Position numbers and translations under genes: made by a program. A stretch of 64,000 bases of DNA from Limnochordia bacterium (GTDB lineage Bacteria; Bacillota; Limnochordia; DTU080), in the NCBI GenBank assembly GCA_050951545.1, contig JBMNJG010000005.1, forward strand, positions 256,001-320,000, given 5' to 3'. Shown piece by piece: positions 1-64,000 of the stretch (positions within the stretch are counted from its first letter, which is position 1; the number at the start of each line of letters is the position of its first letter). The notes below the pieces were generated by a model that was not told the DNA's origin, ran no database searches, and saw only the letters and a list, made by a program, of their open reading frames with translations.

Positions 1-417
1 GAGAACCACTACGATGCGGAACTGACCAATCGCAGCCTGGAGATCTGTTTCGAGCGCTTCGACCCTGATTATGTCGGTTTTACGCTCGACCCAGGGCACG
101 CCAACATGGCCGGCAATCTTGGGTGGCTGTGCCACAACTGCCGCGAACGCTTGACGGTGCTACACCTCAATGACAATGATGGTCACCGCGACTGGCATTG
201 GTTGCCGCAAGATCCACGCGGCAGCGTCAATTGGGATCTCGTGGTGGAGTGCATCGCTGGCAGTCCGTACACGAAGCCACTCCAACTGGAAGTGAACCCT
301 CCACCCAACAGCAATGCCCCTGATTCTGGATATCTCAAAGAAGCGCAGACAGCTGTAGCAGTTCTGAACAGACAGGTAGCTCAGGCACGAGAAAACAGTC
401 CCTCCGCTGCAGTCTGA
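1..417 (+). CDS. Sugar phosphate isomerase/epimerase (xylose isomerase-like TIM barrel), 5'-partial
   Basis: Frame 1 is open from base 1: ENHYD...GFTLDPGHANM...LHLNDNDG..DWHWLP...LQLEV, the metal-binding E/D-x-x-H/H-x-x-D/E pattern of the AP_endonuc_2 family. Confidence 0.8.
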   Translation, partial: ENHYDAELTNRSLEICFERFDPDYVGFTLDPGHANMAGNLGWLCHNCRERLTVLHLNDNDGHRDWHWLPQDPRGSVNWDLVVECIAGSPYTKPLQLEVNPPPNSNAPDSGYLKEAQTAVAVLNRQVAQARENSPSAAV

Positions 418-538
418 GCGAGGTACGCGTGTCGGCGGCCAACCACATCACCGGACGAGAATCGAAGGCCGCCGGCATGCCCATACCGCATTATGCGACT
501 TTCAGAGGAACGACTGTCACTACTGCCTGCGCAGCGTA

Positions 539-2206
539 CTAGAGAAAGAACTTCAGGCCGCGCACGCGCGTGCCCGCATAGCGATCCGGATAGCGCGCAT
601 CAGGAATCCCTGCGGGTACAGGCTCTGCAATCGTCAGATTGAAGGTGCCTTTACGAGTCTCAACGAGCAGCTGATGATTACCCTCAGTTAAGTCAAACAG
701 CAATATGTCATTTGGCATCACGTGACGCCTTGTCACACCCTGGAAATCGTAGACAAGCCTACCATCGATCCACACCCGCATAGGTGTGCTCGAGCCTACC
801 CGCAGTTCTGCCTTCTGGTTTCTCGGGGCATAAAAGTGCGTGAAAGCGTAGTAGTAGCGACTTGAGCGATTCGCGAAAGCCTGACTAATATCGATAAAAT
901 CGTCGGATGCATAAAGCTCCTCGGTCCATCCCTCTTGACCCGGTGTAGGCACCGTCTTTGGATCTATCGGCTCTGCCGCCATGTTCAAAGTCCAGAAGCG
1001 TACGCTTTGGCCCTCTTTCGAGCGCCCCAACCAAGCTTGGTGCATGATGTTCTTCTGGAACAGGTAACTGGCAGATTCCAGACTCTCGCCTACGACGTCG
1101 ATACGCTCGAGGTCATTGATGCCCATGCCGATTAGCGCTGCCATAGTCACGTGCGAGATATCGTCGGGGTTGAAGCCCATCAGTCGAGCACATACCGTAT
1201 CAACGGCCACGCTATCACGCCCGGCGACGATCATGTTGCGGTACAAAGGAGAACCGTTAGCCCTCGTATATGCTCTCTCTAGGGCAGTGATCGCATCGAC
1301 CACCACATAGTCGATATCCGCCACGGACGCCATGTCCACGATCGTCTTATCCATCACGGCGGGGTTGTGATCAAGTCCGTTTTTCGCCCACCCATACCGT
1401 GCTCCAGGAGCGACGCCAATGTTGTTCTTGAGGCTTACTGTGATCCGTGTTCCGTGAATCTTCATCACGGGCACCGAGATCACTTTGTCGGCTTCTTCTA
1501 CCAATCTGTGAGTCCAGTAAGTATCTTGATACCATCCACCGTCCGGCAGGTGCACCAAGACCGTATCCGATAGCGGCACGTTGAGGTCGCCCAGGCTGAC
1601 CTTCAGCCCCGGAAGGGAAGGATCCTTTTTCAGCTCCTCCACCATCTCGCGGTATCCGTTCCTACCTAGGCCATCACGCACCTGGGCTTTAGTAACCGAG
1701 TATTTGGCCGCAAGCTGTGGATCTATCCACTCACCTGAGCCATCGGCCACGACGATCTCAGCGTCTGGATTTGCCTCATAGACCAGCTTGATGACCGCCC
1801 GCACCACACGATTGTCTGTGATAGAACCGCTGCCGGAAGCAGCATCTGTCACCCAGTTGGGCTTGATGAGCACTAACCTATCGTCCGGATCTACTACCTT
1901 TTTCATGCCACCTGTCTTCTCGACAGCCAAACGAACCATCTGCTCAATCTGCATCGTGGTGATCCGATTGCCCAAGGCATCCGGGTCCACAGGATTGGGC
2001 ATGCCTGCAGTATTCGTCCGCACGACAGCCACCGTACTTCTCTCCCAAGGCACTGGCCGCTGCACTTCGGACACCTTGTGGAAAAGCTGGTAGCCTTTCG
2101 TCGCGTTATGGGCTACCGTCGAGTGTAGATCAAGCATGAACAAGACGACTATGGCCGCAACAGCCACATAGCGCAGCCAACCTTTTCGCCTAACTGCTTG
2201 CCCCAT
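539..2206 (-). CDS. DUF362 domain protein with N-terminal signal peptide and C-terminal beta-sandwich (PA14-like) domain
   Basis: VLIKPNWV, ITDNRVVRAVI, VISVPVMKIH, TVSLKNNIG, DSVAVDTVCARLMGFNP are DUF362 motifs; hydrophobic N-terminus; C-terminal YAFTHF...LRVGS..PMRVWIDG...LTEGNHQLLV. Confidence 0.75.
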   Translation of the reverse strand: MGQAVRRKGWLRYVAVAAIVVLFMLDLHSTVAHNATKGYQLFHKVSEVQRPVPWERSTVAVVRTNTAGMPNPVDPDALGNRITTMQIEQMVRLAVEKTGGMKKVVDPDDRLVLIKPNWVTDAASGSGSITDNRVVRAVIKLVYEANPDAEIVVADGSGEWIDPQLAAKYSVTKAQVRDGLGRNGYREMVEELKKDPSLPGLKVSLGDLNVPLSDTVLVHLPDGGWYQDTYWTHRLVEEADKVISVPVMKIHGTRITVSLKNNIGVAPGARYGWAKNGLDHNPAVMDKTIVDMASVADIDYVVVDAITALERAYTRANGSPLYRNMIVAGRDSVAVDTVCARLMGFNPDDISHVTMAALIGMGINDLERIDVVGESLESASYLFQKNIMHQAWLGRSKEGQSVRFWTLNMAAEPIDPKTVPTPGQEGWTEELYASDDFIDISQAFANRSSRYYYAFTHFYAPRNQKAELRVGSSTPMRVWIDGRLVYDFQGVTRRHVMPNDILLFDLTEGNHQLLVETRKGTFNLTIAEPVPAGIPDARYPDRYAGTRVRGLKFFL

Positions 2207-2457
2207 CGTTTACCGCCCTCCTCTCGGCGCTCTGTTGTCTCTTTCGCCGACACGAACGCCCCTTCCTTTCATATCCCGTTCATCCAGAAAAAGGTGTGAC
2301 TGACACGTTAGGCATACAACGTACTCGCATACGCCCACTCCATCGCCAGGAAAAACGCCTACCATGTGGAAGAGTCTGCTACAGACAATCAGAACTGCAT
2401 GGAGTTGCTAGATGGGCTTGCACGAATGGAAGGAGTAGGCAAAGGAGCGTGTTCCAA

Positions 2458-3732
2458 ATGAAGTTAAGCCCAAGGCACTGCGTATTGTGGATCCTGATGC
2501 TAATCTTCCTGCACTTGTCAGTCGCTGCTGTGGCTGGGGGAAATGCTGTCCAGTTCGTCATCTACGCCTCAGAAGACCGTGTACCGCTCTACCAGCAGTT
2601 TTTCCAGGCGTTTGAGTCCAGAACAGGCATTCCGGTGGAGCATCAGCAAGTTCCTGGCTCCCAAGTGCAAAAATGGGAACAAGTCATCACCCGCATCGCC
2701 GGAGGCCTATCCCCAGACGTAGTGGGCGGTGTGAGCGTTGAATTCCCGCAATACGCTGCCCAAGGCCTGATCGAGCCAGTTGATGCGTGGCTGAAACGAG
2801 ACAAAGCCAACACAGGGGTGGTCATGCCTATCTTGATCAACGCCCTGCAGTGGCGAGGGCAACAGTTCATGATGCCCTACGGTGCGTCTGGGGTCTGCAT
2901 TGTCTATAACATGCAGCTTTTGGATGAAGCTGGTGTGCCGCACCCACCGACTGAGTGGGGCACACCCCAATGGACCTGGGAGAGTTTCTTGGCTGCCCTG
3001 AAGAAATTGACCAAACGCGACGCCAGTGGCAACATCACGCAGTACGGGCTCGGAGGTCCACCCTGGGACAGTTGGATCACACTTCCCTACACCTGGGGTG
3101 GCGACTGGATCGACGCTGAACTGAAGCGTTTTACGGGTAACCAGCCCGAGGCTCTTGCCTCACTGCAGGCCATGCAAGATATGCGCTGGACCTACCAGGT
3201 CATGGGCACCGGAGGTGGGCTGATCGAAGGGCGCTCGGCCATCCTCGGCTGGGGCACCTGGAATCTCAAGGCCATGATGGATAGTCCGCTTCCCTTGCGT
3301 ATGGCGCCCTGGTTTCGCGTGGGCACTCATGATCCCAAAGGTCCCGTTAACCCAAATGGGCTAGCGGTGTTAGCTTCCAGCAGCAACAAAGACGCCTCGT
3401 GGGAGTTTGTGAAATTCGCCACTCTCGATCCAGTCGGCAACCATCTTTTTGCCACTGCTGCAGGTTCGGTACCTGGCACGGGGCAAGCCTACCGCCGCTG
3501 GCAAGAGGCGGTACAATCCCAGAAACCCAACCTGAACCCGAGCGCATTCGTCCAGCAAGTGGGCCAATATGGAGCCATCGTTAACATCCGAAAGGTGACC
3601 ACGTTTAACGACATCAATGCGGTCATGATCCCCGCAGTCAACGACGTGATCAACAACGTGAAGTCACCGACCCAGGCGATGGAAGAAGCAGCGCCTGTGG
3701 TCCAAGCCTTGATCGATCAAAGCGCTCACTGA
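2458..3732 (+). CDS. ABC transporter sugar-binding protein (SBP family 1)
   Basis: AAGGAG RBS before ATG 2458; signal peptide; IAGGLSPDV, IVYN..LLDEAGV, WTWESF, ASWEFVKF. Confidence 0.88.
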   Translation: MKLSPRHCVLWILMLIFLHLSVAAVAGGNAVQFVIYASEDRVPLYQQFFQAFESRTGIPVEHQQVPGSQVQKWEQVITRIAGGLSPDVVGGVSVEFPQYAAQGLIEPVDAWLKRDKANTGVVMPILINALQWRGQQFMMPYGASGVCIVYNMQLLDEAGVPHPPTEWGTPQWTWESFLAALKKLTKRDASGNITQYGLGGPPWDSWITLPYTWGGDWIDAELKRFTGNQPEALASLQAMQDMRWTYQVMGTGGGLIEGRSAILGWGTWNLKAMMDSPLPLRMAPWFRVGTHDPKGPVNPNGLAVLASSSNKDASWEFVKFATLDPVGNHLFATAAGSVPGTGQAYRRWQEAVQSQKPNLNPSAFVQQVGQYGAIVNIRKVTTFNDINAVMIPAVNDVINNVKSPTQAMEEAAPVVQALIDQSAH

Positions 3733-3806
3733 GCTGACACCTGATGCTGGCATCCGCGCTGGCTCATCCGAGGCTAGCGTAGGTAAACAGAGAGGTCGTG
3801 TAACCC

Positions 3807-5087
3807 ATGAAGGCAAGAAGAAGCGCACTCTGGTACGTAGCGACGTGTACTCTACTACTCGGAATGGCCCTCTCGGCGGCTTCCCTGGCCGCCCCGAAGG
3901 ACGTTCAGTTCGTTGTCTACTCCAGTGAAGAGCGCGTGCCGCTCTATCAGGAGAATTTCGACGCCTTCAAAGCGAAGACTGGTATCGGCGTCGAGCACCA
4001 GCAAGTTCCCGGCTCACAAGTGCAGAAATGGGAGCAGGTCATCACCCGCATCGCCGGGGGTCTATCGCCGGACGTTATAGGAGCCGTCAGCGTGGAATTC
4101 GTACAGTACGCAGCCAACGGCCTCATTCTACCTGTGGACGAGTGGATAAAGAAAGACAAGGTCAACACCAGAGCCATCATTCCCATCTTGGTAGATGCTT
4201 TGCAGTGGCGCGGGCAGCAGTACATGATGCCCTACGGCGCATCCGGCCTGCCCCTCGTTTACAACGCCCAGCTTTTTGACGAGGCGGGCGCAGCATATCC
4301 TCCCGAGGTATGGGGTAAACGCGAATGGAACTGGGAAACCTTCGTCTCCACTCTGAGAAAGCTGACCAAGAAAGATAGCAGTGGCAATATCACGCAGTAC
4401 GGACTCGGGGGCCCACCTTGGGACAGCTGGATCACACTTCCCTATACCTGGGGCGGAGACTGGATTGATCCAGAGATGAAGCGGTTTACCGGTACCTCGC
4501 CCGAAACGCTCGCCTCCCTGCAAGCCATGCAGGATTTGCGGTGGAACTTTCAGGTGATGGGCACTGGCGGCGGACTCCTCGAGGGACGCTCAGCCATGGT
4601 CGGATGGGGAACCTGGAACCTGAAAAGCATGATCAACAGCCCGCTTCCCTTGCGCATGGCTCCGTGGTTTACCGTGGGTACCCATCCTCCCAAAGGACCC
4701 ATTAACCCCATGGGCCTTGCTATCTTGGCTTCGAGCCAAAATAAAGAGGCAGCTTGGGAGTTCGTGAAGTTCAGTACCGTCGACCCGACAGGAAACTACA
4801 TGCTGGCCAACGCAGCTGGTGCCTTGCCTGGGACGCCTCAAGCCTATCGACGTTGGCAAGAGTCTTTGCAGGCGCAGAAAGCTGACCTCAACCCGATCGC
4901 CTTCGTTCAGCAAGTGGCCGAACACGGTGGTGTGGTCAGCATCCGAAAGACGACTACGTTCAACGATATCAATGCCGTCATGACTCCTGCCGTCAACTCC
5001 GTGATCAATAACACCAAGTCGCCCACCCAGGCGATGGAAGAAGCCGCGCCTGTGGTGCAAGCCTTGATCGATCACAGTGCGCACTAA
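3807..5087 (+). CDS. ABC transporter sugar-binding protein (SBP family 1), tandem paralogue of 2458..3732
   Basis: Colinear and highly similar to the upstream SBP (shared EHQQVPGSQVQKWEQVITRIAGGLSPDV, GGPPWDSWITLPYTWGGDWID). Confidence 0.9.
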   Translation: MKARRSALWYVATCTLLLGMALSAASLAAPKDVQFVVYSSEERVPLYQENFDAFKAKTGIGVEHQQVPGSQVQKWEQVITRIAGGLSPDVIGAVSVEFVQYAANGLILPVDEWIKKDKVNTRAIIPILVDALQWRGQQYMMPYGASGLPLVYNAQLFDEAGAAYPPEVWGKREWNWETFVSTLRKLTKKDSSGNITQYGLGGPPWDSWITLPYTWGGDWIDPEMKRFTGTSPETLASLQAMQDLRWNFQVMGTGGGLLEGRSAMVGWGTWNLKSMINSPLPLRMAPWFTVGTHPPKGPINPMGLAILASSQNKEAAWEFVKFSTVDPTGNYMLANAAGALPGTPQAYRRWQESLQAQKADLNPIAFVQQVAEHGGVVSIRKTTTFNDINAVMTPAVNSVINNTKSPTQAMEEAAPVVQALIDHSAH

Positions 5088-5106
5088 CTGACATCGAGCT
5101 CTGAGC

Positions 5107-5132
5107 CGAGGCTCCGCTATAGCGGAGCCTCG
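5107..5132. terminator. Perfect 26-bp palindrome (hairpin) downstream of the SBP pair
   Basis: CGAGGCTCCGCTA|TAGCGGAGCCTCG; no U-tract, so a stabiliser or partial terminator. Confidence 0.6.
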
Positions 5133-5186
5133 ACCCAAAGCCCCTGTCGGCACAGCGCCACTTCACTGACTGGAGAGTGATAGGCG

Positions 5187-8100
5187 ATGAAAAGGCACTG
5201 GATTGTAACCCTCATCCTTTTGGGGCTGCTAGCCATGGCTGCAAAGGCAGCCTGTGCGAGTAATCTGTTGGTCAACTCGAGTTTCGACACCAACTACAAC
5301 GGCTGGTCAGCCTGGAAACCAAAAGGACAACCCGAGATCGTAATAGATGACGAAGTATGGCACAGTGGTCCTGGTTCCCTGCGCATCACTGGTCTTACCC
5401 CAACCGACCGGGGTTCTGTGGGGCAACGCGTCGTGGTGGAAGGTGGAACCACCTATGTCCTTCGCGTCTGGATGAAGACACAAGACGTGTCGCGCCCAGT
5501 CGCTCAGATTCGCATTCAGTTTAACGCTGAGAAGAACGCGAGCGACAAGACACGATCGCACCTCTACATCGGGCGCTTGAGCGGCACCCAAGACTGGACA
5601 TATCTGGAAGAGAGCTTCATCGTACCTGAAGGCACCGGGACCCTCACAATTGAACCGTTTCTGGATTCGGCGCAAGGCACAGCCTGGTGGGATGATCTGG
5701 AATTGGTAGCCGCAAAGAGCGAGCCTCTTGCGCTCATGGATCCCTCGGTACGTGTACTGACTTCGGGCGCGGTGGCTTTGAACTGGGGGGTCCCCACCGC
5801 CTACCAAGAAGCCAGCGTACGCTTTCGCGTCTACCGTTCGCCTCTTCCGGATTTTTCTATCACTAACCGCCCCCCAGTTGCCGTCACTGACGATCTTCAG
5901 TTCATCGACCGAGACACAAAGCAAGGCCAGACCTATTACTACCGGATCCAACCTTTCTATATGCAGCAAGACAAGGAGCAGATCGGTGATGTATCCTACG
6001 CATTGAAGGCAAACGTCGGCTCCGTCACTGCCGTTGCACCTCCGCTCGCTTTCTTCGCTGACTGGGACGCGGGTCAAGCCAGGCTCACCTGGGATCTGGA
6101 TACCAGCCGAGCTCGGCAGATACGCCTGGAGCGCCGAGTGCTGGACGCCGATGGCCAAGGCGACTGGGAGCCCCTAGGAGTTGCCTCCGCTTGGGCATCT
6201 GAGTACATCGATAGTCACCTGCCTGCTGAGGCATTGGAGCTTGTGAGCTACCGCATCACAGTCCTGGGACCCGATTGGGAGGAGACAGCACCCATGGTAA
6301 GCCCGTTAAGTGGCTTTGTCCCCACACTACCTCTCGCGGCATCCGCAGATGAACACCCGCGTCTGTTCGTCACAGAGCAAGACATTGACAACCTCAAAGA
6401 AGCAGCCAAGACCAACATGGGCCTCAAGATGCTCCTCGAAAGCGAGATCATCACTCCAGCCCGCTCTGTGACTGCCTCGGTCACCGCCAGTGGTGTGATA
6501 TTACCCGTAAAAGACGATAACTCCGGACACTCCTCGCTGGCTCGTCGGGCACGCAATGCAGCGCTCGGCTACGCTTTCTCCGGCGACTTGTCGATGGCCG
6601 CAGCTGCCAAAGAGATTCTCTTGGCCTATGCCGCCAGCTACAAGCAGTACCCGCTTCTCAGCACTTATGATGGACACGTGACCTACCAGACTCTGAACGA
6701 ATCGCCATGGCTGATCGACATTGCTTGGGCCTACGATCTCATCTGGAATAGCGGCTTGCTGTCCGCCGACGATCGGCGGGCCATTGAAGATGATCTACTC
6801 TGGGAAGGCGTCCGGGTGATCGACCGCTATGACAAAGGGCTATCAAACTGGCAAGCTTGGCATAATGCTGGTATCGGTGCCGTGGCTTTCCTGCTGAACG
6901 ACCAAGCCTGGATCGACGAGATCCTCACAGGCAAGCAGAGCTTCGCGGTTCATATCCGCGATGGCATTCGAGCCGATGGCATCTGGTGGGAACAGGCCAT
7001 AGGCTACCACGACTACACGCGCAGTGCCCTCACTTTCCTGGCAGAGATGGCCTATCGTCATGGCTACGACTTGTACAGTTTCCATAGCCATGGCAAATCC
7101 CTGAAACTCATGTTTGATGGGCCCATCCACCATGCCTTCACCGATGGGCTGCATCCTGTCGTGGGGAACACCAGCTTTGGCTCAAGACTCCGCTTTGACT
7201 GGACCTATGGTCTCGCCGCCCTGCACTATCAAGACCCGAAGTACGCAGCTCTGTGGAAAGCCACGATGGGTGGGTCGGGCAGTATTCCCTCGGTGTTTTT
7301 CCTACAGGCGCTTCAGGGGCTTGACGTCGGAACACTGAGCCATGGTACAGGCCATTTTGCCCCAGCAGGCATGGAGATGGCTGGCAGTAGCCTTTTCGCC
7401 GATACTGGCATGGCTGTACTGCGTGGCGGAGGCCTGGAGGCTGCTCTGCTCTACAAGCCGCATGGGACCACGATCGGTCATCAAGCCGCAGACAACCTCA
7501 CCCTCATGCTGGAGGGCCATGGGGGCCGCTGGCTCCCGGGCACGGGCAGTCTCGATTACGGCCGTGATGAGCAAGGCACCTGGTACAAGCAGACTGTGGC
7601 CCGCAACGGCGTTGTCGTCGACGAGACCTCGCAGTATCCGCAAGGCACTGGCACAGCGATTTTCGCCTCAGACAGTGGTCGCTCCTCAGCTGGATCTCTC
7701 CTTCACTTTGTGGCGTTGCCATCTGTCAGCGTCGCCGCGGCTGCTACGGACAGCGTCTATGGCGGAGTGCATATGGAACGAACCATTCTGCTTAGTTCAC
7801 CCTACGTCATAGATCGCTACCGAGTGACATCCGATCAGCCGCACACCTATGACTGGGTAGCCCATGTCGAGGCGCGTCCGAGCTCAATCAGTATAGACCA
7901 GCAACTACAAGACAAGCCCCTCGGTACCCAGGCCGGATACCAGCATATCACGGCAGTCGAACGCGGTGAGACCGCTGACACCTGGCACGCCGTATGGGAA
8001 AGAGGCGGCAACAGACTGCAGCTCTTAATGCTGGGTAACGAGCCGACACAGGTGATACGCGCCAGCGGTTACGGAGCTGGCCTCTCGCCTCGACCGCTGG

Positions 8101-8708
8101 TGATAGCCAGACGTCAAGCCGAAAACACGGAGTTCCTGACCGTCATGGAGTCCTTCGAAGAGCAGCCGAGTGTCCGCCTTGTAGAGCCTCTGAGACTGAC
8201 TAAGGGAGCCGACGATGGCATCCGGTTACTGCGCAATGTAGCAGAGGACCTTGTAGTGGCAGACGAGCTCGTTTGGAGCACAGAGGATGAACTGATGGAA
8301 GTGGGCGATGGAAAACGCGCCCGAGGTCGGTTAGCGTTCTTCCGAGCTGGCACGAACGGCGAGGTCGAATCACTTCTACTGCTCGCTGGTACACTAGTGG
8401 AGGCGGCCGATTTACGCGTCACCTCGACGCTACCTGCTGATCTGGCCGTTGAAAAAGCGCCAAATGGAATGCTTGCTGTGGCGCAAAACAGTGACGGCGC
8501 CCGAGCTTTGACGGTACAGGGAGCTGCTAATGCAACCCTGCGGCTATTCCAATGGACCAGTGACGACTCTGCCCCGCGCGAGGTGACCTTGGCTCGCCAT
8601 GCCGATGGTGTCAGCTGGCAGGCAGAGGCGGGAGTAATCTACTTCCTGGGCACTGAGACCCCCAGTGCCGACTGGCTCGCTCGTTTCCATGTACGCATTC
8701 AACCCTAG
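5187..8708 (+). CDS. Secreted multidomain polysaccharide lyase: CBM4/9-like + Fn3-like + alginate lyase/heparinase II/III-like domains
   Basis: Signal peptide; NLLVNSSFD...GTQDWT...AWWDDLEL (CBM_4_9-like); FRVYRS...TYYYRI (Fn3); EHPRLF, SNWQAWHNA, DGIWWEQAIGYHDY, GH..ADNL, WYKQTVARNGVVVD. Confidence 0.8.
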   Translation: MKRHWIVTLILLGLLAMAAKAACASNLLVNSSFDTNYNGWSAWKPKGQPEIVIDDEVWHSGPGSLRITGLTPTDRGSVGQRVVVEGGTTYVLRVWMKTQDVSRPVAQIRIQFNAEKNASDKTRSHLYIGRLSGTQDWTYLEESFIVPEGTGTLTIEPFLDSAQGTAWWDDLELVAAKSEPLALMDPSVRVLTSGAVALNWGVPTAYQEASVRFRVYRSPLPDFSITNRPPVAVTDDLQFIDRDTKQGQTYYYRIQPFYMQQDKEQIGDVSYALKANVGSVTAVAPPLAFFADWDAGQARLTWDLDTSRARQIRLERRVLDADGQGDWEPLGVASAWASEYIDSHLPAEALELVSYRITVLGPDWEETAPMVSPLSGFVPTLPLAASADEHPRLFVTEQDIDNLKEAAKTNMGLKMLLESEIITPARSVTASVTASGVILPVKDDNSGHSSLARRARNAALGYAFSGDLSMAAAAKEILLAYAASYKQYPLLSTYDGHVTYQTLNESPWLIDIAWAYDLIWNSGLLSADDRRAIEDDLLWEGVRVIDRYDKGLSNWQAWHNAGIGAVAFLLNDQAWIDEILTGKQSFAVHIRDGIRADGIWWEQAIGYHDYTRSALTFLAEMAYRHGYDLYSFHSHGKSLKLMFDGPIHHAFTDGLHPVVGNTSFGSRLRFDWTYGLAALHYQDPKYAALWKATMGGSGSIPSVFFLQALQGLDVGTLSHGTGHFAPAGMEMAGSSLFADTGMAVLRGGGLEAALLYKPHGTTIGHQAADNLTLMLEGHGGRWLPGTGSLDYGRDEQGTWYKQTVARNGVVVDETSQYPQGTGTAIFASDSGRSSAGSLLHFVALPSVSVAAAATDSVYGGVHMERTILLSSPYVIDRYRVTSDQPHTYDWVAHVEARPSSISIDQQLQDKPLGTQAGYQHITAVERGETADTWHAVWERGGNRLQLLMLGNEPTQVIRASGYGAGLSPRPLVIARRQAENTEFLTVMESFEEQPSVRLVEPLRLTKGADDGIRLLRNVAEDLVVADELVWSTEDELMEVGDGKRARGRLAFFRAGTNGEVESLLLLAGTLVEAADLRVTSTLPADLAVEKAPNGMLAVAQNSDGARALTVQGAANATLRLFQWTSDDSAPREVTLARHADGVSWQAEAGVIYFLGTETPSADWLARFHVRIQP

Positions 8709-8777
8709 GATAGGAAAAGGAAATCGACATGAACGTCGAACAACACAGAGTAACAGAGCACAGCGCAACGACGCTAG

Positions 8778-9818
8778 ATGCCTGGGAAAGCGAGGATCAC
8801 AGCCTTGAATGAAGTACGTTTGGCCATAGTAGGAGCTGGCGGTATCGCCCAGACCCATGCCCGCGGCTTGAAGCAAGTCAAGGGAGCACGGGTAACCACT
8901 GTAGTTGACATGATCCGCGATCGTGCGGAATCTCTCGCTGAGAAGCTGAATGCGGACCACGTCTACGAAGACATCGATACGGCCCTTGACGCAGGCGGCT
9001 TCGACGCCATCGACATCTGCCTACCGACCTATCTGCATGCCCCAGTGACCGTTGCGGCCGCCAACCGAGGTTACCACGTCCTATCCGAAAAGCCGATGGC
9101 CCTTACCCTCGAGCAAGCAGACTCCATGACTGCGGCTGCGCGTCAGAAGGGCATCGTGCTCATGATTGCCCAGTGCCGCCGCTATGACAACTACTGGGGT
9201 GCCTTTCGCCAAGCCGTACAAGACGGTGTCATCGGTAGGCCCGTGCTGTGGCGCTCAATCTCGGCCGGTCCTGGTCCACACCAGCCCTGGTACTTCGAGC
9301 GCGATGAGGGTGGTGGCCCCTTGATTGATGGTGCTATCCACAACTACGACTTCGCCCGAGCCATTTTCGGAGAAGCGCGCTCTGTGTACTCGGCCGGGCA
9401 GCAGTTCAACCTAAAGAATACCGCCCTCGACACTGGCAGCACCACCATCCGCTTTGCCAGTGAGGACGTACTGCTCCTCTCCTGGTCTTGGGGAATGCCG
9501 CAACAAGTGCGTAGCTCCTTCCAGGACGTAATCGGACCAGAAGGTGTGCTCTACCTAAGCCAGCCCGCCCATGCGCCCAAGCCAACCGAAGAGATCCCGC
9601 CAAACACGGGTTATCTCGTGGTACAGCGCCCGGGTGGCAGCTTCGAGTACATCTACTACGAGAAGAACGACATGTACGCAGCGGAGATCCAGGCTTTTGT
9701 CGACGCCGTACGAGAAGGACGTCCGAGCCCCTTGGGTCCCGAAGACACCAAACGCAGCCTCGCTATCGCTACAGCCGTGTTAGAGTCAGCGGCTACGCGT
9801 CGGCTCATCTGCCTCTAG
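8778..9818 (+). CDS. Gfo/Idh/MocA family oxidoreductase (start may be TTG 8805)
   Basis: LAIVGAGGIA, IDICLPTYLH, HVLSEKPMA, GGGPLIDGAIH..D. Confidence 0.9.
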   Translation: MPGKARITALNEVRLAIVGAGGIAQTHARGLKQVKGARVTTVVDMIRDRAESLAEKLNADHVYEDIDTALDAGGFDAIDICLPTYLHAPVTVAAANRGYHVLSEKPMALTLEQADSMTAAARQKGIVLMIAQCRRYDNYWGAFRQAVQDGVIGRPVLWRSISAGPGPHQPWYFERDEGGGPLIDGAIHNYDFARAIFGEARSVYSAGQQFNLKNTALDTGSTTIRFASEDVLLLSWSWGMPQQVRSSFQDVIGPEGVLYLSQPAHAPKPTEEIPPNTGYLVVQRPGGSFEYIYYEKNDMYAAEIQAFVDAVREGRPSPLGPEDTKRSLAIATAVLESAATRRLICL

Positions 9819-9826
9819 ATCGTATC

Positions 9827-9865
9827 AGCGTGGGCAAGGAAGACTCTAGCTTCCCTGCCCACGCT
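9827..9865. terminator. Intergenic stem-loop
   Basis: AGCGTGGGCAAGGAAG...CTTCCCTGCCCACGCT inverted repeat right after the stop at 9818. Confidence 0.55.
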
Positions 9866-9917
9866 CCTTACACATCCACTTCCGACCCTGCAGATCGCTA
9901 TCCAGAGAGGATTGGCT

Positions 9918-12344
9918 ATGAAGAACTTCTTTGCAGCAATGGTCGATGCGCCGCGTGCCTACGGCATGATTCCCTTCTGGTTCTGGAACGATGCTCTGGA
10001 TGAGCAGGAACTCTTGCGTCAGCTGCATGCCTTTCACGCTGGTGGACTGGCAGGTGTGATCATCCATGCGCGTGTCGGTCTGTCGCCAGATGTAGGATAC
10101 CTGAGCGACACATATTTCCATTTCGTACGTGTAGTGGTCGATGCCTGTGCTCAGCTAGGGATGAAGGTCATCCTCTACGATGAAGGCAGCTACCCTTCCG
10201 GATCAGCTTGCGGAGCTGTAGTGAAAACGAATCCGGCGTATGCAGCCCGGGGCCTTGCTCTGACCAAACGGGAAATCGAAGGGCCTTCGCGCATCTACTG
10301 GCGTCCCTCAGTAGGGCGCTCATTATTGGGCCGTCTACTGTGCGTAGTTCTGGCTCGCCGCACAGAGGAAGGGGTCGATCCTCACACTCTTCGCCTGCTC
10401 GACATCGAGACCAAGGGCCTAGTGCGCCTTGACGTTGACGAAGGTAGTTGGTTGGCCATGGCCGTTTTTGATGTCCCGAGCGGAGGGACCATTCGAGGGG
10501 TGCTGCCTGAACACGAGGACGGCAGTGCTACGGCACCTGCCGCTGGCGACATCCTGAATCCAGAGGCGGTGGCCACTTTTATTCGTTTGACCCATGACCA
10601 ATACGCCCGACATCTGGCTGAGCACTTGGGCTCTACAGTGATTGGAATGTTCACCGACGAGCCGAACCCCCTAGGCCGAGGGAGCCGTAGAGGCCTCCAT
10701 CCCTACACGCCCGGATTCGAGGAATGGCTGGCCGCTTCCATGGGCACGACAGATATTCGTCCCTGGCTGCCCGCTTTGTGGGTCGACTACGGCGCAGATA
10801 CCGCTGCCTTCCGCAGACACTACGCACGCGGCGTCGGTCAGCGTCTTCATGAGGTCTTCTATGAGGCGCAAGCGACCTGGTGCCAAGAGCATGGACTGGC
10901 TCTTACCGGGCATCCGAGTGCCAGCAATGACATGACCTCCTTGCGCAGCTTCCATTGGCCTGGTCAAGACGTCGTCTGGCGCTGGGTAGCGCCTCACGAT
11001 GACAGCAACCTGGTCGGCGCACACAGTGTCACTGCCAAGGCCGCTACCAGTGCTGCTCGAGCCAAGGGCGCCAAGCGAGTGGCCACGGAACTGCTGGGAG
11101 CCTTTGGTTGGCAGCTTTCCATTGATGAAGCGAAGTGGCTGATCGATTGGCATCTCGCGCGCGGAAATAACCTGTTTATCCCACACGCCTTCTTCTACTC
11201 TGTGCGTGAGGGACGCGCCTACGAAAGCGAACCCGACCTCGGAATACACAACGTCTGGTGGCCACACTTTCAGACGCTCACCGCCTACACCCGACGTATG
11301 TCATGGGTGATGAGCGATTGTGAACACCTGTGCCAGGTTGCCATCGCTGGCCCCGGTTATGATCTTCCGTGGCAAGCGGCTCGGGTACTGTATGAGAACC
11401 AGATTGATTTTCTCTATTTGAATGATGAGGCGCTTATTTCGGCCTCGATTACCGCTGAGGGTCTGCATGCTGGCACTCAGACCTACAAGTTGGTGATCAT
11501 CGAGGGTGAGATCGCGCCCGCGGCCCAGGAGAAGCTGCGGGAGTTTGTGCAGCTAGGAGGCCATGTTGTGTACGCAGACGCGGAGACTGATCTGCTGCTT
11601 CAGATCCGCTCAGTCTTGCCTCCCGATATCCTCATACAGCCAACGGCAGCCAATCTGCGAGTAATGCACGTACGCAAGGACGCATACCATCTATACGCAT
11701 TGTTCAACGAAGGCGAGGCTCCCATTGAGGGCACTCTCGAAGTGTCAGTAGTAGGCTCCGCTGAATGGTGGGATCCTCTGCGGCAGCACCGCTGCCCGGC
11801 CCACATCCGTGTCAACCACAGTGAGGGGCACATGCAGCTGCCTATCGCTCTCGAACGCCGGGAAAGCCGCCTGCTAGTCGTAGATCCCTCATCATCACCT
11901 GAACCGGAGTCCAAACCAGTCTCGTTATCTCAGACGAAGGTGCAAGACTTGCCCGCATCATCGTGGGCGGTCAGCGATGCCGAGGGAAGAGACGTAGAGG
12001 CACCAACGCTGGGTGATTGGACGTCGGTCAGGGAACTAGAGCGTTTCAGTGGTACGCTGGTCTACCGTACGACAGTCAACCTGCCACAGCACCCTGACCG
12101 TGTACAAATCGACCTCGGTAAAGTGGGGGAGACAGCCACGGTTACTGTCAACGGTACCATGGCCGGACAGAGCCTGTGGGCCGCCCATCGGATCGACACA
12201 CCAGGCTCCCTATGGCGAACGGGTGTCAATGAACTCCAAGTGGCAGTGACCAACTCGGCAGCCAATTTCTATGAAGGCGCTCTGCTTCCCTCAGGCTTGA
12301 TAGGGCCAGTGCGCCTGCATCTGTTTTTGTCGCAGGTGAGATGA
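9918..12344 (+). CDS. Glycosyl hydrolase, GH106 (alpha-L-rhamnosidase)-like
   Basis: PFWFWND, IHARVGL...YLS, ILYDEGSYPSG, GMFTDEP, LTGH, TELLGAFGW, GNNLFIPHAFFYS; C-terminal IDLGKV...GVNELQVAVTN...SGLIGPV sandwich; GAGAGG RBS. Confidence 0.75.
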   Translation: MKNFFAAMVDAPRAYGMIPFWFWNDALDEQELLRQLHAFHAGGLAGVIIHARVGLSPDVGYLSDTYFHFVRVVVDACAQLGMKVILYDEGSYPSGSACGAVVKTNPAYAARGLALTKREIEGPSRIYWRPSVGRSLLGRLLCVVLARRTEEGVDPHTLRLLDIETKGLVRLDVDEGSWLAMAVFDVPSGGTIRGVLPEHEDGSATAPAAGDILNPEAVATFIRLTHDQYARHLAEHLGSTVIGMFTDEPNPLGRGSRRGLHPYTPGFEEWLAASMGTTDIRPWLPALWVDYGADTAAFRRHYARGVGQRLHEVFYEAQATWCQEHGLALTGHPSASNDMTSLRSFHWPGQDVVWRWVAPHDDSNLVGAHSVTAKAATSAARAKGAKRVATELLGAFGWQLSIDEAKWLIDWHLARGNNLFIPHAFFYSVREGRAYESEPDLGIHNVWWPHFQTLTAYTRRMSWVMSDCEHLCQVAIAGPGYDLPWQAARVLYENQIDFLYLNDEALISASITAEGLHAGTQTYKLVIIEGEIAPAAQEKLREFVQLGGHVVYADAETDLLLQIRSVLPPDILIQPTAANLRVMHVRKDAYHLYALFNEGEAPIEGTLEVSVVGSAEWWDPLRQHRCPAHIRVNHSEGHMQLPIALERRESRLLVVDPSSSPEPESKPVSLSQTKVQDLPASSWAVSDAEGRDVEAPTLGDWTSVRELERFSGTLVYRTTVNLPQHPDRVQIDLGKVGETATVTVNGTMAGQSLWAAHRIDTPGSLWRTGVNELQVAVTNSAANFYEGALLPSGLIGPVRLHLFLSQVR

Positions 12345-12348
12345 GCCC

Positions 12349-13185
12349 GTGAGAAAAGAGTTTCTGATCGGTTGCTCCACTGCATTGTTGGTTATGGTGC
12401 TATCGGCGACACTCGTCGTGGGCTTCCTATGGCATCAACAGACTCTGCAGGTTGTGCGGGTACACGTGCCAGTCGACGCACTACCATCCGCTTGGCACGG
12501 CACCCGCATTGGGCTGATATCGGATCTTCACATCGGTGCCCACATGAGTGCTGCCCGAGTAAAGCAGGTTGTTCGGCGCCTTAATGCCCAGAAACCTGAT
12601 CTAGTCATGATCGCTGGGGACACCGTGGATGCCAAGGTGACCCAGTCAGCCGAGGCAGCACCAGCGCTACGGGCCTTGCACGCCCTGGAAGCACCACACG
12701 GTGTGTACCACATCCTCGGCAACCACGATACACGCCGCGCTAAACTATGGCGTCCGCTACTGCAGGAGGGGGGCATACGAGTTCTCGAGAACGAGCATGT
12801 GCGACTGCAAAAGGCTGGCGACACTCTGTATCTAGTAGGGCTAGCTGATGCTTTGAACGGTCGCCTCGACGCTGACCGGGCCTGGCATAGCATACCGAAA
12901 GAGGCTTGCGTGATCGCCGCTGTGCACGAACCCGATGCCGCCGATGACCTGGTAGGGCGCCCTCTCGCCTTGCAGCTCTCCGGGCACAGCCACGGCGGTC
13001 AGATTGTCCTCCCCTTCAGCAGACCACGTTCGCTGCCCCCACTGGGCCGAAAGTACCCCTCGGGGCTTTATACAACCGAGGCAGGTCACCTAGTCTATAC
13101 AACCCGTGGTGTTGGCACCTCTCAGATCCCTTTCCGTCTCTTTGCCCGCCCAGAGATAACGATTATCACCCTGCAAAGGGAGTAG
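12349..13185 (+). CDS. Metallophosphoesterase (YkuE-like, N-terminal membrane anchor)
   Basis: ISDLH, IAGDTVD, LGNHD, HEPD, LSGHSHGGQ, TTRGVG...PFRLFARPEI. Confidence 0.9.
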   Translation: MRKEFLIGCSTALLVMVLSATLVVGFLWHQQTLQVVRVHVPVDALPSAWHGTRIGLISDLHIGAHMSAARVKQVVRRLNAQKPDLVMIAGDTVDAKVTQSAEAAPALRALHALEAPHGVYHILGNHDTRRAKLWRPLLQEGGIRVLENEHVRLQKAGDTLYLVGLADALNGRLDADRAWHSIPKEACVIAAVHEPDAADDLVGRPLALQLSGHSHGGQIVLPFSRPRSLPPLGRKYPSGLYTTEAGHLVYTTRGVGTSQIPFRLFARPEITIITLQRE

Positions 13186-13204
13186 GCCCCCTTACAGACA
13201 CCCT

Positions 13205-14056
13205 CTACGCTTGAATATCATAGCAGGCCACCCAACGCCGCTCCAAATGACAGCGTATGCGCAGCTGCAGGGCACCCGTGGGCCGAAACTCCAAAAAGGC
13301 CGAGTGACTACCCGGGCTACGTAGCGACTCTAGTGCTGAAATGTTGTACTGCATGATGTCATGGCCAGCCACACAGTGCTGGCGTTCCCACGGACAGGCC
13401 TTGTTCCATACTAGGTCACCTATGTGCGCGTGCCCATAAAGGTGGCAGCGCACGGTATCAGGAAGGGGCAGTAGCTGTTCGAGCACTGAGCTTGGACGTT
13501 GACCCCCCGGAAAAGCATAATGACAGACAGAAATCACAGGTAGGCTCGAGGCGGCCATCTCACGGCGCACAGCCTGCCAGAGTTCCTGCCTGTTAGGGTA
13601 CCCTTCGGGCCACTGTTCGGGTCGCTTGTGATGCGTGGCGATCCATTCACCTGAGGGATCGGCCTGGTCACTAAAGAAGAAGACCTGATGGCCACACCAC
13701 GGTTCACTGAAATAGAAATCGCGCGGACTGCTTGTCGTCACCCAACCTGCCCTGTCCCTAACTTGCTCATGAAACGGGAACCTGCCTTCGCCACGGATGC
13801 GGCAATAGTCTTTCTCGTGATTGCCCATTACGTAACGCATCGGCACACCCAGTTGCTCATACAGTCCGACAACGGCCTTGGCTGTCTCTTCCAGGGCTGG
13901 CAGCTTCGACCCCACTAGCACATCGCCCAAACACCAGGCACCTACGAGCGGCAGGTTCAGTTGCTGCACATCGTCGATCGCCTGCATCAGTACCGAACGT
14001 GCCACCTCAGGGTCCTCGAGTTGTAGGTCAGAACTAATCCACACATAACTCAACAA
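13205..14056 (-). CDS. Calcineurin-like metallophosphoesterase
   Basis: SSDLQ, LGDV, MGNHE, CHY, YGHAH motifs. Confidence 0.75.
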   Translation of the reverse strand: MLSYVWISSDLQLEDPEVARSVLMQAIDDVQQLNLPLVGAWCLGDVLVGSKLPALEETAKAVVGLYEQLGVPMRYVMGNHEKDYCRIRGEGRFPFHEQVRDRAGWVTTSSPRDFYFSEPWCGHQVFFFSDQADPSGEWIATHHKRPEQWPEGYPNRQELWQAVRREMAASSLPVISVCHYAFPGGQRPSSVLEQLLPLPDTVRCHLYGHAHIGDLVWNKACPWERQHCVAGHDIMQYNISALESLRSPGSHSAFLEFRPTGALQLRIRCHLERRWVACYDIQA

Positions 14057-14162
14057 GTACGCCCCGCTTCCCGTTCACAGATCTGCCTCACCCTGTTCTA
14101 CGGGCGGTCATTTCGCACCTGCTTGCCTCCACTGCGCGCACAATGTCGTTCAGCATTGCACT

Positions 14163-15110
14163 TCAGGGTTTCAGCTGAGTGTAGGATTCGAAATGATGAA
14201 TGGCAAAGCCAGCGAACGAGGGATACTGAACCAGCTCTTCGGCCGCTTTGGCCAACTCCTCTTCCATTAAGGCGCGGCCTTCCTGGAAAAAGGTGGTGGA
14301 AGGCGGATCGCCCTTGACGTCCTGGGTGTTCACCCCAACGTAGACGATCTTGCCCAGGCGGTCGGCCACTTCGATCTCGCCTAGCGCGTCGCGGATGACA
14401 CGTGCAGCGCTGTCTCGATAATCCATCAAAGCTACATAGTCTGAGGCCGCCTGCAACGGTTCGTTGATGAACTGGTACTTCTCCTTATCCAACCAGATCG
14501 GTATCGCCAGACCAAACACCAGCTGGAGATGAGCACGATCATCAAGGAAATGGCGCACCCTCTGGGTCATCCCGATCCAGCCCTCAAACAATTCAGGCGA
14601 GGGCCACTCAGCCAACAGATATGGCTCCACATCCAGCTGCAAACCGTCAAAGATCCCAGATGGCAGCCCCTCGACGACAGCGCTCGTCTGCCATCTGGCG
14701 AGGTCATCGAGAAGCTGGTCAACTGAACGATAACCCTCTGGAGTAGCCCATTTCTTGTCGCCAGCCAAAAGGTCAACCACGAGGCCCCGTTCGTGGGCCT
14801 GCACAAGAAACGATCGCAGCGCTGCCCGCTCACTAGCTGGTGTCTCGACGCGTATGGCCCATGTCGCAGCCAAGAAAACCCTTGTCAGAGGTGGGTTTCT
14901 GGCCGCAAACGCAAAGAACGCCTCTCTCGCCTGTGCATCAAGAACAATGCTCCTAGTCGCTTTCCATATCCAAACCGCCCGCCCCGGGTACATCCGCCCC
15001 ATCTCGCCGGATGACGCACTCTGAGCCAAGGCCACATGAGTACAAGCGATCAGCAAAGCCAGCATGATGGCGCTGACTTGTCCCAAGCAACGCCCCATCA
15101 CCACCCGCAT
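14163..15110 (-). CDS. Secreted TIM-barrel protein, GH18-like fold, function unknown
   Basis: Signal peptide (VALA/Q); RAVWIW; FDGLQLDVEPY resembles the GH18 DxxDxDxE motif; VALMDYRD; GFAIHHF. Confidence 0.55.
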   Translation of the reverse strand: MRVVMGRCLGQVSAIMLALLIACTHVALAQSASSGEMGRMYPGRAVWIWKATRSIVLDAQAREAFFAFAARNPPLTRVFLAATWAIRVETPASERAALRSFLVQAHERGLVVDLLAGDKKWATPEGYRSVDQLLDDLARWQTSAVVEGLPSGIFDGLQLDVEPYLLAEWPSPELFEGWIGMTQRVRHFLDDRAHLQLVFGLAIPIWLDKEKYQFINEPLQAASDYVALMDYRDSAARVIRDALGEIEVADRLGKIVYVGVNTQDVKGDPPSTTFFQEGRALMEEELAKAAEELVQYPSFAGFAIHHFESYTQLKP

Positions 15111-15128
15111 CGATCACACCTCTTTCGC

Positions 15129-15159
15129 AGGCAGGTACAGACAGAGTCTGTACCTGCCT
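15129..15159. terminator. Stem-loop downstream of SBP gene
   Basis: AGGCAGGTACAGAC-AGA-GTCTGTACCTGCCT, 14-bp perfect stem. Confidence 0.6.
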
Positions 15160-15169
15160 CGTATACCGC

Positions 15170-16477
15170 TTACCTTGCCAAGAGCTGAGCAGCCTTCGTG
15201 TTCATCTGCTCAAGGAAGGTCTCCAAGGGTGTTTTCTTGCTAATGACGTTGGCGAACCCGGCTTTCCACGCGCTGGCTGTCTCCAGAACGCCTGGGCCAG
15301 CTGGGTTCGGGACGTTGCCCGACTCCAGAGTCGACTGCAGAGCTATGTGGACCATCTGACGCTCCACGCCAGTGAATCCCAGTCTCTCCAGCCAGACCCC
15401 CTGGAGTTTGCGCGAAGCAGGAATCCACCCATGCACATTCGCATACTCCAAGGCGCGTTGTCGGTTAAGATGGACAAACGCCAGCCACTCCCACGCCGCA
15501 TCAATATGCTGTGAGTCTTTCATGATCTGCCAGCCGCGCACCTCGGCCACTGTATAGCGATTGCCTGCAGGACCAGTAGGCCAAGGAGATACACGGAAGT
15601 CTATCGGCGAGCCTCCTAGACGGATTCTGGCTAACTCCACGGAGAAAGGAAAGATGCCAATCCAGCAGAAACCAGCCTTCCCGTTGATGAAATTGTTGTA
15701 CTTCGTAGTTCCGAGGTTCGTATCAAGGAGATCCGCAGCGAACTGCGCCCCGGCGATCACCGATTTTCGCATAAAGTTAGCAGTTGTAGGTGCATAGTGC
15801 GTGTCATAAGGGAGGCCTCCAGCCTGTTGCATGAAGGTGAACGTACGGTTGATGTCGTTGCGGCCCATGTTCCCCCAGATGTCGATGCTGCCATCCGCAT
15901 TGGTGTCCCGGGCTATCTTACGCACCATGCTCATCATCTCATCCCAGTTCCAGAGCACCCCCATATCGGAGGGATCAGCGGCACCGGCCTGGAAGAGAAG
16001 GTCGCCATTGAAGGCCAGAATATTGGCTCCCATCAGGGCGGGTAGGGCAAAAACCGTCCCGTCACTCCACGTGCTGGATGCCAGAGCCACCGGAGCAATG
16101 TCCATCTCCTGGTAGCGGGAATCTTTGGCCATGTAGGGGCGCAGGTCAAGAAACTGCTTGCCCTCAGCCATGGTGGAAGCGATGGCAGGGTAGAACTCGG
16201 TAACGTCGGGCGGTGCCCCACCAGCTAGCATGACTTTGACCTTCTCCTCGTATTCGGGGCCCTCTGGTCCAGTCGTAATATCTACGCTGATATGTGGATT
16301 CTCAGTGTGAAACTCCTCCGCCAGCTTCTGTAGGATCTCTAGTTGGTTCGCACGAGCATTAAACTTGTAGTGATGCAATGTGATCGCCTTCTGCTCAGCA
16401 GCATGTGCGCCGGCCATACATGCCAAACACAAGACCCAGATCGTTACTAACACTGGTAGGCATCGTCTCATTTGCAT
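15170..16477 (-). CDS. ABC transporter sugar-binding protein (SBP family 1)
   Basis: GAGGAGG RBS before ATG 16477; signal peptide AHA/AE; MLAGGAPPDV, WNWDE, PTGPAG, AAWEWLAF. Confidence 0.87.
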   Translation of the reverse strand: MQMRRCLPVLVTIWVLCLACMAGAHAAEQKAITLHHYKFNARANQLEILQKLAEEFHTENPHISVDITTGPEGPEYEEKVKVMLAGGAPPDVTEFYPAIASTMAEGKQFLDLRPYMAKDSRYQEMDIAPVALASSTWSDGTVFALPALMGANILAFNGDLLFQAGAADPSDMGVLWNWDEMMSMVRKIARDTNADGSIDIWGNMGRNDINRTFTFMQQAGGLPYDTHYAPTTANFMRKSVIAGAQFAADLLDTNLGTTKYNNFINGKAGFCWIGIFPFSVELARIRLGGSPIDFRVSPWPTGPAGNRYTVAEVRGWQIMKDSQHIDAAWEWLAFVHLNRQRALEYANVHGWIPASRKLQGVWLERLGFTGVERQMVHIALQSTLESGNVPNPAGPGVLETASAWKAGFANVISKKTPLETFLEQMNTKAAQLLAR

Positions 16478-16558
16478 TGCCGTCCTCCTCGCTGAAAAAT
16501 CCCTCTGTGCTACATAGTGACACAAGCGACCCTTACGGCACTGCCCTATCCGGCGGCA

Positions 16559-17653
16559 TCAGCGAGGCGTGTGTCCTGATGACGCCCTGAGCACGACTGA
16601 ACACGGCAGTCTGATCACAGTGCTGGGCATGTCCGCCGTGACCTCCACTGTTGGAGGGGGTCCTCCTCTCCTTCGCTCTTTTCCGCGCTCCCACATAAGC
16701 TGAACCAGAAGCTGCGCAGCCTGAGAGCCAGCCTCTGCCATAGGCTGATCTATGCTAGTCAACGCAGGGCTCACATAGCGACTGGCCGAGATGTTGTCAT
16801 GCCCCACGACGGCCACGTCATCAGGTACCACCAAACCTCTCGCGCGACAGGCCCGCAAAGCCCCAATCGCCAGGTAGTCATTGCAGCAGACAATCGCCGT
16901 CGGGTGCTCATCCAGGTCTAGCAGCTCCAGGCAGCGGCGATAGCCCACCTCCTCACCGATCTCTTCGCCAAAAGCTCCGGTGCGAAGCAATTGTGCATCC
17001 ATGGCCACCCCAAGGCACTGATGAGCCTTCTGAAAGCCCGTTAGTCTGTCGCGGGATGCTCGAATCACTCCTGGTCCCTCTATAGGCAAGTGGATACAGG
17101 CTATGCGCCTATGCCCCATCTCCAGCAGTTGCTGAGTGATGTCATAGGTACCGCTCACGTTGTCAATAAGCACTGAGGGAACCCGCACATCTGAGGATAA
17201 ACGGTTCACCAGAACCACTGGTATGTCGTACCTAAACAGCCGGTCTACGGGTAGCTGTTCGTTACATCGCGAAGAGAGGACGTAGACAACCCCGTCTACC
17301 CGTTTGGCTGCCAGCACCTCTGTGCTGCGCAGAAGGCGTTCAGGGTCGCTGTCGGTATTGCAGAGAATCACGTTGTAGCCAAACCTCATGGCCGCCCCTT
17401 CGACACCCTTGATGGCAGACGAGAAGGGTGCTCTTACCACGTCGGCTACCACCAAGCCAATCGTCCAGGTGGCCTGAGCTGCCAGACTACGAGCTATACT
17501 GTTTGGAGTGTAGTCCAGTGCTTGAGCAGCGGCCATGACACGCTTACGCGTGGCCTCAGAGATGCGAGAGTCCTTGCCGCTAAGCACATATGATACGGTT
17601 GCCGCCGATACTCCCGCTTTGCGTGCAACATCGCGCATGGTAACACCGCCCAA
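16559..17653 (-). CDS. LacI family transcriptional regulator
   Basis: VTMRDVARKAGVSAATVSYVL HTH, YTPNSIARSL hinge, PTAIVCCND, VPDDVAVVGHD, PALTSIDQP; GGAGGTGA RBS before TTG. Confidence 0.95.
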   Translation of the reverse strand: MGGVTMRDVARKAGVSAATVSYVLSGKDSRISEATRKRVMAAAQALDYTPNSIARSLAAQATWTIGLVVADVVRAPFSSAIKGVEGAAMRFGYNVILCNTDSDPERLLRSTEVLAAKRVDGVVYVLSSRCNEQLPVDRLFRYDIPVVLVNRLSSDVRVPSVLIDNVSGTYDITQQLLEMGHRRIACIHLPIEGPGVIRASRDRLTGFQKAHQCLGVAMDAQLLRTGAFGEEIGEEVGYRRCLELLDLDEHPTAIVCCNDYLAIGALRACRARGLVVPDDVAVVGHDNISASRYVSPALTSIDQPMAEAGSQAAQLLVQLMWERGKERRRGGPPPTVEVTADMPSTVIRLPCSVVLRASSGHTPR

Positions 17654-17671
17654 TCCATCACCTCCCTCTGC

Positions 17672-17683
17672 TTAAGCGCTTAA
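17672..17683. promoter_or_regulatory. LacI-type operator (probable autoregulation)
   Basis: Perfect palindrome TTAAGCGCTTAA with the central AGCGCT typical of LacI-family sites, between a SigH-like promoter (17696-17720) and the RBS of the lacI gene. Confidence 0.7.
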
Positions 17684-17731
17684 CCTAGTATGGTCCTTCG
17701 CTACTGACTCAGAGACTCCTTCTTCGCGTAA

Positions 17732-18889
17732 TCGACACGTAGTGCGTTTTGGGGAGCACAGTCGGAGTATAATGACATCTGGGTGCCCATCAAGAGTGAT
17801 TTCGAGGCTGCCCACTCAGACATCCAAATCGATCTCATGCACGTCCCAAGCAGCATGCAAGAAAAGATGATCAGTATGGCCCTGGGCGGTCAGATCGTTG
17901 ATGTATGGATGAGCAATGCCGATACCGCCCTGACCTACTATACGGCTGGTATGACCAACGATCTGAAGCCCTTCATAGAGAAAGACAGGACGTTCAACGC
18001 CGACCGTTTCTTCCCAGCCGCCTTAACGGCCTACGCTCGTGGTGGCGTGCAGTACGGCCTGTCCAGTCATTTTCAGGTGACAAGCACCTGGTACAACAAA
18101 GAGCTGTTTGACCACGCTGGTCTCTCACACCCTGCTGACAATTCAACATGGGCCCGCTTCCGAGATGACGCCAAGAAGCTTACGCAAGACCGCAACAACG
18201 ACGGACGCACGGACCAATGGGGCGTAGTGATACCCTTAGGTGCCGAATCCCTATCGCCCTGGATATTCTCTGCAGGAGGCAACTGGGTCGATAACGCTGC
18301 TAATCCTACCCGATCTGCAGTCAGCGACCTTGCGACCATGAAGGGTTTGCAGTTCATACAGGAGCTAGTCACCCGAGATGCAGTAGTGGAACCGGGCTAC
18401 GGCAATGCCACGCCGTTTTTCGAGGGCCGCGTGGCGATGTACTCCTACTATGCGGTGGCCCAGCGGATGGCTAGCTACGCCACGTTTGACTACAACGTGG
18501 CTCGACTGCCGGCCGGACCAGCCGGGGCCATCAATGCAGTAGTACCCGGCGGTCTAGTCATGGGCAAGACCAAGCATCCACAGGAATCTTGGGAGTTCAT
18601 GAAGTTCTTCTGCCAGAAAGGGGCCTTTAGCTACAACACTGTGCCAGCCTATCTGCCTATGGCCCGCAGCAATCGCTGGCCCTTTGTGCCTGTACCTAAT
18701 GACTACAACCGAGCAGCCTTTGTGGAGGGAGCTCTTTCAGCCCATCCGCAGACCATCAAGTCCACGAAAGTGGCAGAGATCCTTAGGGCCATCAACCAAG
18801 TGGTGGTGCCAGCCCTGCGCGGACAAGAGTCCCTGAGCACAGCCGTAGCCCGCGTGGACCCGCGGATCAATGCCATCCTCAACGATTAG
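17732..18889 (+). pseudogene. SBP family 1 gene lacking its 5' end (no signal peptide)
   Basis: The frame extends upstream of GTG 17783 as ...AFWGAQSEYNDIWVPIKSDFE (mature SBP N-terminus) but hits TAA at 17729-17731 with no start or signal peptide; the body has TWYNKELFDHAGL, PAGPAG, SWEFMKF. Confidence 0.7.
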
Positions 18890-18952
18890 GCTAGGCTCAC
18901 GGACACTTCCTCTCGTCAGCCGAACCCCTAGAATTGCGCCTACGCCAATTCC

Positions 18953-18981
18953 CGAGTGCCCTACTCTGTGTGGGGCACTCG
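18953..18981. terminator. Stem-loop after SBP gene
   Basis: CGAGTGCCCTAC...GTGGGGCACTCG inverted repeat. Confidence 0.55.
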
Positions 18982-19026
18982 TCAGTTAGGGGTTATCTGG
19001 CTGCGCAAACATTTCCTCCGCAGCTA

Positions 19027-19055
19027 TTGACAGGTACCCCACCAGCATCTAGAAT
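19027..19055 (+). promoter_or_regulatory. Sigma-A/70 promoter of the marR-ABC operon
   Basis: TTGACA-17 bp-TAGAAT, near consensus. Confidence 0.85.
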
Positions 19056-19060
19056 AATCG

Positions 19061-19072
19061 TTAGCTGGCTAA
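19061..19072. promoter_or_regulatory. Probable MarR operator
   Basis: TTAGC-TG-GCTAA inverted repeat overlapping the predicted transcription start. Confidence 0.6.
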
Positions 19073-19093
19073 TCAATTTGGTGGGGGACTCTT

Positions 19094-19528
19094 ATGGCCC
19101 GCGATGACGCACTAGGGTTTCTGATAGGAAGGGCATTGCGCCTTCACCATCAGCGTAGTCATGAGCTGATGGCTGACACGGACCTTCATCCAGGGCAGAT
19201 GCCGATCATGTTTGCCCTCTGGCGCCGAGATGGGCAAGCACAAAAAGACCTCGCTCATAGGCTCAACCTTTCCCCCGCCACGGTCACCGTGACAGTGAAC
19301 AGACTGGAAAAGGCAGGGATCTTGGAGCGCAGCAAAGACCCAGAAGATCAGCGCATCTCTAGAGTCTATCTGACCGAGCGCGGCCGCGACCTGCACGATA
19401 CTGTCGTGGCTTGTTTGCGCGCTACCGATGCAGAGTCTCTAGCAGGCTTCACACCAGAAGAGACGGCTGAACTGAAAGAGTATCTGTCGCGAGTAAGCGA
19501 CAATCTGAAGCGAGCCTCGCATCGCTAG
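19094..19528 (+). CDS. MarR family transcriptional regulator
   Basis: QKDLAHRLNLSPATVTVTVNRLEKAGILERSKDPEDQRISRVYLTERG. Confidence 0.95.
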   Translation: MARDDALGFLIGRALRLHHQRSHELMADTDLHPGQMPIMFALWRRDGQAQKDLAHRLNLSPATVTVTVNRLEKAGILERSKDPEDQRISRVYLTERGRDLHDTVVACLRATDAESLAGFTPEETAELKEYLSRVSDNLKRASHR

Positions 19529-19579
19529 ATGCCACGGCCGGATATCAACGTTGATGATGCTGGGAGTGAATAGAAAACT

Positions 19580-21310
19580 ATGGTGAAGCTCTCCTCCTAC
19601 CTCAAACCATACTGGAAAGCAGCTGTAGCTGCACCATTGCTGATGATGGTGGAAGTGATCATGGACCTCATGCAACCCACCTTGATGGCCACCATCGTGG
19701 ACGAAGGTGTCTTTGCCGGAGATGTCGCTTTGATTGCCCGTATGGGCGGCATGATGATCGGCGTAGCTCTGATAGGTGCTCTGGGAGGTATTGGCTGTAC
19801 CTACTTCTCGAGCCACGCCAGCATTGGCTTTGCCACCGACCTGCGTCAGGATCTCTTCGACAAGGTACAGTCATTCTCGTTTAGCAATCTGGACAACTTC
19901 GCGCCTGCATCGCTGATTACCCGACTGACAAACGACGTTACGCAGGTGCAGCACGTGGTGCTAGCCATGATGCGCATGCTTGTCCGCTCACCTTTGCTCT
20001 TTCTCGGAGGCACCTTGATGGCCATAAGCATTAACGCCAGACTGGCCATGATTATTCTCCTCGCCCTGCCGATCCTGAGCGTAGCCCTTTTCGTGGTGTT
20101 AACCAAGGGCTTTCCTCTCTTCGCCGCAGTCCAGACTAGACTCGATCGCGTCAATGAGGTGATGCAAGAGAATCTCGCCGGTGTGCGCGTCATCAAGGCT
20201 TTTGTCCGCGCCGACTATGAAAAGGACCGGTTTGCCGAAGCGAACGAGGGTCTGATGCGACACAGCGTGAAGGCCGGGCGGCTTATGGGCATCATGAACC
20301 CCATTATGATCCTCGTCATGAATTGCAGCATTGTCGCCGTCTTGTGGTTTGGCGGTAGGCAAGTGAACACGGGTAACATGCAAGTCGGGCAAGTGATGGC
20401 ATTTGTCACTTATATGAGCCGGATTCTCCACGCCCTGACAATGGCGGCCTTCTTTTTGATGAATATCTCGCGCGCCAAAGCCTCCGCTGACCGCCTTCGC
20501 GAGGTACTCAATACCGAGATAGACATCCGTGACAACCCCGGAGCCTCGACAGCACCTATTGAGCAGGGACGCGTGGTTTTCGAAGACGTCTCCTTCCGTT
20601 ACGAAGGAGCTAGCGGTCCTCCAGTGTTGAAGGGCATCTCCTTTTCCGCCGAACCCGGAGAGACCATAGCCATTCTGGGTTCCACAGGCTCCGGAAAATC
20701 CACCCTCGTGAATCTGATCCCGAGGTTCTACGAGGTGAGTCAAGGGCGAATCACCATCGACGGCACTGATATTCGCGATATTTCGTTAGCCACGCTGAGA
20801 GGCAGTATTGGCATGGTACTGCAGGAGTCGATCCTGTTTTCTGGTACGATTCGGGAAAACATCGGCTGGGGTGATGAGCAGGCCTCTGACGAAGAAGTAA
20901 TCGCCAGCGCGTCAGCAGCTCAGGCCCATTCCTTTATCAGTTCCTTCCCAGACGGTTACGAAGCCCAGGTTAGACAGGGCGGCGTCAATCTCTCTGGTGG
21001 GCAAAAACAGAGGCTGGCCATCGCTAGAGCGCTGCTCAAGAAACCGAAGATCCTGATACTCGATGACAGCACCAGTTCCGTCGACATGGGAACCGAAGCT
21101 CGTTTGCAGGCTGCATTGAGAGAACGGATGGCCGACTCCACGTGCTTTGTCATCGCTCAACGCATCAGCACCGTCCTCGATGCCGACCGAATCATCGTTC
21201 TCGAAGATGGTCAGATTGTGGGCATGGGCTCACACGAGGAACTGATTCGCTCATGCCATGTCTATCAGGATATCTATCATTCCCAGTTGGGCCGAGAGGA
21301 GGCCGTCTGA
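19580..21310 (+). CDS. Heterodimeric multidrug ABC exporter, subunit A (TMD+NBD; degenerate site)
   Basis: Six TM segments; GSTGSGKS, LSGGQKQRL, ILDDSTS (degenerate Walker B), IAQR (degenerate H-loop); YfiB/TM287-like. Confidence 0.93.
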   Translation: MVKLSSYLKPYWKAAVAAPLLMMVEVIMDLMQPTLMATIVDEGVFAGDVALIARMGGMMIGVALIGALGGIGCTYFSSHASIGFATDLRQDLFDKVQSFSFSNLDNFAPASLITRLTNDVTQVQHVVLAMMRMLVRSPLLFLGGTLMAISINARLAMIILLALPILSVALFVVLTKGFPLFAAVQTRLDRVNEVMQENLAGVRVIKAFVRADYEKDRFAEANEGLMRHSVKAGRLMGIMNPIMILVMNCSIVAVLWFGGRQVNTGNMQVGQVMAFVTYMSRILHALTMAAFFLMNISRAKASADRLREVLNTEIDIRDNPGASTAPIEQGRVVFEDVSFRYEGASGPPVLKGISFSAEPGETIAILGSTGSGKSTLVNLIPRFYEVSQGRITIDGTDIRDISLATLRGSIGMVLQESILFSGTIRENIGWGDEQASDEEVIASASAAQAHSFISSFPDGYEAQVRQGGVNLSGGQKQRLAIARALLKKPKILILDDSTSSVDMGTEARLQAALRERMADSTCFVIAQRISTVLDADRIIVLEDGQIVGMGSHEELIRSCHVYQDIYHSQLGREEAV

Positions 21311-21311
21311 T

Positions 21312-23210
21312 ATGGCAAACCGCAGTGATGACCGCCGACCTTCATACGGTTCAGACAAGTATGCGCCCGTCCGTCCTGGTGGCCCAGGTCGGCCCGGTCG
21401 ACATGGCAGAGGCCCCATGGGAATGATGGGACCCAAAGAGAAACCCAAAGACGCTCGGGGAACGTTGCGTCGCTTGTGGCACTACCTCGGCAGGCAGAAA
21501 TGGGCCCTACTGCTCTCTTTCTTCTTAGTCCTGGGCAGCTCGCTTGTCAGTTTGATCAGCCCCCTGTTCATTGGACGAGCCATTGACGCACTTGTTCTCG
21601 GGCCAGGAGCTGTAGACTTTGGCCGCCTGAGGTCCATCATCTCCACGATGCTCGTCATCTATGCGATCAGTGCTAGCTCCTCGTGGCTGCAGAACTACGT
21701 GATGGTCGGCATCTCACAGCGCACCGTGCATGATCTACGCCACGACCTCTTTGACAAGCTGCAGAGACTACCACTTCGCTTCTTCGATCGCCATACGCAC
21801 GGTGAAGTAATGAGCCGACTGGCCAACGACGTAGAGAACGTCAGCAATACCCTCACTTCGAGCACTACGCAGGTGTTCTCGAGCATCATTTCGGTCACTG
21901 GTTCGCTCACAGCCATGATCCTTCTCAGCCCGCTGCTCACGATGCTCAGTATGGTCACAATACCTCTGGGGATCTTCTTGACACGTCTGATCATCAAAAG
22001 AACGCGAGAGTTCTTTCTTGGCCAACAGCGAGAGCTTGGCAATCTCAACGGCTACATCGAGGAAATGGTGACTGGCCACAAGGTGGTGAAGGCGTTTGTC
22101 CGAGAACCGGAGACGAGCTCTTGTTTTCAAGAGATCAACACACGGCTGAAGAACTCCAGCATCAAAGCCCAAGTCTTCTCTGGGATCATCCCACCTCTGA
22201 TGAACGTCATGAATAACCTCTCCTTCGCCCTGGTCGCCGGGGCGGGAGGTTGGCTGGCAGTGCAACAGAGAATCACTATCGGGGTGATTGCTAGCTTCCT
22301 CAACTACTCCAGGCAGTTCGCCAGACCAATCAACGGCATCGCCAACCAGATCAACATGCTACAAGCGGCGCTGGCTGGAGCAGAGAGAGTCTTTGAGATC
22401 ATGGATGAGCCTGACGAGATGCCCGACGTTCCTGAGGCAGTAACGCCTGAGGTGCAAGGTGATGTGCGCTTTGACGACGTTTCGTTTGGCTATGTACCCG
22501 ACGTGCCTGTGCTCAAAGAGATCACCTTGCACGCCCAGCCAGGACAGACGATTGCTCTGGTAGGCCCAACTGGTGCGGGCAAGACCACTGTCGTCAACTT
22601 GCTCATGCGCTTTTACGATGTCGACTCGGGCTCTGTGGCAATAGATGAACATGACATTCGTAACCTCAAAAAAGACGGGTTGCGCCAATCGCTAGGTATG
22701 GTCCTGCAAGATACCTACCTTTTCTCTGGCACTGTCAGGGAAAACATCCGTTACGGGCGACTGGATGCTACAGATGAGGAAATCGAGGCCGCCGCCAAGA
22801 TGGCTAATGCGGATCCTTTTATCCAGCGGCTACCCGACGGCTATGACACGGCGCTTACGTCTGACGGTGGAAATCTGAGTCAGGGGCAACGACAGCTACT
22901 GACCATTGCTCGCGCCATTCTGGCTGACCCGGCGATTCTTATCCTGGATGAAGCTACAAGCAGTGTTGATACACGCACCGAGGCACACATCCAAAGAGCT
23001 ATGCTCTCTTTGATGGAAGGCCGTACAACCTTCGTCATCGCCCATCGCCTCTCAACTATCCGAGAAGCAGACGAGATACTGGTGATCAACGGTGGCCGAA
23101 TCATCGAACGCGGTACGCATGATGAACTACTGGCAGCACGCGGTTTCTACTACGAGCTCCACAACACCCAGTTCACGCGCCGTAGCCAGCTGAATCAGGG
23201 CATCGCCTAG
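21312..23210 (+). CDS. Heterodimeric multidrug ABC exporter, subunit B (TMD+NBD)
   Basis: GPTGAGKT, LSQGQRQLL, ILDEATSSVD, IAHRLSTI; Gly/Pro-rich N-terminus; YfiC/TM288-like. Confidence 0.93.
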   Translation: MANRSDDRRPSYGSDKYAPVRPGGPGRPGRHGRGPMGMMGPKEKPKDARGTLRRLWHYLGRQKWALLLSFFLVLGSSLVSLISPLFIGRAIDALVLGPGAVDFGRLRSIISTMLVIYAISASSSWLQNYVMVGISQRTVHDLRHDLFDKLQRLPLRFFDRHTHGEVMSRLANDVENVSNTLTSSTTQVFSSIISVTGSLTAMILLSPLLTMLSMVTIPLGIFLTRLIIKRTREFFLGQQRELGNLNGYIEEMVTGHKVVKAFVREPETSSCFQEINTRLKNSSIKAQVFSGIIPPLMNVMNNLSFALVAGAGGWLAVQQRITIGVIASFLNYSRQFARPINGIANQINMLQAALAGAERVFEIMDEPDEMPDVPEAVTPEVQGDVRFDDVSFGYVPDVPVLKEITLHAQPGQTIALVGPTGAGKTTVVNLLMRFYDVDSGSVAIDEHDIRNLKKDGLRQSLGMVLQDTYLFSGTVRENIRYGRLDATDEEIEAAAKMANADPFIQRLPDGYDTALTSDGGNLSQGQRQLLTIARAILADPAILILDEATSSVDTRTEAHIQRAMLSLMEGRTTFVIAHRLSTIREADEILVINGGRIIERGTHDELLAARGFYYELHNTQFTRRSQLNQGIA

Positions 23211-23289
23211 TTCGACTTCAAGCGGTCGGGCAGGCAAACGGGCCCGACCTCTAACAGAACACGGGTCGAGGCTGCCCCCTCTTTCCAGT

Positions 23290-23321
23290 AGCACAGCACT
23301 GCCAGCTTGCGGTGCTGTGCT
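23290..23321. terminator. Stem-loop downstream of the ABC operon
   Basis: AGCACAGCACTGC-CAGCTT-GCGGTGCTGTGCT. Confidence 0.5.
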
Positions 23322-23513
23322 CAGTTGCTTATCATGTGGCCCTAGGTGCTGACGAAACACTGCAAGATCTGTTAAGCTACTAGCGAGACGATGGAGAGTT
23401 GTCGAGGCGGCTGCGGCAGGTGTTCGCCGCAACGTATACCATCGGTGGATGAAAATCGCGGGCCGCCGACATGCCCGCACAGCATAGCACGATGTTCTAG
23501 GGAGTGAAGAGTT

Positions 23514-23909
23514 TTGGCACGTCCTTCTATACCGCGTCATATAGGCTTCGTTCCCGGGGTGGTCTTTTTCAAGCCAGCGGGAGTTCGCCTGCGCGACATC
23601 GAGGTAGTCCTGCTCGGCCTCGAAGAGCTAGAGGCCTTGCGCCTAAAAGACGGGAAAGGCTTCGACCAAGAGACATGCGCTCAACACATGCGAGTCTCCC
23701 GTCCTACCTTTCAGCGCATTTTGCAGGGCGCTCGCCGCAAAGTGGCAATTGCCTTGACCCAGGGGAAGGCCATTCGGGTGGAGGGTTCCATCTACCATCC
23801 GCAAGCTGATCTGGCTGCCGACGAACTAGAGATTCATGCCATGAAAGACGGTGTGTGTCCACATTGCGACACAGGAGCCCATGCCGAGCCGGACGAAGAT
23901 GATGAATGA
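23514..23909 (+). CDS. DUF134 domain DNA-binding protein
   Basis: MARP...FKPAGV...EELEALRLKD...QETCAQHMRVSRPTFQRILQGARRKVAIALTQGKAIRVEG; GGGAG RBS before TTG. Confidence 0.9.
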   Translation: MARPSIPRHIGFVPGVVFFKPAGVRLRDIEVVLLGLEELEALRLKDGKGFDQETCAQHMRVSRPTFQRILQGARRKVAIALTQGKAIRVEGSIYHPQADLAADELEIHAMKDGVCPHCDTGAHAEPDEDDE

Positions 23910-23950
23910 TCTATATGCCCGTAGCTAATCCGTAGAGAGCGAGGCCTGCT

Positions 23951-24628
23951 GTGCAACCGCAGATAAGCACTCTGTCCGCAGACCGATCGCTAGGTCGGGC
24001 TTTCCGTGTGTCACTTGATCTCCTGCTAGTCGGACTGGGCCTGGCCTGCCTTGCGCTGGGTACAGCTGTCACCGTGAGCACACCGTGGGGTGCCAAACCA
24101 TGGGATGTCTTTCACCTAGGTCTGGTCGCGCTAACCGGGCTCTCCATGGGGCGCATTTCGCAGCTGGTGAGCGTAGTTGCCGTAGCCCTTGCTCTCTTGC
24201 TGCGTGGGAAGACCATCACCTGGGTTACGCTGGTCAATGCCGTAGTGGTAGGCTTCCTGGTAGATGTCTTCTTGCCATTCATGCCCTACGTTACCGGAAT
24301 TCCTGGCCTGCTCTTCTTGGAACTCGGTGTGATCATCTCCGGAGTGGGTATGGGCCTTTACCTGGCTCCCGAGTACGGGGCCGGACCCAGAGACTCGCTG
24401 CTGCTAGCGATTGTCCGTCTGAGTGGCCTCTCGTTGTCATCTGCATGTGTGATTCAAGATCTGCTGGTGGTGGCCACGGGCTTCCTATTGGGCGGCCCTG
24501 TCGGCCTGGGCACCCTCGTGGCCGCTGTCACATCAGGTCCGTGGGTCGGGTTCTTTGTCGCCCGCATACGCGCAGCCAGGGAGAAAGTGACAGGCGACCA
24601 TCAGCGCCCAGGGTCCTGCAAAGCCTGA
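23951..24628 (+). CDS. YczE/YyaS/YitT family membrane protein
   Basis: GAKPWDVFHLGL, YGAGPRDSL, GFLLGGPVGLGT. Confidence 0.85.
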   Translation: MQPQISTLSADRSLGRAFRVSLDLLLVGLGLACLALGTAVTVSTPWGAKPWDVFHLGLVALTGLSMGRISQLVSVVAVALALLLRGKTITWVTLVNAVVVGFLVDVFLPFMPYVTGIPGLLFLELGVIISGVGMGLYLAPEYGAGPRDSLLLAIVRLSGLSLSSACVIQDLLVVATGFLLGGPVGLGTLVAAVTSGPWVGFFVARIRAAREKVTGDHQRPGSCKA

Positions 24629-25086
24629 ACAAACTCAGCGGCCGCCTTCTCGCTATATCGAGAAGCGCTTTTGCTTACTTTGCCCACCAGCCTGGTAATC
24701 AGCCTCTCGATGAAGCTCATCGTGGTCAAGTCCATCTCCCCGCCAAAAGCGGCCTTTGCCTTCGCCGCGTCAAGCAACTCCAGCGGATACGCAGCTTGCA
24801 GCTGCTTTTGTGCCTCCTCACCTTCGTGCCAGCAGCAGATGAAAAGACCCAGGCGCTTCTGCTTGAGCTCCTCGATATTCGCCAGGCAGAACTCCCGCAG
24901 TGCCGCGCTTACATGACCGAAGTATATGGCGCCGCCTACAATCACTGTGCCGAAAGGAGAGATATCGATGGCTGGCTCTTGCCGCAGATCTGCGAGAGCC
25001 ACCTCTCCAGGGAGCACCCGAGCCAGGGCCTCGGCATGGCGCAGCGTAGTCCCATGCCGCGTGGAATAGGCAATGAGCGTTCGCAT
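24601..25086 (-). CDS. Flavodoxin-domain protein (HemG/Flavodoxin_5-like)
   Basis: MRTLIAYSTRHGTT, VIVGGAIYFG, LGLFICC, AFGGEMD...SFIERLI; AAGGAG RBS before ATG 25086. Confidence 0.85.
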   Translation of the reverse strand: MRTLIAYSTRHGTTLRHAEALARVLPGEVALADLRQEPAIDISPFGTVIVGGAIYFGHVSAALREFCLANIEELKQKRLGLFICCWHEGEEAQKQLQAAYPLELLDAAKAKAAFGGEMDLTTMSFIERLITRLVGKVSKSASRYSEKAAAEFVQALQDPGR

Positions 25087-25215
25087 GTCATAGCTCCTTT
25101 TGACAGCATCTGTGTTCGACATAGATTCGACTGGTACCCTGTGGTACCTGCCTTGGGGCCAGAGGGAAAGCGTCATCGCTGCAGAATACCCCACCTGAGA
25201 AATGGGGGTCGAAAA

Positions 25216-26181
25216 GTGAAATTCCGCGCTTTGGGCAACACTGGCATGCAGGTGTCTGAGATCGGGCTGGGAGCTTGGCAAATAGGGGGACCTGTACGCG
25301 GCTACTTCGAGAAGCTAGGCTGGATCGCCCACGGCTGGGGCTCCGTCGATGATGCTGCCTCCATCAGGATGATGCACACGTTGGCTGATGTCGGCGTCAA
25401 TTTCGTTGATACTGCTGCCGTCTATGGCGCTGGCCACAGCGAAGAGGTTGTGGGTCAAGCAGTGAAAGGCAAGCGTCAGCAATGGATTATCGAGACGAAG
25501 GGCGGCGAGGGCTTTCACCAAGACGGTGTCAACTGGCGGGACTTCTCCCGGGCCAAACTGCTTAGCGAAATCGACGGAAGCCTGAGCAGACTAGGCACCG
25601 ATTACGTCGACGTTTATCTTTTGCATTCGCCCAGTGATGCCATATTCTGCCAAGGGGAGTGCCTCGAGGCTCTTGCGGAGATCAAGCAATCTGGCAAAGC
25701 GCGTTTCGTCGGTGCCTCGGTCTCCGGCAGCCAGGTGCCGTTTTGTGTGCAAACTGGGATCATGGACGTACTTCAGGTCCATGTCAACATTCTGAGCCCA
25801 GCGAGCACGGCTGAGAACCTGGCTCTGGCTGGAGACGCCGGCATAGGCATCGTCGCTCGAGGCGCCTTTGGCTCGGGGTTCTTTACAGGAAGCATCGATG
25901 CCACTACCGCGTTTTCGGAAAACGACCGGCGCAGCTGGCAGTCTGAACAGAGCAAGATAAGGTCAGCGACTGTTGCTCGTGCCTTTCAGTTTCTGGAGAT
26001 CCCTGGTCGCAGCCTGACCCAGAGCTATCTGCGCTACCTGCTTGCGCTCAAGGGTGTCTCCACGGTGATCGTCGGTTCGATGAACCTGCAACACATGCTA
26101 GAGAATGCTGCGACCCCCGACACTCCATTACTCACGCAACACGAACTGACGCGCATCGATGAGGTGCGATCCGTCCTGTGA
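25216..26181 (+). CDS. Aldo/keto reductase
   Basis: Starts at GTG 25216 (KFRALGNTGMQVSEIGLGAW); NFVDTAAVYGAGHSE, ETKGG, SLSRLGTDYVDVYLLHSP, GKARFVGAS. Confidence 0.92.
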   Translation: MKFRALGNTGMQVSEIGLGAWQIGGPVRGYFEKLGWIAHGWGSVDDAASIRMMHTLADVGVNFVDTAAVYGAGHSEEVVGQAVKGKRQQWIIETKGGEGFHQDGVNWRDFSRAKLLSEIDGSLSRLGTDYVDVYLLHSPSDAIFCQGECLEALAEIKQSGKARFVGASVSGSQVPFCVQTGIMDVLQVHVNILSPASTAENLALAGDAGIGIVARGAFGSGFFTGSIDATTAFSENDRRSWQSEQSKIRSATVARAFQFLEIPGRSLTQSYLRYLLALKGVSTVIVGSMNLQHMLENAATPDTPLLTQHELTRIDEVRSVL

Positions 26182-27557
26182 GGGCCTTCTCGTCTCTCCG
26201 TCGGCCTGAGTTCGCACCTGGGCATCAGGGGAGAGATAGGCGTAGTCGACACCTGTTACGTAGGCTAGATCCTTTTCTAATGCCACCAGATCGCTCCGAT
26301 CGAGCTGAGAGGTGGCGTTTTTGCCTAAGGCCATCACGACGTGTTTCATGTCAGCCACGGCTGATTTCAGATAGTTGGTCAGATTTCGGACCCCTGCCTC
26401 TACGTCGAAACGCTCCTTCAGCTGTCCTGAGTAGAGCACCAGCTCTGTGGGGGGCTCCCAAGGGACCGCCTTACTCATCTGCTCTGATACCAGCGCCAGC
26501 ACGGCCACTGTCCCGACGTAGATCAGCATCGGCCCCCAAGGCTAGGGCTTTCAGCATCTGTCCTGGTGTGCGCAGCCCTCCTGCAGCGATGATGCTCATC
26601 TGGTCTCCGAACACCAGCCTGCTCACAGTAGCGTACGCCGCGTGCGAGAGCAACGAGAGTCGGTAGCCCGACATCGTCCTGAAGCGTCGTCGAGCCACCG
26701 TGAGTACCTCCCTCGTGACCGTCGATAGTGACGAAATCCACGCCAGCTCTGATGGCGACCTCCAGCTCTCGCTCGAGATGATGTGTAGCGCATAGTTTCA
26801 GACCAACTGGCACGCCTCCTGCCTCTTCCCGCAGACGGGGTACCAGGGCCATGAAATCCTCAACGCAATTGACGCCTGACAGGCGCGTATGGATGACCGC
26901 ATCTTCTCCAGCCTTGAGCCCAAAGACCTCTCGAAAATCCTGGCCGATATCCCCGGCGAGTGTGCTCTGAGGAGTCGCCGCCTGCGCTCCCTGACCCAAC
27001 TGTATCTCGACGGCATCCAGTTGGCGCAGCTTCTCCGGAGAGTTCATCCAGCCACCTCGATTGTACTGACCAATGAAGTGCGCGGCAGCCTCACGCTCCG
27101 ATGGCAGCAACCCGGCTTCTCCAGAGTTGGTTGCCGTGTCCATCAGCGTGGCAGCCTTTGCCAAGGCCACCTTGGCGGCTTCGCTGAGCGCCCCGCCAAA
27201 AGACATTCCCGCGATTAGGATGGGAATGCCCAGCCTTAGCGGTTTCTGCGCGGCTGGTCCGATGACTACCGCAGTGTCGATGGAACTGGTCTCCTGTGTG
27301 GGGAACCGCCATAGATGCACAGGGTTAAACAGAAGCTTGTCCCACGCAGACAAAGGGATGATGCTACCGAAAGGCCGCTGGAGAGGCTTTCCTTGCTCGG
27401 CCCGCAACGCCGTCTCGACGACATTAGTCAGCCCCTCTTTTTGCGTGGTCGAGACAAGCTCGTAAAGATTCTCTGTATAGCGCTCGTTGACCAGAGTCCG
27501 CAAGAAAGAGTCAACCATCGCATCCGCCACTCGACGACTCAACCAAGAGAAAACCAT
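26128..27557 (-). pseudogene. FMN-binding glutamate synthase family protein, split by two +1 frameshifts (about 26607 and 26525)
   Basis: Three frames join: ...IAGMSFGGALS..TNSGEAG..EIQLGQGA..VGLKL..DGHEGGT..DVGLPT..GVR | DQMSIIAAGGLRTPGQMLKALALGADA | IYVGTVAVLAL...; may be a consensus artefact. Confidence 0.85.
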
Positions 27558-27681
27558 CCGACATCCCCCACCGCTTTTTGCTTAGCTTGCACATAGAGCT
27601 CTTCCCCTAACCCAAACGACACTCCCTCGGATCCTGCCCGTCGGGAGGATTTCGTCGCCACCGTGTCAAAAATACGTATCC

Positions 27682-29931
27682 ATGTCGAGGAAACGTAAAC
27701 GCAACCCAAGACCTCAGGCAGCACCTAAGGCACCCCGCTCCGCGTCTCGGCGCGATGCGGCGACCGTCGGCGCCTCCGGCTCGGATCCGACAGCGATCCT
27801 TCTCGAGGCACGCACTGCCTTCTCCCAGCAGAAATGGTCGAGCGTTGTGACATGCTCTCACCGCGCGCAACCGCGATTGTCAGCACTGGCCGAGCCAGAA
27901 AAAGCGGCCTGGGCGAAGCTGGTAGCAGAAGCCCATTTCCGCCTCGCCCTAGACTTCCTCAAGCGCGGACGCTTCAGGGCTGTCGTGGCAGAGCTCGAGA
28001 AGGCGCTCAACTGGCTCCCAGAAGACGGCATCTACCTCTACCACTTAGGCCTAGCCCATCATCGCCTCGGCCACTGGTCTGAAGCCTTGGAGGCGTACGA
28101 GCGGGCCTGGCAAGCGGAACCTTCCTGGCGAGTCGCCTACCACTATGCGCTGGTTGTCCTTCAGGCTGGCGAACGTATCTCGCGCGATCTGTGGGCCGCA
28201 GCACATAGGCGGCTAGTAGCTGCAGCACCCCCCAGCGCTGCGGCTCAGACGGCTATTGCTCGATTTGAGATGTGGAAACAGTTCTCCGAGGAACAAGCCC
28301 AAGGCGTTCAGTTAACGCCCTGGTGGCACGGCAGGGCCATTCCCGCCGCATTACGCGCCGAAGCTGGCTTCTTCAGCTTAGCAGTGGGCGATGCGGACGG
28401 GGCCGCTGCCGCATTCAAGAAGGCCGAAGAGCTATACGCTGCGGATCCTGCTGAGCAAGCCATAGACGACCATCAGCAGCGAATGGTCACCGCGGCGGCA
28501 CTCCTGGCGGCAACCGTGCGGGGGAAAGGGCGAAGTGTCTCGCGCACAGTCCAACAGGCGTCTTCCTCGCCTGCCCCCACTGGCCGAACACCGGACAGCC
28601 CTATTGAGACTCAGACTCTCTCATTTCTGGCCTGGGCCCTCTGGCGTAGTGGTTGGCTCTTGTGGCAGGGTGAACAGATCCGGTTCGCCGCACAGGCCTG
28701 GGAAGCAGCCAGGCGGGTTGCCCCGGACAACTACGCGATACATCATGCCCTGGCCTTGACCTACGAACGCTGCCACGAGGAAGCCGCCCTGGAGGCTTGG
28801 GAGGCCTTCGCCAACGCTATCTCGAACACCCGAAGCACCAATCCTGAGGAAAGGGCCTGGAACGCCCAAATGGCTACTCAGATCCACCTTCATCTCTGCC
28901 GACTGGCCATGCAGTGGCATATACCGCCCTTTGAGGCATGGTTCTCAGGCGCCCTACGCGGCGGTGTTCTTGATAGCCCAGAGCGCCTGGAGCTAGCCGA
29001 AATAGCTGCCACTGTCGGCGCTGAGCACATCGTCCGGCAGGCGTTGCAGCCTCTACGCAGACAGCTCGACGACGATCCAGAGCTCGCCCGCCGTGTAGCC
29101 CGCCTCTACGCAGTTGCGGAGATGCCCGGAGAGGCGAACCGGATCTGGGAAAGCCTGCGTCAGTCTTTTCCAGATGACACAGAGGCGGCTGCGGCCCTGG
29201 CCGACGCGTACTACGCCAAGGGCCTGGCAGCCATGAGTGGGAAGGGTAGGACACGCAAGGACCGGGCGCTACAGGCCTTCGAAGAGGCCCTGAGCTGCGA
29301 CCCTGGGCACGTGCCTGCCTTAGTGGCCGTGGCTGCTTGGCATAGCATGCACGGGGACTCCTCCGTATACGAGCAGTACCTGACGGAGGCCCTCGCTCTG
29401 TGCGAGGACCCCGGACAACTGATGGGGATTGCCGATGCCCTACTGGATTTCGGGCTGTTCGAGCAAGCAGCGGCCCTGCTTGAGCGGATGCTACAGCAAA
29501 GACCATCAGCACAGCTCCTGGGCCAGTTAGGCATCATCTACGTAGCGCATGACCGCGAGGACGAAGGGTTTGCACGCCTTGAACAGGCATGCAAAGAGGC
29601 TCATTACGACCTGGAGCTTTGTCTCGCCCTCGTTAGCGACCTTTCTAGCACCTGTGGGCCTAACGCGGCAGAGAAACTGGCCGTGAACCTGCTGTGGCAC
29701 CGCCCCAACTCCGCCGAGCTCTACCTTATGCTGGCCGCGTTATCTCATGTTCAGAATGACCTGCCGAAAGCTGAGCGCTATCTTAAGGAAGCCGACAGAC
29801 TAACCCGAAAAACGGGTGATACGCTGTTGCAGGAGGAAGTCGCAGCGATGAGAAACATCATCACACGGCCTCTACCGGCGAGGTTGGGCGAGCTCTTCGG
29901 GGAGGACTTTTCAGATGACGAGATCTGGTAA
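27682..29931 (+). CDS. Large tetratricopeptide-repeat (TPR) protein
   Basis: Repeated TPR patterns (AHFRLALDFLKRGRFRAVVAELEKALNWLPED; YLYHLGLAHHRLGHWSEALEAYERAWQAEP; ALQAFEEALSCDPGH; LYLMLAALSHVQNDLPKAERYLKEA). Confidence 0.85.
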   Translation: MSRKRKRNPRPQAAPKAPRSASRRDAATVGASGSDPTAILLEARTAFSQQKWSSVVTCSHRAQPRLSALAEPEKAAWAKLVAEAHFRLALDFLKRGRFRAVVAELEKALNWLPEDGIYLYHLGLAHHRLGHWSEALEAYERAWQAEPSWRVAYHYALVVLQAGERISRDLWAAAHRRLVAAAPPSAAAQTAIARFEMWKQFSEEQAQGVQLTPWWHGRAIPAALRAEAGFFSLAVGDADGAAAAFKKAEELYAADPAEQAIDDHQQRMVTAAALLAATVRGKGRSVSRTVQQASSSPAPTGRTPDSPIETQTLSFLAWALWRSGWLLWQGEQIRFAAQAWEAARRVAPDNYAIHHALALTYERCHEEAALEAWEAFANAISNTRSTNPEERAWNAQMATQIHLHLCRLAMQWHIPPFEAWFSGALRGGVLDSPERLELAEIAATVGAEHIVRQALQPLRRQLDDDPELARRVARLYAVAEMPGEANRIWESLRQSFPDDTEAAAALADAYYAKGLAAMSGKGRTRKDRALQAFEEALSCDPGHVPALVAVAAWHSMHGDSSVYEQYLTEALALCEDPGQLMGIADALLDFGLFEQAAALLERMLQQRPSAQLLGQLGIIYVAHDREDEGFARLEQACKEAHYDLELCLALVSDLSSTCGPNAAEKLAVNLLWHRPNSAELYLMLAALSHVQNDLPKAERYLKEADRLTRKTGDTLLQEEVAAMRNIITRPLPARLGELFGEDFSDDEIW

Positions 29932-30280
29932 TGATGCAGGAAACGAGAACCCCCTGGCCATCTTGGGCGTAGACCCCCGTCTTTCTGATGAAGAGTTGCG
30001 CCAGCGCTATGTTACGCTTGTCCGGCAGTACCCGCCCGAGCGTAACCGCGAGGAGTTCCGCCGCATCCGCAGTGCCTATGAGGCCTTGCGCAGACCAGCC
30101 GATCGAGCGCGGTATGCCTTGCAGCAAATGGCGGAACCCCCTGCGCTCTTTCCGGGGTCACCCGGCGAGCCACGAGGCCCTTTGGGGATCTCGCCTGCTT
30201 GGTGGCATATGGGCGATCCCTGGTCGGAATTGTTGCTGGACGAATTTGAGTCTGACTGCCGCGATCCCCTAGGGAAGTAG
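29915..30280 (+). CDS. Small J-domain-like (DnaJ-like) protein with YPPE in place of HPD
   Basis: NPLAILGVD..LSDEELRQRYVTLVRQYPPERNREEFRRIRSAYEALR matches J-domain helices I-III; overlaps the TPR gene by 17 bp. Confidence 0.8.
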   Translation: MTRSGNDAGNENPLAILGVDPRLSDEELRQRYVTLVRQYPPERNREEFRRIRSAYEALRRPADRARYALQQMAEPPALFPGSPGEPRGPLGISPAWWHMGDPWSELLLDEFESDCRDPLGK

Positions 30281-30335
30281 TGGGTGAAAGCAATTCCGAT
30301 CAATACACTCAAACTCTGGGGGGAAGCATGTCACG

Positions 30336-30977
30336 ATGTGGTGGAAACGACTATGGAGTAGCCGAAGCGAGAAAGCCTCGGCTCCCGCCAAGAAGCGGCG
30401 GCCACGCCTGCCTGAGCAACTGGCCGAGGTCGACCGAGCTCTGGCGCGCCTAGCACGTGAACAAGCCAAGGCCAACCTTCTATGGGAGCAATCATCGAAG
30501 CAGCAGGCTGAGCTCGTGGCTGGTCTTGAGAAGACACTGACGCAACAAGAGACGAACTACCGAGCGCTACTCGCCCAGGCCGAAGAGCGGGGGCGGACGC
30601 AGTGGGCACAGCGCCTCTTTCCGCAACTGCTTGCGTTCCTTGATGATCTGATGCAAGGGGCTGCAGCCATGGAGCAACAGGTCAACCAACAGCCAGCACT
30701 TGCCGAATGGGCTGGTGGAGTGCGCCGCCTCCACAACCGTGGTGAGGAGCTCCTCAGTCTGTGGAACGTGACACCCATACCCGCTACAGGGCAACCTTTT
30801 GACCCCAGCGTGCATCACCCGGTCGATGTGGTGTTTTCGAGCGAGGTCACACAACCCATCGTCGTGGCTGAGGTTCAACGTGGGTACCGTCAGAACGGAG
30901 AGCTAATTAGGCAGGCCACAGTGGTGGTGGCCAAACCAGCGAACTCGACGACGGGCACATTGGAGGCCAGTGTATGA
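30336..30977 (+). CDS. grpE: Nucleotide exchange factor GrpE (paralogous copy)
   Basis: Coiled-coil N-half, LLAFLDDL, VTPIPATGQPFDPSVHHPV, VVAEVQRGYRQNGELIRQATVVVAK. Confidence 0.88.
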   Translation: MWWKRLWSSRSEKASAPAKKRRPRLPEQLAEVDRALARLAREQAKANLLWEQSSKQQAELVAGLEKTLTQQETNYRALLAQAEERGRTQWAQRLFPQLLAFLDDLMQGAAAMEQQVNQQPALAEWAGGVRRLHNRGEELLSLWNVTPIPATGQPFDPSVHHPVDVVFSSEVTQPIVVAEVQRGYRQNGELIRQATVVVAKPANSTTGTLEASV

Positions 30978-32710
30978 GCAGAACAGTCGGTATCGATTTC
31001 GGCACAACCAACTCGGTGATTGCTGTAGTGGGTGCGGATGGCCGACCGCGAGTGTTGGAGCACGAGGGCGAACGGATTATCCCCTCGGTGGTGGCTATCG
31101 ATGAGCAGGGAAGACTGTTAGTGGGCCGTCAGGCTAGAAACTACCTGCCGCTCGACCCAGACAACGCCGTTCACTCCGTGAAGCGCTTCATAGGCACAGA
31201 CCAACGTTTCACCTTGCGCGGCAAGGAGTACTCGCCGCAGCAGATTGCCGCCCTGATCATGCGCACACTGCGAGACTTGGCGGAATCTGCCCTGGGCGAG
31301 CCAGTTAAGCAAGCGGTGATCACCGTACCTGCTTACTTTACAGACCAGCAGCGCATCGCCACAAAGGAGGCGGGTGAGCTAGCGGGTCTGGACGTCGTGC
31401 GCATCATCAATGAACCCACCGCGGCCGCCCTCGCCTACGGCATAGACCAGAACACGGGCCAGCGCGCATTGGTGTATGACTTAGGTGGAGGTACCTTTGA
31501 CGTTTCTTTGGTTCAGATCGAGGAGGGCTTCGTCGAAGTCTTGGCTACGGCGGGCAACAACCGCCTGGGAGGTAACGACTTCGATCAGCGCATCGTTGAC
31601 TATGTCAGCGACCGCTTCTCTCGAGATGAGGGCTTCAACATCCGCCAGGACCCACGCGCCTTGGCTCGCCTTTCCGCCAGTGCAGAACAAGCGAAGATCC
31701 GACTGTCGGACCATCCCTACGCTCGCCTGCGGGAAGACTTCCTAGCTACGCTGGATGGGAAACCACTTCATCTCGACCAGGAGCTCTCACGCACTCGCTT
31801 TGAAGAACTGATCGCCGATCTCTTGACAGACACAATCGTCAGTGTGAACCAAGTCCTACGCGATGCCGATTGCCGAGCCAAGGATATCGACAAAGTCTTG
31901 CTTGTGGGTGGCTCCACACGCATCCCTGCTGTCCGCCACATCCTGGAGGCGGAGCTTCAACAAGAGCCCTCGGGTGATGTCCATCCCGACGAATGTGTGG
32001 CTCTCGGGGCCGCAGTGCAGGCAGCAATAGTCGACGGTCTAGATGTGGATGCGGTCTTGGTGGACGTCACCGCCCACTCATTGGGCATTGCGGTAGCTGT
32101 TGACCTCGGTACACGTCTGATTAGCGACCGCTACAGCGTGATCATTCCCCGCAACTCAGTGATTCCCACAGAGAAGGCGGAGGTCTACACCACCACCTAC
32201 GACAACCAGAGGGCCGTCGATATCAGGGTGTTCCAAGGCGAACACCATACGGCCTCCAGCAACGAACGTCTGGGCGAGTTTCGCCTCGAGGGTGTTCCAC
32301 CTCGTCCGGCAGGTGGTGTGGAGATTATCGTGACGTTCTCGATGGACGTAGACGGCATCCTTCAGGTGACCGCCGAGGAACGTAGCACAGGCAGTAGTGC
32401 GAACATCACAGTGCGCGATATGCGAGCCCGTATGAGCGCCTATGAGAAAATGGCAGACGAAGCGGCGGTTACAGAGCTATGGGATCCAGACGCATCCGGT
32501 ACCGCGGCTACCCAGGCCCTTTTGCGCCAGGCCAAGAGCGTGGCCGAGGAGCAACAAGGGGAGATCGCTGCCGAGATACTGGCCATTGTTGCCGAGATTG
32601 AGGCGCTACTGGATGAGGATCTTCCTGATCCGGAAACCCTGGCCGATCTGGAGGATGAGTTGCTGGAAATACTGGAAGGTGCAGAGGAAAACGAGGAAAA
32701 CGACGAGTAG
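30974..32710 (+). CDS. Hsp70 family (DnaK-like) chaperone, non-canonical paralogue
   Basis: GIDFGTTNS, VITVPAYF, RIINEPTAAALAYG, VYDLGGGTFDVS, LGGNDFD, LVGGSTRIP, DVTAHSLG, IIPRNSVIP, FQGE; ATGA overlap with grpE. Confidence 0.95.
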   Translation: MSRTVGIDFGTTNSVIAVVGADGRPRVLEHEGERIIPSVVAIDEQGRLLVGRQARNYLPLDPDNAVHSVKRFIGTDQRFTLRGKEYSPQQIAALIMRTLRDLAESALGEPVKQAVITVPAYFTDQQRIATKEAGELAGLDVVRIINEPTAAALAYGIDQNTGQRALVYDLGGGTFDVSLVQIEEGFVEVLATAGNNRLGGNDFDQRIVDYVSDRFSRDEGFNIRQDPRALARLSASAEQAKIRLSDHPYARLREDFLATLDGKPLHLDQELSRTRFEELIADLLTDTIVSVNQVLRDADCRAKDIDKVLLVGGSTRIPAVRHILEAELQQEPSGDVHPDECVALGAAVQAAIVDGLDVDAVLVDVTAHSLGIAVAVDLGTRLISDRYSVIIPRNSVIPTEKAEVYTTTYDNQRAVDIRVFQGEHHTASSNERLGEFRLEGVPPRPAGGVEIIVTFSMDVDGILQVTAEERSTGSSANITVRDMRARMSAYEKMADEAAVTELWDPDASGTAATQALLRQAKSVAEEQQGEIAAEILAIVAEIEALLDEDLPDPETLADLEDELLEILEGAEENEENDE

Positions 32711-32785
32711 TCTGACCACATGGCATGGGGTGTTCAGCTGGAGACGCGATCTTGCAGCGATGGTGCGCTTCGAGGTGAACGCTAA

Positions 32786-33643
32786 ATGAGATCCTCTGTT
32801 GAGTGGAACGAGTTTGTGACCAGCCACTTCATGCAACACCCGGTATTCGTAACCTACCATCGGTGCCAGCGTCCCCAGGTTACTCCATTGCATAGGCAAT
32901 CGGGTATTGAGTTACACCTGACCCATAGCGGTCGCGGCTCTTTTCACGTTGACGACATGGTGATGGTGCAACGGGGCCGCCAACTGGTGATCGTCGGCCA
33001 GCTGGTTGCCCACCAGGTCTTCGCCGATGTGCAGTCCGGCTATACACGCTCAGTCATCTGCCTAGACAAGCCCGTGCTCGATCAGATCACCACGATCTGC
33101 GGACCCGAGCTTCTATCCGGTCTTGTTCCTAGCAGCATCAACGCTGCCACGCTCCCTTGCGAAGTCTGGCAAGAAACAGAGGGCCTGGTCATGCGCATGT
33201 GCTGGGAATGGGAGCATCGGCTGCCAAACTGGCAGCACGCCATCTTTGGCCACCTGATGAATCTGCTTGTCCAACTACAGCGAAGCGAATCACAGGCGAC
33301 TCATTGTGACGCCGGTACGGACCTGATAAGTTGCTGCCTGGAGATTGTCGAGAGACAGCTCGATAGCGACCTTAGCGTAGAGTGCTTGGCCGACATGCTC
33401 GCTGTCTCTCCGAAGTATTTATCGAGCCTCTTCTCACGTACTATCGGTGTCAACCTCAGCGACTATGTGTGGGACAGGCGGATGGCCATGGCGAGGCGCT
33501 TGCTTGCCAGCAATCCGCGCTTGTACATCCGCGAAGTGGCCAGGCGCTGCGGATTCAAGAGTGCGGCTCACTTCTCCCGCCGCTTTGGCCAAGCCACTGG
33601 CTTAACGCCCTCCTCGTACCGAGCACAGCTTCACAGCTCATAA
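32786..33643 (+). CDS. AraC family transcriptional regulator
   Basis: Cupin-like N-terminus (LHRQSGIEL..HQV); LSVECLADMLAVSPKYLSSLF...IREVARRCGFKSAAHFSRRFGQATGLTPSSYR. Confidence 0.92.
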   Translation: MRSSVEWNEFVTSHFMQHPVFVTYHRCQRPQVTPLHRQSGIELHLTHSGRGSFHVDDMVMVQRGRQLVIVGQLVAHQVFADVQSGYTRSVICLDKPVLDQITTICGPELLSGLVPSSINAATLPCEVWQETEGLVMRMCWEWEHRLPNWQHAIFGHLMNLLVQLQRSESQATHCDAGTDLISCCLEIVERQLDSDLSVECLADMLAVSPKYLSSLFSRTIGVNLSDYVWDRRMAMARRLLASNPRLYIREVARRCGFKSAAHFSRRFGQATGLTPSSYRAQLHSS

Positions 33644-34905
33644 CCCCTGGCACGCATCTCCTTAGACACTGTCTCGCCGTCAACTGCATGAAAACCCACC
33701 GTCGTCGCCCGCGCCATACTGGCGGCTAGACCAACGGCCTCGCCCATAGGGACCGCGTTACCCGTAACCCGATAAGACGCATGAGCGAAAAAGTCGCCGC
33801 TGATACAACGCCCAGCTAGAGCAAGGTTGGAAAGATCGCGGGCCACCAAAGCTCGGTACGGAATATGGTAAGGCTTACTGCGAAGCCCATGGTTGGCGTA
33901 GCCCGTGACAGCACTGCGCTCTAGAGCGTGCACATCAACCCCAAACCGCACGAGGCACACCCCGTCACCAAAGCGCCGGCCAGCCACGACATCGTCAGCC
34001 GTCACGTGGTAAAGTCCCCGCACGCGTCTGCCCTCACGCAGACCGATATGAGCGGCAGTAGCGACCAGGCGCGCATCATCCCATGCAGGTAGTTTGCGCA
34101 ACGCCTGGACCGTTAGGTACAACTCCTTGCGAGCACGCACCGTGGCCTGAGTGATCTCGTCGGCTGAGTCGCAACGTACGTCGTACTCGTGGTTGATCAT
34201 CAAGCAATGGAGCTCCGGATGGGGTAAGGGAAACAGTGAAGGTGACTGGTAGCTGGGATCGATGCCCACAGAGTTAAGCATGGCGCGAAAGCGCTCCTTG
34301 TCCCCCTCTGCCCGCGTTCCCGAAATCTCCTTCGGCACCCCGCTGATGATAGCGAATAGCGTGGCGGGTTGAGTCTTCCCACTCACTGGATGTCCGTGAT
34401 CATACGCACACTGCGCATAGGCCGCTAGATCGCCGTTGCCCGTGCTATCCACGAAGAGGGGTGCGGTGAAGGCCTCACGGCCGCTGGGGCTCTCTGTCAC
34501 GATAGCTCTCAGTAAGCCATCCTCACGTATAGCTGCCACCACGCGGGTATGCAAACGCATGTGTACTCCCGCCTCGTTACACAGATCTTCTAGCAGGACC
34601 TTCATAGTCTCCGGATCGTAGAGAAAATCGGCGCGCTGCGAGCGGGGGCGCCTGGCCCCCGCCGCCTCCAATCGCTCACCTATCTCCTCCACGAGCCCAC
34701 ATTTGCCTGTCCCATCAAGCACCAGGCACAGCAGACCCGACGTCCAGATGCCTCCCAAGCAGCCCTGGCTCTCTACCAGAAGAACTCGCAACCCCGAGCG
34801 ACCCGCAGTAACAGCCGCGGCTACGCCCGCAGGTCCGGCCCCACACACAATGAGATCAAAGTCACCAGCAACGTTAAGAGTCCTTGCTGGTTCCACTAAC
34901 TGCAT
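33631..34905 (-). CDS. FAD-dependent oxidoreductase (FAD_oxidored family)
   Basis: DLIVCGAGPAGVAAA, LGGIWTSG, FVDSTGNGDLA, GLREGRRVRG, YHIPYRALV, NLALAGRCISGD. Confidence 0.9.
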   Translation of the reverse strand: MQLVEPARTLNVAGDFDLIVCGAGPAGVAAAVTAGRSGLRVLLVESQGCLGGIWTSGLLCLVLDGTGKCGLVEEIGERLEAAGARRPRSQRADFLYDPETMKVLLEDLCNEAGVHMRLHTRVVAAIREDGLLRAIVTESPSGREAFTAPLFVDSTGNGDLAAYAQCAYDHGHPVSGKTQPATLFAIISGVPKEISGTRAEGDKERFRAMLNSVGIDPSYQSPSLFPLPHPELHCLMINHEYDVRCDSADEITQATVRARKELYLTVQALRKLPAWDDARLVATAAHIGLREGRRVRGLYHVTADDVVAGRRFGDGVCLVRFGVDVHALERSAVTGYANHGLRSKPYHIPYRALVARDLSNLALAGRCISGDFFAHASYRVTGNAVPMGEAVGLAASMARATTVGFHAVDGETVSKEMRARGYEL

Positions 34906-34923
34906 ACCCTGCGACCTCCGCTC

Positions 34924-36186
34924 CTACTGCGTTTCGTAGATGGTACGCCAGTTGCCCATGGCAAACGCCTGGGCGTTATCCAGTGCCGCTTCAGGGGTCT
35001 CCTTCCCAGTAAACACGTTATCGACTGCCGTCCGGACAGCGTCTTGCATGGTTACCTTCATGGGGCTCATGTCCTCAACCACAATGCGCTCTGCATGGAA
35101 TAGCGTCTCTATGAACCACCGCTCAAGCAACGGCATCTGCCTCGACTTGGCAAGAAGAAACTCCTGATTCGCGGTAAATGCCCCGGCCTTGTCCCACATC
35201 GTGTTGATGGCTTCCCTGTCACTGAGGAGATAGCTGATCAGGCGTATGGCCTCCGCCGGCTTCTTGCTGCCCGTCGGAATACCTATGCTCCAGGCACGCC
35301 AGCGCTGGGTGAGCTTGCCATTGATATGTGGCGCCCAGGTGGCGTCGACTTCCTTGCCCAGCTGCCTCTGCAGGTTTCCGCCTATAAGATGAGATCCGTT
35401 GATGATCATCGTCGTTCTGCCTGAGGTGACTGAAGGGCTGAACTGGAGGATGCCAGGGAAAGGATCCACAAAGAGCTCCTTCATCGTGGTTATGGCAGAA
35501 GCCAAAGTACGGTTGCCGCCTAGATTCGGTCTATAGCCATCCTGGTATAGCACCACGTCAAACAAAGACTCCCAGGTATAGGACACCGTATGCCAGGTCT
35601 CCTTGGGGTGGAGCCCCACTCGAGTCAATCTGCCATCTGCATCCATCAGGGTCAGCTTCTTACTGAAGGCCCCTATCTCAGCCCACGATGGCGCTCGGTC
35701 ACGAGCTGGGCGAATAACGCCTGCCTCATCGAAAGCTTCTGCGTCGTACACCAGGGAATAGCTCGGCGCGATATCCCAAAATGGCAAGGTGTAGCGCGTC
35801 CCTGCATACATGCCCAGTCTTTCATAGCCACGGGCTAGGTCTTTGACCTGGAAACCGCCATGCGCCTTCAGTAAAGGATCCAGTGGACGCAGTAGTCCTT
35901 TCATACCCAAGACCGAATACTCGCCACCGTGCATATCGGCCACATCAGGTGGTGACCCCGCAGCGATAGCCGTCATCAGCTTCTCCCCGCCCGAGCCCGT
36001 GACCAGTCTGACCGAAAGACCTGGGTTCTTAGCTGCAAAATCGCCCAGCACTTCGCGCAACACCTCACCCTTGGCCCCGCCAAAGGTCACCCAGAACTCA
36101 ATCTCCGTTGAAACCGCAGCGCTAGCCACACCCGATAGAGCGACAATCGTCATCAGCGCCAGAAATAAACGGGTCAAACGATGCAT
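34924..36186 (-). CDS. ABC transporter sugar-binding protein (SBP family 1)
   Basis: Signal peptide ASA/A, EIEFW, LMTAIAAGSPPDV, LVYDAEAFDEAGV; GGAGG RBS. Confidence 0.85.
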   Translation of the reverse strand: MHRLTRLFLALMTIVALSGVASAAVSTEIEFWVTFGGAKGEVLREVLGDFAAKNPGLSVRLVTGSGGEKLMTAIAAGSPPDVADMHGGEYSVLGMKGLLRPLDPLLKAHGGFQVKDLARGYERLGMYAGTRYTLPFWDIAPSYSLVYDAEAFDEAGVIRPARDRAPSWAEIGAFSKKLTLMDADGRLTRVGLHPKETWHTVSYTWESLFDVVLYQDGYRPNLGGNRTLASAITTMKELFVDPFPGILQFSPSVTSGRTTMIINGSHLIGGNLQRQLGKEVDATWAPHINGKLTQRWRAWSIGIPTGSKKPAEAIRLISYLLSDREAINTMWDKAGAFTANQEFLLAKSRQMPLLERWFIETLFHAERIVVEDMSPMKVTMQDAVRTAVDNVFTGKETPEAALDNAQAFAMGNWRTIYETQ

Positions 36187-36477
36187 TGCGCCACCTCCTA
36201 TATTCGCACCCCATTGCTTCTGAGTTGGGCTACAACGCCAACATGATTACACGGCACACTACCTCCCAACTACAGCTACTACACCAATTTTACCATGACG
36301 TAGGCAACACCGATTGTCTGCAGTCCCGTACTGCAGTTGACTACAGGTACGCATTTTTGGGGGAAAACAGGGGGTGTTTGTGGTAGCTCCGCCCAGCATC
36401 TCACACTTACGAAGGGAATTGCTGGCTCCGGGAGAACCTATCCCATGCATGGGAACGGCCCGTGGGGGGTGCGTAGG

Positions 36478-36887
36478 ATGGAGCTGGTGCGCGTGGACGT
36501 CAATACTGTCAGAGACTGAGTGCTTGTCGCTGTCGAGGATCTTCCACAAGTGGTTGCTGCCTATCTTTTTGGATCCGCTTCAGGCTTGTGCCGCCCTGAC
36601 AGCGACCCAGACATCGCCCTTTTTGTGACTGACATTGATCCGAACTCGCGAGAGGCCGACCACATGGCAGGCGAGGTTACCCGTCGACTTGCTCCAGTAG
36701 GCGAGCATCCCTTTGACGTCAATGTCGTTGCTCCAGACAACACCATCTTCGCCTTCCGGATTATCTCTCAGGGCATACCTCTCGTAGTGAGAGACAACGC
36801 TTTGATGACTCATTACAAACGGCCATAGAGGCCTGCATTGATCTCGCCTATGACATCTCAGCACTGTGGGAACCCACAGAGGGCTGA
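36478..36887 (+). pseudogene. Collapsed MNT (minimal nucleotidyltransferase) - HEPN/HepT (DUF86) toxin-antitoxin relic
   Basis: ATG 36478 MELVRVDVNTVRD*(TGA 36517-19)VLVAVEDLPQVVAAYLFGSA...DSDPDIA (GS-x10-DxD MNT motif); from 36813 another frame reads LQTAIEACIDLAYDI, a DUF86 motif, then stops. Confidence 0.7.
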
Positions 36888-36921
36888 GAGTAGCGCGTGA
36901 AGTCAAGCGCTCGGGCCCCCA

Positions 36922-36961
36922 GGAAGGGACGCCCGAAGCAGCTGCCCCGGGCGTTCCTTCC
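36922..36961. terminator. Stem-loop between convergent genes
   Basis: GGAAGGGACGCCCG...CGGGCGTTCCTTCC. Confidence 0.5.
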
Positions 36962-36966
36962 CACGC

Positions 36967-37974
36967 CTAGATCTCGTCCAGACCCAAGCCCCGGAGATCA
37001 GCCACTTTGTTCTGTTGCTCAGCCTCATACAGGCGCCAGATCACTCTCAGTCCCTGTAGGCTTCCAGGGCCATCGGTGAGGGGACGACGCCCAGTCGTGA
37101 TGCAATCGAGGAAATGCGCCATTTCATTCTGCGTATGCTTGCCTGGCTGCGTCTCCGTCAGCAAGGTTTCTTTACCACCCTTATGAAGGATGAGTTTGCT
37201 GCGAGTGGGGTCGATCTCAAGCATACCTTCCGTGCAGTGAGCATGCATGGAGTTGCGCAAACGCGTACCTCTAGCCCCCCAGGTGCCGAAATGATAGCCC
37301 AACCTGCCGCCCTCAAACTCAATGGCTACGTTACTGGTGCCTTCGCGCTCCATCCAGGGCGTGCAGAAATTGGTGCCCACATGCGTCCCGGCCAAAGGCT
37401 TACCTATGATCCATAACAACAGATCGATGTAGTGACAGCCATGACTAAAAAGCTGTCCCCCACCCAGGGTCGCCGCCTTGCTGGCCCAATGGCCGGGCGA
37501 ATACTGGGTCAACTGCTCGGTCCAGATGGATAGCTGGAACAGATCGCCAAAAGCACGCTCATCAATAAGCTGCTTCATCTTGACGACTAGAGGATGAAAG
37601 CGCATACAGTAGGCGATCATCAAGACCCGGTCTGCCCTCTTGGCCGTCTCGATCAGATCGAGGCACTCTTCCTCACTATTCGCCATCGGCTTTTCCAACT
37701 GGACATGCTTGCCAGCTTCCAGACACGCCTTTGCGATCGGATGGTGGAGATGATGGGGCAAGACCAATAGCACAGCGTCTACGTCATCAAGCACAGAGCG
37801 GTAATCGGTGGCCGCCTTGGCCCCTGGAAAGAGCTCAGCCGCCTGACGGGCACGCTGCTCATCAATATCTACCGTCGCTGTAACCGTCACCCGATCTGCC
37901 AAATCTCCCAGCCCCCGGGCGTGCGCCCTGGACATACCTCCACACCCGACGATCCCCAGGCGTACATGACTCAT
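36967..37974 (-). CDS. Gfo/Idh/MocA family oxidoreductase
   Basis: AAGGAGG RBS before ATG 37974; RLGIVGCGGMS, LPHHLH, HVQLEKPMA, GGGQLFSHGCHYID. Confidence 0.9.
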   Translation of the reverse strand: MSHVRLGIVGCGGMSRAHARGLGDLADRVTVTATVDIDEQRARQAAELFPGAKAATDYRSVLDDVDAVLLVLPHHLHHPIAKACLEAGKHVQLEKPMANSEEECLDLIETAKRADRVLMIAYCMRFHPLVVKMKQLIDERAFGDLFQLSIWTEQLTQYSPGHWASKAATLGGGQLFSHGCHYIDLLLWIIGKPLAGTHVGTNFCTPWMEREGTSNVAIEFEGGRLGYHFGTWGARGTRLRNSMHAHCTEGMLEIDPTRSKLILHKGGKETLLTETQPGKHTQNEMAHFLDCITTGRRPLTDGPGSLQGLRVIWRLYEAEQQNKVADLRGLGLDEI

Positions 37975-38093
37975 TATGTGGCCTCCTTGTGACTCACGCG
38001 CTACGTTGATTGTCCTGATAAAGCGTTCGACTACTGTTTCGTCTAACTGGATTGCAGGTGACATGTTTCGCAGTGGATCGCCGATTGCCTGCC

Positions 38094-38906
38094 TTAGGAC
38101 ATCTGCCTGTGAGACATCGCTTCCCGGTACCAGCGAGCGGGGTCGGGACCGAGCTCACCACCCAGAGCCTTTGAGGCCTCGCGGCATGCATCGCAGACTG
38201 CGCCTACAAATGTCTCGGCCATCACCCGATCGGGAAGGCGTGAGCTTGGCGCAGAGACTGACATGGCGGCCTCTGCCATCCCCACTTGGTTGACTACCAC
38301 AGAGGCCGTACACCGGACACCAATCGTGTTTTCGTCCCAGTCCACTGCGTAGCCCTGCTCCCGAATGTCATGGATGGCCTTCCACATTGCGTCCTTCGTC
38401 GTGATCGTATGCGGAGTGAAGCCTTCGAACTTGTAGTTGGCAAGAATCGCCTGAATCTCCTCATCAGGAGCGAAAGCTAGCAGTGCTTTTCCTAGGGCAG
38501 ACGAATGGAGCGGGGCTCGCGTGCCAACGGGAGTGTACATCATTGGTGCATGCCGCGAGGGTATGGAGTTCATGTAGAGCACGTCCCTACCATAACGGAC
38601 AGCCAGATGCGCGGTTTCCCCAGTAAGGCTGCTCAGTCCAGACAGGGAAGGATAGACGAGCCGCCCCAGATGTGCCTGGAGGGAGACGGGGCCCAGGAGC
38701 AGTAGGAGCTCTGGCCCAACCCTATATAACTTATGTGTCTCCTGGAAATCCAGGTATCCCTCTCTTTCCAGGGTCTTGATGATCCTGTAGGCAGTAGCGT
38801 AGGGAAGATCAAGACGATCGCTGATCTCCTGAACCTTAAGCCCGTCGCGTTCTCGCGCCACAAGCTTGAGCACTGCCAAGGCCTTCTGAACGCTCTTAAT
38901 GGACAT
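38094..38906 (-). CDS. IclR family transcriptional regulator
   Basis: IKSVQKALAVL...LPYATAYRIIKTL..EGYL; GETAHLAV, PLHSSALGKALLA, IREQGYAVDWDE..GVRCTA. Confidence 0.95.
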   Translation of the reverse strand: MSIKSVQKALAVLKLVARERDGLKVQEISDRLDLPYATAYRIIKTLEREGYLDFQETHKLYRVGPELLLLLGPVSLQAHLGRLVYPSLSGLSSLTGETAHLAVRYGRDVLYMNSIPSRHAPMMYTPVGTRAPLHSSALGKALLAFAPDEEIQAILANYKFEGFTPHTITTKDAMWKAIHDIREQGYAVDWDENTIGVRCTASVVVNQVGMAEAAMSVSAPSSRLPDRVMAETFVGAVCDACREASKALGGELGPDPARWYREAMSHRQMS

Positions 38907-39007
38907 GAGACTCCCTCCCTAGACCGTACCAGTCATGGGTCTTGTCTCCATAAGCCTGTCTTTTCCGGCCATGATTGTCAAGACTTCACCGTGATGTAAA
39001 AAAGATC

Positions 39008-39036
39008 TTGACCGTTCTGACAGATGGTGCTACCAT
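39008..39036 (+). promoter_or_regulatory. Sigma-A/70 promoter for the SBP operon
   Basis: TTGACC-17 bp-TACCAT with extended -10 TG. Confidence 0.7.
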
Positions 39037-39048
39037 CATAGCACACAC

Positions 39049-39084
39049 TTCTCGCATCACGAATTCCATTCGCGCATGGTGGAT
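39049..39084. promoter_or_regulatory. Possible tandem IclR operator sites
   Basis: Two related imperfect dyads 20 bp apart (TTCTCGCATCACGAAT; TTCGCGCATGGTGGAT) just downstream of the promoter, opposite a divergent iclR gene. Confidence 0.35.
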
Positions 39085-39217
39085 ATTAGAGGACGTGCCA
39101 TGGGAGCCAGGAGACAGATGCAGCGTAAGGCTGGAGGTGATTCATCCGTTTCGGTACCGCTTTGTCCATGCACTGACACCAGTCGGTCATCAACCCGCTA
39201 GACAGGGAGGGTCTATC

Positions 39218-40522
39218 ATGAGAAGAAGGAAGAACATCGCCGTCGTAGTACTGGGGATGCTGATCGCAATGCTGCTGTCCGCTTCTATGGCCGAGGCCCT
39301 GACTAAGGTGGCATTCTTGGGGCGAAGCAATCAGAATCTGATGAAACCCATTCGTGAGATCGTTGGGCGTTTCAACCAAGCCAATGCGGGCCAAGTCCAG
39401 GTCGACATCCTTGAAGCATCGGCGGGCTCCCAGGTATTAGAGCAGCTGGGTGTTCTTCGCCTATCCGGCGACTCCCCAGACATAGTGTTCACCGCCGTTG
39501 AGACGTTAGACATGATCATGAACGGGATGATCGTTCCCGTTGATCCGTTTGTGGCCAAGGATCCCAAGTGGCTGGATGATTTCTTCCCGGATGTTGTCGA
39601 TACGCTCAGGCTGCGTGGCAAGCTGTGGGGCGTGCCTATCGGCTTCTCCATGAGCTGGGGAATCCTGTACAATCAGTCTTTGTTGGATTCCGCGGCGCTG
39701 CCCACGCCACCAGAGGGATGGAACTGGGATGACTTTGTCGCCTTAGGCAAGAAACTAACACATGACACTGACGGGGATGGCACTCCCGAAATATGGGGTG
39801 CGGGGTCGCACGACAACAACGTCTGGTGGGACGGGTGGCTTCTGCAGAATCGAAGCACCTTCTTTGACTGGGATAGGAGCGAATGGCTGCCCGAGCCAAC
39901 TCGTGCCGTCGAAGCCCTAGAGTTTCACGCCTCACTAATCCGGGATCACAGGATCGCTCCTCGCCAGAACCCACTAGCGATCATGCAGCAAGGCAAAGTA
40001 GGCTTGTTCGCGATCCAGGCACCGGACATCCCTTTCACCCTGAGAGCTGGCATCGGGCTCGAAAGAGACTTGCGAGGGACACATCTCCCGGTCCAGGGTT
40101 CCCGAAAAATGCAGGCCAAGAGCTGGAGTCTCTTCCTCGCCAACACCGGGGATGCCAAGCGTACTGCTGCAGCTTGGGAGTTCATGAAGTTCGCCCTCGA
40201 ACCGGACAACCTACTCACCTACAGTGAGTCCGCTGGACACGCACCTCCCAGACGCTCCATCATCGCGAGTCGACAGTACATGAACGAATTACGACAGACT
40301 GGACGAGGTCCGCAGATCGACTTCTGGTATCCCGAACTGGCCGCATATGGCATGGGTACCGTGTTCCCACCTGCACGAGGCGACTTCTTGCGGCTATCCC
40401 TTAGTGAGCTGAACCGCGTGCTCGATGCGCAGATTCCGGCCCGGTCAGCCATTCATGAGATTAAGCGAATCATGGACCCGATTACCACCAAACTGCTCGA
40501 AATTCTCAATCAGATACAGTGA
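39218..40522 (+). CDS. ABC transporter sugar-binding protein (SBP family 1)
   Basis: GGGAGG RBS before ATG 39218; signal peptide AEA/L; SGDSPDIV, ILYNQSLLD, WNWDDF, AAWEFMKF. Confidence 0.87.
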   Translation: MRRRKNIAVVVLGMLIAMLLSASMAEALTKVAFLGRSNQNLMKPIREIVGRFNQANAGQVQVDILEASAGSQVLEQLGVLRLSGDSPDIVFTAVETLDMIMNGMIVPVDPFVAKDPKWLDDFFPDVVDTLRLRGKLWGVPIGFSMSWGILYNQSLLDSAALPTPPEGWNWDDFVALGKKLTHDTDGDGTPEIWGAGSHDNNVWWDGWLLQNRSTFFDWDRSEWLPEPTRAVEALEFHASLIRDHRIAPRQNPLAIMQQGKVGLFAIQAPDIPFTLRAGIGLERDLRGTHLPVQGSRKMQAKSWSLFLANTGDAKRTAAAWEFMKFALEPDNLLTYSESAGHAPPRRSIIASRQYMNELRQTGRGPQIDFWYPELAAYGMGTVFPPARGDFLRLSLSELNRVLDAQIPARSAIHEIKRIMDPITTKLLEILNQIQ

Positions 40523-40593
40523 ACCTAGCCGCCGACGTGGACCGTTGGCTGAAATAGCCTATCAAGGTAAAGGCTGGGAATGGGGGATTCTAG

Positions 40594-42069
40594 ATGCTAC
40601 GTGTGAGGTCTACTGGTTCTCTCGGAGGCAACCTCGCCACCTACACATTCATCGACGTCGCTATGACCGAGGAATGCGACAATGTGGAACGGGTGGTCAT
40701 GAGGGCTACCAAGGCCAAGACGAATCCAGTCCTGGTGCCTGATCGCCCATGGGAAGGTCTCAATGCACGGGTCTACGGTACTGTCATCTTCGACGATGAG
40801 GAACAGCTGTTCAAGATGTGGTATATCTCACATCATCATCCTGACCGCGAGGTATACAACCTCTACGCGTACTCAGAAGACGGTATGAACTGGATCAAAC
40901 CTGAGCTAGGAATTGTCAACTATAAGGGATGCCCGGCTAACAACATTTTCGCGGTAGAGAGCCGTGTCGGCATGCACATCCCATCTGTCATCAAACTGCC
41001 CGACGCTCCGCCAGATCAGCGATACCTCTGCTTTGCCTACCACAAGGGGGGCCTGAACCTATTCCACTCACCCGATGGTGTTCATTGGCAGGCTCATGGG
41101 AATAACCCTGTCCTTCCGGCCTTTGGAGACGTATGGCACGTTGTCTATGACGAGAAGACCGACTCATTCCTCGCCACAGGGAAGGTACCTACAGAGGCTG
41201 GACGCTCCGTTGCTGTAAGTATCAGCACCGACGGGATCAACTGGGACCCCGCGAACCAGCTGGTCCTCAAGGGCACACAGCGTGATCACTGGCTCGGCCT
41301 GACCGCTGCTGCGGGCCTTTGGTGGACCCCTCCGCTCGGCAACCAGCCCGTTCTCGATGAAGATCAGGATCCGTACCGTGCGAAGCAGTTTGGCGGCCAA
41401 ATATACGGTATGCCGGCTTTTCCGTACGCGGATATGTACGTGGGCTTGGTGTGGGCATACCAAAGTGATGCCCTCATGGAAACACAGCTGGCGTGGAGTC
41501 GTGATCGTCTCACATGGTGTCGCGATCCACGTCGCACAACTATCATTGAGCGAGGATACCAGGGATCCTTCGACTCCAAGATGATCATGGGGACCGCTAC
41601 TCGTCCCCTCATCGTCAATGACGAGATCTGGCTGTACTACGGTGGGTTCGACGTGAGGCATCATTACCCGATTACCGCTGAATCACCCTGGAAGGGGGCA
41701 GCCGTGGGCTTGGCCAAGTGGCGTCTGGATGGCTTTGTGGCACTGGTCAACGCGGCTGGCCACAACCCCCGATTGGTCACATCCGGGCGACCGGGGTCCG
41801 CCCTGACCCAGGCAGTTCCCGTGGTTGGCGACCGTCTCTCGGTGAACGTTGACTCTAGCGACGGAGAGCTCCGTGTGGAAGTCTGCGATGGCGATAGCGG
41901 ACAGGCCATCCCAGGATTCTCTCCACAAGAGTGTAAACCGATCGTGATAGACTCCACCGCGACTACAGTGTGCTGGCAGCACGGCGATCTGCGTGCGCTG
42001 AAAGGCCGCCACGTCCGGCTCCGCTTTCACCTATCAAACGCGTGGCTCTATTCGTTCAGCTTCCGCTAG
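40594..42069 (+). CDS. Five-bladed beta-propeller glycosidase-like protein (GH32/43/130 clan-like) with C-terminal beta-sandwich
   Basis: NPVLVPDRPWE, FKMWY, Asp-box repeats YSEDGMNW / SPDGVHW / STDGINW / WSRDRLTW, EIWLYYGG, WRLDGFV, LRFHL...LYSF. Confidence 0.65.
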   Translation: MLRVRSTGSLGGNLATYTFIDVAMTEECDNVERVVMRATKAKTNPVLVPDRPWEGLNARVYGTVIFDDEEQLFKMWYISHHHPDREVYNLYAYSEDGMNWIKPELGIVNYKGCPANNIFAVESRVGMHIPSVIKLPDAPPDQRYLCFAYHKGGLNLFHSPDGVHWQAHGNNPVLPAFGDVWHVVYDEKTDSFLATGKVPTEAGRSVAVSISTDGINWDPANQLVLKGTQRDHWLGLTAAAGLWWTPPLGNQPVLDEDQDPYRAKQFGGQIYGMPAFPYADMYVGLVWAYQSDALMETQLAWSRDRLTWCRDPRRTTIIERGYQGSFDSKMIMGTATRPLIVNDEIWLYYGGFDVRHHYPITAESPWKGAAVGLAKWRLDGFVALVNAAGHNPRLVTSGRPGSALTQAVPVVGDRLSVNVDSSDGELRVEVCDGDSGQAIPGFSPQECKPIVIDSTATTVCWQHGDLRALKGRHVRLRFHLSNAWLYSFSFR

Positions 42070-42112
42070 AGTCCCATCACCCAAAGCACGACAGACGGGA
42101 GATGCTACCGCC

Positions 42113-43045
42113 ATGGTACGCCAACCAATAGGCCCCATCAACGCCGCGACACCCACGCCTCTGAAACCCGACGGAACGCTGGACCGAGCCTCAGCCCTGC
42201 GGCTGTGCAGGCGTTGGCTCGATATTGACCTCGACGGTGTGTTTCTCTTAGGCAGCATGGGCGAAGGTCCTTACCTACCTGAGGGTGTCCGCGACGCTTT
42301 CCTTGAGCTCGCTTTGGATCAGGTAGGAGGCAAGTTGGCCCTGTTTGCCAGCGTGGCCGATCTGTCCCGCGAACGTATGCACGACAGGGCAGTACGCTAT
42401 GCCCGCATGGGTGTGGATCGAGTGATCCTCTTGGCTCCACCGGGGAGCGACCCTGCCAAAGCGGTGGCAGACGTCAAGTGGCTGGCCGATGCCTGTTCGG
42501 TGCCGTGTGGTTACTACGAGGTTCCCACGAACACCAATGTCGCCCTGACCATAGCTCAAATCATTGAGATCCTCACTCACGAGAACATCACCGTGTTCAA
42601 AGACTCGAGCAACAACCCCTTGCTGGCACAGCACATGGCGTCGGAAGCAGTCCGTAGTACGAGTGTGGTTGCGCTCGACGGATCGGAGTTTCGCACGGCG
42701 TTCTCTGCGGCCTTGGGCTACGACGGGGTGCTCCATGGCGGGGCAGTGTTAACGGCAAGGCGCGTACGCCGAATCTGGGAGGCTGCTCTGCGCGGCCTCC
42801 TGGAGGAAGCCATCCGTCTCGATAGGGAAAACTCCTTGTTCTTGGCTTCAGTGTATGACCGCGTAATCTCCCGGTCACGGGCCATCATTGGCCAGAAGTA
42901 TGCTCTGAAGCTACTCGAAGTGTTTGATCATGAGCATGTCGTGCTAGATCAGTATCTGGACGAGGCTGCCCAGAAACGCATAGTCGAAACAGTAGAAGCC
43001 AACCGAAATTGGCTAGCCGCTTCTGGGGATTCCCTGCACAGCTAA
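42113..43045 (+). CDS. Dihydrodipicolinate synthase/N-acetylneuraminate lyase family aldolase
   Basis: PTPLKPDGTLD, GVFLLGSMGE, YYEVP, FKDSS (Schiff-base Lys). Confidence 0.85.
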   Translation: MVRQPIGPINAATPTPLKPDGTLDRASALRLCRRWLDIDLDGVFLLGSMGEGPYLPEGVRDAFLELALDQVGGKLALFASVADLSRERMHDRAVRYARMGVDRVILLAPPGSDPAKAVADVKWLADACSVPCGYYEVPTNTNVALTIAQIIEILTHENITVFKDSSNNPLLAQHMASEAVRSTSVVALDGSEFRTAFSAALGYDGVLHGGAVLTARRVRRIWEAALRGLLEEAIRLDRENSLFLASVYDRVISRSRAIIGQKYALKLLEVFDHEHVVLDQYLDEAAQKRIVETVEANRNWLAASGDSLHS

Positions 43046-43146
43046 TCCGCTCGGATCTTTCCCAGCCCAAGAGGATCTGACTAATGCTGGCTGAATGTTA
43101 TACGCGAAAACCAGCGACCACAAAAGGTATGGGAGGTGCCAGTATC

Positions 43147-44412
43147 ATGCATCGTAGGGTAGGCATGCTTTTCATTGTGGCTAGCATGGTCTTAGCGTTT
43201 TCGCTCACGATCCAGGCCAAGACAACCATCAAGTATCAGTACAACTGGTATGCCATCACGACCCCAGGGTACAGTGAAGCCTTTCAGCTAATGGTGGACA
43301 CCTTTAACCGCTCTCAAGACAACATCTTCGTCGACGGTTTTGTGGTCCAAGGTGGCGACCAGAAGCTGCTAACAGCTATTGCTGGTGGCGTACACGCAGA
43401 CGTAGTACACTTTGAGGCTTCCTCAGTGATCGAGTGGGTGGCGCAGGGCCTCGTGGAACCCATCGACGATGTCTTCTCTGTGCAAGACATCCGTCGCGAC
43501 TACTATCCCGCCGAAGCCGCCGAGGTCGTCTGGAATGGACGCGTCTGGGCCATTCCAGGATATGCGAATGCTCGCGGCCTATTCTGGAACGTAGATATCT
43601 TCGACGAAGTAGGTATGGACAGCTCACGAGCCCCGGTGGGCATCACGGGCCTGGAAGAACTCGCCCGCAAAGCACTCAAGACAGATGCGGATGGTCGCAT
43701 CATCCGCCTCGGGTTTGCGCCATGGTTGGGAGGGTTCTACCCTGCGGGTTGGTTCTGGAGCTTCGGCGGCGAGATCTACGACCCATCTACGGGTCTGCCT
43801 ACCCTCGAGAACGAGTTGAACGTACGCGCATGGGACTGGGTACAAGATTGGGCACAGCGCTATCCGCCTGGCCAGTACAGCCTGACAGCCCAACGTGCAT
43901 CCGGCTTTGCTGGTAATTTCATGGATCGCTCGCTAGCAGCCGTCATTGCCGCAGACAACTCTGTGAGAACCTATACCACCGTAGCCCCCGACCTTACCTT
44001 CCGTACTGGCGAAGTCCCCCACGCCGAAGGCGGGCGCAACGGAACCTGGGGCGGCGGAGTGGGGCACATCATCCCCAGGGGTACCAAGTACCCCAAGGAA
44101 GCCAAGGAGTTCATGCGCTGGATCGCTACGGAAGGCCAGTGGATCCTCTACCAGCAGCTAAACGAGTTTCCACCACGCCGATCGCTAGCCGACCGCGTGG
44201 TACGCTCGCTTGACCGCAATGATTTGCGCCTCCCCTTATTCACGCAAATGGAGGTGCGCAACCCGCGTCCTCCACTGTGGGCAAACGTTATTCGCAAACT
44301 GATCTCTGCTGAAAGTGCCCAGGTGATCACCGGGCGAGCCAATCCCCGGGAAGTGCTTGCGAATCTGCAGCGCGAGGTTCTTCCTTTGTACAAGGCCTTG
44401 CAGTCAGACTGA
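43147..44412 (+). CDS. ABC transporter sugar-binding protein (SBP family 1)
   Basis: GGGAGGTG RBS; signal peptide IQA/K; KLLTAIAGG, LFWNVDIFDEVG, EAKEFMRWI. Confidence 0.88.
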   Translation: MHRRVGMLFIVASMVLAFSLTIQAKTTIKYQYNWYAITTPGYSEAFQLMVDTFNRSQDNIFVDGFVVQGGDQKLLTAIAGGVHADVVHFEASSVIEWVAQGLVEPIDDVFSVQDIRRDYYPAEAAEVVWNGRVWAIPGYANARGLFWNVDIFDEVGMDSSRAPVGITGLEELARKALKTDADGRIIRLGFAPWLGGFYPAGWFWSFGGEIYDPSTGLPTLENELNVRAWDWVQDWAQRYPPGQYSLTAQRASGFAGNFMDRSLAAVIAADNSVRTYTTVAPDLTFRTGEVPHAEGGRNGTWGGGVGHIIPRGTKYPKEAKEFMRWIATEGQWILYQQLNEFPPRRSLADRVVRSLDRNDLRLPLFTQMEVRNPRPPLWANVIRKLISAESAQVITGRANPREVLANLQREVLPLYKALQSD

Positions 44413-44471
44413 CCCTGGAGCGGTCGAACCCGTGCGTCGCTACCCATCACAGCGACGCACGGTGCTCACAC

Positions 44472-45551
44472 TCAGTGATTCACTGGAAGCTCCCGCCGGT
44501 CTTTCCCGCGTCGGATGTTTTCCCTTCCTCCATAGCGGTAGGGGATGCGATCCACCACAGGTAGGAGTGCAGGAAATGCCCTATGCGGCTCACTCTGGTA
44601 CCAATACGCTACACTCGTCCAGTCACCGGAACGGTCATTGCCATGACCATGCTCCATAGAGAACAGAAGCGACTTGCTGAAGTATACCGGGTCTTCGATG
44701 TGGTAGCGATACATCGAGTGCTTGCCTGTGTAGTCATCGTTGCCTTTGAACACGTACCCAAAGTACGGGGTACAGAACGTTTGCCGTAGCAGATTATAGT
44801 TCCAGGCACCGCAGAAATAGTCTTCCATGCCTGTCCCGTGTAAAGACGGGGGCCACGCCTCTCCGTCGATGAAGAACATATCATCGCCTTCGCCCCACCA
44901 CCCAGGCTCGTTCGTGTCTAGATCGATGTGGCAGCCAACGTAGTGCCCCCGCCCCTCAGCCTCTAATACGACGTAGTTATCTTGGCCCGTCAGGTTCACA
45001 GGGCCAGTGGCGCCGCGGGTCCATGTCCCGACTGGCGCATCAGCCTTCACAACCAGCTGCCGCCGCCATTGGGCGTGAAAGCGTCCCAGGTCCTGAACAT
45101 CCGTGCCCTCCTGGTAATCCACATAGAAGTAGAGTATGGCGTCTTTCTCGCCCTGGTTCTCCACAGTAATCCGCCCGCGCTCAGCAAAAGGCATAGGGAA
45201 CCAGCAGTTAAACGCCCTGTGAAACATCTGCAGCGGGGCAGAGCTGAAGTATGTGACAGTGGCATGCCCCAATCCGAAGAAGTCTCCAATTGGGCACTCC
45301 ACACTGGGGGATTTCTCGTCATCCCAATACATGCGCAACACCAGGTTGCGCAAATGGAAATCCTCGCCGCTGGCTATTGTCACCCATATGTGCCGTATAC
45401 AGCCCGGGCCCGCCATGTCAGCCAGAGTACACGTCTCTCCGGCCTTCATCACCCAGTTGTCCGTGTTACCGCCAGTGGTATCCCAACTCGATACCCGCCG
45501 TGATCTTACGGTTCGCAACCGAGCCAAGTCTGACAACGCGCCATCCATCAA
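44472..45551 (-). CDS. DUF2961 / GH172 family glycoside hydrolase
   Basis: SSWDTTGGNTD, GPGCIRHIWVT, LRMYWDDE..PSVECPIGDFFG, WWGEGDDMFFIDGE, GTGMEDYF, YRYHIEDP, EHGHGN, SVAYWYQ. Confidence 0.9.
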   Translation of the reverse strand: MMDGALSDLARLRTVRSRRVSSWDTTGGNTDNWVMKAGETCTLADMAGPGCIRHIWVTIASGEDFHLRNLVLRMYWDDEKSPSVECPIGDFFGLGHATVTYFSSAPLQMFHRAFNCWFPMPFAERGRITVENQGEKDAILYFYVDYQEGTDVQDLGRFHAQWRRQLVVKADAPVGTWTRGATGPVNLTGQDNYVVLEAEGRGHYVGCHIDLDTNEPGWWGEGDDMFFIDGEAWPPSLHGTGMEDYFCGAWNYNLLRQTFCTPYFGYVFKGNDDYTGKHSMYRYHIEDPVYFSKSLLFSMEHGHGNDRSGDWTSVAYWYQSEPHRAFPALLPVVDRIPYRYGGRENIRRGKDRRELPVNH

Positions 45552-45599
45552 TACCCCTCCAAGCGCATTTTTCTGGGTCCCGGGTACGTCTTTCCCCTG

Positions 45600-46805
45600 T
45601 CAGTCCTCCATCATCTCCCGGATTTTCGCCTGTATGACCCCTTCCATGGACGGATGAAACGACGAAGGTAGGCCGAAGTACCTACAGGAACTATGCGTCT
45701 CATAGCCGCCTTCTTCGAACATATGTGCAGTGGGGATGTAGGCCACTACTGCGTTAGCGTAGCCCACTGGTAGCGCATAGGCTCCCGGTCTGAGCTGCTT
45801 CACGAAATGACCGTACTCAACCACTGGCTCTCCGCCTAAGCCTACCAGAGAGACCTCCTTAGCCAGGTCCAGCCGCTGGAGAGGTAGGCCGACGTACTCC
45901 CCTTCTTTCTCCAGTGGCAGGCTTGCCTGATCCAGCCGGCCCAGCAGCGCAGGGGCAAAGCTGTCCTGAGCGGTGTGCACCAGATGAACCACATGTGCAC
46001 CCAAGGCTGCACCAAAGGCCTTGAGGTCTTCGCTTTGGCCGCTTCGGAACCGCTGACCTCCTACGAAAGTGCAGTTCGAGCGCACGTCACCACAACAGCC
46101 CTGCAAGAAGCCAGCCACGGCCCCGGGTAAGGCTCTCTCTACATAGCGCCTCGCTTCAGCTGGGTAGTCACCAGAGATGCCGTAGCCACTGACTGTGGAC
46201 GCGTGGCAAGTGAAATGGAAGAGAACCGCCAGGACTTCGCCACTCTGGGGATCGTGAAAGGCCAGCGTGGTCACTTCATCGTCTCGAATTCCCTCGGGAT
46301 TTGGTGCCATACCCATCTCACCGTTGATACGGCGACGACGGTTAATGGCATACCCCCCCTCGAGAGCACCTCGCCCAGCCTTCAATACAGCCCTGCGGAT
46401 GCTGTCTTTGGCATCAGTTGCCGCCTCTAGACACTGCCGCCGCAAACGGGTCAGATACTCGGGGTCGATAGCTCCGGTATCGATCAGATTCTCCAAGGCC
46501 TGCGGCCCGCAGTGGGTGTGACTGGCAGCAAGCAACACACTACCGGGCTTGATACCGAAAGATCCAGCCAGGTCTTCGCGTACCTGTGCCGCAAACCTCG
46601 CACCGATGCCAATCAGATCGGCGCAGATGACACAAACTGGTCCGGCCTCGTTGCCTTCGGCATCTACCCAAAACACCCTCAGCTCGAGGTCATCGCGTAC
46701 ACTGTCTGCTCCATGCTCACGCCCCGCGAAACCCGCCATAGCGGTTCCCAACGCAGGTGTGATGATGGCTTTTCCCGTTCCGATCAAGAATTGACTGCAG
46801 CTCAT
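45600..46805 (-). CDS. Neutral/alkaline non-lysosomal ceramidase N-terminal-domain protein
   Basis: ITP..GTAMAGF, VRDDL, ASHTHCGP, INRR, FTCHAS, ISGDYP, FLQGCCGD, GYAN...YIP...EGGYE. Confidence 0.85.
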   Translation of the reverse strand: MSCSQFLIGTGKAIITPALGTAMAGFAGREHGADSVRDDLELRVFWVDAEGNEAGPVCVICADLIGIGARFAAQVREDLAGSFGIKPGSVLLAASHTHCGPQALENLIDTGAIDPEYLTRLRRQCLEAATDAKDSIRRAVLKAGRGALEGGYAINRRRRINGEMGMAPNPEGIRDDEVTTLAFHDPQSGEVLAVLFHFTCHASTVSGYGISGDYPAEARRYVERALPGAVAGFLQGCCGDVRSNCTFVGGQRFRSGQSEDLKAFGAALGAHVVHLVHTAQDSFAPALLGRLDQASLPLEKEGEYVGLPLQRLDLAKEVSLVGLGGEPVVEYGHFVKQLRPGAYALPVGYANAVVAYIPTAHMFEEGGYETHSSCRYFGLPSSFHPSMEGVIQAKIREMMED

Positions 46806-47053
46806 CCTCCGGCCTCCCAGTCCGTTGCTCACCAGCTTCTATTTCGAGCACTAAGGGTGTATTTACGCTTTCGACCGCGATCACCTCCTCCCCAGACAAT
46901 GATGTGATGCTGCACGGGCATGTCCGCAAACAGCCCGGACGGCTCCAGCAACTGTTGAAAAGGGGGCCATGTATGCACGTGGAATGTCTCAGTAAATAGC
47001 TCCCGCAGTCTCTTCCCACGGCGCGTGCAGTAAGTCATTGGAGGGTCGGAAAA

Positions 47054-49591
47054 ATGAAAAGCAGAGTGTCCACGAGGCTCGCGCACAAAGGAACTCCGCT
47101 CCCCTTGTCCGTTGCCGTCTTCATCGTGCTCCTCGGCATGTGCACAGGAATAGCCCTTGCCCAGGTAGACACGCTCCAGGGAACTGTCTTGGTCCATGCA
47201 CCTGAGACTCGGACAGGAGCCATCACGATTCGAACACAGGTGACCCTTCCTGAAAGCTGCGAAGATGCTGTCGAAGGCATATGGCTGGCCGGCCTGGCTG
47301 CGGAACCGGGAGAAGCGCCAACCGCCCTCGCCCTCACCTGGAGCCAAATCGAAGGTGGTTGGTTCGGACCCATCTGGGGGCTGCAGCTGGCAGGCGATGC
47401 TCGATTGCTCCGTGGCGTTTTCCCCCCTAAGCGTGGAGAAGAGGGATTCTTGGCTGGTACGGATTACGTAGCGTTGGCCTCGAGAGCACCGGAATGGGGT
47501 CATGTCTATGAGGCCTCGTTAGGCTACAATCCTCAGGACGGATCGGTCAGCGTCTCGGTCGATGACCTGACTGCAAATCGGGTCATCATCAGTGACGGCT
47601 ACCAGTTTGAACCAGTGACCCCTGTGCAGTGGCTGCCCAGTGCTGGTGTGACGTACAGAAGTGGTGCGACGGTAGCTGATCCCGTATCTTTCCGGATTGT
47701 CGATATCCTGGATGTGCACCTGCCCGCAGGTATCACGATCTGGCTCACTCAGCAGGATGTAGATGGCCAGTTCCGTCCGGTTGACGCCATCGATCGACGC
47801 GAGACATCCTCCCTTTTGCTACGTATGCCCTGGAAGGAGCTAGCTGGCAGTCTGTGCTTCGTGCTCGATGACGGTGAGCAGTCCCAACAGTTGCAGACTA
47901 TCTCGCAACCGAGCGATGACACCTACTACCCTCTCGATCTGAGGCATGTCCCCACTGGCAAGTTTCAATTGACAGCCCATTATGTTGAAAACGACCGTTC
48001 CTGGCAGCTCGTACAACGCGATCTGGCTGTCGGCGAGATTTCACTTCTTTTGACTGATCTACAGGGCAGGCAGACCCCAGACCACTCACTTGTCATCACG
48101 GGGCGTCTAGCAGTAGCGAGCGACGGCCCGATTGGCAGTCTGGTATCTGGAGTTGCGGTCGAGCTGACCAAACACGATTTCGGCATGACCAGAGGGGCTG
48201 GGTCAGGTGCGATTGGCTCGGAGGTCCTGGAGGCAAGCATCGTGATCAACAAGCAAATTCTCCAGATCAACGACGCTGGCCTGACCGAATTGCCCTTTGA
48301 GGCATGCATAGCATTGCCGGAGGATGCCGATGAATGCGTCTGGCAGGTCACGCTGCGCCCCTTCGTGACACCGGAGACGGTGGCCGTGAAGAGCCGAGTT
48401 GCGGACCTTTGGATTGGTAAGCCCGCACGCCCTCGGGCATGGACAGGCTTTCTGGAAGAGGAAACAGCCAGGCATATACCCGTAGCGCCCGGAGTTGATG
48501 CCTACCAGATAAGCGGTCAAATCGGTGCGGGTGCCCTTCAAATGTGCATGTTGGAGGTAAACCTGACCCACCCAGGTGTTGAAGCGAATTCGCTTGTAGG
48601 CAGCCAGTTTACGGCGGGTGCCGCTGTACGCTTTCCGCGGTCGCAGGTAAGCCAAATGGTGAAAAGCACCGGGGCAGTCGCTGGAGTAAACGCGTCGTTC
48701 TTCGAGATCAGCAGTACCATGCTGCCGTTGGGCATGCTGATCCGCTCGTGGGATCTGCTCAGAAGTCCCGACCCCGAGAACCGAGGTGTAGTGGGCATCG
48801 GCGATGACGGGCGAGCCTATATCGGCGTATGGCGTTGGCGCGGCTTCGTGTCCCGTCCAAATGGTACTCGTATCCAACTGAGTCGCGTCAACACAGCGAA
48901 ACTAAACCCGAACGAGACTGGGCTCTATCGTGCACCGTTTCTGCTCAGTCCTGGGGTTCAGTCAGCAGGTGGCGGTGGTCAAGTGACCGAGATAGTACTC
49001 CGCAAGGTGCAGCCGACATCGCCAGGCCATCTGCATGGGGTGGTGGCCGAAGTGCGCCGCAATCAGCCCGGGGTATACATTGACGCCGATGCCATAGTGG
49101 TTACGGGACGCGATGGCGCCGCTGAGCAGCTGGCTGCCGTAGACGTAGGCGAAGAAGTCGAGATCCTCTATACCCTGACTGGAGACGCTAAGTGGCCAGG
49201 GCTGCCTGCCACCGACCAGCTCAAGGCCGCCGCCAGCGGCGGTGTGGTCCTTGTGAAGAACGGCCTGTATGGCGACCCGGCAGTGCACACAGACGCAAAC
49301 CGTCACCCGCGGACGGTGGCTGCTGTCAGCTCAGATCGGAAAACGCTCTACCTCTTTGTGGTGGACGGTCGCTCAAAAGCTAGTGTGGGTATGACCTACA
49401 AGGAGATGGCGGACCTCTTCCTGTACATGGGGGCCTTTGAAGCCCTCAACCTAGACGGGGGCGGATCGTCAACATTGGTCACTATGCCAGAAGGCTCGTC
49501 GACGCCCCGGGCGATCAACACGCCCTCCGACGGCCAAGAGCGCTTCGTACCAGATGGGGTGGGTGTTTTCTATCGTCGGGAACAGAACTAG
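47054..49591 (+). CDS. Secreted phosphodiester glycosidase (NAGPA) family protein with large N-terminal extension
   Basis: Signal peptide ALA/Q; AVAGVNASFF, RHPRTVAA, VVDGRS..SVGMT, ALNLDGGGSSTL, NTPSDGQER. Confidence 0.85.
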   Translation: MKSRVSTRLAHKGTPLPLSVAVFIVLLGMCTGIALAQVDTLQGTVLVHAPETRTGAITIRTQVTLPESCEDAVEGIWLAGLAAEPGEAPTALALTWSQIEGGWFGPIWGLQLAGDARLLRGVFPPKRGEEGFLAGTDYVALASRAPEWGHVYEASLGYNPQDGSVSVSVDDLTANRVIISDGYQFEPVTPVQWLPSAGVTYRSGATVADPVSFRIVDILDVHLPAGITIWLTQQDVDGQFRPVDAIDRRETSSLLLRMPWKELAGSLCFVLDDGEQSQQLQTISQPSDDTYYPLDLRHVPTGKFQLTAHYVENDRSWQLVQRDLAVGEISLLLTDLQGRQTPDHSLVITGRLAVASDGPIGSLVSGVAVELTKHDFGMTRGAGSGAIGSEVLEASIVINKQILQINDAGLTELPFEACIALPEDADECVWQVTLRPFVTPETVAVKSRVADLWIGKPARPRAWTGFLEEETARHIPVAPGVDAYQISGQIGAGALQMCMLEVNLTHPGVEANSLVGSQFTAGAAVRFPRSQVSQMVKSTGAVAGVNASFFEISSTMLPLGMLIRSWDLLRSPDPENRGVVGIGDDGRAYIGVWRWRGFVSRPNGTRIQLSRVNTAKLNPNETGLYRAPFLLSPGVQSAGGGGQVTEIVLRKVQPTSPGHLHGVVAEVRRNQPGVYIDADAIVVTGRDGAAEQLAAVDVGEEVEILYTLTGDAKWPGLPATDQLKAAASGGVVLVKNGLYGDPAVHTDANRHPRTVAAVSSDRKTLYLFVVDGRSKASVGMTYKEMADLFLYMGAFEALNLDGGGSSTLVTMPEGSSTPRAINTPSDGQERFVPDGVGVFYRREQN

Positions 49592-49638
49592 GCTACTGAT
49601 GGGTACCCGCATTCACAACAGCCAGGAGGTAGCATGAG

Positions 49639-50763
49639 ATGACCTTTCGTGAGCGTTACTTGCAGACCTTGCTTTTTGGCAAACCTGACCGTATTCCATT
49701 GATGCCAGGCGGGCCACGCGAATCCACGCTGCGCGCCTGGCACCAGCAAGGCCTTCCGGAGGGGCAGCCCTACTTTGGCGCCTTGCTTCAAGAGCTGAGG
49801 TTGCCCTCAATGCCAGGAGGTCTGCATCATCTGGGGGTCTCTTTCCAAATGATCCCCACCTTTGAAGAGAAAGTGCTCGCACACAAGGATGGGCATTACA
49901 TCGTCCAAGACTGGATGGGGGCTACTACCGAGATCTCCGATCAGTACGATTACACATACATTCGCAGTGCCAAGGATTTCGTCACCCGCAAGTGGCACAA
50001 GTTCCCGGTCGAAACCCATGCTGACTGGGAGCAGATGCGCACTCGGTACTCCCTGGATACTCCCGGCCGATCCCCCGAGGATTTCGCCAGCCGCTGCCGT
50101 GATCTACAGAAGCGAGACGTCATAGTCACGGTGCAGATCAATGGCCCCTTTTGGCAGTTGCGCGAGTGGTGCGGCTTTGAAAACCTCTGCATGCTTTTTC
50201 TTGATGACCCAGGGTTTGTGCAGGATATGATCTCGTTTTGGACCGGTTTCGTCTCACAGATGCTTGAGCGCATTTTCGAACACGTGACCCTTGACCGCCT
50301 CGGCATCTCTGAAGACATGGCCTTCAAAGAACGCAGCATGATCTCCCCAGCCATGACCCGCGAGTTCCTTGTACCCAGCTACAAGTGCTGGGTGGCCCAA
50401 GCGCGATCAGCAGGATGCCCCATCGTGGACATGGACTCCGACGGTTATATCGCAGAGCTCATCCCCCTCTGGATCGAATCGGGGGTCAACGTATGTGACC
50501 CTGTTGAAGTGGCCGCCGGAAACGATATTACGGCTTTTCGCCGGCAGTTCAGGACAAACATGGCCTACAAGGGCGGTATCGACAAGCGAGCTATTGCCAA
50601 AGGTGGTCGCGTAATCGAAGCCGAACTCAGGCGCGTGGTGCCCCCACTGCTCGAAGAGGGCGGCTTCATCCCTGGATGTGACCACGGAGTACCTCCTGAT
50701 ATCTCCTGGTCCAACTTTGTACACTACGCTCGACTTTTGGCGGACCTTTGCGGGTGGTTGTAG
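49639..50763 (+). CDS. Uroporphyrinogen decarboxylase (URO-D/MtaA/CmuA) family protein
   Basis: MTFRER...KPDRIP, GPFWQLREWCGFE, EDMAFK..MISP, DSDG, GGIDKR, GGFIPGCDHGVPPDIS. Confidence 0.88.
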   Translation: MTFRERYLQTLLFGKPDRIPLMPGGPRESTLRAWHQQGLPEGQPYFGALLQELRLPSMPGGLHHLGVSFQMIPTFEEKVLAHKDGHYIVQDWMGATTEISDQYDYTYIRSAKDFVTRKWHKFPVETHADWEQMRTRYSLDTPGRSPEDFASRCRDLQKRDVIVTVQINGPFWQLREWCGFENLCMLFLDDPGFVQDMISFWTGFVSQMLERIFEHVTLDRLGISEDMAFKERSMISPAMTREFLVPSYKCWVAQARSAGCPIVDMDSDGYIAELIPLWIESGVNVCDPVEVAAGNDITAFRRQFRTNMAYKGGIDKRAIAKGGRVIEAELRRVVPPLLEEGGFIPGCDHGVPPDISWSNFVHYARLLADLCGWL

Positions 50764-50785
50764 ACCCCCCTCTGTGCCAAGATTG

Positions 50786-50839
50786 GTGAGACACCTTCCA
50801 TCCCGAATTGTGCCGATGAGGTGTTGGAAGGCGTCTCAC
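50786..50839. terminator. Long intergenic inverted repeat
   Basis: GTGAGACACCTTCCA ... TGGAAGGCGTCTCAC (14/15 match) after the URO-D stop. Confidence 0.5.
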
Positions 50840-51013
50840 AGGGCTTGACACGTACAGCTCGGCCTCCTGGAGGGGAGACTAATGAACGTGAAGAATAGCC
50901 ACATCATACCCGTCGTCACCACAGCCAATTTCCACAGCGAACGGGACAATCTCGATGCAGTATCCTCATACAGGAAACACAGAGTATCGCCACAGAGAAA
51001 CGGAGGAAGCAGA

Positions 51014-51576
51014 TTGAGACTACGCCATATCTACAAAACAGTGATAGTAGCTCTTTGTCTTGGCGCCATACTATGTGGACAAGCACTGGCAAAAACACAG
51101 ATTGTGCAGTTCGCTTCCGTGAATCATGGTGACGCACACCGGGAATTCCTTGAAGCATCCAGAATAATTTATGAAGCCCAGAACCCAGACGTACAGATCG
51201 AGATCATCACTGGTGATCAGAACAAAGCAATGACCATGATAGTGGCTGGGGCACAGCTGGATGTTATCGACATGTCGACCAACGAAGCACCGCAGTTTTT
51301 TGCCAGTGGCTTGCTCAAGAACCTGGCTCCTTATATCGCCAAGGACAAGAGCTTTGACATCCGTGCTTTTGTGCCAGTCAGCACGCTGGGCTACCAGGCG
51401 CGGGGTGAGGTCTTCGGCCTGCCTACCAGCACTTTCCAGATCCTGTGCTGGTATAACAAAGACCTCTTTCAGCAAGCAGGCGTGCTGGATCCAAACGAGT
51501 TAGGGTCGAACTGGAACTGGGAAAGTGTCATCTCTGCGGGTAAGAAACTCACCCGTGATACCACTGGTGACGGGGT
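51014..51576 (+). pseudogene. 5' half of an SBP family 1 gene (truncated)
   Basis: GGAGG RBS before TTG 51014; signal peptide ALA/K; AGAQLDVI, WYNKDLFQQAGV, WNWE..KKLTRDTTGDG, then similarity ends. Confidence 0.8.
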
Positions 51577-51888
51577 TTCTATGTCGACCTCTCAGCGCGC
51601 CTGGCTGAGCTCGGCCGCAAACCGCGACAGACACGGGAGTTCTTCTTGCGCTACCAAGATCGAATTCTCTTTGGCACAGACGGGTTAGACGCACCGAGCA
51701 TGTACCGTAACCATTTCCGTTTCCTAGAAACCGCTGACGAATGCTTTGAGGACTGGATGTACCCAAACCATGGCTTCTTCTTTATCTCCGGTCTGAGTCT
51801 GCCCGACGATGTCCTACGCAAGATCTATGCAGACAACGCCCTCGCGCTCATTCCCGGCCTGGCATCACCGACCACGAGTCATTCCTGA
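51577..51888 (+). pseudogene. 3' fragment of an amidohydrolase_2 family gene
   Basis: Frame from 51577 reads FYVDLSARLAELGRKPRQTREFFLRYQDRILFGTD...GLSLPDDVLRKIYADNA; no N-terminal part. Confidence 0.8.
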
Positions 51889-51917
51889 GAGATCGCCAGC
51901 TGAGTCAGTAGTAGTCG

Positions 51918-51941
51918 AAAGGCCACCGAAAGGCGGCCTTT
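51918..51941. terminator. Probable bidirectional terminator
   Basis: AAAGGCCACC-GAAA-GGCGGCCTTT with T-rich flank, between convergent genes. Confidence 0.65.
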
Positions 51942-51978
51942 GTCTTTGGCTGAGCTCACCTAACTCTTGTGAGGGTGG

Positions 51979-53274
51979 TTACTTACTGCTTCGATTCCAG
52001 TCATCGAGCATGGCTTGAATAACGGGGCTGGCCTCTTCGAGGGCCAGCGCGGGGCTCTTTGTGCCCGTATAGACCACTGGCGAGATCACGCGATTGTAAT
52101 ACAGTGTCCGTGTTTCCCCCGGAACTTGCTCAGGTAGTACCTGGGAGAGCGGCTCTTCGATCATCTGAATCATGGCTGGGATATTCACGCCTTTGTGAGC
52201 GTTAAGAAAGGCGGATACTGCCACGCTCCTTCGGGCGGGCGGAATGCCCCAGCCGAGCTCCATCGCCAGGGTCTGCCCCTCAACGCTCGCGATGTACTCA
52301 AGAACCTTCCAGGCCTCGTCGGGATGCCTGCACCCAACGGGGATGGCGTACGGTGTCTCTGGCCAAATATTAGTCGCTCGACTACCTCGGAAAGTAGGCG
52401 TCAAGGCGATGTCCCAATCAAGCTCAGGGAAGGCCTTCATGTATCCGAACATGAAGCTACCCCACAGCATAGAAGCTGTCTTCTGCCTCCCGAAGTCCGC
52501 GTAACCGCCGCTATTGGCAGGCATCACGCGATGCGCGTGGGCAAGATCGTGAGCGAACTGCAAAGCATCCCTGACTGCCTCGGAGTTTCCCAGGAATCTG
52601 GTACCATCAGGACTGAATAGCGGGCCGCCGCCTGCTGCATAGCCAAAAGGATACACTTCTCGGCCTGAGCCGCCACCAATGCCGAGAAGACCATATGTCT
52701 CAGGAACACCGTCCCCGTCTTTGTCCCGCGTCAGTCTCTGTAGTTCGCGCGTCCCCTCCCGCTCCCACTTCCAAGCGTCAGAGGGATACGGAACACCTGC
52801 CTCCTCAAACTGGCGGGTATTATAGAAAAAGGTGCTCACCGCCGCTCCAAGCGGTAGCGCATACAGCTTGCCATTCCAACTGAGGGTGCCCTCAAGCAGA
52901 ATCGGCCAGAAGTCGTTGCGTACCGAGCGAGGAAGGGTCTCAAAACGTCTGGTAATATCCTGTATGAGCCCCGCCCTTGCCACTTCTGGGACTCCCCATA
53001 GTCTAGCCACATCGGGCGACACGCCACCAGCCACTAATACCGCGAGGCGCTCCTGTGGACTACCAGAGGAACTCGGCAAGATGTCAATCCCTATGCCGGG
53101 GTTCTGTTCCTCAAAACCCTCAAAGAACGCAGCAGAGCGCTTGAGATAGTCGTCATTCCCGTGGACGAGTACCTGTAAGCTGACCGAACCCACCTCAGCC
53201 TCAGTGACCAGCGCATGTGCAAAAACGAGCATGACTAGAACAAACAAGACCGTGGATTTCGCTGTGCGAGACAT
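51979..53274 (-). CDS. ABC transporter sugar-binding protein (SBP family 1)
   Basis: Signal peptide; LVAGGVSPDV, FYNTRQFEEAGVPYP, WKWE, EAWKVLEY; GGAGG RBS. Confidence 0.88.
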   Translation of the reverse strand: MSRTAKSTVLFVLVMLVFAHALVTEAEVGSVSLQVLVHGNDDYLKRSAAFFEGFEEQNPGIGIDILPSSSGSPQERLAVLVAGGVSPDVARLWGVPEVARAGLIQDITRRFETLPRSVRNDFWPILLEGTLSWNGKLYALPLGAAVSTFFYNTRQFEEAGVPYPSDAWKWEREGTRELQRLTRDKDGDGVPETYGLLGIGGGSGREVYPFGYAAGGGPLFSPDGTRFLGNSEAVRDALQFAHDLAHAHRVMPANSGGYADFGRQKTASMLWGSFMFGYMKAFPELDWDIALTPTFRGSRATNIWPETPYAIPVGCRHPDEAWKVLEYIASVEGQTLAMELGWGIPPARRSVAVSAFLNAHKGVNIPAMIQMIEEPLSQVLPEQVPGETRTLYYNRVISPVVYTGTKSPALALEEASPVIQAMLDDWNRSSK

Positions 53275-53487
53275 ATGGTAACCTCCATTTTATACCTCTG
53301 ACCCAAGTTCCTAGACTAGTTCAAGGCCCGATCACAGAAACCAGCACACCATTTCTGATCATTTCACCGGCTAGACTGTTCATCCTGCCGCTTTGACCTA
53401 TTTGCATATGCACGCGTGGAAGGCTCTTGCACCTTACCTAACGAATACCCTCCTTGTATTTCCAATTCTGGAGGTGTATTTGCGAAC

Positions 53488-54383
53488 ATGTGGTACTGCT
53501 GGCGAAACTGGTGCCGCTCTAGTATCGTTCTGTCCCTAGCCGTTGCCGTAACATTCCCTGGCAGCAGCTTCCCTGCATCGGCCAAGACTCAGTTACTTGT
53601 AATGGACTGGAAACTAAATGAGACACCTGCCACACAGGCCTGGTTTCAGCAAGTCAAGGAGGCTTTTGAAGCAGAACACGCGGGAGTTGAAGTTGAGTAC
53701 GTGTCAGCAGCATTCGGCGATACATACCGGGAGAAACTACTGGTCGGAACCGCCGCCGGAACTGCACCTGATGTAGCATCGCTGTCCATCATCTGGGCAC
53801 CAAGGAGGGCTGGGAAGCAGGCGAGTTCCTGGCCCAGCTGCAGCTAGGAGGGCTGCTGGGCGGCAGCTTTGAAACACGTACTGCAGCCATGCGCTATGGC
53901 CTGAATGCCACGCCCTACTTCCTCGACAGAGATGCGCCCGACCTGAACTTCCAAGTGACCAGCTTTCCACAAGGGCCCTCTGGTACGCAACGAGGCTCCA
54001 CGGTATGGGGTAACATGTACTCCATTTCCGCAACCAGCAAAAACCCTGGTCTAGCCTGGGAGTTCATCGCCTACTATGCCAGCCTACGAGGTAACATTGG
54101 CATCTTCGAGGCTCTCGACTACGTCACCTCGCCGCGTCTTGATTTTTACCGTTCACGGCAGTGGATTGCCGCCCGTTCCCGCCACGATTGGATGCCCCTG
54201 GTACCTGAGATAGCCTACGTAGGCGGTGTCTACCCCTTCCTAGAGTCACACAGACTCACGCATCAGGTCTGGAATCCGCTTATGCGGCCAGCTCTCATGG
54301 GGACGGCACCAGTTCAGAGCTCTTTCACCCAAGCAGCTGAGATATACGACCGCTTCCTCGCAGACATGATGCCCAGTAAGTAG
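53488..54383 (+). pseudogene. SBP family 1 gene with internal deletion and frameshift near 53797
   Basis: GGAGGTG RBS, ATG 53488, signal peptide, ...TAAGTAPDVASLSIIW, then another frame resumes TKEGWEAGEFLAQL...AAMRYG...FPQGPSG...LAWEFIAY; the central YN/WTW region is missing. Confidence 0.8.
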
Positions 54384-54513
54384 CAGCCCCATCTCACTCA
54401 AAGCTGGTTCGTTGGTCATGAGACAGCGATAGCCATCGTGTGACTTAGCTGGAACAAGAACCAAATGGAGGGTCACACGATGGCTGCGACTACACTTCCC
54501 CGTACAATGCTCC

Positions 54514-55689
54514 TCAAAGATGCGACAGCCTTCGTTCCTTACTTAGAAGGAGCGTTACCGAAAAAACAGCTACAGCGAAGCCCAGCTGAATCAGGATGCT
54601 GCCGTAGATTGGGCGCAGATTATCCGCAGTCAGTCCCGAAAGAGCCGCGATGGCATCGTTTGCCTGGATGAACCAGTACGACGGCAGAAACCTCGCCACT
54701 GATAGCACTGATTTGCTCATGATTGACTGGGGCACGAACACCCCGCCCAGGAAGCTCATGCCAAGGGTGATGACGTTAATCGCTCCCGCTTGCGAAGCAC
54801 CGTCCTTCACAAAGCTGCCTATGAGAAGGCCCAGGCATGCGCATACCGCTGCAAAGACCAAGGTGTTAAGGGAATAAAGGCCTGCCAACCCCGATGACGC
54901 CAGGCTTTCTCCATGAAATACTAGGCTACCTAGCATGAGTACTGTCCAGCAACCCAAAGCGAAGACTCCGTGCCCAGCCGCCAGCTCAAGGCTCATCTTT
55001 CTGCTCGGCAATGGCGCACATAAGTTGCGCAGATGCAGATCGGGCCTGTTGAAAGCGATCATGATCGAGCTTACTCCCTGCATCACCATCGCCAGCAAGG
55101 CATAGGCGCAGTAGGCAAAATAGTAGGAGTACGCGGGACGTTCGCCTCCGTTTGTAGCGCCTAGAAAGCCCACTGCCACCGGTCTGTCAACGGCCAAGTC
55201 AGCCCTCGTAGCCGCGACTAGCTCGGCCTGGGACGTCTCTCTGCCATACTTATGATGAAACCTCATAGTGTTGAGAAACCTGTCGATGCTCATGTCAACA
55301 TAGTAGCTGCTGGTGGATTTGGGCACGATGACCTTCTGGATGACGTAGTTGCCATCCGACATGAATTGCTCCGAGAAACCCGCTGGGATGATGGCAATGT
55401 ACTCCACGTTTCGAAAGAACAGTGCGTCCTGAAGCTTCTCTGGATCGTCTGGGTACGGAACCAGTCGACTTGCCTGACTCAGGTATTCGACGAGTCCCTG
55501 CGCGATGAGCCCGTCACCATCTCGGTTGATCACGGCCACAGGAGTCTTGGTCGGCTCAAAAGCCATACTCGCTGTCTCTGGCGCGATCGAGGAGAACAAC
55601 ACGGCAAGCCCCAGGAAAATGGTGAGGCTGATGGCTATTGGCACCGCCGAACCGCGCATCACTTTGAAATAGGCCCTAAACACTGGCAT
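54514..55689 (-). CDS. ABC-2 type exporter permease
   Basis: N-terminal TM, PVAVINRD extracellular loop, five C-terminal TMs, SFLGGVFVP, RFLPSYW. Confidence 0.88.
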   Translation of the reverse strand: MPVFRAYFKVMRGSAVPIAISLTIFLGLAVLFSSIAPETASMAFEPTKTPVAVINRDGDGLIAQGLVEYLSQASRLVPYPDDPEKLQDALFFRNVEYIAIIPAGFSEQFMSDGNYVIQKVIVPKSTSSYYVDMSIDRFLNTMRFHHKYGRETSQAELVAATRADLAVDRPVAVGFLGATNGGERPAYSYYFAYCAYALLAMVMQGVSSIMIAFNRPDLHLRNLCAPLPSRKMSLELAAGHGVFALGCWTVLMLGSLVFHGESLASSGLAGLYSLNTLVFAAVCACLGLLIGSFVKDGASQAGAINVITLGMSFLGGVFVPQSIMSKSVLSVARFLPSYWFIQANDAIAALSGLTADNLRPIYGSILIQLGFAVAVFSVTLLLSKERRLSHL

Positions 55690-56818
55690 ACCTTTCCCTC
55701 CTCAGCTGCATAAAGCTTGCCGTGCACATAATGGCCGAGAGCAGGCACAACATGCCTATGTTGATGAAGAATCTGCGATGGCTATCGAATACATACAGGC
55801 TGTAGAAGGCGTCTGATATCAGAGCCGCAGGGTTAATGTAGGAGAGCACTGGTGCCTTGCGAGCAACGATATCCTTTACCTCAACCCACATCAGACCTGC
55901 CAAGAAGCTCATGGTCATGCTCACGCCAATAAGGATGCCCGTCTTAGCATTCTCGCTTCCCCGGACAACTGTACCGATAAAGCCACCGAATGAGACTCCC
56001 GCGACGCAGCCTGCAAGACATGTCAGCAGCACGTAGCCTATCTGGTTTCCGAAGCTGATGCGTAGTACGAACGCCATGTACGCAAGCAGAATCAGCACCT
56101 CTGCAAAGCTGATAATAAGCGCTGCGGCTGCATCCGATAGCACTACACCCAGCTTGTGTGTAGGCGCTACGGAGCGCCGCGCCCCGCGGGCAGATAGGTC
56201 AGCCTGAACGTCGATGGCGTTACGCAGCCCCCAAAAGCTACTGTACATGCACGCCATGGCAATCAAAGCGTAGAAGAAGCCGAGTATGGTATCAGGCTTG
56301 GCATTCGAGAAAGAGATTTGCTCGGTATAGCTCCTACGGTCCCCCAGCTCTGCAATCAACTGCTGCGCCACGGCTGGGTTCTTCGCCAGGACGCTCGTAA
56401 CCGTTCTGGAGGTGTATGCATACTCATCTAGAATCGCCTTGAGGACGCTCTGCTCGATACCTGACTTTTTCACTGTAAGCCCAATCGCCTGGTCGACGGT
56501 GATGATGCCCGTAACGGCCCCATCTGCAAGAAGCCTCTCAGCCTCCTGCTCATCCGCTACAGTCAACTCGAGTATCTGAGCTTCTCCTGGCTGTGACAGC
56601 GACTCCAGCATCTCGTGGAACCTGATGTCTTTCCGGTACGCCTGACTATCTACGACCGCCACACGTATAGGGTTGAAGCTTTCCAGCTCCTCTGTGAGAT
56701 GGCCAATAGTAAAATGGAACAGCGTTGCCAACAGCAAAGAAAAGGCCAGCGTCCAAAAGACCAGTTCCCGATTGCGCAAGAGACACTTCAATCGATAGCT
56801 GAACACATGCTTGAACAT
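55676..56818 (-). CDS. ABC-2 type exporter permease
   Basis: GGAGGTG RBS before ATG 56818; LLRNRELVFWTL, IRVAVVD, RRSVAPT, SFLAGL, INPAALI. Confidence 0.88.
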   Translation of the reverse strand: MFKHVFSYRLKCLLRNRELVFWTLAFSLLLATLFHFTIGHLTEELESFNPIRVAVVDSQAYRKDIRFHEMLESLSQPGEAQILELTVADEQEAERLLADGAVTGIITVDQAIGLTVKKSGIEQSVLKAILDEYAYTSRTVTSVLAKNPAVAQQLIAELGDRRSYTEQISFSNAKPDTILGFFYALIAMACMYSSFWGLRNAIDVQADLSARGARRSVAPTHKLGVVLSDAAAALIISFAEVLILLAYMAFVLRISFGNQIGYVLLTCLAGCVAGVSFGGFIGTVVRGSENAKTGILIGVSMTMSFLAGLMWVEVKDIVARKAPVLSYINPAALISDAFYSLYVFDSHRRFFINIGMLCLLSAIMCTASFMQLRRERYASV

Positions 56819-56834
56819 GGCTTCGCACCTCCCC

Positions 56835-57768
56835 TCAGTCCCGCAGTTGCCTGCCAGTGATCTCGAGGAACACATCATTCAACGTTGGCTGCTCCGAGAA
56901 GACCCTGTTGAAAGGGAGATCACGCGACTTCAGATAGTCCAGCAGACACAACAGGTTGTGCTCACCGCCATCGTAATGGACTGAGAGACGGTTGTCGGCA
57001 TAGTGCACCCGGGTCACGTAAGGCAACTGACGGATCTGAGTCAGATCGTCAGGCTGCAACATATACATCTCCACACTGATAGTCTCACCATCGTTGATCA
57101 TCGCCTTCAACTCTTCCTTGGTGCCCGTAGCCAGTGTCTTGCCCTTATCCATGATGACGATGCGCGTGCAGAGCTGTTCGACCTCTTCCATGTAGTGCGA
57201 AGTGTATACTACAGTAGTCGCCCTCTCGGTTGAGCTCCCGGATCCCTTCCAGAATGCTGTTACGGCTCTGCGGATCAACTGCAACCGTTGGTTCGTCCAG
57301 TATGAGAAGCTTCGGTTTGTGAGCGATGCCGCAGGCGATGTTCAGCCGGCGCAGTAGCCCCCCCGACAGTTTCCTGGGAGAAAACTTCCGAAACTCCCCG
57401 AGCTCCACAAAGTCGATAGCTTCCTTAACCAGCTGGCGACGGGTTTTCGGATCCCGGACATACAGGCCGCAGAAATAGTCGACGTTTTCATCCACCCGCA
57501 ACTCGTCAAAGACGGCCACGTTTTGCATCACAATGCCGATATTCCGCTTGATCTCGTAGGCATCCGGCGTCATGGGCCTGCCAAATACCTCAATCGTGCC
57601 CTTGTCATATTTCAGAAGCGACAGGATGCAGTTGATCGCCGTCGTCTTGCCCGACCCGTTAGGCCCAAGCAGGCCGACGATCTCCCCCTCACCCACTTGC
57701 AGATCAAAATGATCGAGCGCAAGCAGGCTTCCATACCGCTTCACCAAGTTCTGCACGTTAATGAGCAT
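56835..57768 (-). pseudogene. ABC-2 exporter ATP-binding subunit, split by a +1 frameshift near 57220
   Basis: GPNGSGKT, LSGGLLRRL, ILDEPTVAVDPQSR...LNREG in one frame; TTVVYTSHYMEEVEQLC...PTLNDVFLEITG in the next; may be a consensus artefact. Confidence 0.88.
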
Positions 57769-57848
57769 GACCACCCCTCCTCACTTTCCGGTTTCATTCT
57801 ACAACCAAGGGTCGGCGCACTGTAGATGCTGGCCATCAGCTTCGCCAG

Positions 57849-57860
57849 TGACAATTGTCA
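57849..57860. promoter_or_regulatory. Palindromic candidate response-regulator binding site
   Basis: TGACAATTGTCA perfect dyad between the divergent ABC and two-component operons. Confidence 0.55.
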
Positions 57861-57926
57861 TCATCCGCATGATGGAATTGATGGGTACGGGCAAGCATGG
57901 TAGACTTACTGCCAAAGGAGACGTTC

Positions 57927-59030
57927 ATGCAGGCCATTGCCGACAGGCTGTTAGTGCTAATCTGCTGCGCTGCGCTGCTGCCAGGACAGGCTTACGACAC
58001 TACTGCCGTCGTAGCCATGCTAGCGGCGATGACGGTGAGTGCGCTCAATGGCTACACCAGATCCCGCTCATTCCTCATCGCAAGCGTAGTCTCGTACACT
58101 GTGGCGAGCATGGCCTGGCCAGCCTTCTGTCTCTTTACCCCACTAGTGCTGTACGATGCACTGACCTACTCCCACATTACCGGACAGGGTCTGTGGACTC
58201 TCGCGGCGGTGGGTTCACTTGTAGTATGTTTCGCGAACCTTTCGATTCCCACAGCGCTGATAATCGCTGCTCTGACAGCGGTGGCCTATGTATTGGCGAT
58301 GCGTACTACCGCGATAGAGCGAAGCCAGACTAAGGCGAAACAGCTGCGCGACAGTGGCTACGAAATGGCCATGCTTCTCAGAAAGCAGAATCAGGACCTC
58401 ATTGAAAAGCAAGACTACGAACTCCGTCTGGCAACGCTTAGTGAGCGCGGACGGATCGCCCGGGAGATCCACGACCATGTGGGCCACCTACTCTCCCGAT
58501 CGATTCTGCAAGTAGGCGCACTTATGTTTTCCAGGATCAGTGAAGAGGAAAAGCAGAGCCTGTCAGTTATTCGCGACACGCTGTCGCAGGCCATGGACAG
58601 CATTCGCACCAGTGTGCATGACCTCCATGACGAATCCTTCGATTTTAGGATTCGGACTGAGGCCCTGGTACAGGAATTCACGTTCTGCCCCATTAGGCTC
58701 GACTACAGGCTGGAGCACGAGCCCGAGAGAGACATTGCCTACTGCTTCATCGCCATCGTCAAGGAGGGCCTGAACAACATAATCCGCCATTCAGACGCGA
58801 CCCAAGTGACCTTGGCACTGCTAGAGCATCCAGCCCTCTACCAACTGGTGTTGCGAGACAACGGATCACAATCGACTAGCGAGTCAGGGGAAGGCCTTGG
58901 TCTGCGTAGCATTGCGGATCGAGTGGACGCGCTGGACGGCCAATTCGTGGTGGAGCGAGACGACGGATTCAGGCTCTTCATCTCAGTCCCGAAGGGGAGG
59001 CAGTTGCATGAGAGTGCTCATAGTCGATGA
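57927..59030 (+). CDS. Sensor histidine kinase (HisKA_3, NarX/DesK-type)
   Basis: AAGGAG RBS; TM N-terminus; ERGRIAREIHDHVGHLL, EGLNNIIRHS, LRDNG, GLGLRSIADRV. Confidence 0.93.
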   Translation: MQAIADRLLVLICCAALLPGQAYDTTAVVAMLAAMTVSALNGYTRSRSFLIASVVSYTVASMAWPAFCLFTPLVLYDALTYSHITGQGLWTLAAVGSLVVCFANLSIPTALIIAALTAVAYVLAMRTTAIERSQTKAKQLRDSGYEMAMLLRKQNQDLIEKQDYELRLATLSERGRIAREIHDHVGHLLSRSILQVGALMFSRISEEEKQSLSVIRDTLSQAMDSIRTSVHDLHDESFDFRIRTEALVQEFTFCPIRLDYRLEHEPERDIAYCFIAIVKEGLNNIIRHSDATQVTLALLEHPALYQLVLRDNGSQSTSESGEGLGLRSIADRVDALDGQFVVERDDGFRLFISVPKGRQLHESAHSR

Positions 59031-59628
59031 TGACCCACTGGTCTGTCAATCACTCAAGACTATTCTGCACGCTGACGGTGACATTGAAGTAGTCGGCACG
59101 GGCCATGACGGCCACGAAGCAGTGGCGCTCTTTGCGCAGCTCGAGCCCGACGTCCTCCTCATGGATATCCGCATGGAGAGGATGACGGGGCTCGAAGCCT
59201 GCGAACGCATTCTCGCCCGGTTCCCGGACGCGCGCCTTCTCTTCCTAACCACGTTTCTTGATGATGAGTACATCGTGCAAGCGCTTCGGCTGGGTGCTAA
59301 GGGGTACATCCTAAAGCAAGACTTTGAGAGCATCATCCCCGCCCTCAAGGCGGTGCACATGGGCCAAAGCGTGTTTGGCGATGCCATCGTCACTAAACTG
59401 CCGAAACTACTCAGCAAGAGCGGACAAGGCAGTCTGGCAGAACTGGGAATCACGGAAAGAGAACAGAACATCATAGAACTCGTAGCAAAAGGTCTCAGCA
59501 ACCGTGAGATCGCCGAGACCTTGTATCTGAGTGAAGGCACAGTCCGCAATTACATCAGTGTCATCCTCGAAAAGCTAGAGCTGCGAGACCGCACGCAACT
59601 GGCCGTATTCTACCTCAAACACGCCTGA
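59008..59628 (+). CDS. NarL/LuxR family response regulator
   Basis: MRVLIVDDD, LLMDIRM, LTTF, GYILK, ITEREQNIIELVAKGLSNREIAETLYLSEGTVRNYIS. Confidence 0.95.
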   Translation: MRVLIVDDDPLVCQSLKTILHADGDIEVVGTGHDGHEAVALFAQLEPDVLLMDIRMERMTGLEACERILARFPDARLLFLTTFLDDEYIVQALRLGAKGYILKQDFESIIPALKAVHMGQSVFGDAIVTKLPKLLSKSGQGSLAELGITEREQNIIELVAKGLSNREIAETLYLSEGTVRNYISVILEKLELRDRTQLAVFYLKHA

Positions 59629-59645
59629 TGCAACTGCCCGTCGGG

Positions 59646-59671
59646 TGAGGGACAGCCGAAGCCGTCCCTCA
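59646..59671 (-). terminator. cUUCGg tetraloop hairpin downstream of SBP gene
   Basis: Minus strand TGAGGGACGGC-TTCG-GCTGTCCCTCA between convergent genes. Confidence 0.65.
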
Positions 59672-59683
59672 TGGCACCGCCGC

Positions 59684-60979
59684 CTACGGTGTGGCGTACA
59701 GCTCGTCAAGCATAGCCTGCACTTGCCTCTGCATATCACTGATGAAGTTTTCCAAAGCCAGGGTGCCGTTAATGACCTGCCGAAACTGCGGGTCGAAAAC
59801 CCTTTGGATGTCAGTTTTGATGGGCGACACGATCGCTGCAAAGTTGTCACCGTCAAGCGAGGCATCCACAGCCTGTTTGATGAAATCGCGCCTAACTGGT
59901 GTTTCATGAGCCAGGTAGGTCCCTATGCGCGACAGTGTGGGCAAGTGAACGGGAATGCGCCCCGTTACCCTTAGCATCTCGGCCTGCGACTCCTCGCTGA
60001 GTAGCAAAAAGACTAGCCAGCGGCATGCCCACTCTGGGTTCTCAGACGCTTTCATGACCCTCATAGGACCGAAGTAGAGATTCCCGCCTCTACGCACCGG
60101 GCCCTTTGGCTGCACAATCGACTCAATCGTGTCCTCGGTCAGATGCAAGTATGCCGCATGAGACGCCGTATTGTATAAGCTGATGGCATTCGCGCGGCTC
60201 GTTACAAAGCGCTCTCTGTTCTGCGATACGAGCCAACCTCTTTGTGCCAGCTCTGCGTAGAGTCCTAGACCCTGGCGAACCTGCGGGGTATCGAGCAGGG
60301 CCTGCTGAGGGTTCAAGTACCTCTCAAAAAAAGAGCCGCCCGCTTGATGGATGGCGGGGGTGAGGTTCTCAAAGCTGGAGGCAAAACCAATGCCTGCCGT
60401 CTCCGGCCGACCATCCCCGTCGACGTCAATGGTCAAACGTCCAGCGTTCTGCTTTAGCCAGTCCCAATTCCAGCCGTCGCCTAGATCTCGAAGAGGCGCG
60501 ATCCCCATTTCGTCAAACAGCGATCGATTGTAGCCAGCCACCACTGCGTAGATCTGGTTAGGCAGGGCAAGCAGCTGCCCCTCACTCTCCAGTACGGGTT
60601 TGGCGAAGCTAGGTACCAGTCGATACAGGTCTACTTTGTCGGCCTTAAGGTAAGAGTGTAGATCAGCAAAGTTGTCTGTGTCATCTTTGAGTAGAACCGT
60701 CGGCGTGGAGTCGATCGCATCCACCTGACTACCTGTGCCGAGCATCACCAGCAGCTTGTCTGCATACCCTGAGGGAAAGTTCTGGATGTCGATATGCACG
60801 CCCGGGTTCTGTTTTTCAAAGGCGGCTGCTCGTTCGATAAGGAAATCGTAGAACTGCGGCCCGTGTATTCCGGTGAGATGCACGATCGTGATGGGTGCTG
60901 AAACCGTGACCAGCGTACACACCATCCATGATATGACGGCAATCAGTAACACACTGCAAGGCCGGTCTCTTCGACACAT
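59684..60979 (-). CDS. ABC transporter sugar-binding protein (SBP family 1)
   Basis: Signal peptide VSA/P; FEKQNPGVHI, YNRSLFDEMG, WNWDW, PKGPV; GGGAGG RBS. Confidence 0.86.
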   Translation of the reverse strand: MCRRDRPCSVLLIAVISWMVCTLVTVSAPITIVHLTGIHGPQFYDFLIERAAAFEKQNPGVHIDIQNFPSGYADKLLVMLGTGSQVDAIDSTPTVLLKDDTDNFADLHSYLKADKVDLYRLVPSFAKPVLESEGQLLALPNQIYAVVAGYNRSLFDEMGIAPLRDLGDGWNWDWLKQNAGRLTIDVDGDGRPETAGIGFASSFENLTPAIHQAGGSFFERYLNPQQALLDTPQVRQGLGLYAELAQRGWLVSQNRERFVTSRANAISLYNTASHAAYLHLTEDTIESIVQPKGPVRRGGNLYFGPMRVMKASENPEWACRWLVFLLLSEESQAEMLRVTGRIPVHLPTLSRIGTYLAHETPVRRDFIKQAVDASLDGDNFAAIVSPIKTDIQRVFDPQFRQVINGTLALENFISDMQRQVQAMLDELYATP

Positions 60980-61013
60980 CAGTGAATTCCTCCCTGTTCG
61001 CTTTTTCCTACTG

Positions 61014-62105
61014 CTAGTTAATGACAGCGGCAGCCACCAGATTGGCCACCAACGGGCGTAGCCGAATCTTGGATTCTGTGCTATGCCGCAAATGAACCCT
61101 GTTGGTCAGCAACACCACAAAGAGCTCTCTCGTCGGATCTATCCACATGAATGTGCCAGTGAATCCGGTATGGCCAAAGGATTCCGGCGAGAAAAGATCC
61201 CCTGCTGCAGATTCTGCGTAATCACCCTTCATCTGCCAGCCTAGCCCCCGCGGCTGGCTCATGCCCCGGGTATAGTTGCGAGTGGCGACATCGACAACCG
61301 CCTCAGACAAGACTCGGTGGCCTTCGTAACATCCCTTGTTGAGCCACATTTGGCAGAAAACGGCGATATCACCCGCACTGCCAAACAGCCCCGCGTTGCC
61401 GCACACTCCCCCGAGCGACCGACAGTTGTTATCATGCACTACGCCGTGCAAGTGGGTGCCAAGCTCAGCGTTGAACCCTGTGGGTGCCACGCGTGGCAAC
61501 ACCGATGGAGGCGGAGTATACTGGGTGTCATGCATGCCAAGGGGGTCATAGAACAGCTCTTTGGCCAACACATTAAGAGATCGACCGCTTACCCGTTTGA
61601 CGACCTCTCCCAGCATAATGAAACCGGGACAGCTATAGATGACCTCCTCACCGGGAGGGCGGTTCGGTGCCAAGTCCCACAGCGCCTGAAGGGGATCGGC
61701 GGATTGGTAGAGAGAGGCCGCAGGCAGTCCCGATGTATGCGTGAGTAGCTGCCCGATGGTCGCATCTAGCTTAGCCTCGGGGATATACCGCCGCACGCTG
61801 TCGTTTAGCCACAGCATCCCCCGCTCGAGTAACGCTAGCACACAGGGCGCAGCAGCCACGACCTTCGTCACTGAAGCCAGATCGAAGATGGTGTCAGGGC
61901 GCATCACCTCCTGCTGTGGTTGGAGGCGAGCCAACCCAAACGCTTTGGGACCCACGAGAAAACCCCTGTGGCCAATCGCTAGGACTGCTCCAGGTATGCG
62001 TTGCTCGCTACACCAACGCTCTACTAGGGCATAGGCCGCCTCTATATGGTCAGGTCGTAAACTCGCATCTGCAGGCGTGCCAGTAACCAAAACGTCTCGG
62101 TGCAC
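61014..62105 (-). CDS. Serine hydrolase, beta-lactamase class C-like family
   Basis: FDLASVTK (SxxK), LLTHTSGL, YSCPG, VHDNN, GNAGLF, FGHTGFTGT. Confidence 0.92.
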   Translation of the reverse strand: MHRDVLVTGTPADASLRPDHIEAAYALVERWCSEQRIPGAVLAIGHRGFLVGPKAFGLARLQPQQEVMRPDTIFDLASVTKVVAAAPCVLALLERGMLWLNDSVRRYIPEAKLDATIGQLLTHTSGLPAASLYQSADPLQALWDLAPNRPPGEEVIYSCPGFIMLGEVVKRVSGRSLNVLAKELFYDPLGMHDTQYTPPPSVLPRVAPTGFNAELGTHLHGVVHDNNCRSLGGVCGNAGLFGSAGDIAVFCQMWLNKGCYEGHRVLSEAVVDVATRNYTRGMSQPRGLGWQMKGDYAESAAGDLFSPESFGHTGFTGTFMWIDPTRELFVVLLTNRVHLRHSTESKIRLRPLVANLVAAAVIN

Positions 62106-62251
62106 TGCTAGCGACCCCCAAAAATCATGTGCGTGATAAACTCATCGCCTGGATATGTGTTCATTGTGTCATAGACGGTTATATAGAACTACACGTATTT
62201 TAGGAAAACGTGGAACAGATATTAGGACACGCCAACGGTCCGGGCCAACGC

Positions 62252-62283
62252 GAGATCTCTGGAATTGGGTAGCCAGAGATCTC
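62252..62283. terminator. Intergenic stem-loop
   Basis: GAGATCTCTGG-N10-CCAGAGATCTC, downstream of the lyase-like gene. Confidence 0.5.
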
Positions 62284-62332
62284 ACGTCAGCTGCCGCAGC
62301 GACGGCCGCCATCGACCAGGGATGAGTATCAG

Positions 62333-64000
62333 CTATGGCTGCTCAACAACAAACGTCACCCTACCTGCGTGCTCTGGTTGCACCCAAAAAAGCCGACGCC
62401 CATCGATCACCCTCGACGCTGGTTCAGTGAGCTCGCCCGACGCGTTTGGCACGAGAAGCCGCGCGTTCTTTGCATCAGAAAGGCTAATCCACACTGGTGC
62501 GGGGGCGGTAAGCAAGAAGGTGCTGGCTTCCTGCCTAACTACAGTCACAGTGATGGGAATCGACACCGTGTCGCCTGCTTTCACATCGTAGATGGTCAGG
62601 TCATCTCCATCGCTGAACCCGCTGGCATCGTCCACGATGAGCCGAGCATAGTTGCTGGCCACCCGCTCGATTACCGCGCTGCCACCGCCACTGCCTACCA
62701 CGAGTTTCCCATCGAAGTAGTTGTTCGGGCCCGCTCGCGTCACATTACGAGCGAAAGGTAGATCCACGAGGTTAGGCAAGGCATTGCCATCAGGAACACC
62801 TGCCAGCTGTCCGCGGGCTAGGACCAGAGTGGACGGGCTGAGAAACACCCGATCATGCGCATTCTCGCGCACCACACGCTCGATGGCATACGGAGTATTG
62901 TGTGAGTACTCCGGGGCGTCCACCAGGAGGCGTGACCCAACCAGCTGGTCCGATAGCGGCACTGGTGCGGCGATGAGCAAGCTACCTTCCTCGGGGTCAA
63001 CCTCCACTACTGTACCTGAAAACGCTCTGTATGGGCTGATCACGCCTATATCCGGCGCCAGCAGCTCAGTTCCCATACTCATGTGAAGTCTATCCGTGCG
63101 ATTATCAACTTGCCGAATATGAGCAAATGGGGCATCCGTAGTTAAGGTTAGACTTCCATCGGTGACACTGAAGCTCCGCTCTGCAAGCGTGCTCAGGAAG
63201 TAGTCCTTCGCCTGTGAAAGATCGACAGCGAAGGCGACGGGTGGTAACCCCTGCTTCGCTTCCGCACTATCGAGAGGTAACGGAGTCACGGCCGAAATCT
63301 GGGATTCACCAGCAAAAGGCTCTATGACAGAGACAAACTGGCTGGGCGCTTCCCCCTCATCTCGAGCCAACACATGCTTGACGCCCATTGGCGAGGGACC
63401 ATCGGCCACGATCACCTGACGACCCTCCTGGGGCAGCATCCTCAGGCGCAAACCAGCTCTGTCGCGATGCGACCATGTGGCACTCCATAGCACATCGCCG
63501 TCAGCTCGTTGCGGGGCTGAAAGAAAGCCATAGCCATTCCCAGGTGGTGGGTTCCAGTAGAAGCCCTCGTGAGCATAGCCCTCGATCTTGCCATCGGGCC
63601 GAACGCGCGGGCCCCACGCATACTCCTCGCTGGCCAGCGAACCGCGTCCCGGTGGCGAAAGCTCCAAACCTACCGCTGTGAAGTTGCGGCCCAAACCATG
63701 GAAAGAGTAGTCACGGCGTGTGCCCCCCGCAACCCGGAAGATGTCAACCAGATACGATTCTGTCTCCGAGGTGTCCACTAGAGCAAGCAGGCGCCGGTAC
63801 AGGCTGACTCCTTCTTTGGCATAGGCCGTTTCGTCAGAGGCATCCACCACACTCAGACCATCCGTGCTAGCAAGGAAGTTGAGACTGCCGCCTGACGACT
63901 CGGCCGAAAGTTGGCACTTTTCGTTGACCACAGCAGCAATATGTGCAACGGTTCGGTACTGCCACCCTACACGGTAATGCGCATCATTGTAGCCTGAGTC
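62333..64000 (-). CDS. Heparinase II/III-like protein, C-terminal part (5'-partial)
   Basis: Frame open from 64000: DSGYNDAHYRVGWQYRTVAHIAAVVNEKCQ...YRRLLALVD...YLVDIFRVAGG..RDYSFHG...SQFVSVIEP. Confidence 0.7.
   Translation of the reverse strand, partial: DSGYNDAHYRVGWQYRTVAHIAAVVNEKCQLSAESSGGSLNFLASTDGLSVVDASDETAYAKEGVSLYRRLLALVDTSETESYLVDIFRVAGGTRRDYSFHGLGRNFTAVGLELSPPGRGSLASEEYAWGPRVRPDGKIEGYAHEGFYWNPPPGNGYGFLSAPQRADGDVLWSATWSHRDRAGLRLRMLPQEGRQVIVADGPSPMGVKHVLARDEGEAPSQFVSVIEPFAGESQISAVTPLPLDSAEAKQGLPPVAFAVDLSQAKDYFLSTLAERSFSVTDGSLTLTTDAPFAHIRQVDNRTDRLHMSMGTELLAPDIGVISPYRAFSGTVVEVDPEEGSLLIAAPVPLSDQLVGSRLLVDAPEYSHNTPYAIERVVRENAHDRVFLSPSTLVLARGQLAGVPDGNALPNLVDLPFARNVTRAGPNNYFDGKLVVGSGGGSAVIERVASNYARLIVDDASGFSDGDDLTIYDVKAGDTVSIPITVTVVRQEASTFLLTAPAPVWISLSDAKNARLLVPNASGELTEPASRVIDGRRLFWVQPEHAGRVTFVVEQP

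Follow-up and report, generated by a model that had tools for sequence, protein, structure and literature searches.

The analysed window, a 64,000-nucleotide stretch of a Limnochordia genome, carries four consecutive genes for a TPR protein, a J-like protein, a GrpE and an Hsp70. This raises the question of whether the genes encode a chaperone machine separate from the housekeeping DnaK system and, if so, what that machine serves. Our answer is that the module is probably a complete, self-contained Hsp70 machine that operates alongside the housekeeping DnaK system and is reserved for one or a few clients. The genes and their first junction are as follows:

27682..29931, + strand: gene 1, TPR solenoid protein of 749 aa (ORF list; Pfam TPR matches)
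29915..30280, + strand: gene 2, J-like protein of 121 aa (ORF list; Pfam DnaJ match)
29915..29931, + strand: 17-bp overlap of the TPR and J-like genes (sequence read directly)
30336..30977, + strand: gene 3, GrpE-type nucleotide exchange factor of 213 aa (ORF list; Pfam GrpE match)
30974..32710, + strand: gene 4, Hsp70 of a distinct clade, 578 aa (ORF list; Pfam HSP70 match; tree; alignment)

The four co-oriented genes are one operon, and direct reading of the junctions confirmed every detail of the coupling described in the first-pass annotation. The J-like gene starts (ATG, 29915) before the TPR gene stops (TAA, 29929-29931), an overlap that suggests translational coupling. A 55-bp gap separates the J-like stop (TAG, 30278-30280) from the grpE start (ATG, 30336), and grpE and hsp70 overlap by the 4 bp of an ATGA (30974-30977). 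Each downstream start has a GGAGG-like, purine-rich stretch resembling a Shine-Dalgarno sequence on its 5' side. Contigs from four RNA libraries, mostly at least 99% identical, match all four genes and one of them (29790-30023) bridges the TPR/J-like overlap, although the presence of such contigs is not proof of transcription. The module was also described as free of hrcA, CIRCE and a Zn-finger dnaJ, which was borne out by Pfam searches and by a scan that found no CIRCE in the whole window with up to three mismatches allowed.

The canonical system resides on another contig (C3) in the order lepA-hemW-hrcA-grpE-dnaK-dnaJ-prmA-rsmE, with a perfect CIRCE upstream of hrcA. Hsp70, GrpE and J domains each occur twice in the genome, once in the module and once in the CIRCE/hrcA operon; DnaJ is the only J protein of the genome besides the J-like protein. 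Because a CIRCE-controlled set is encoded elsewhere, the module is a second full Hsp70 set. This supports the earlier proposal of a second machine that has an exchange factor and a J-like partner to itself, and removes the concern that this could be the only Hsp70 of the genome. Exactly two Hsp70s were also present in 5 of 5 other genomes with the cassette.

We identified the same four-gene order, as the synteny argument of the first-pass annotation anticipated, in five other genomes of the phylum (G005, G004, G018, G471 and G363) and in 26 of the 58 metagenome loci that contain a small J-like gene. This recurrence puts the arrangement beyond chance. In 38 of the 46 testable metagenome loci, the gene immediately upstream of the small J-like gene encodes the TPR protein, and GrpE and Hsp70 lie downstream in 32 of 43 and 28 of 30 loci, respectively. 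Furthermore, identity matrices for the four proteins across 13 cassettes are correlated (r 0.86-0.95; 0 of 2000 permutations as high), suggesting joint inheritance. The distribution is as patchy as predicted: of 95 genomes from the class, 4 carry the cassette, and a 400-genome sample of the phylum added 2 more. Searches of two congeners and of one confamilial genome did not recover it; each of these three genomes has a single Hsp70. The module is not special to Firmicutes: among the named relatives of its J-like protein, Chloroflexota predominate. It is best read as an accessory unit that is commonest in Chloroflexota, sporadic in this phylum and mobile between lineages.

The two core components retain the features expected of a working nucleotide cycle. 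The GrpE (Pfam, 77.1 bits; cut-off, 25.8) aligns with the housekeeping GrpE of the same genome and keeps the long N-terminal helix and the G..FDP..H motif of the beta-domain. The Hsp70 (Pfam HSP70, 544.1 bits) is 47% identical to the genome's own DnaK and has DnaKs as its nearest solved structures (2v7y/4ani, E 1.4e-136). However, it scores below the NCBIfam cut-offs of the DnaK equivalogs (574 vs 648; 560 vs 822.55) and of HscA (453 vs 708.55). By alignment, its ATPase domain, linker and beta-basket are complete and its lid is shortened. Residues K70, E171 and T199 are kept throughout, the J-contact segment R167-N170 is kept with minor conservative changes, and cassette Hsp70s also keep the GrpE-signature loop and the 55/267 salt-bridge pair. 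In the same residue map the substrate arch is altered: positions 404 and 429 vary and A429, described as highly conserved in DnaKs in section 12 of PMC8215388, is not conserved. The C-terminus carries a further clade-specific feature:

32639..32707, + strand: C-terminal helix and acidic end of the Hsp70, LADLEDELLEILEGAEENEENDE (motif by eye)

By eye, the motif [DE]xL[IL][DE]LL[YF/E]..[DE][DE] is found in most of the 23 cassette-clade Hsp70s (G471 and L220 are exceptions); canonical DnaK C-termini are VVDADF-type tails. In a tree built with a quick method and containing some long branches, these 23 Hsp70s are a separate clade (SH-aLRT 99) outside canonical DnaK and sister to a canonical DnaK clade of 14 rows (SH-aLRT 100). 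Constraining the cassette clade to join the six host DnaKs cost 100.6 lnL (p-AU 1.4e-4), in an AU test whose groups were named only after inspection of the tree. Thus, the cassette Hsp70s branch apart from the DnaKs of these genomes, in line with the orthogonal machine first proposed.

The J-like protein (Pfam DnaJ, 39.9 bits; cut-off, 27.8) has no DnaJ_C or Zn-finger domain detectable with Pfam. Its model shows a four-helix J domain at residues ~13-70 (helices 13-17, 25-38, 45-57 and 61-70), followed by a C-terminal extension of low model confidence. The H-P-D triad of J domains is modified:

30032..30040, + strand: codons of P40-P41-E42, the triad at the place of H-P-D (aligned against the DnaJ of E. 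coli and that of this genome)

P41 and E42 do not vary among the cassette J-like proteins (29 of 29). All 58 small members have an x-P-E triad in which the His is missing and the position before the P is variable. The H33Q variant of DnaJ is inactive, so the loss of this His means that ATPase stimulation by the J-like protein is not assured. The protein could instead be a brake or adaptor, as in the HPD-less Pam16, with the Hsp70 operating as an ATP-regulated holdase or sensor or borrowing the housekeeping DnaJ, the only other J protein of the genome, which could dock on the DnaK-like R167-N170 segment. We nevertheless find a brake or adaptor very unlikely. The invariance of the triad P and E points to a selected contact rather than decay, and the strict operon coupling of the J-like, GrpE and Hsp70 genes fits a full cycle. 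Furthermore, E. coli DjlC, whose triad is HPE, reportedly activates HscC.

The TPR protein matches several Pfam TPR families (e.g., TPR_17 at 43 bits). A disordered polybasic N-terminus precedes ~19 helical repeat pairs, which span residues 36-740, and the protein ends in a short acidic tail with a terminal W. Its AlphaFold model is all-helical (pLDDT 87.6), and Foldseek retrieved generic TPR scaffolds alone (TM 0.12-0.29). The N-terminus stands out in the model:

27682..27753, + strand: polybasic N-terminal tail of the TPR protein, MSRKRKRNPRPQAAPKAPRSASRR (translation; residues 1-32 are of low confidence and unstructured in the model)

A similar K/R-rich start was seen by eye in ~29 of the 36 members of the TPR family, which are full-length proteins of about 700-800 aa, and in most of the full-length members from metagenomes. 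The TPR protein is the fastest evolving component of the cassette (mean identity of 22% vs 52% for the Hsp70 across 13 cassettes). Such fast evolution, together with a patchy distribution, is also typical of conflict systems, and we counted it against our preferred reading. In a sister architecture, the same x-P-E J domain forms the N-terminal part of fusion proteins with TPR repeats, which are up to 852 aa long. These fusions, the gene coupling and the joint inheritance suggest that the TPR protein is a client adaptor or sensor.

With all four proteins described, the module could also be viewed as a DnaK paralogue system kept as a general back-up or for particular conditions, such as a different temperature, growth phase or stress, with broad clients and the TPR protein as a regulator only. 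The completeness of the ATPase domain, linker, beta-basket and GrpE dependence agrees with this, as does a position in the tree next to canonical DnaK rather than HscC. The absence of CIRCE from the cassette also means that it is regulated differently from the heat-shock operon, and other DnaK paralogues with their own GrpE exist, such as MXAN_6672/6671 in the cited portion of PMC11019930. However, a general chaperone would be expected to retain the A429 arch and a complete lid and to have a DnaJ of class A or B. The cassette Hsp70s have a variable arch and a short lid, and their sole partner is a minimal x-P-E J domain that is always tied to a TPR protein of 750 aa. Considering also that congeners lack the cassette, we regard a back-up role as unlikely.

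The genomic surroundings bear on whether the module is instead an anti-phage or conflict system, in which the TPR protein would sense an invader protein and the Hsp70 cycle would serve as a threshold switch, or would remodel or hold a target of viral or host origin. The description of the module as inserted among sugar genes is apt only in part: an AraC regulator, an FAD oxidoreductase, an SBP_bac_1 solute-binding protein and a Gfo/Idh/MocA oxidoreductase lie downstream, and a YitT membrane protein, a flavodoxin, an aldo/keto reductase and a Glu_synthase-domain protein lie upstream. Most of the 71 neighbours scanned across loci are metabolic or housekeeping genes. No flanking family is common to the cassette loci, which therefore give no pointer to the client. 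Some loci do have suggestive neighbours: AbiEii (L185, L198), SNF2 helicases (L195, L212), a ResIII helicase, a DNA methylase and PRiA4_ORF3 (G005), an IS-type gene (L158) and PIN (L220). The accessory, patchy distribution and the divergence of the TPR protein are consistent with conflict, and 18 of the 36 TPR family members match Pfam TPR-S. Precedents are described in parts of three papers: GAP1-N2 GTPase systems with Hsp70, GrpE and DnaJ/TPR fusions (PMC7159879, section 29), EACC1-protease modules fused to DnaK-like domains (PMC12642450) and the CnuD protein of CoCoNuT systems (PMC11090510). Yet the TPR-S and EACC1 matches in the window fall below their Pfam cut-offs, and the lone PADLOC match of the four proteins is a coiled-coil-like hit of LmuB on GrpE (15.5 bits) that is not meaningful. 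The cassette contains no effector, GTPase, protease or nuclease and is absent from all six viral-contig matches. Hence, the anti-phage or conflict role raised in the first-pass annotation is not supported, and we judge it quite unlikely.

The module is best read as a horizontally spread, client-dedicated Hsp70 system in which the TPR and J-like proteins form a split targeting co-chaperone. We infer all physical contacts, ATPase stimulation by an x-P-E J domain, what the tails do and what kind of client is served. The TPR solenoid would be the targeting scaffold, which its polybasic tail may tether to an anionic partner such as a nucleic acid, the ribosome or a membrane. Together with the small J-like protein, it would make up a split class-C J-domain co-chaperone. 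The x-P-E loop would then dock on R167-N170 of the cassette Hsp70, leading to ATP hydrolysis and clamping of the client, and the cassette's own GrpE would reset the Hsp70.

A literature search found no paper on this four-gene Hsp70 system, yet each part has counterparts. The hrcA-grpE-dnaK-dnaJ operon shares with the cassette an Hsp70, a GrpE and a J protein as well as the catalytic, J-contact and GrpE-signature residues; the cassette, in contrast, lacks hrcA, CIRCE and a class A DnaJ and has an extra TPR gene. Another counterpart is the GrpE-DnaK2 pair of Myxococcus xanthus (MXAN_6672/MXAN_6671), which we take to be grpS-sglK. The cited portion of PMC11019930 describes a non-essential, specialised DnaK paralogue co-transcribed with its own GrpE. 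Unlike the cassette, it has no linked J-like gene, as none of the 15 J proteins of M. xanthus neighbours either dnaK gene according to the same portion. GAP1-N2 systems of firmicutes, actinobacteria, chloroflexi and planctomycetes also combine Hsp70 and GrpE with DnaJ-domain or TPR partners (section 29 of PMC7159879; Kaur et al., 2020). However, they are centred on GAP1, GTPase genes and FNIII-repeat proteins, none of which adjoins the window cassette.

In the Fe-S cluster chaperone HscA-HscB, an Hsp70 likewise serves a single client and has a minimal J protein of its own. The GrpE-signature loop, which the cassette Hsp70 keeps, is missing from HscA, whereas HscB keeps the HPD that the J-like protein has lost, and the module has no isc context. 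The eukaryotic TPR-J proteins DNAJC3 and DNAJC7 combine TPR repeats with a J domain to aim Hsp70, and Hop and CHIP bind the EEVD tail of Hsp70. By analogy, the acidic C-terminal motif of the cassette Hsp70 could be a TPR docking site. The homology shown to these co-chaperones goes no further than generic folds; the cassette encodes TPR and J on separate genes and its Hsp70 tail motif differs from EEVD. E. coli HscC, with DjlB and DjlC (ybeQ-ybeR-djlB-ybeT-ybeU-djlC-hscC), is also a specialised Hsp70 of ~550-580 aa with a short lid, and its locus encodes repeat proteins of the TPR-like Sel1 type. Like the cassette protein, DjlB and DjlC are dedicated J proteins with a shortened loop, an F..[IL]R.AYE.L helix III and a triad ending in E, but they retain the His (HPE; PMC10410713). 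HscC is 36% identical to the window Hsp70 and sits on a distant branch of the tree. Furthermore, section 12 of PMC8215388 states that the GrpE signature is absent from HscC, which is not expected to work with GrpE, whereas the cassette Hsp70 keeps the loop and comes with its own grpE.

The four genes of the cassette are co-oriented and follow one another closely:

27682–29931, + strand, TPR protein gene (ORF of 749 amino acids)
29915–30280, + strand, J-like protein gene (ORF of 121 amino acids)
30336–30977, + strand, GrpE gene (ORF of 213 amino acids)
30974–32710, + strand, Hsp70 gene (ORF of 578 amino acids)

The junctions read in the sequence are a 17-bp overlap (TPR/J), a 55-bp gap (J/grpE) and an ATGA overlap (grpE/hsp70), as described in the first-pass annotation, and each downstream start is preceded by a GGAGG-like stretch. 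The same annotation had noted the absence of a CIRCE element and of a zinc-finger dnaJ from the module, and both observations held. No CIRCE was found in the whole window at up to three mismatches, and the J-like protein carries only the Pfam DnaJ domain (PF00226, 39.9 bits against a cut-off of 27.8), with no zinc finger and no DnaJ_C region. The cassette lies directly between genes for a Glu_synthase-domain protein, preceded by a flavodoxin and an aldo/keto reductase, and an AraC regulator, followed by an FAD oxidoreductase, a solute-binding protein and a Gfo/Idh/MocA enzyme.

Contigs from four metatranscriptome libraries (coded as four studies), a type of library that can contain DNA, map to all four genes, most of them at ≥99% identity and the rest at 95–99%. 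One contig (29790–30023) bridges the TPR/J overlap and another (30162–30348) runs past the end of the J-like gene into the 55-bp gap. The contigs leave 27300–27681 and 32839–33000 uncovered, which is not evidence of transcript ends. Matches at 31470–31506 have loose ends, stem from the Hsp70 genes of other organisms and were set aside. Each of 15 DNA runs, from samples of anaerobic digesters, bioreactors, landfills and sludge, contains at least half of the sampled words of the stretch.

A profile search for Hsp70, GrpE and J domains across the whole genome (3.64 Mb, 16 contigs, 93.9% complete) recovered a separate canonical dnaK operon on contig C3. The cassette is thus a second set, in line with the earlier proposal of a second Hsp70 machine, and its Hsp70 is not the only one of the genome. 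The canonical DnaK matched as two profile pieces (712 and 96 bits) and the cassette Hsp70 scored 534 bits; there are two GrpE and two J-domain matches genome-wide. The C3 locus reads lepA, hemN-like, hrcA, grpE, dnaK, dnaJ (with its zinc finger), prmA and an RNA methyltransferase gene, a heat-shock gene order typical of Firmicutes, and a perfect CIRCE inverted repeat lies 52–78 bp upstream of hrcA (L008:10194–10220). The cassette is a complete set of Hsp70, exchange factor and J-type protein that is controlled separately from the heat-shock operon. Two further weak HSP70-profile matches (42 and 44 bits) on contig C11 (25202–25498 and 359253–359546) fall in ORFs of 347 and 365 amino acids that probably encode other ATPases of the actin fold (MreB, for example).

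The product of the Hsp70 gene matches the Pfam HSP70 family above its cut-off (544.1 bits). To place it, we built a quick IQ-TREE phylogeny of 49 rows, some of them on long branches. The carrier genomes contribute twelve rows, six from cassettes and six canonical. The others are E. coli DnaK, HscA and HscC, 28 metagenome Hsp70s, and six DnaKs from a search of a contig collection with a single Hsp70; the 80 loci retained from that search were ordinary DnaKs at 43–47% identity, almost all cyanobacterial by title, and told nothing about the cassette. The cassette-type Hsp70s form one clade of 23 rows (SH-aLRT 99). Its sister group (SH-aLRT 97) is a canonical clade of 14 rows (SH-aLRT 100), which takes in E. 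coli DnaK and HscA as well as the DnaKs of the hosts and of the contig search; E. coli HscC is far from the cassette Hsp70. When the six host DnaKs were constrained to group with the cassette clade, the tree became 100.6 log-likelihood units worse (p-AU 1.4e-4, with groups for the AU tests chosen after the tree had been seen). A phylogeny had been suggested as a check on whether the cassette Hsp70 branches among canonical DnaKs, and in this tree it does not, lying in a clade of its own. Constraining the twelve host sequences alone cost 246 units, a test that is partly trivial because the metagenome cassette rows sat on the other side. We dropped an argument for horizontal transfer from tree incongruence, since the canonical DnaK tree itself departs from host kinship.

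Diagnostic residues were taken from section 12 of PMC8215388. The catalytic K70, E171 and T199 are retained in all cassette rows, and by score and residues the protein is predicted to be an ATPase-competent member of the Hsp70 superfamily. The J-contact stretch R167–N170 is nearly retained (K-M, with a few V/L variants). The GrpE-signature loop (DnaK 285–297) is present at DnaK length, and most rows have the cleft salt bridge between a basic [RK]55 and E267; a second cleft pair is altered (R56 to N; E264 to R or A). The signature loop and at least one salt bridge would place the cassette Hsp70 with the GrpE-dependent type. The linker is D-x-[VI]-L-V-D-V. The substrate arch and lid, as read from the alignment, differ from those of DnaK: positions 404 and 429 are variable (A404 and T429 in the window), residue 429 being T, I, V, S, L, M or A across the clade, and the lid is shorter by ~13 residues. 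Canonical DnaKs end in VVDADF-type tails, whereas most cassette-clade Hsp70s end in a helix-plus-acid motif, [DE]xL[IL][DE]LL[YF/E]..[DE][DE] (by eye; those of genome G471 and locus L220 deviate).

Three known identities were considered for this Hsp70. That it is a canonical DnaK is contradicted by its separate clade, by scores below the NCBIfam DnaK equivalog cut-offs (NF001413, 574.2 against 648 bits; TIGR02350, 560.2 against 822.55 bits) and by position 429, a T in the window and not conserved in the clade; A429 is described in PMC8215388 as highly conserved in prokaryotic DnaKs. An HscA-type identity was rejected on a score of 453.1 bits against the NCBIfam cut-off of 708.55 and on the lack of isc genes nearby. 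An HscC-type identity was ruled out by the signature loop, the cassette's own grpE and the distance from E. coli HscC in the tree.

The exchange factor is a GrpE by Pfam (PF01025, 77.1 bits against a cut-off of 25.8) and retains in alignment the long helix and the G..FDP..H motif of the beta domain. It scored under the cut-off of all NCBIfam GrpE equivalogs (best 46.7 against 137). The J-like protein was modeled as a four-helix J domain (helices I–IV, pLDDT ~90) followed by a C-terminal half of low confidence. Alignment with E. coli and host DnaJ showed a P-P-E triad (P40-P41-E42) between helices II and III, where the functional definition of a J-domain protein places H-P-D, and a next loop shorter by 6 residues. 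All 29 cassette J-like sequences keep P41 and E42 unchanged. Furthermore, the 58 small J-like members from metagenomes, found in a scan that ranks by likeness to the query and so favors relatives, have the triads PPE (30), SPE (15), TPE (9) or others (4), and none has HPD. The search pattern does not itself force x-P-E, since all six of its viral-contig matches are ordinary HPD domains, none of them with cassette genes nearby. Long fused forms of the J-like protein were also searched for, which gave a single 469-amino acid protein; a blank in such a search is weak evidence. E. coli DjlB and DjlC have an HPE triad and share with the J-like protein the short loop and a similar helix III. An HPE triad occurs in about 1% of J-domain proteins, DjlB and DjlC being named among them, according to a J-domain protein census (PMC10410713).

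The TPR protein matches Pfam TPR families and was modeled as a continuous helical solenoid (residues 36–740, pLDDT 87.6) with disordered ends. Pfam TPR-S (18.2 against 27.6) and EACC1 (16.4 against 23.6) matches were below cut-off and were disregarded. Foldseek returned only generic long TPR scaffolds (Ctr9, Ski3, TTC7B, OGT, Naa15 and Tom70; TM 0.12–0.29), and a structure search of the Atlas likewise gave generic TPR scaffolds at TM <0.5 and no functional lead. A word-based search found 5 proteins only and understates the size of the family. An exhaustive profile search found more, although its best 150 matches were swamped by giant TPR proteins; 35 of these 150, of ~650–840 amino acids and with few matched stretches, were hand-picked as the family set. 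A polybasic N-terminus is common to about 29 of 36 family members (by eye), and many have acidic-aromatic C-tails. The ESM Atlas entry for the TPR protein starts at residue 56, a later start call (window 27682–27849). The long form is favored by a 749-amino acid JGI record and by the conservation of the polybasic N-terminus in relatives.

The first-pass annotation had proposed neighborhood searches for the four-gene order and for patchy distribution, and both were found. Among 40 relatives searched with the window TPR protein, matches were obtained in two members of the same family but of other genera (G005 and G004) and, at a weak level, in one member of the same class (G018); tblastn located all four cassette genes in the same order in each. 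A six-row TPR profile run against 95 genomes of the class gave full-length matches (818–993 bits) in four, the window's own included, and a next best of 100.5 bits. Second-tier matches (40–100 bits) were treated as unrelated TPR proteins because none of 26 loci examined (~1.5 kb on each side) had a J, GrpE or Hsp70 gene beside it. Of 401 genomes sampled evenly across the phylum, three matched at E ≤1e-35. One is that of the window; the other two, G471 and G363, likewise have the four genes in order. Thus, six genomes carry a complete cassette, and the cassette is rare within its own phylum. The five other carriers have exactly two Hsp70s apiece, against a single one in two congeners (completeness 95% and 91%) and in one confamilial genome (93%).

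The cassette region was compared with one congener (G002, contig C326). DNA like window ~24698–25087 lies there only ~180 bp from DNA like 33613–36131, so that flavodoxin-like sequence is followed almost at once by sequence of the FAD-oxidoreductase gene, and a segment of ~8.5 kb that includes the cassette has no counterpart. The region 25088–33612 (aldo/keto reductase, Glu_synthase-domain gene, cassette and AraC gene) looks like a variable segment, a comparison that is suggestive only because DNA identity is just 72–73% over the matching pieces.

Metagenomes extend the same arrangement. A scan with the J-like alignment gave 79 loci, 58 of them with a small J-like gene (≤250 amino acids) by ORF and HMM calls. 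Where the contig was long enough, the family TPR gene lies directly upstream of the small J-like gene in 38 of 46 loci, with GrpE downstream in 32 of 43 and Hsp70 downstream in 28 of 30. All four genes occur in order in 26 of the 58 loci (near-duplicates L151/L152, L164/L165 and L174/L179 included). Loci L162/L175, L220 and L212 have the TPR, small J-like and cassette-clade Hsp70 genes with no GrpE detected between them. Across 13 cassettes, mean identity is 22% for TPR, 29% for GrpE, 37% for J-like and 52% for Hsp70, and the four identity matrices correlate at r 0.86–0.95, values as high being reached in none of 2000 permutations. Such correlation shows joint inheritance of the four proteins, not binding. 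The four genes are thus passed on as one unit, in which the chaperone set goes together with a large TPR protein. Among 8000 candidates scored, the J-like profile matched at least 368 clusters (90% identity) at E 1e-10 or better, which, with the complete metagenome loci and genomes, marks a recurrent and tightly conserved four-gene Hsp70 unit. The few of these clusters with names are called 'J domain-containing protein' (Anaerolineae and Ardenticatenaceae MAGs) or JGI's generic 'CbpA'. In the Atlas, the nearest clusters are mostly from Chloroflexota and Planctomycetota.

No recurrent flanking gene family was found across loci, near-identical contigs apart. Most of 71 neighbor genes scanned with Pfam are metabolic or housekeeping, and a minority are of defense or mobile type (AbiEii, SNF2 and ResIII helicases, a DNA methylase, an IS-related gene, PIN and EVE). 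At locus L094 of G005 (7715–12915), the surroundings are of a restriction-like or mobile type that is absent from the window: the cassette adjoins a DNA methylase, a ResIII/SWI2-SNF2 helicase and a PRiA4_ORF3-like gene. Three of the four cassette proteins had no match in PADLOC-DB 2.0 and no component fits a defense-system model; a weak match of GrpE to LmuB (15.5 bits, E 0.0013) was disregarded. GTPase conflict systems of the GAP1-N2 type, which combine with Hsp70, GrpE, and DnaJ or TPR proteins (PMC7159879, section 29), were also considered and rejected, as no GAP1, GTPase or FNIII-repeat gene adjoins the cassette in the window (no Pfam GTPase or FNIII match among the 71 genes).

We propose that the TPR and J-like proteins together form a split class-C co-chaperone by which the target is chosen. 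A sister architecture from the same metagenome scan (L146, L161, L168, L169, L192, L196, L202, L204, L207 and L218) places after Hsp70 a large protein (295–1142 amino acids) with an N-terminal J domain, a mostly P-P-E-T-H triad and, often, fused TPRs. The x-P-E J domain is N-terminal in 17 of 20 sister proteins, and 9 of the 20 also match a TPR-family profile, in proteins of up to 852 amino acids. In the tree, the Hsp70s of these loci belong neither to the DnaK clade nor to that of the cassette and lie nearer E. coli HscC, and the J-TPR fusion hints that J and TPR work together. The eukaryotic co-chaperones Hop and CHIP bind EEVD. By analogy, and speculatively, the TPR protein might dock on the conserved Hsp70 tail, and its own polybasic tail might be an anionic anchor.

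These elements could be combined into a bacterial counterpart of eukaryotic TPR-co-chaperone logic, a reading that we consider improbable as a whole. The clade-specific C-terminal helix of Hsp70 would be the docking point of the solenoid, whose polybasic tail would seat it on an anionic structure (ribosome, nucleoid or membrane). Only once a specific protein occupied the solenoid groove would Hsp70 be shown the x-P-E J domain, which lacks the His, so that the client, not a constitutive H-P-D, would license ATP hydrolysis. If so, the cassette could be a surveillance or remodeling device for one large assembly, and the 'essential' J-domain histidine would be dispensable across a whole natural family. 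It might also be linked to the filamentous, multicellular lifestyles of Chloroflexota and Planctomycetota, where relatives are commonest. Irrespective of this reading, the cassette is a natural test case for the question whether J domains that lack the H-P-D histidine can drive Hsp70, and a possible bacterial case of TPR-guided Hsp70 targeting. The module is also compact and portable and lends itself to expression and dissection in laboratory strains.

To our knowledge, few specialized Hsp70 systems have a known role, the main bacterial examples being HscA/HscB, HscC/DjlBC and SglK. Full-text searches found no description of the four-gene unit, although the supplements of J-protein and DnaK censuses might list its proteins. 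Nor is it described in the available parts of papers on DnaK paralogues, with the GrpE-DnaK2 operon of M. xanthus (PMC11019930), DnaK derivatives (PMC13580251), bacterial Hsp70 machines (PMC8215388), the J-domain protein census (PMC10410713), GAP1-N2 systems (PMC7159879), the Hsp70-like CnuD of CoCoNuT (PMC11090510) and EACC1 modules fused to DnaK-like domains (PMC12642450). We file the cassette among the specialized bacterial Hsp70 systems, as a four-gene unit that is itself apparently undescribed. HscC-type proteins are expected to have neither the GrpE signature nor a GrpE partner, whereas the cassette Hsp70 has both the loop and its own grpE; of these HscC-type criteria, it agrees only in length (550–580 amino acids). 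The hscC locus of E. coli K-12 (L132, 676000–690000) also encodes two Sel1-repeat (TPR-like) proteins, YbeQ and YbeT, and two DUF1266 proteins beside djlB and djlC. The pairing of a repeat protein, a J triad ending in E and an atypical Hsp70 is therefore older than the cassette.
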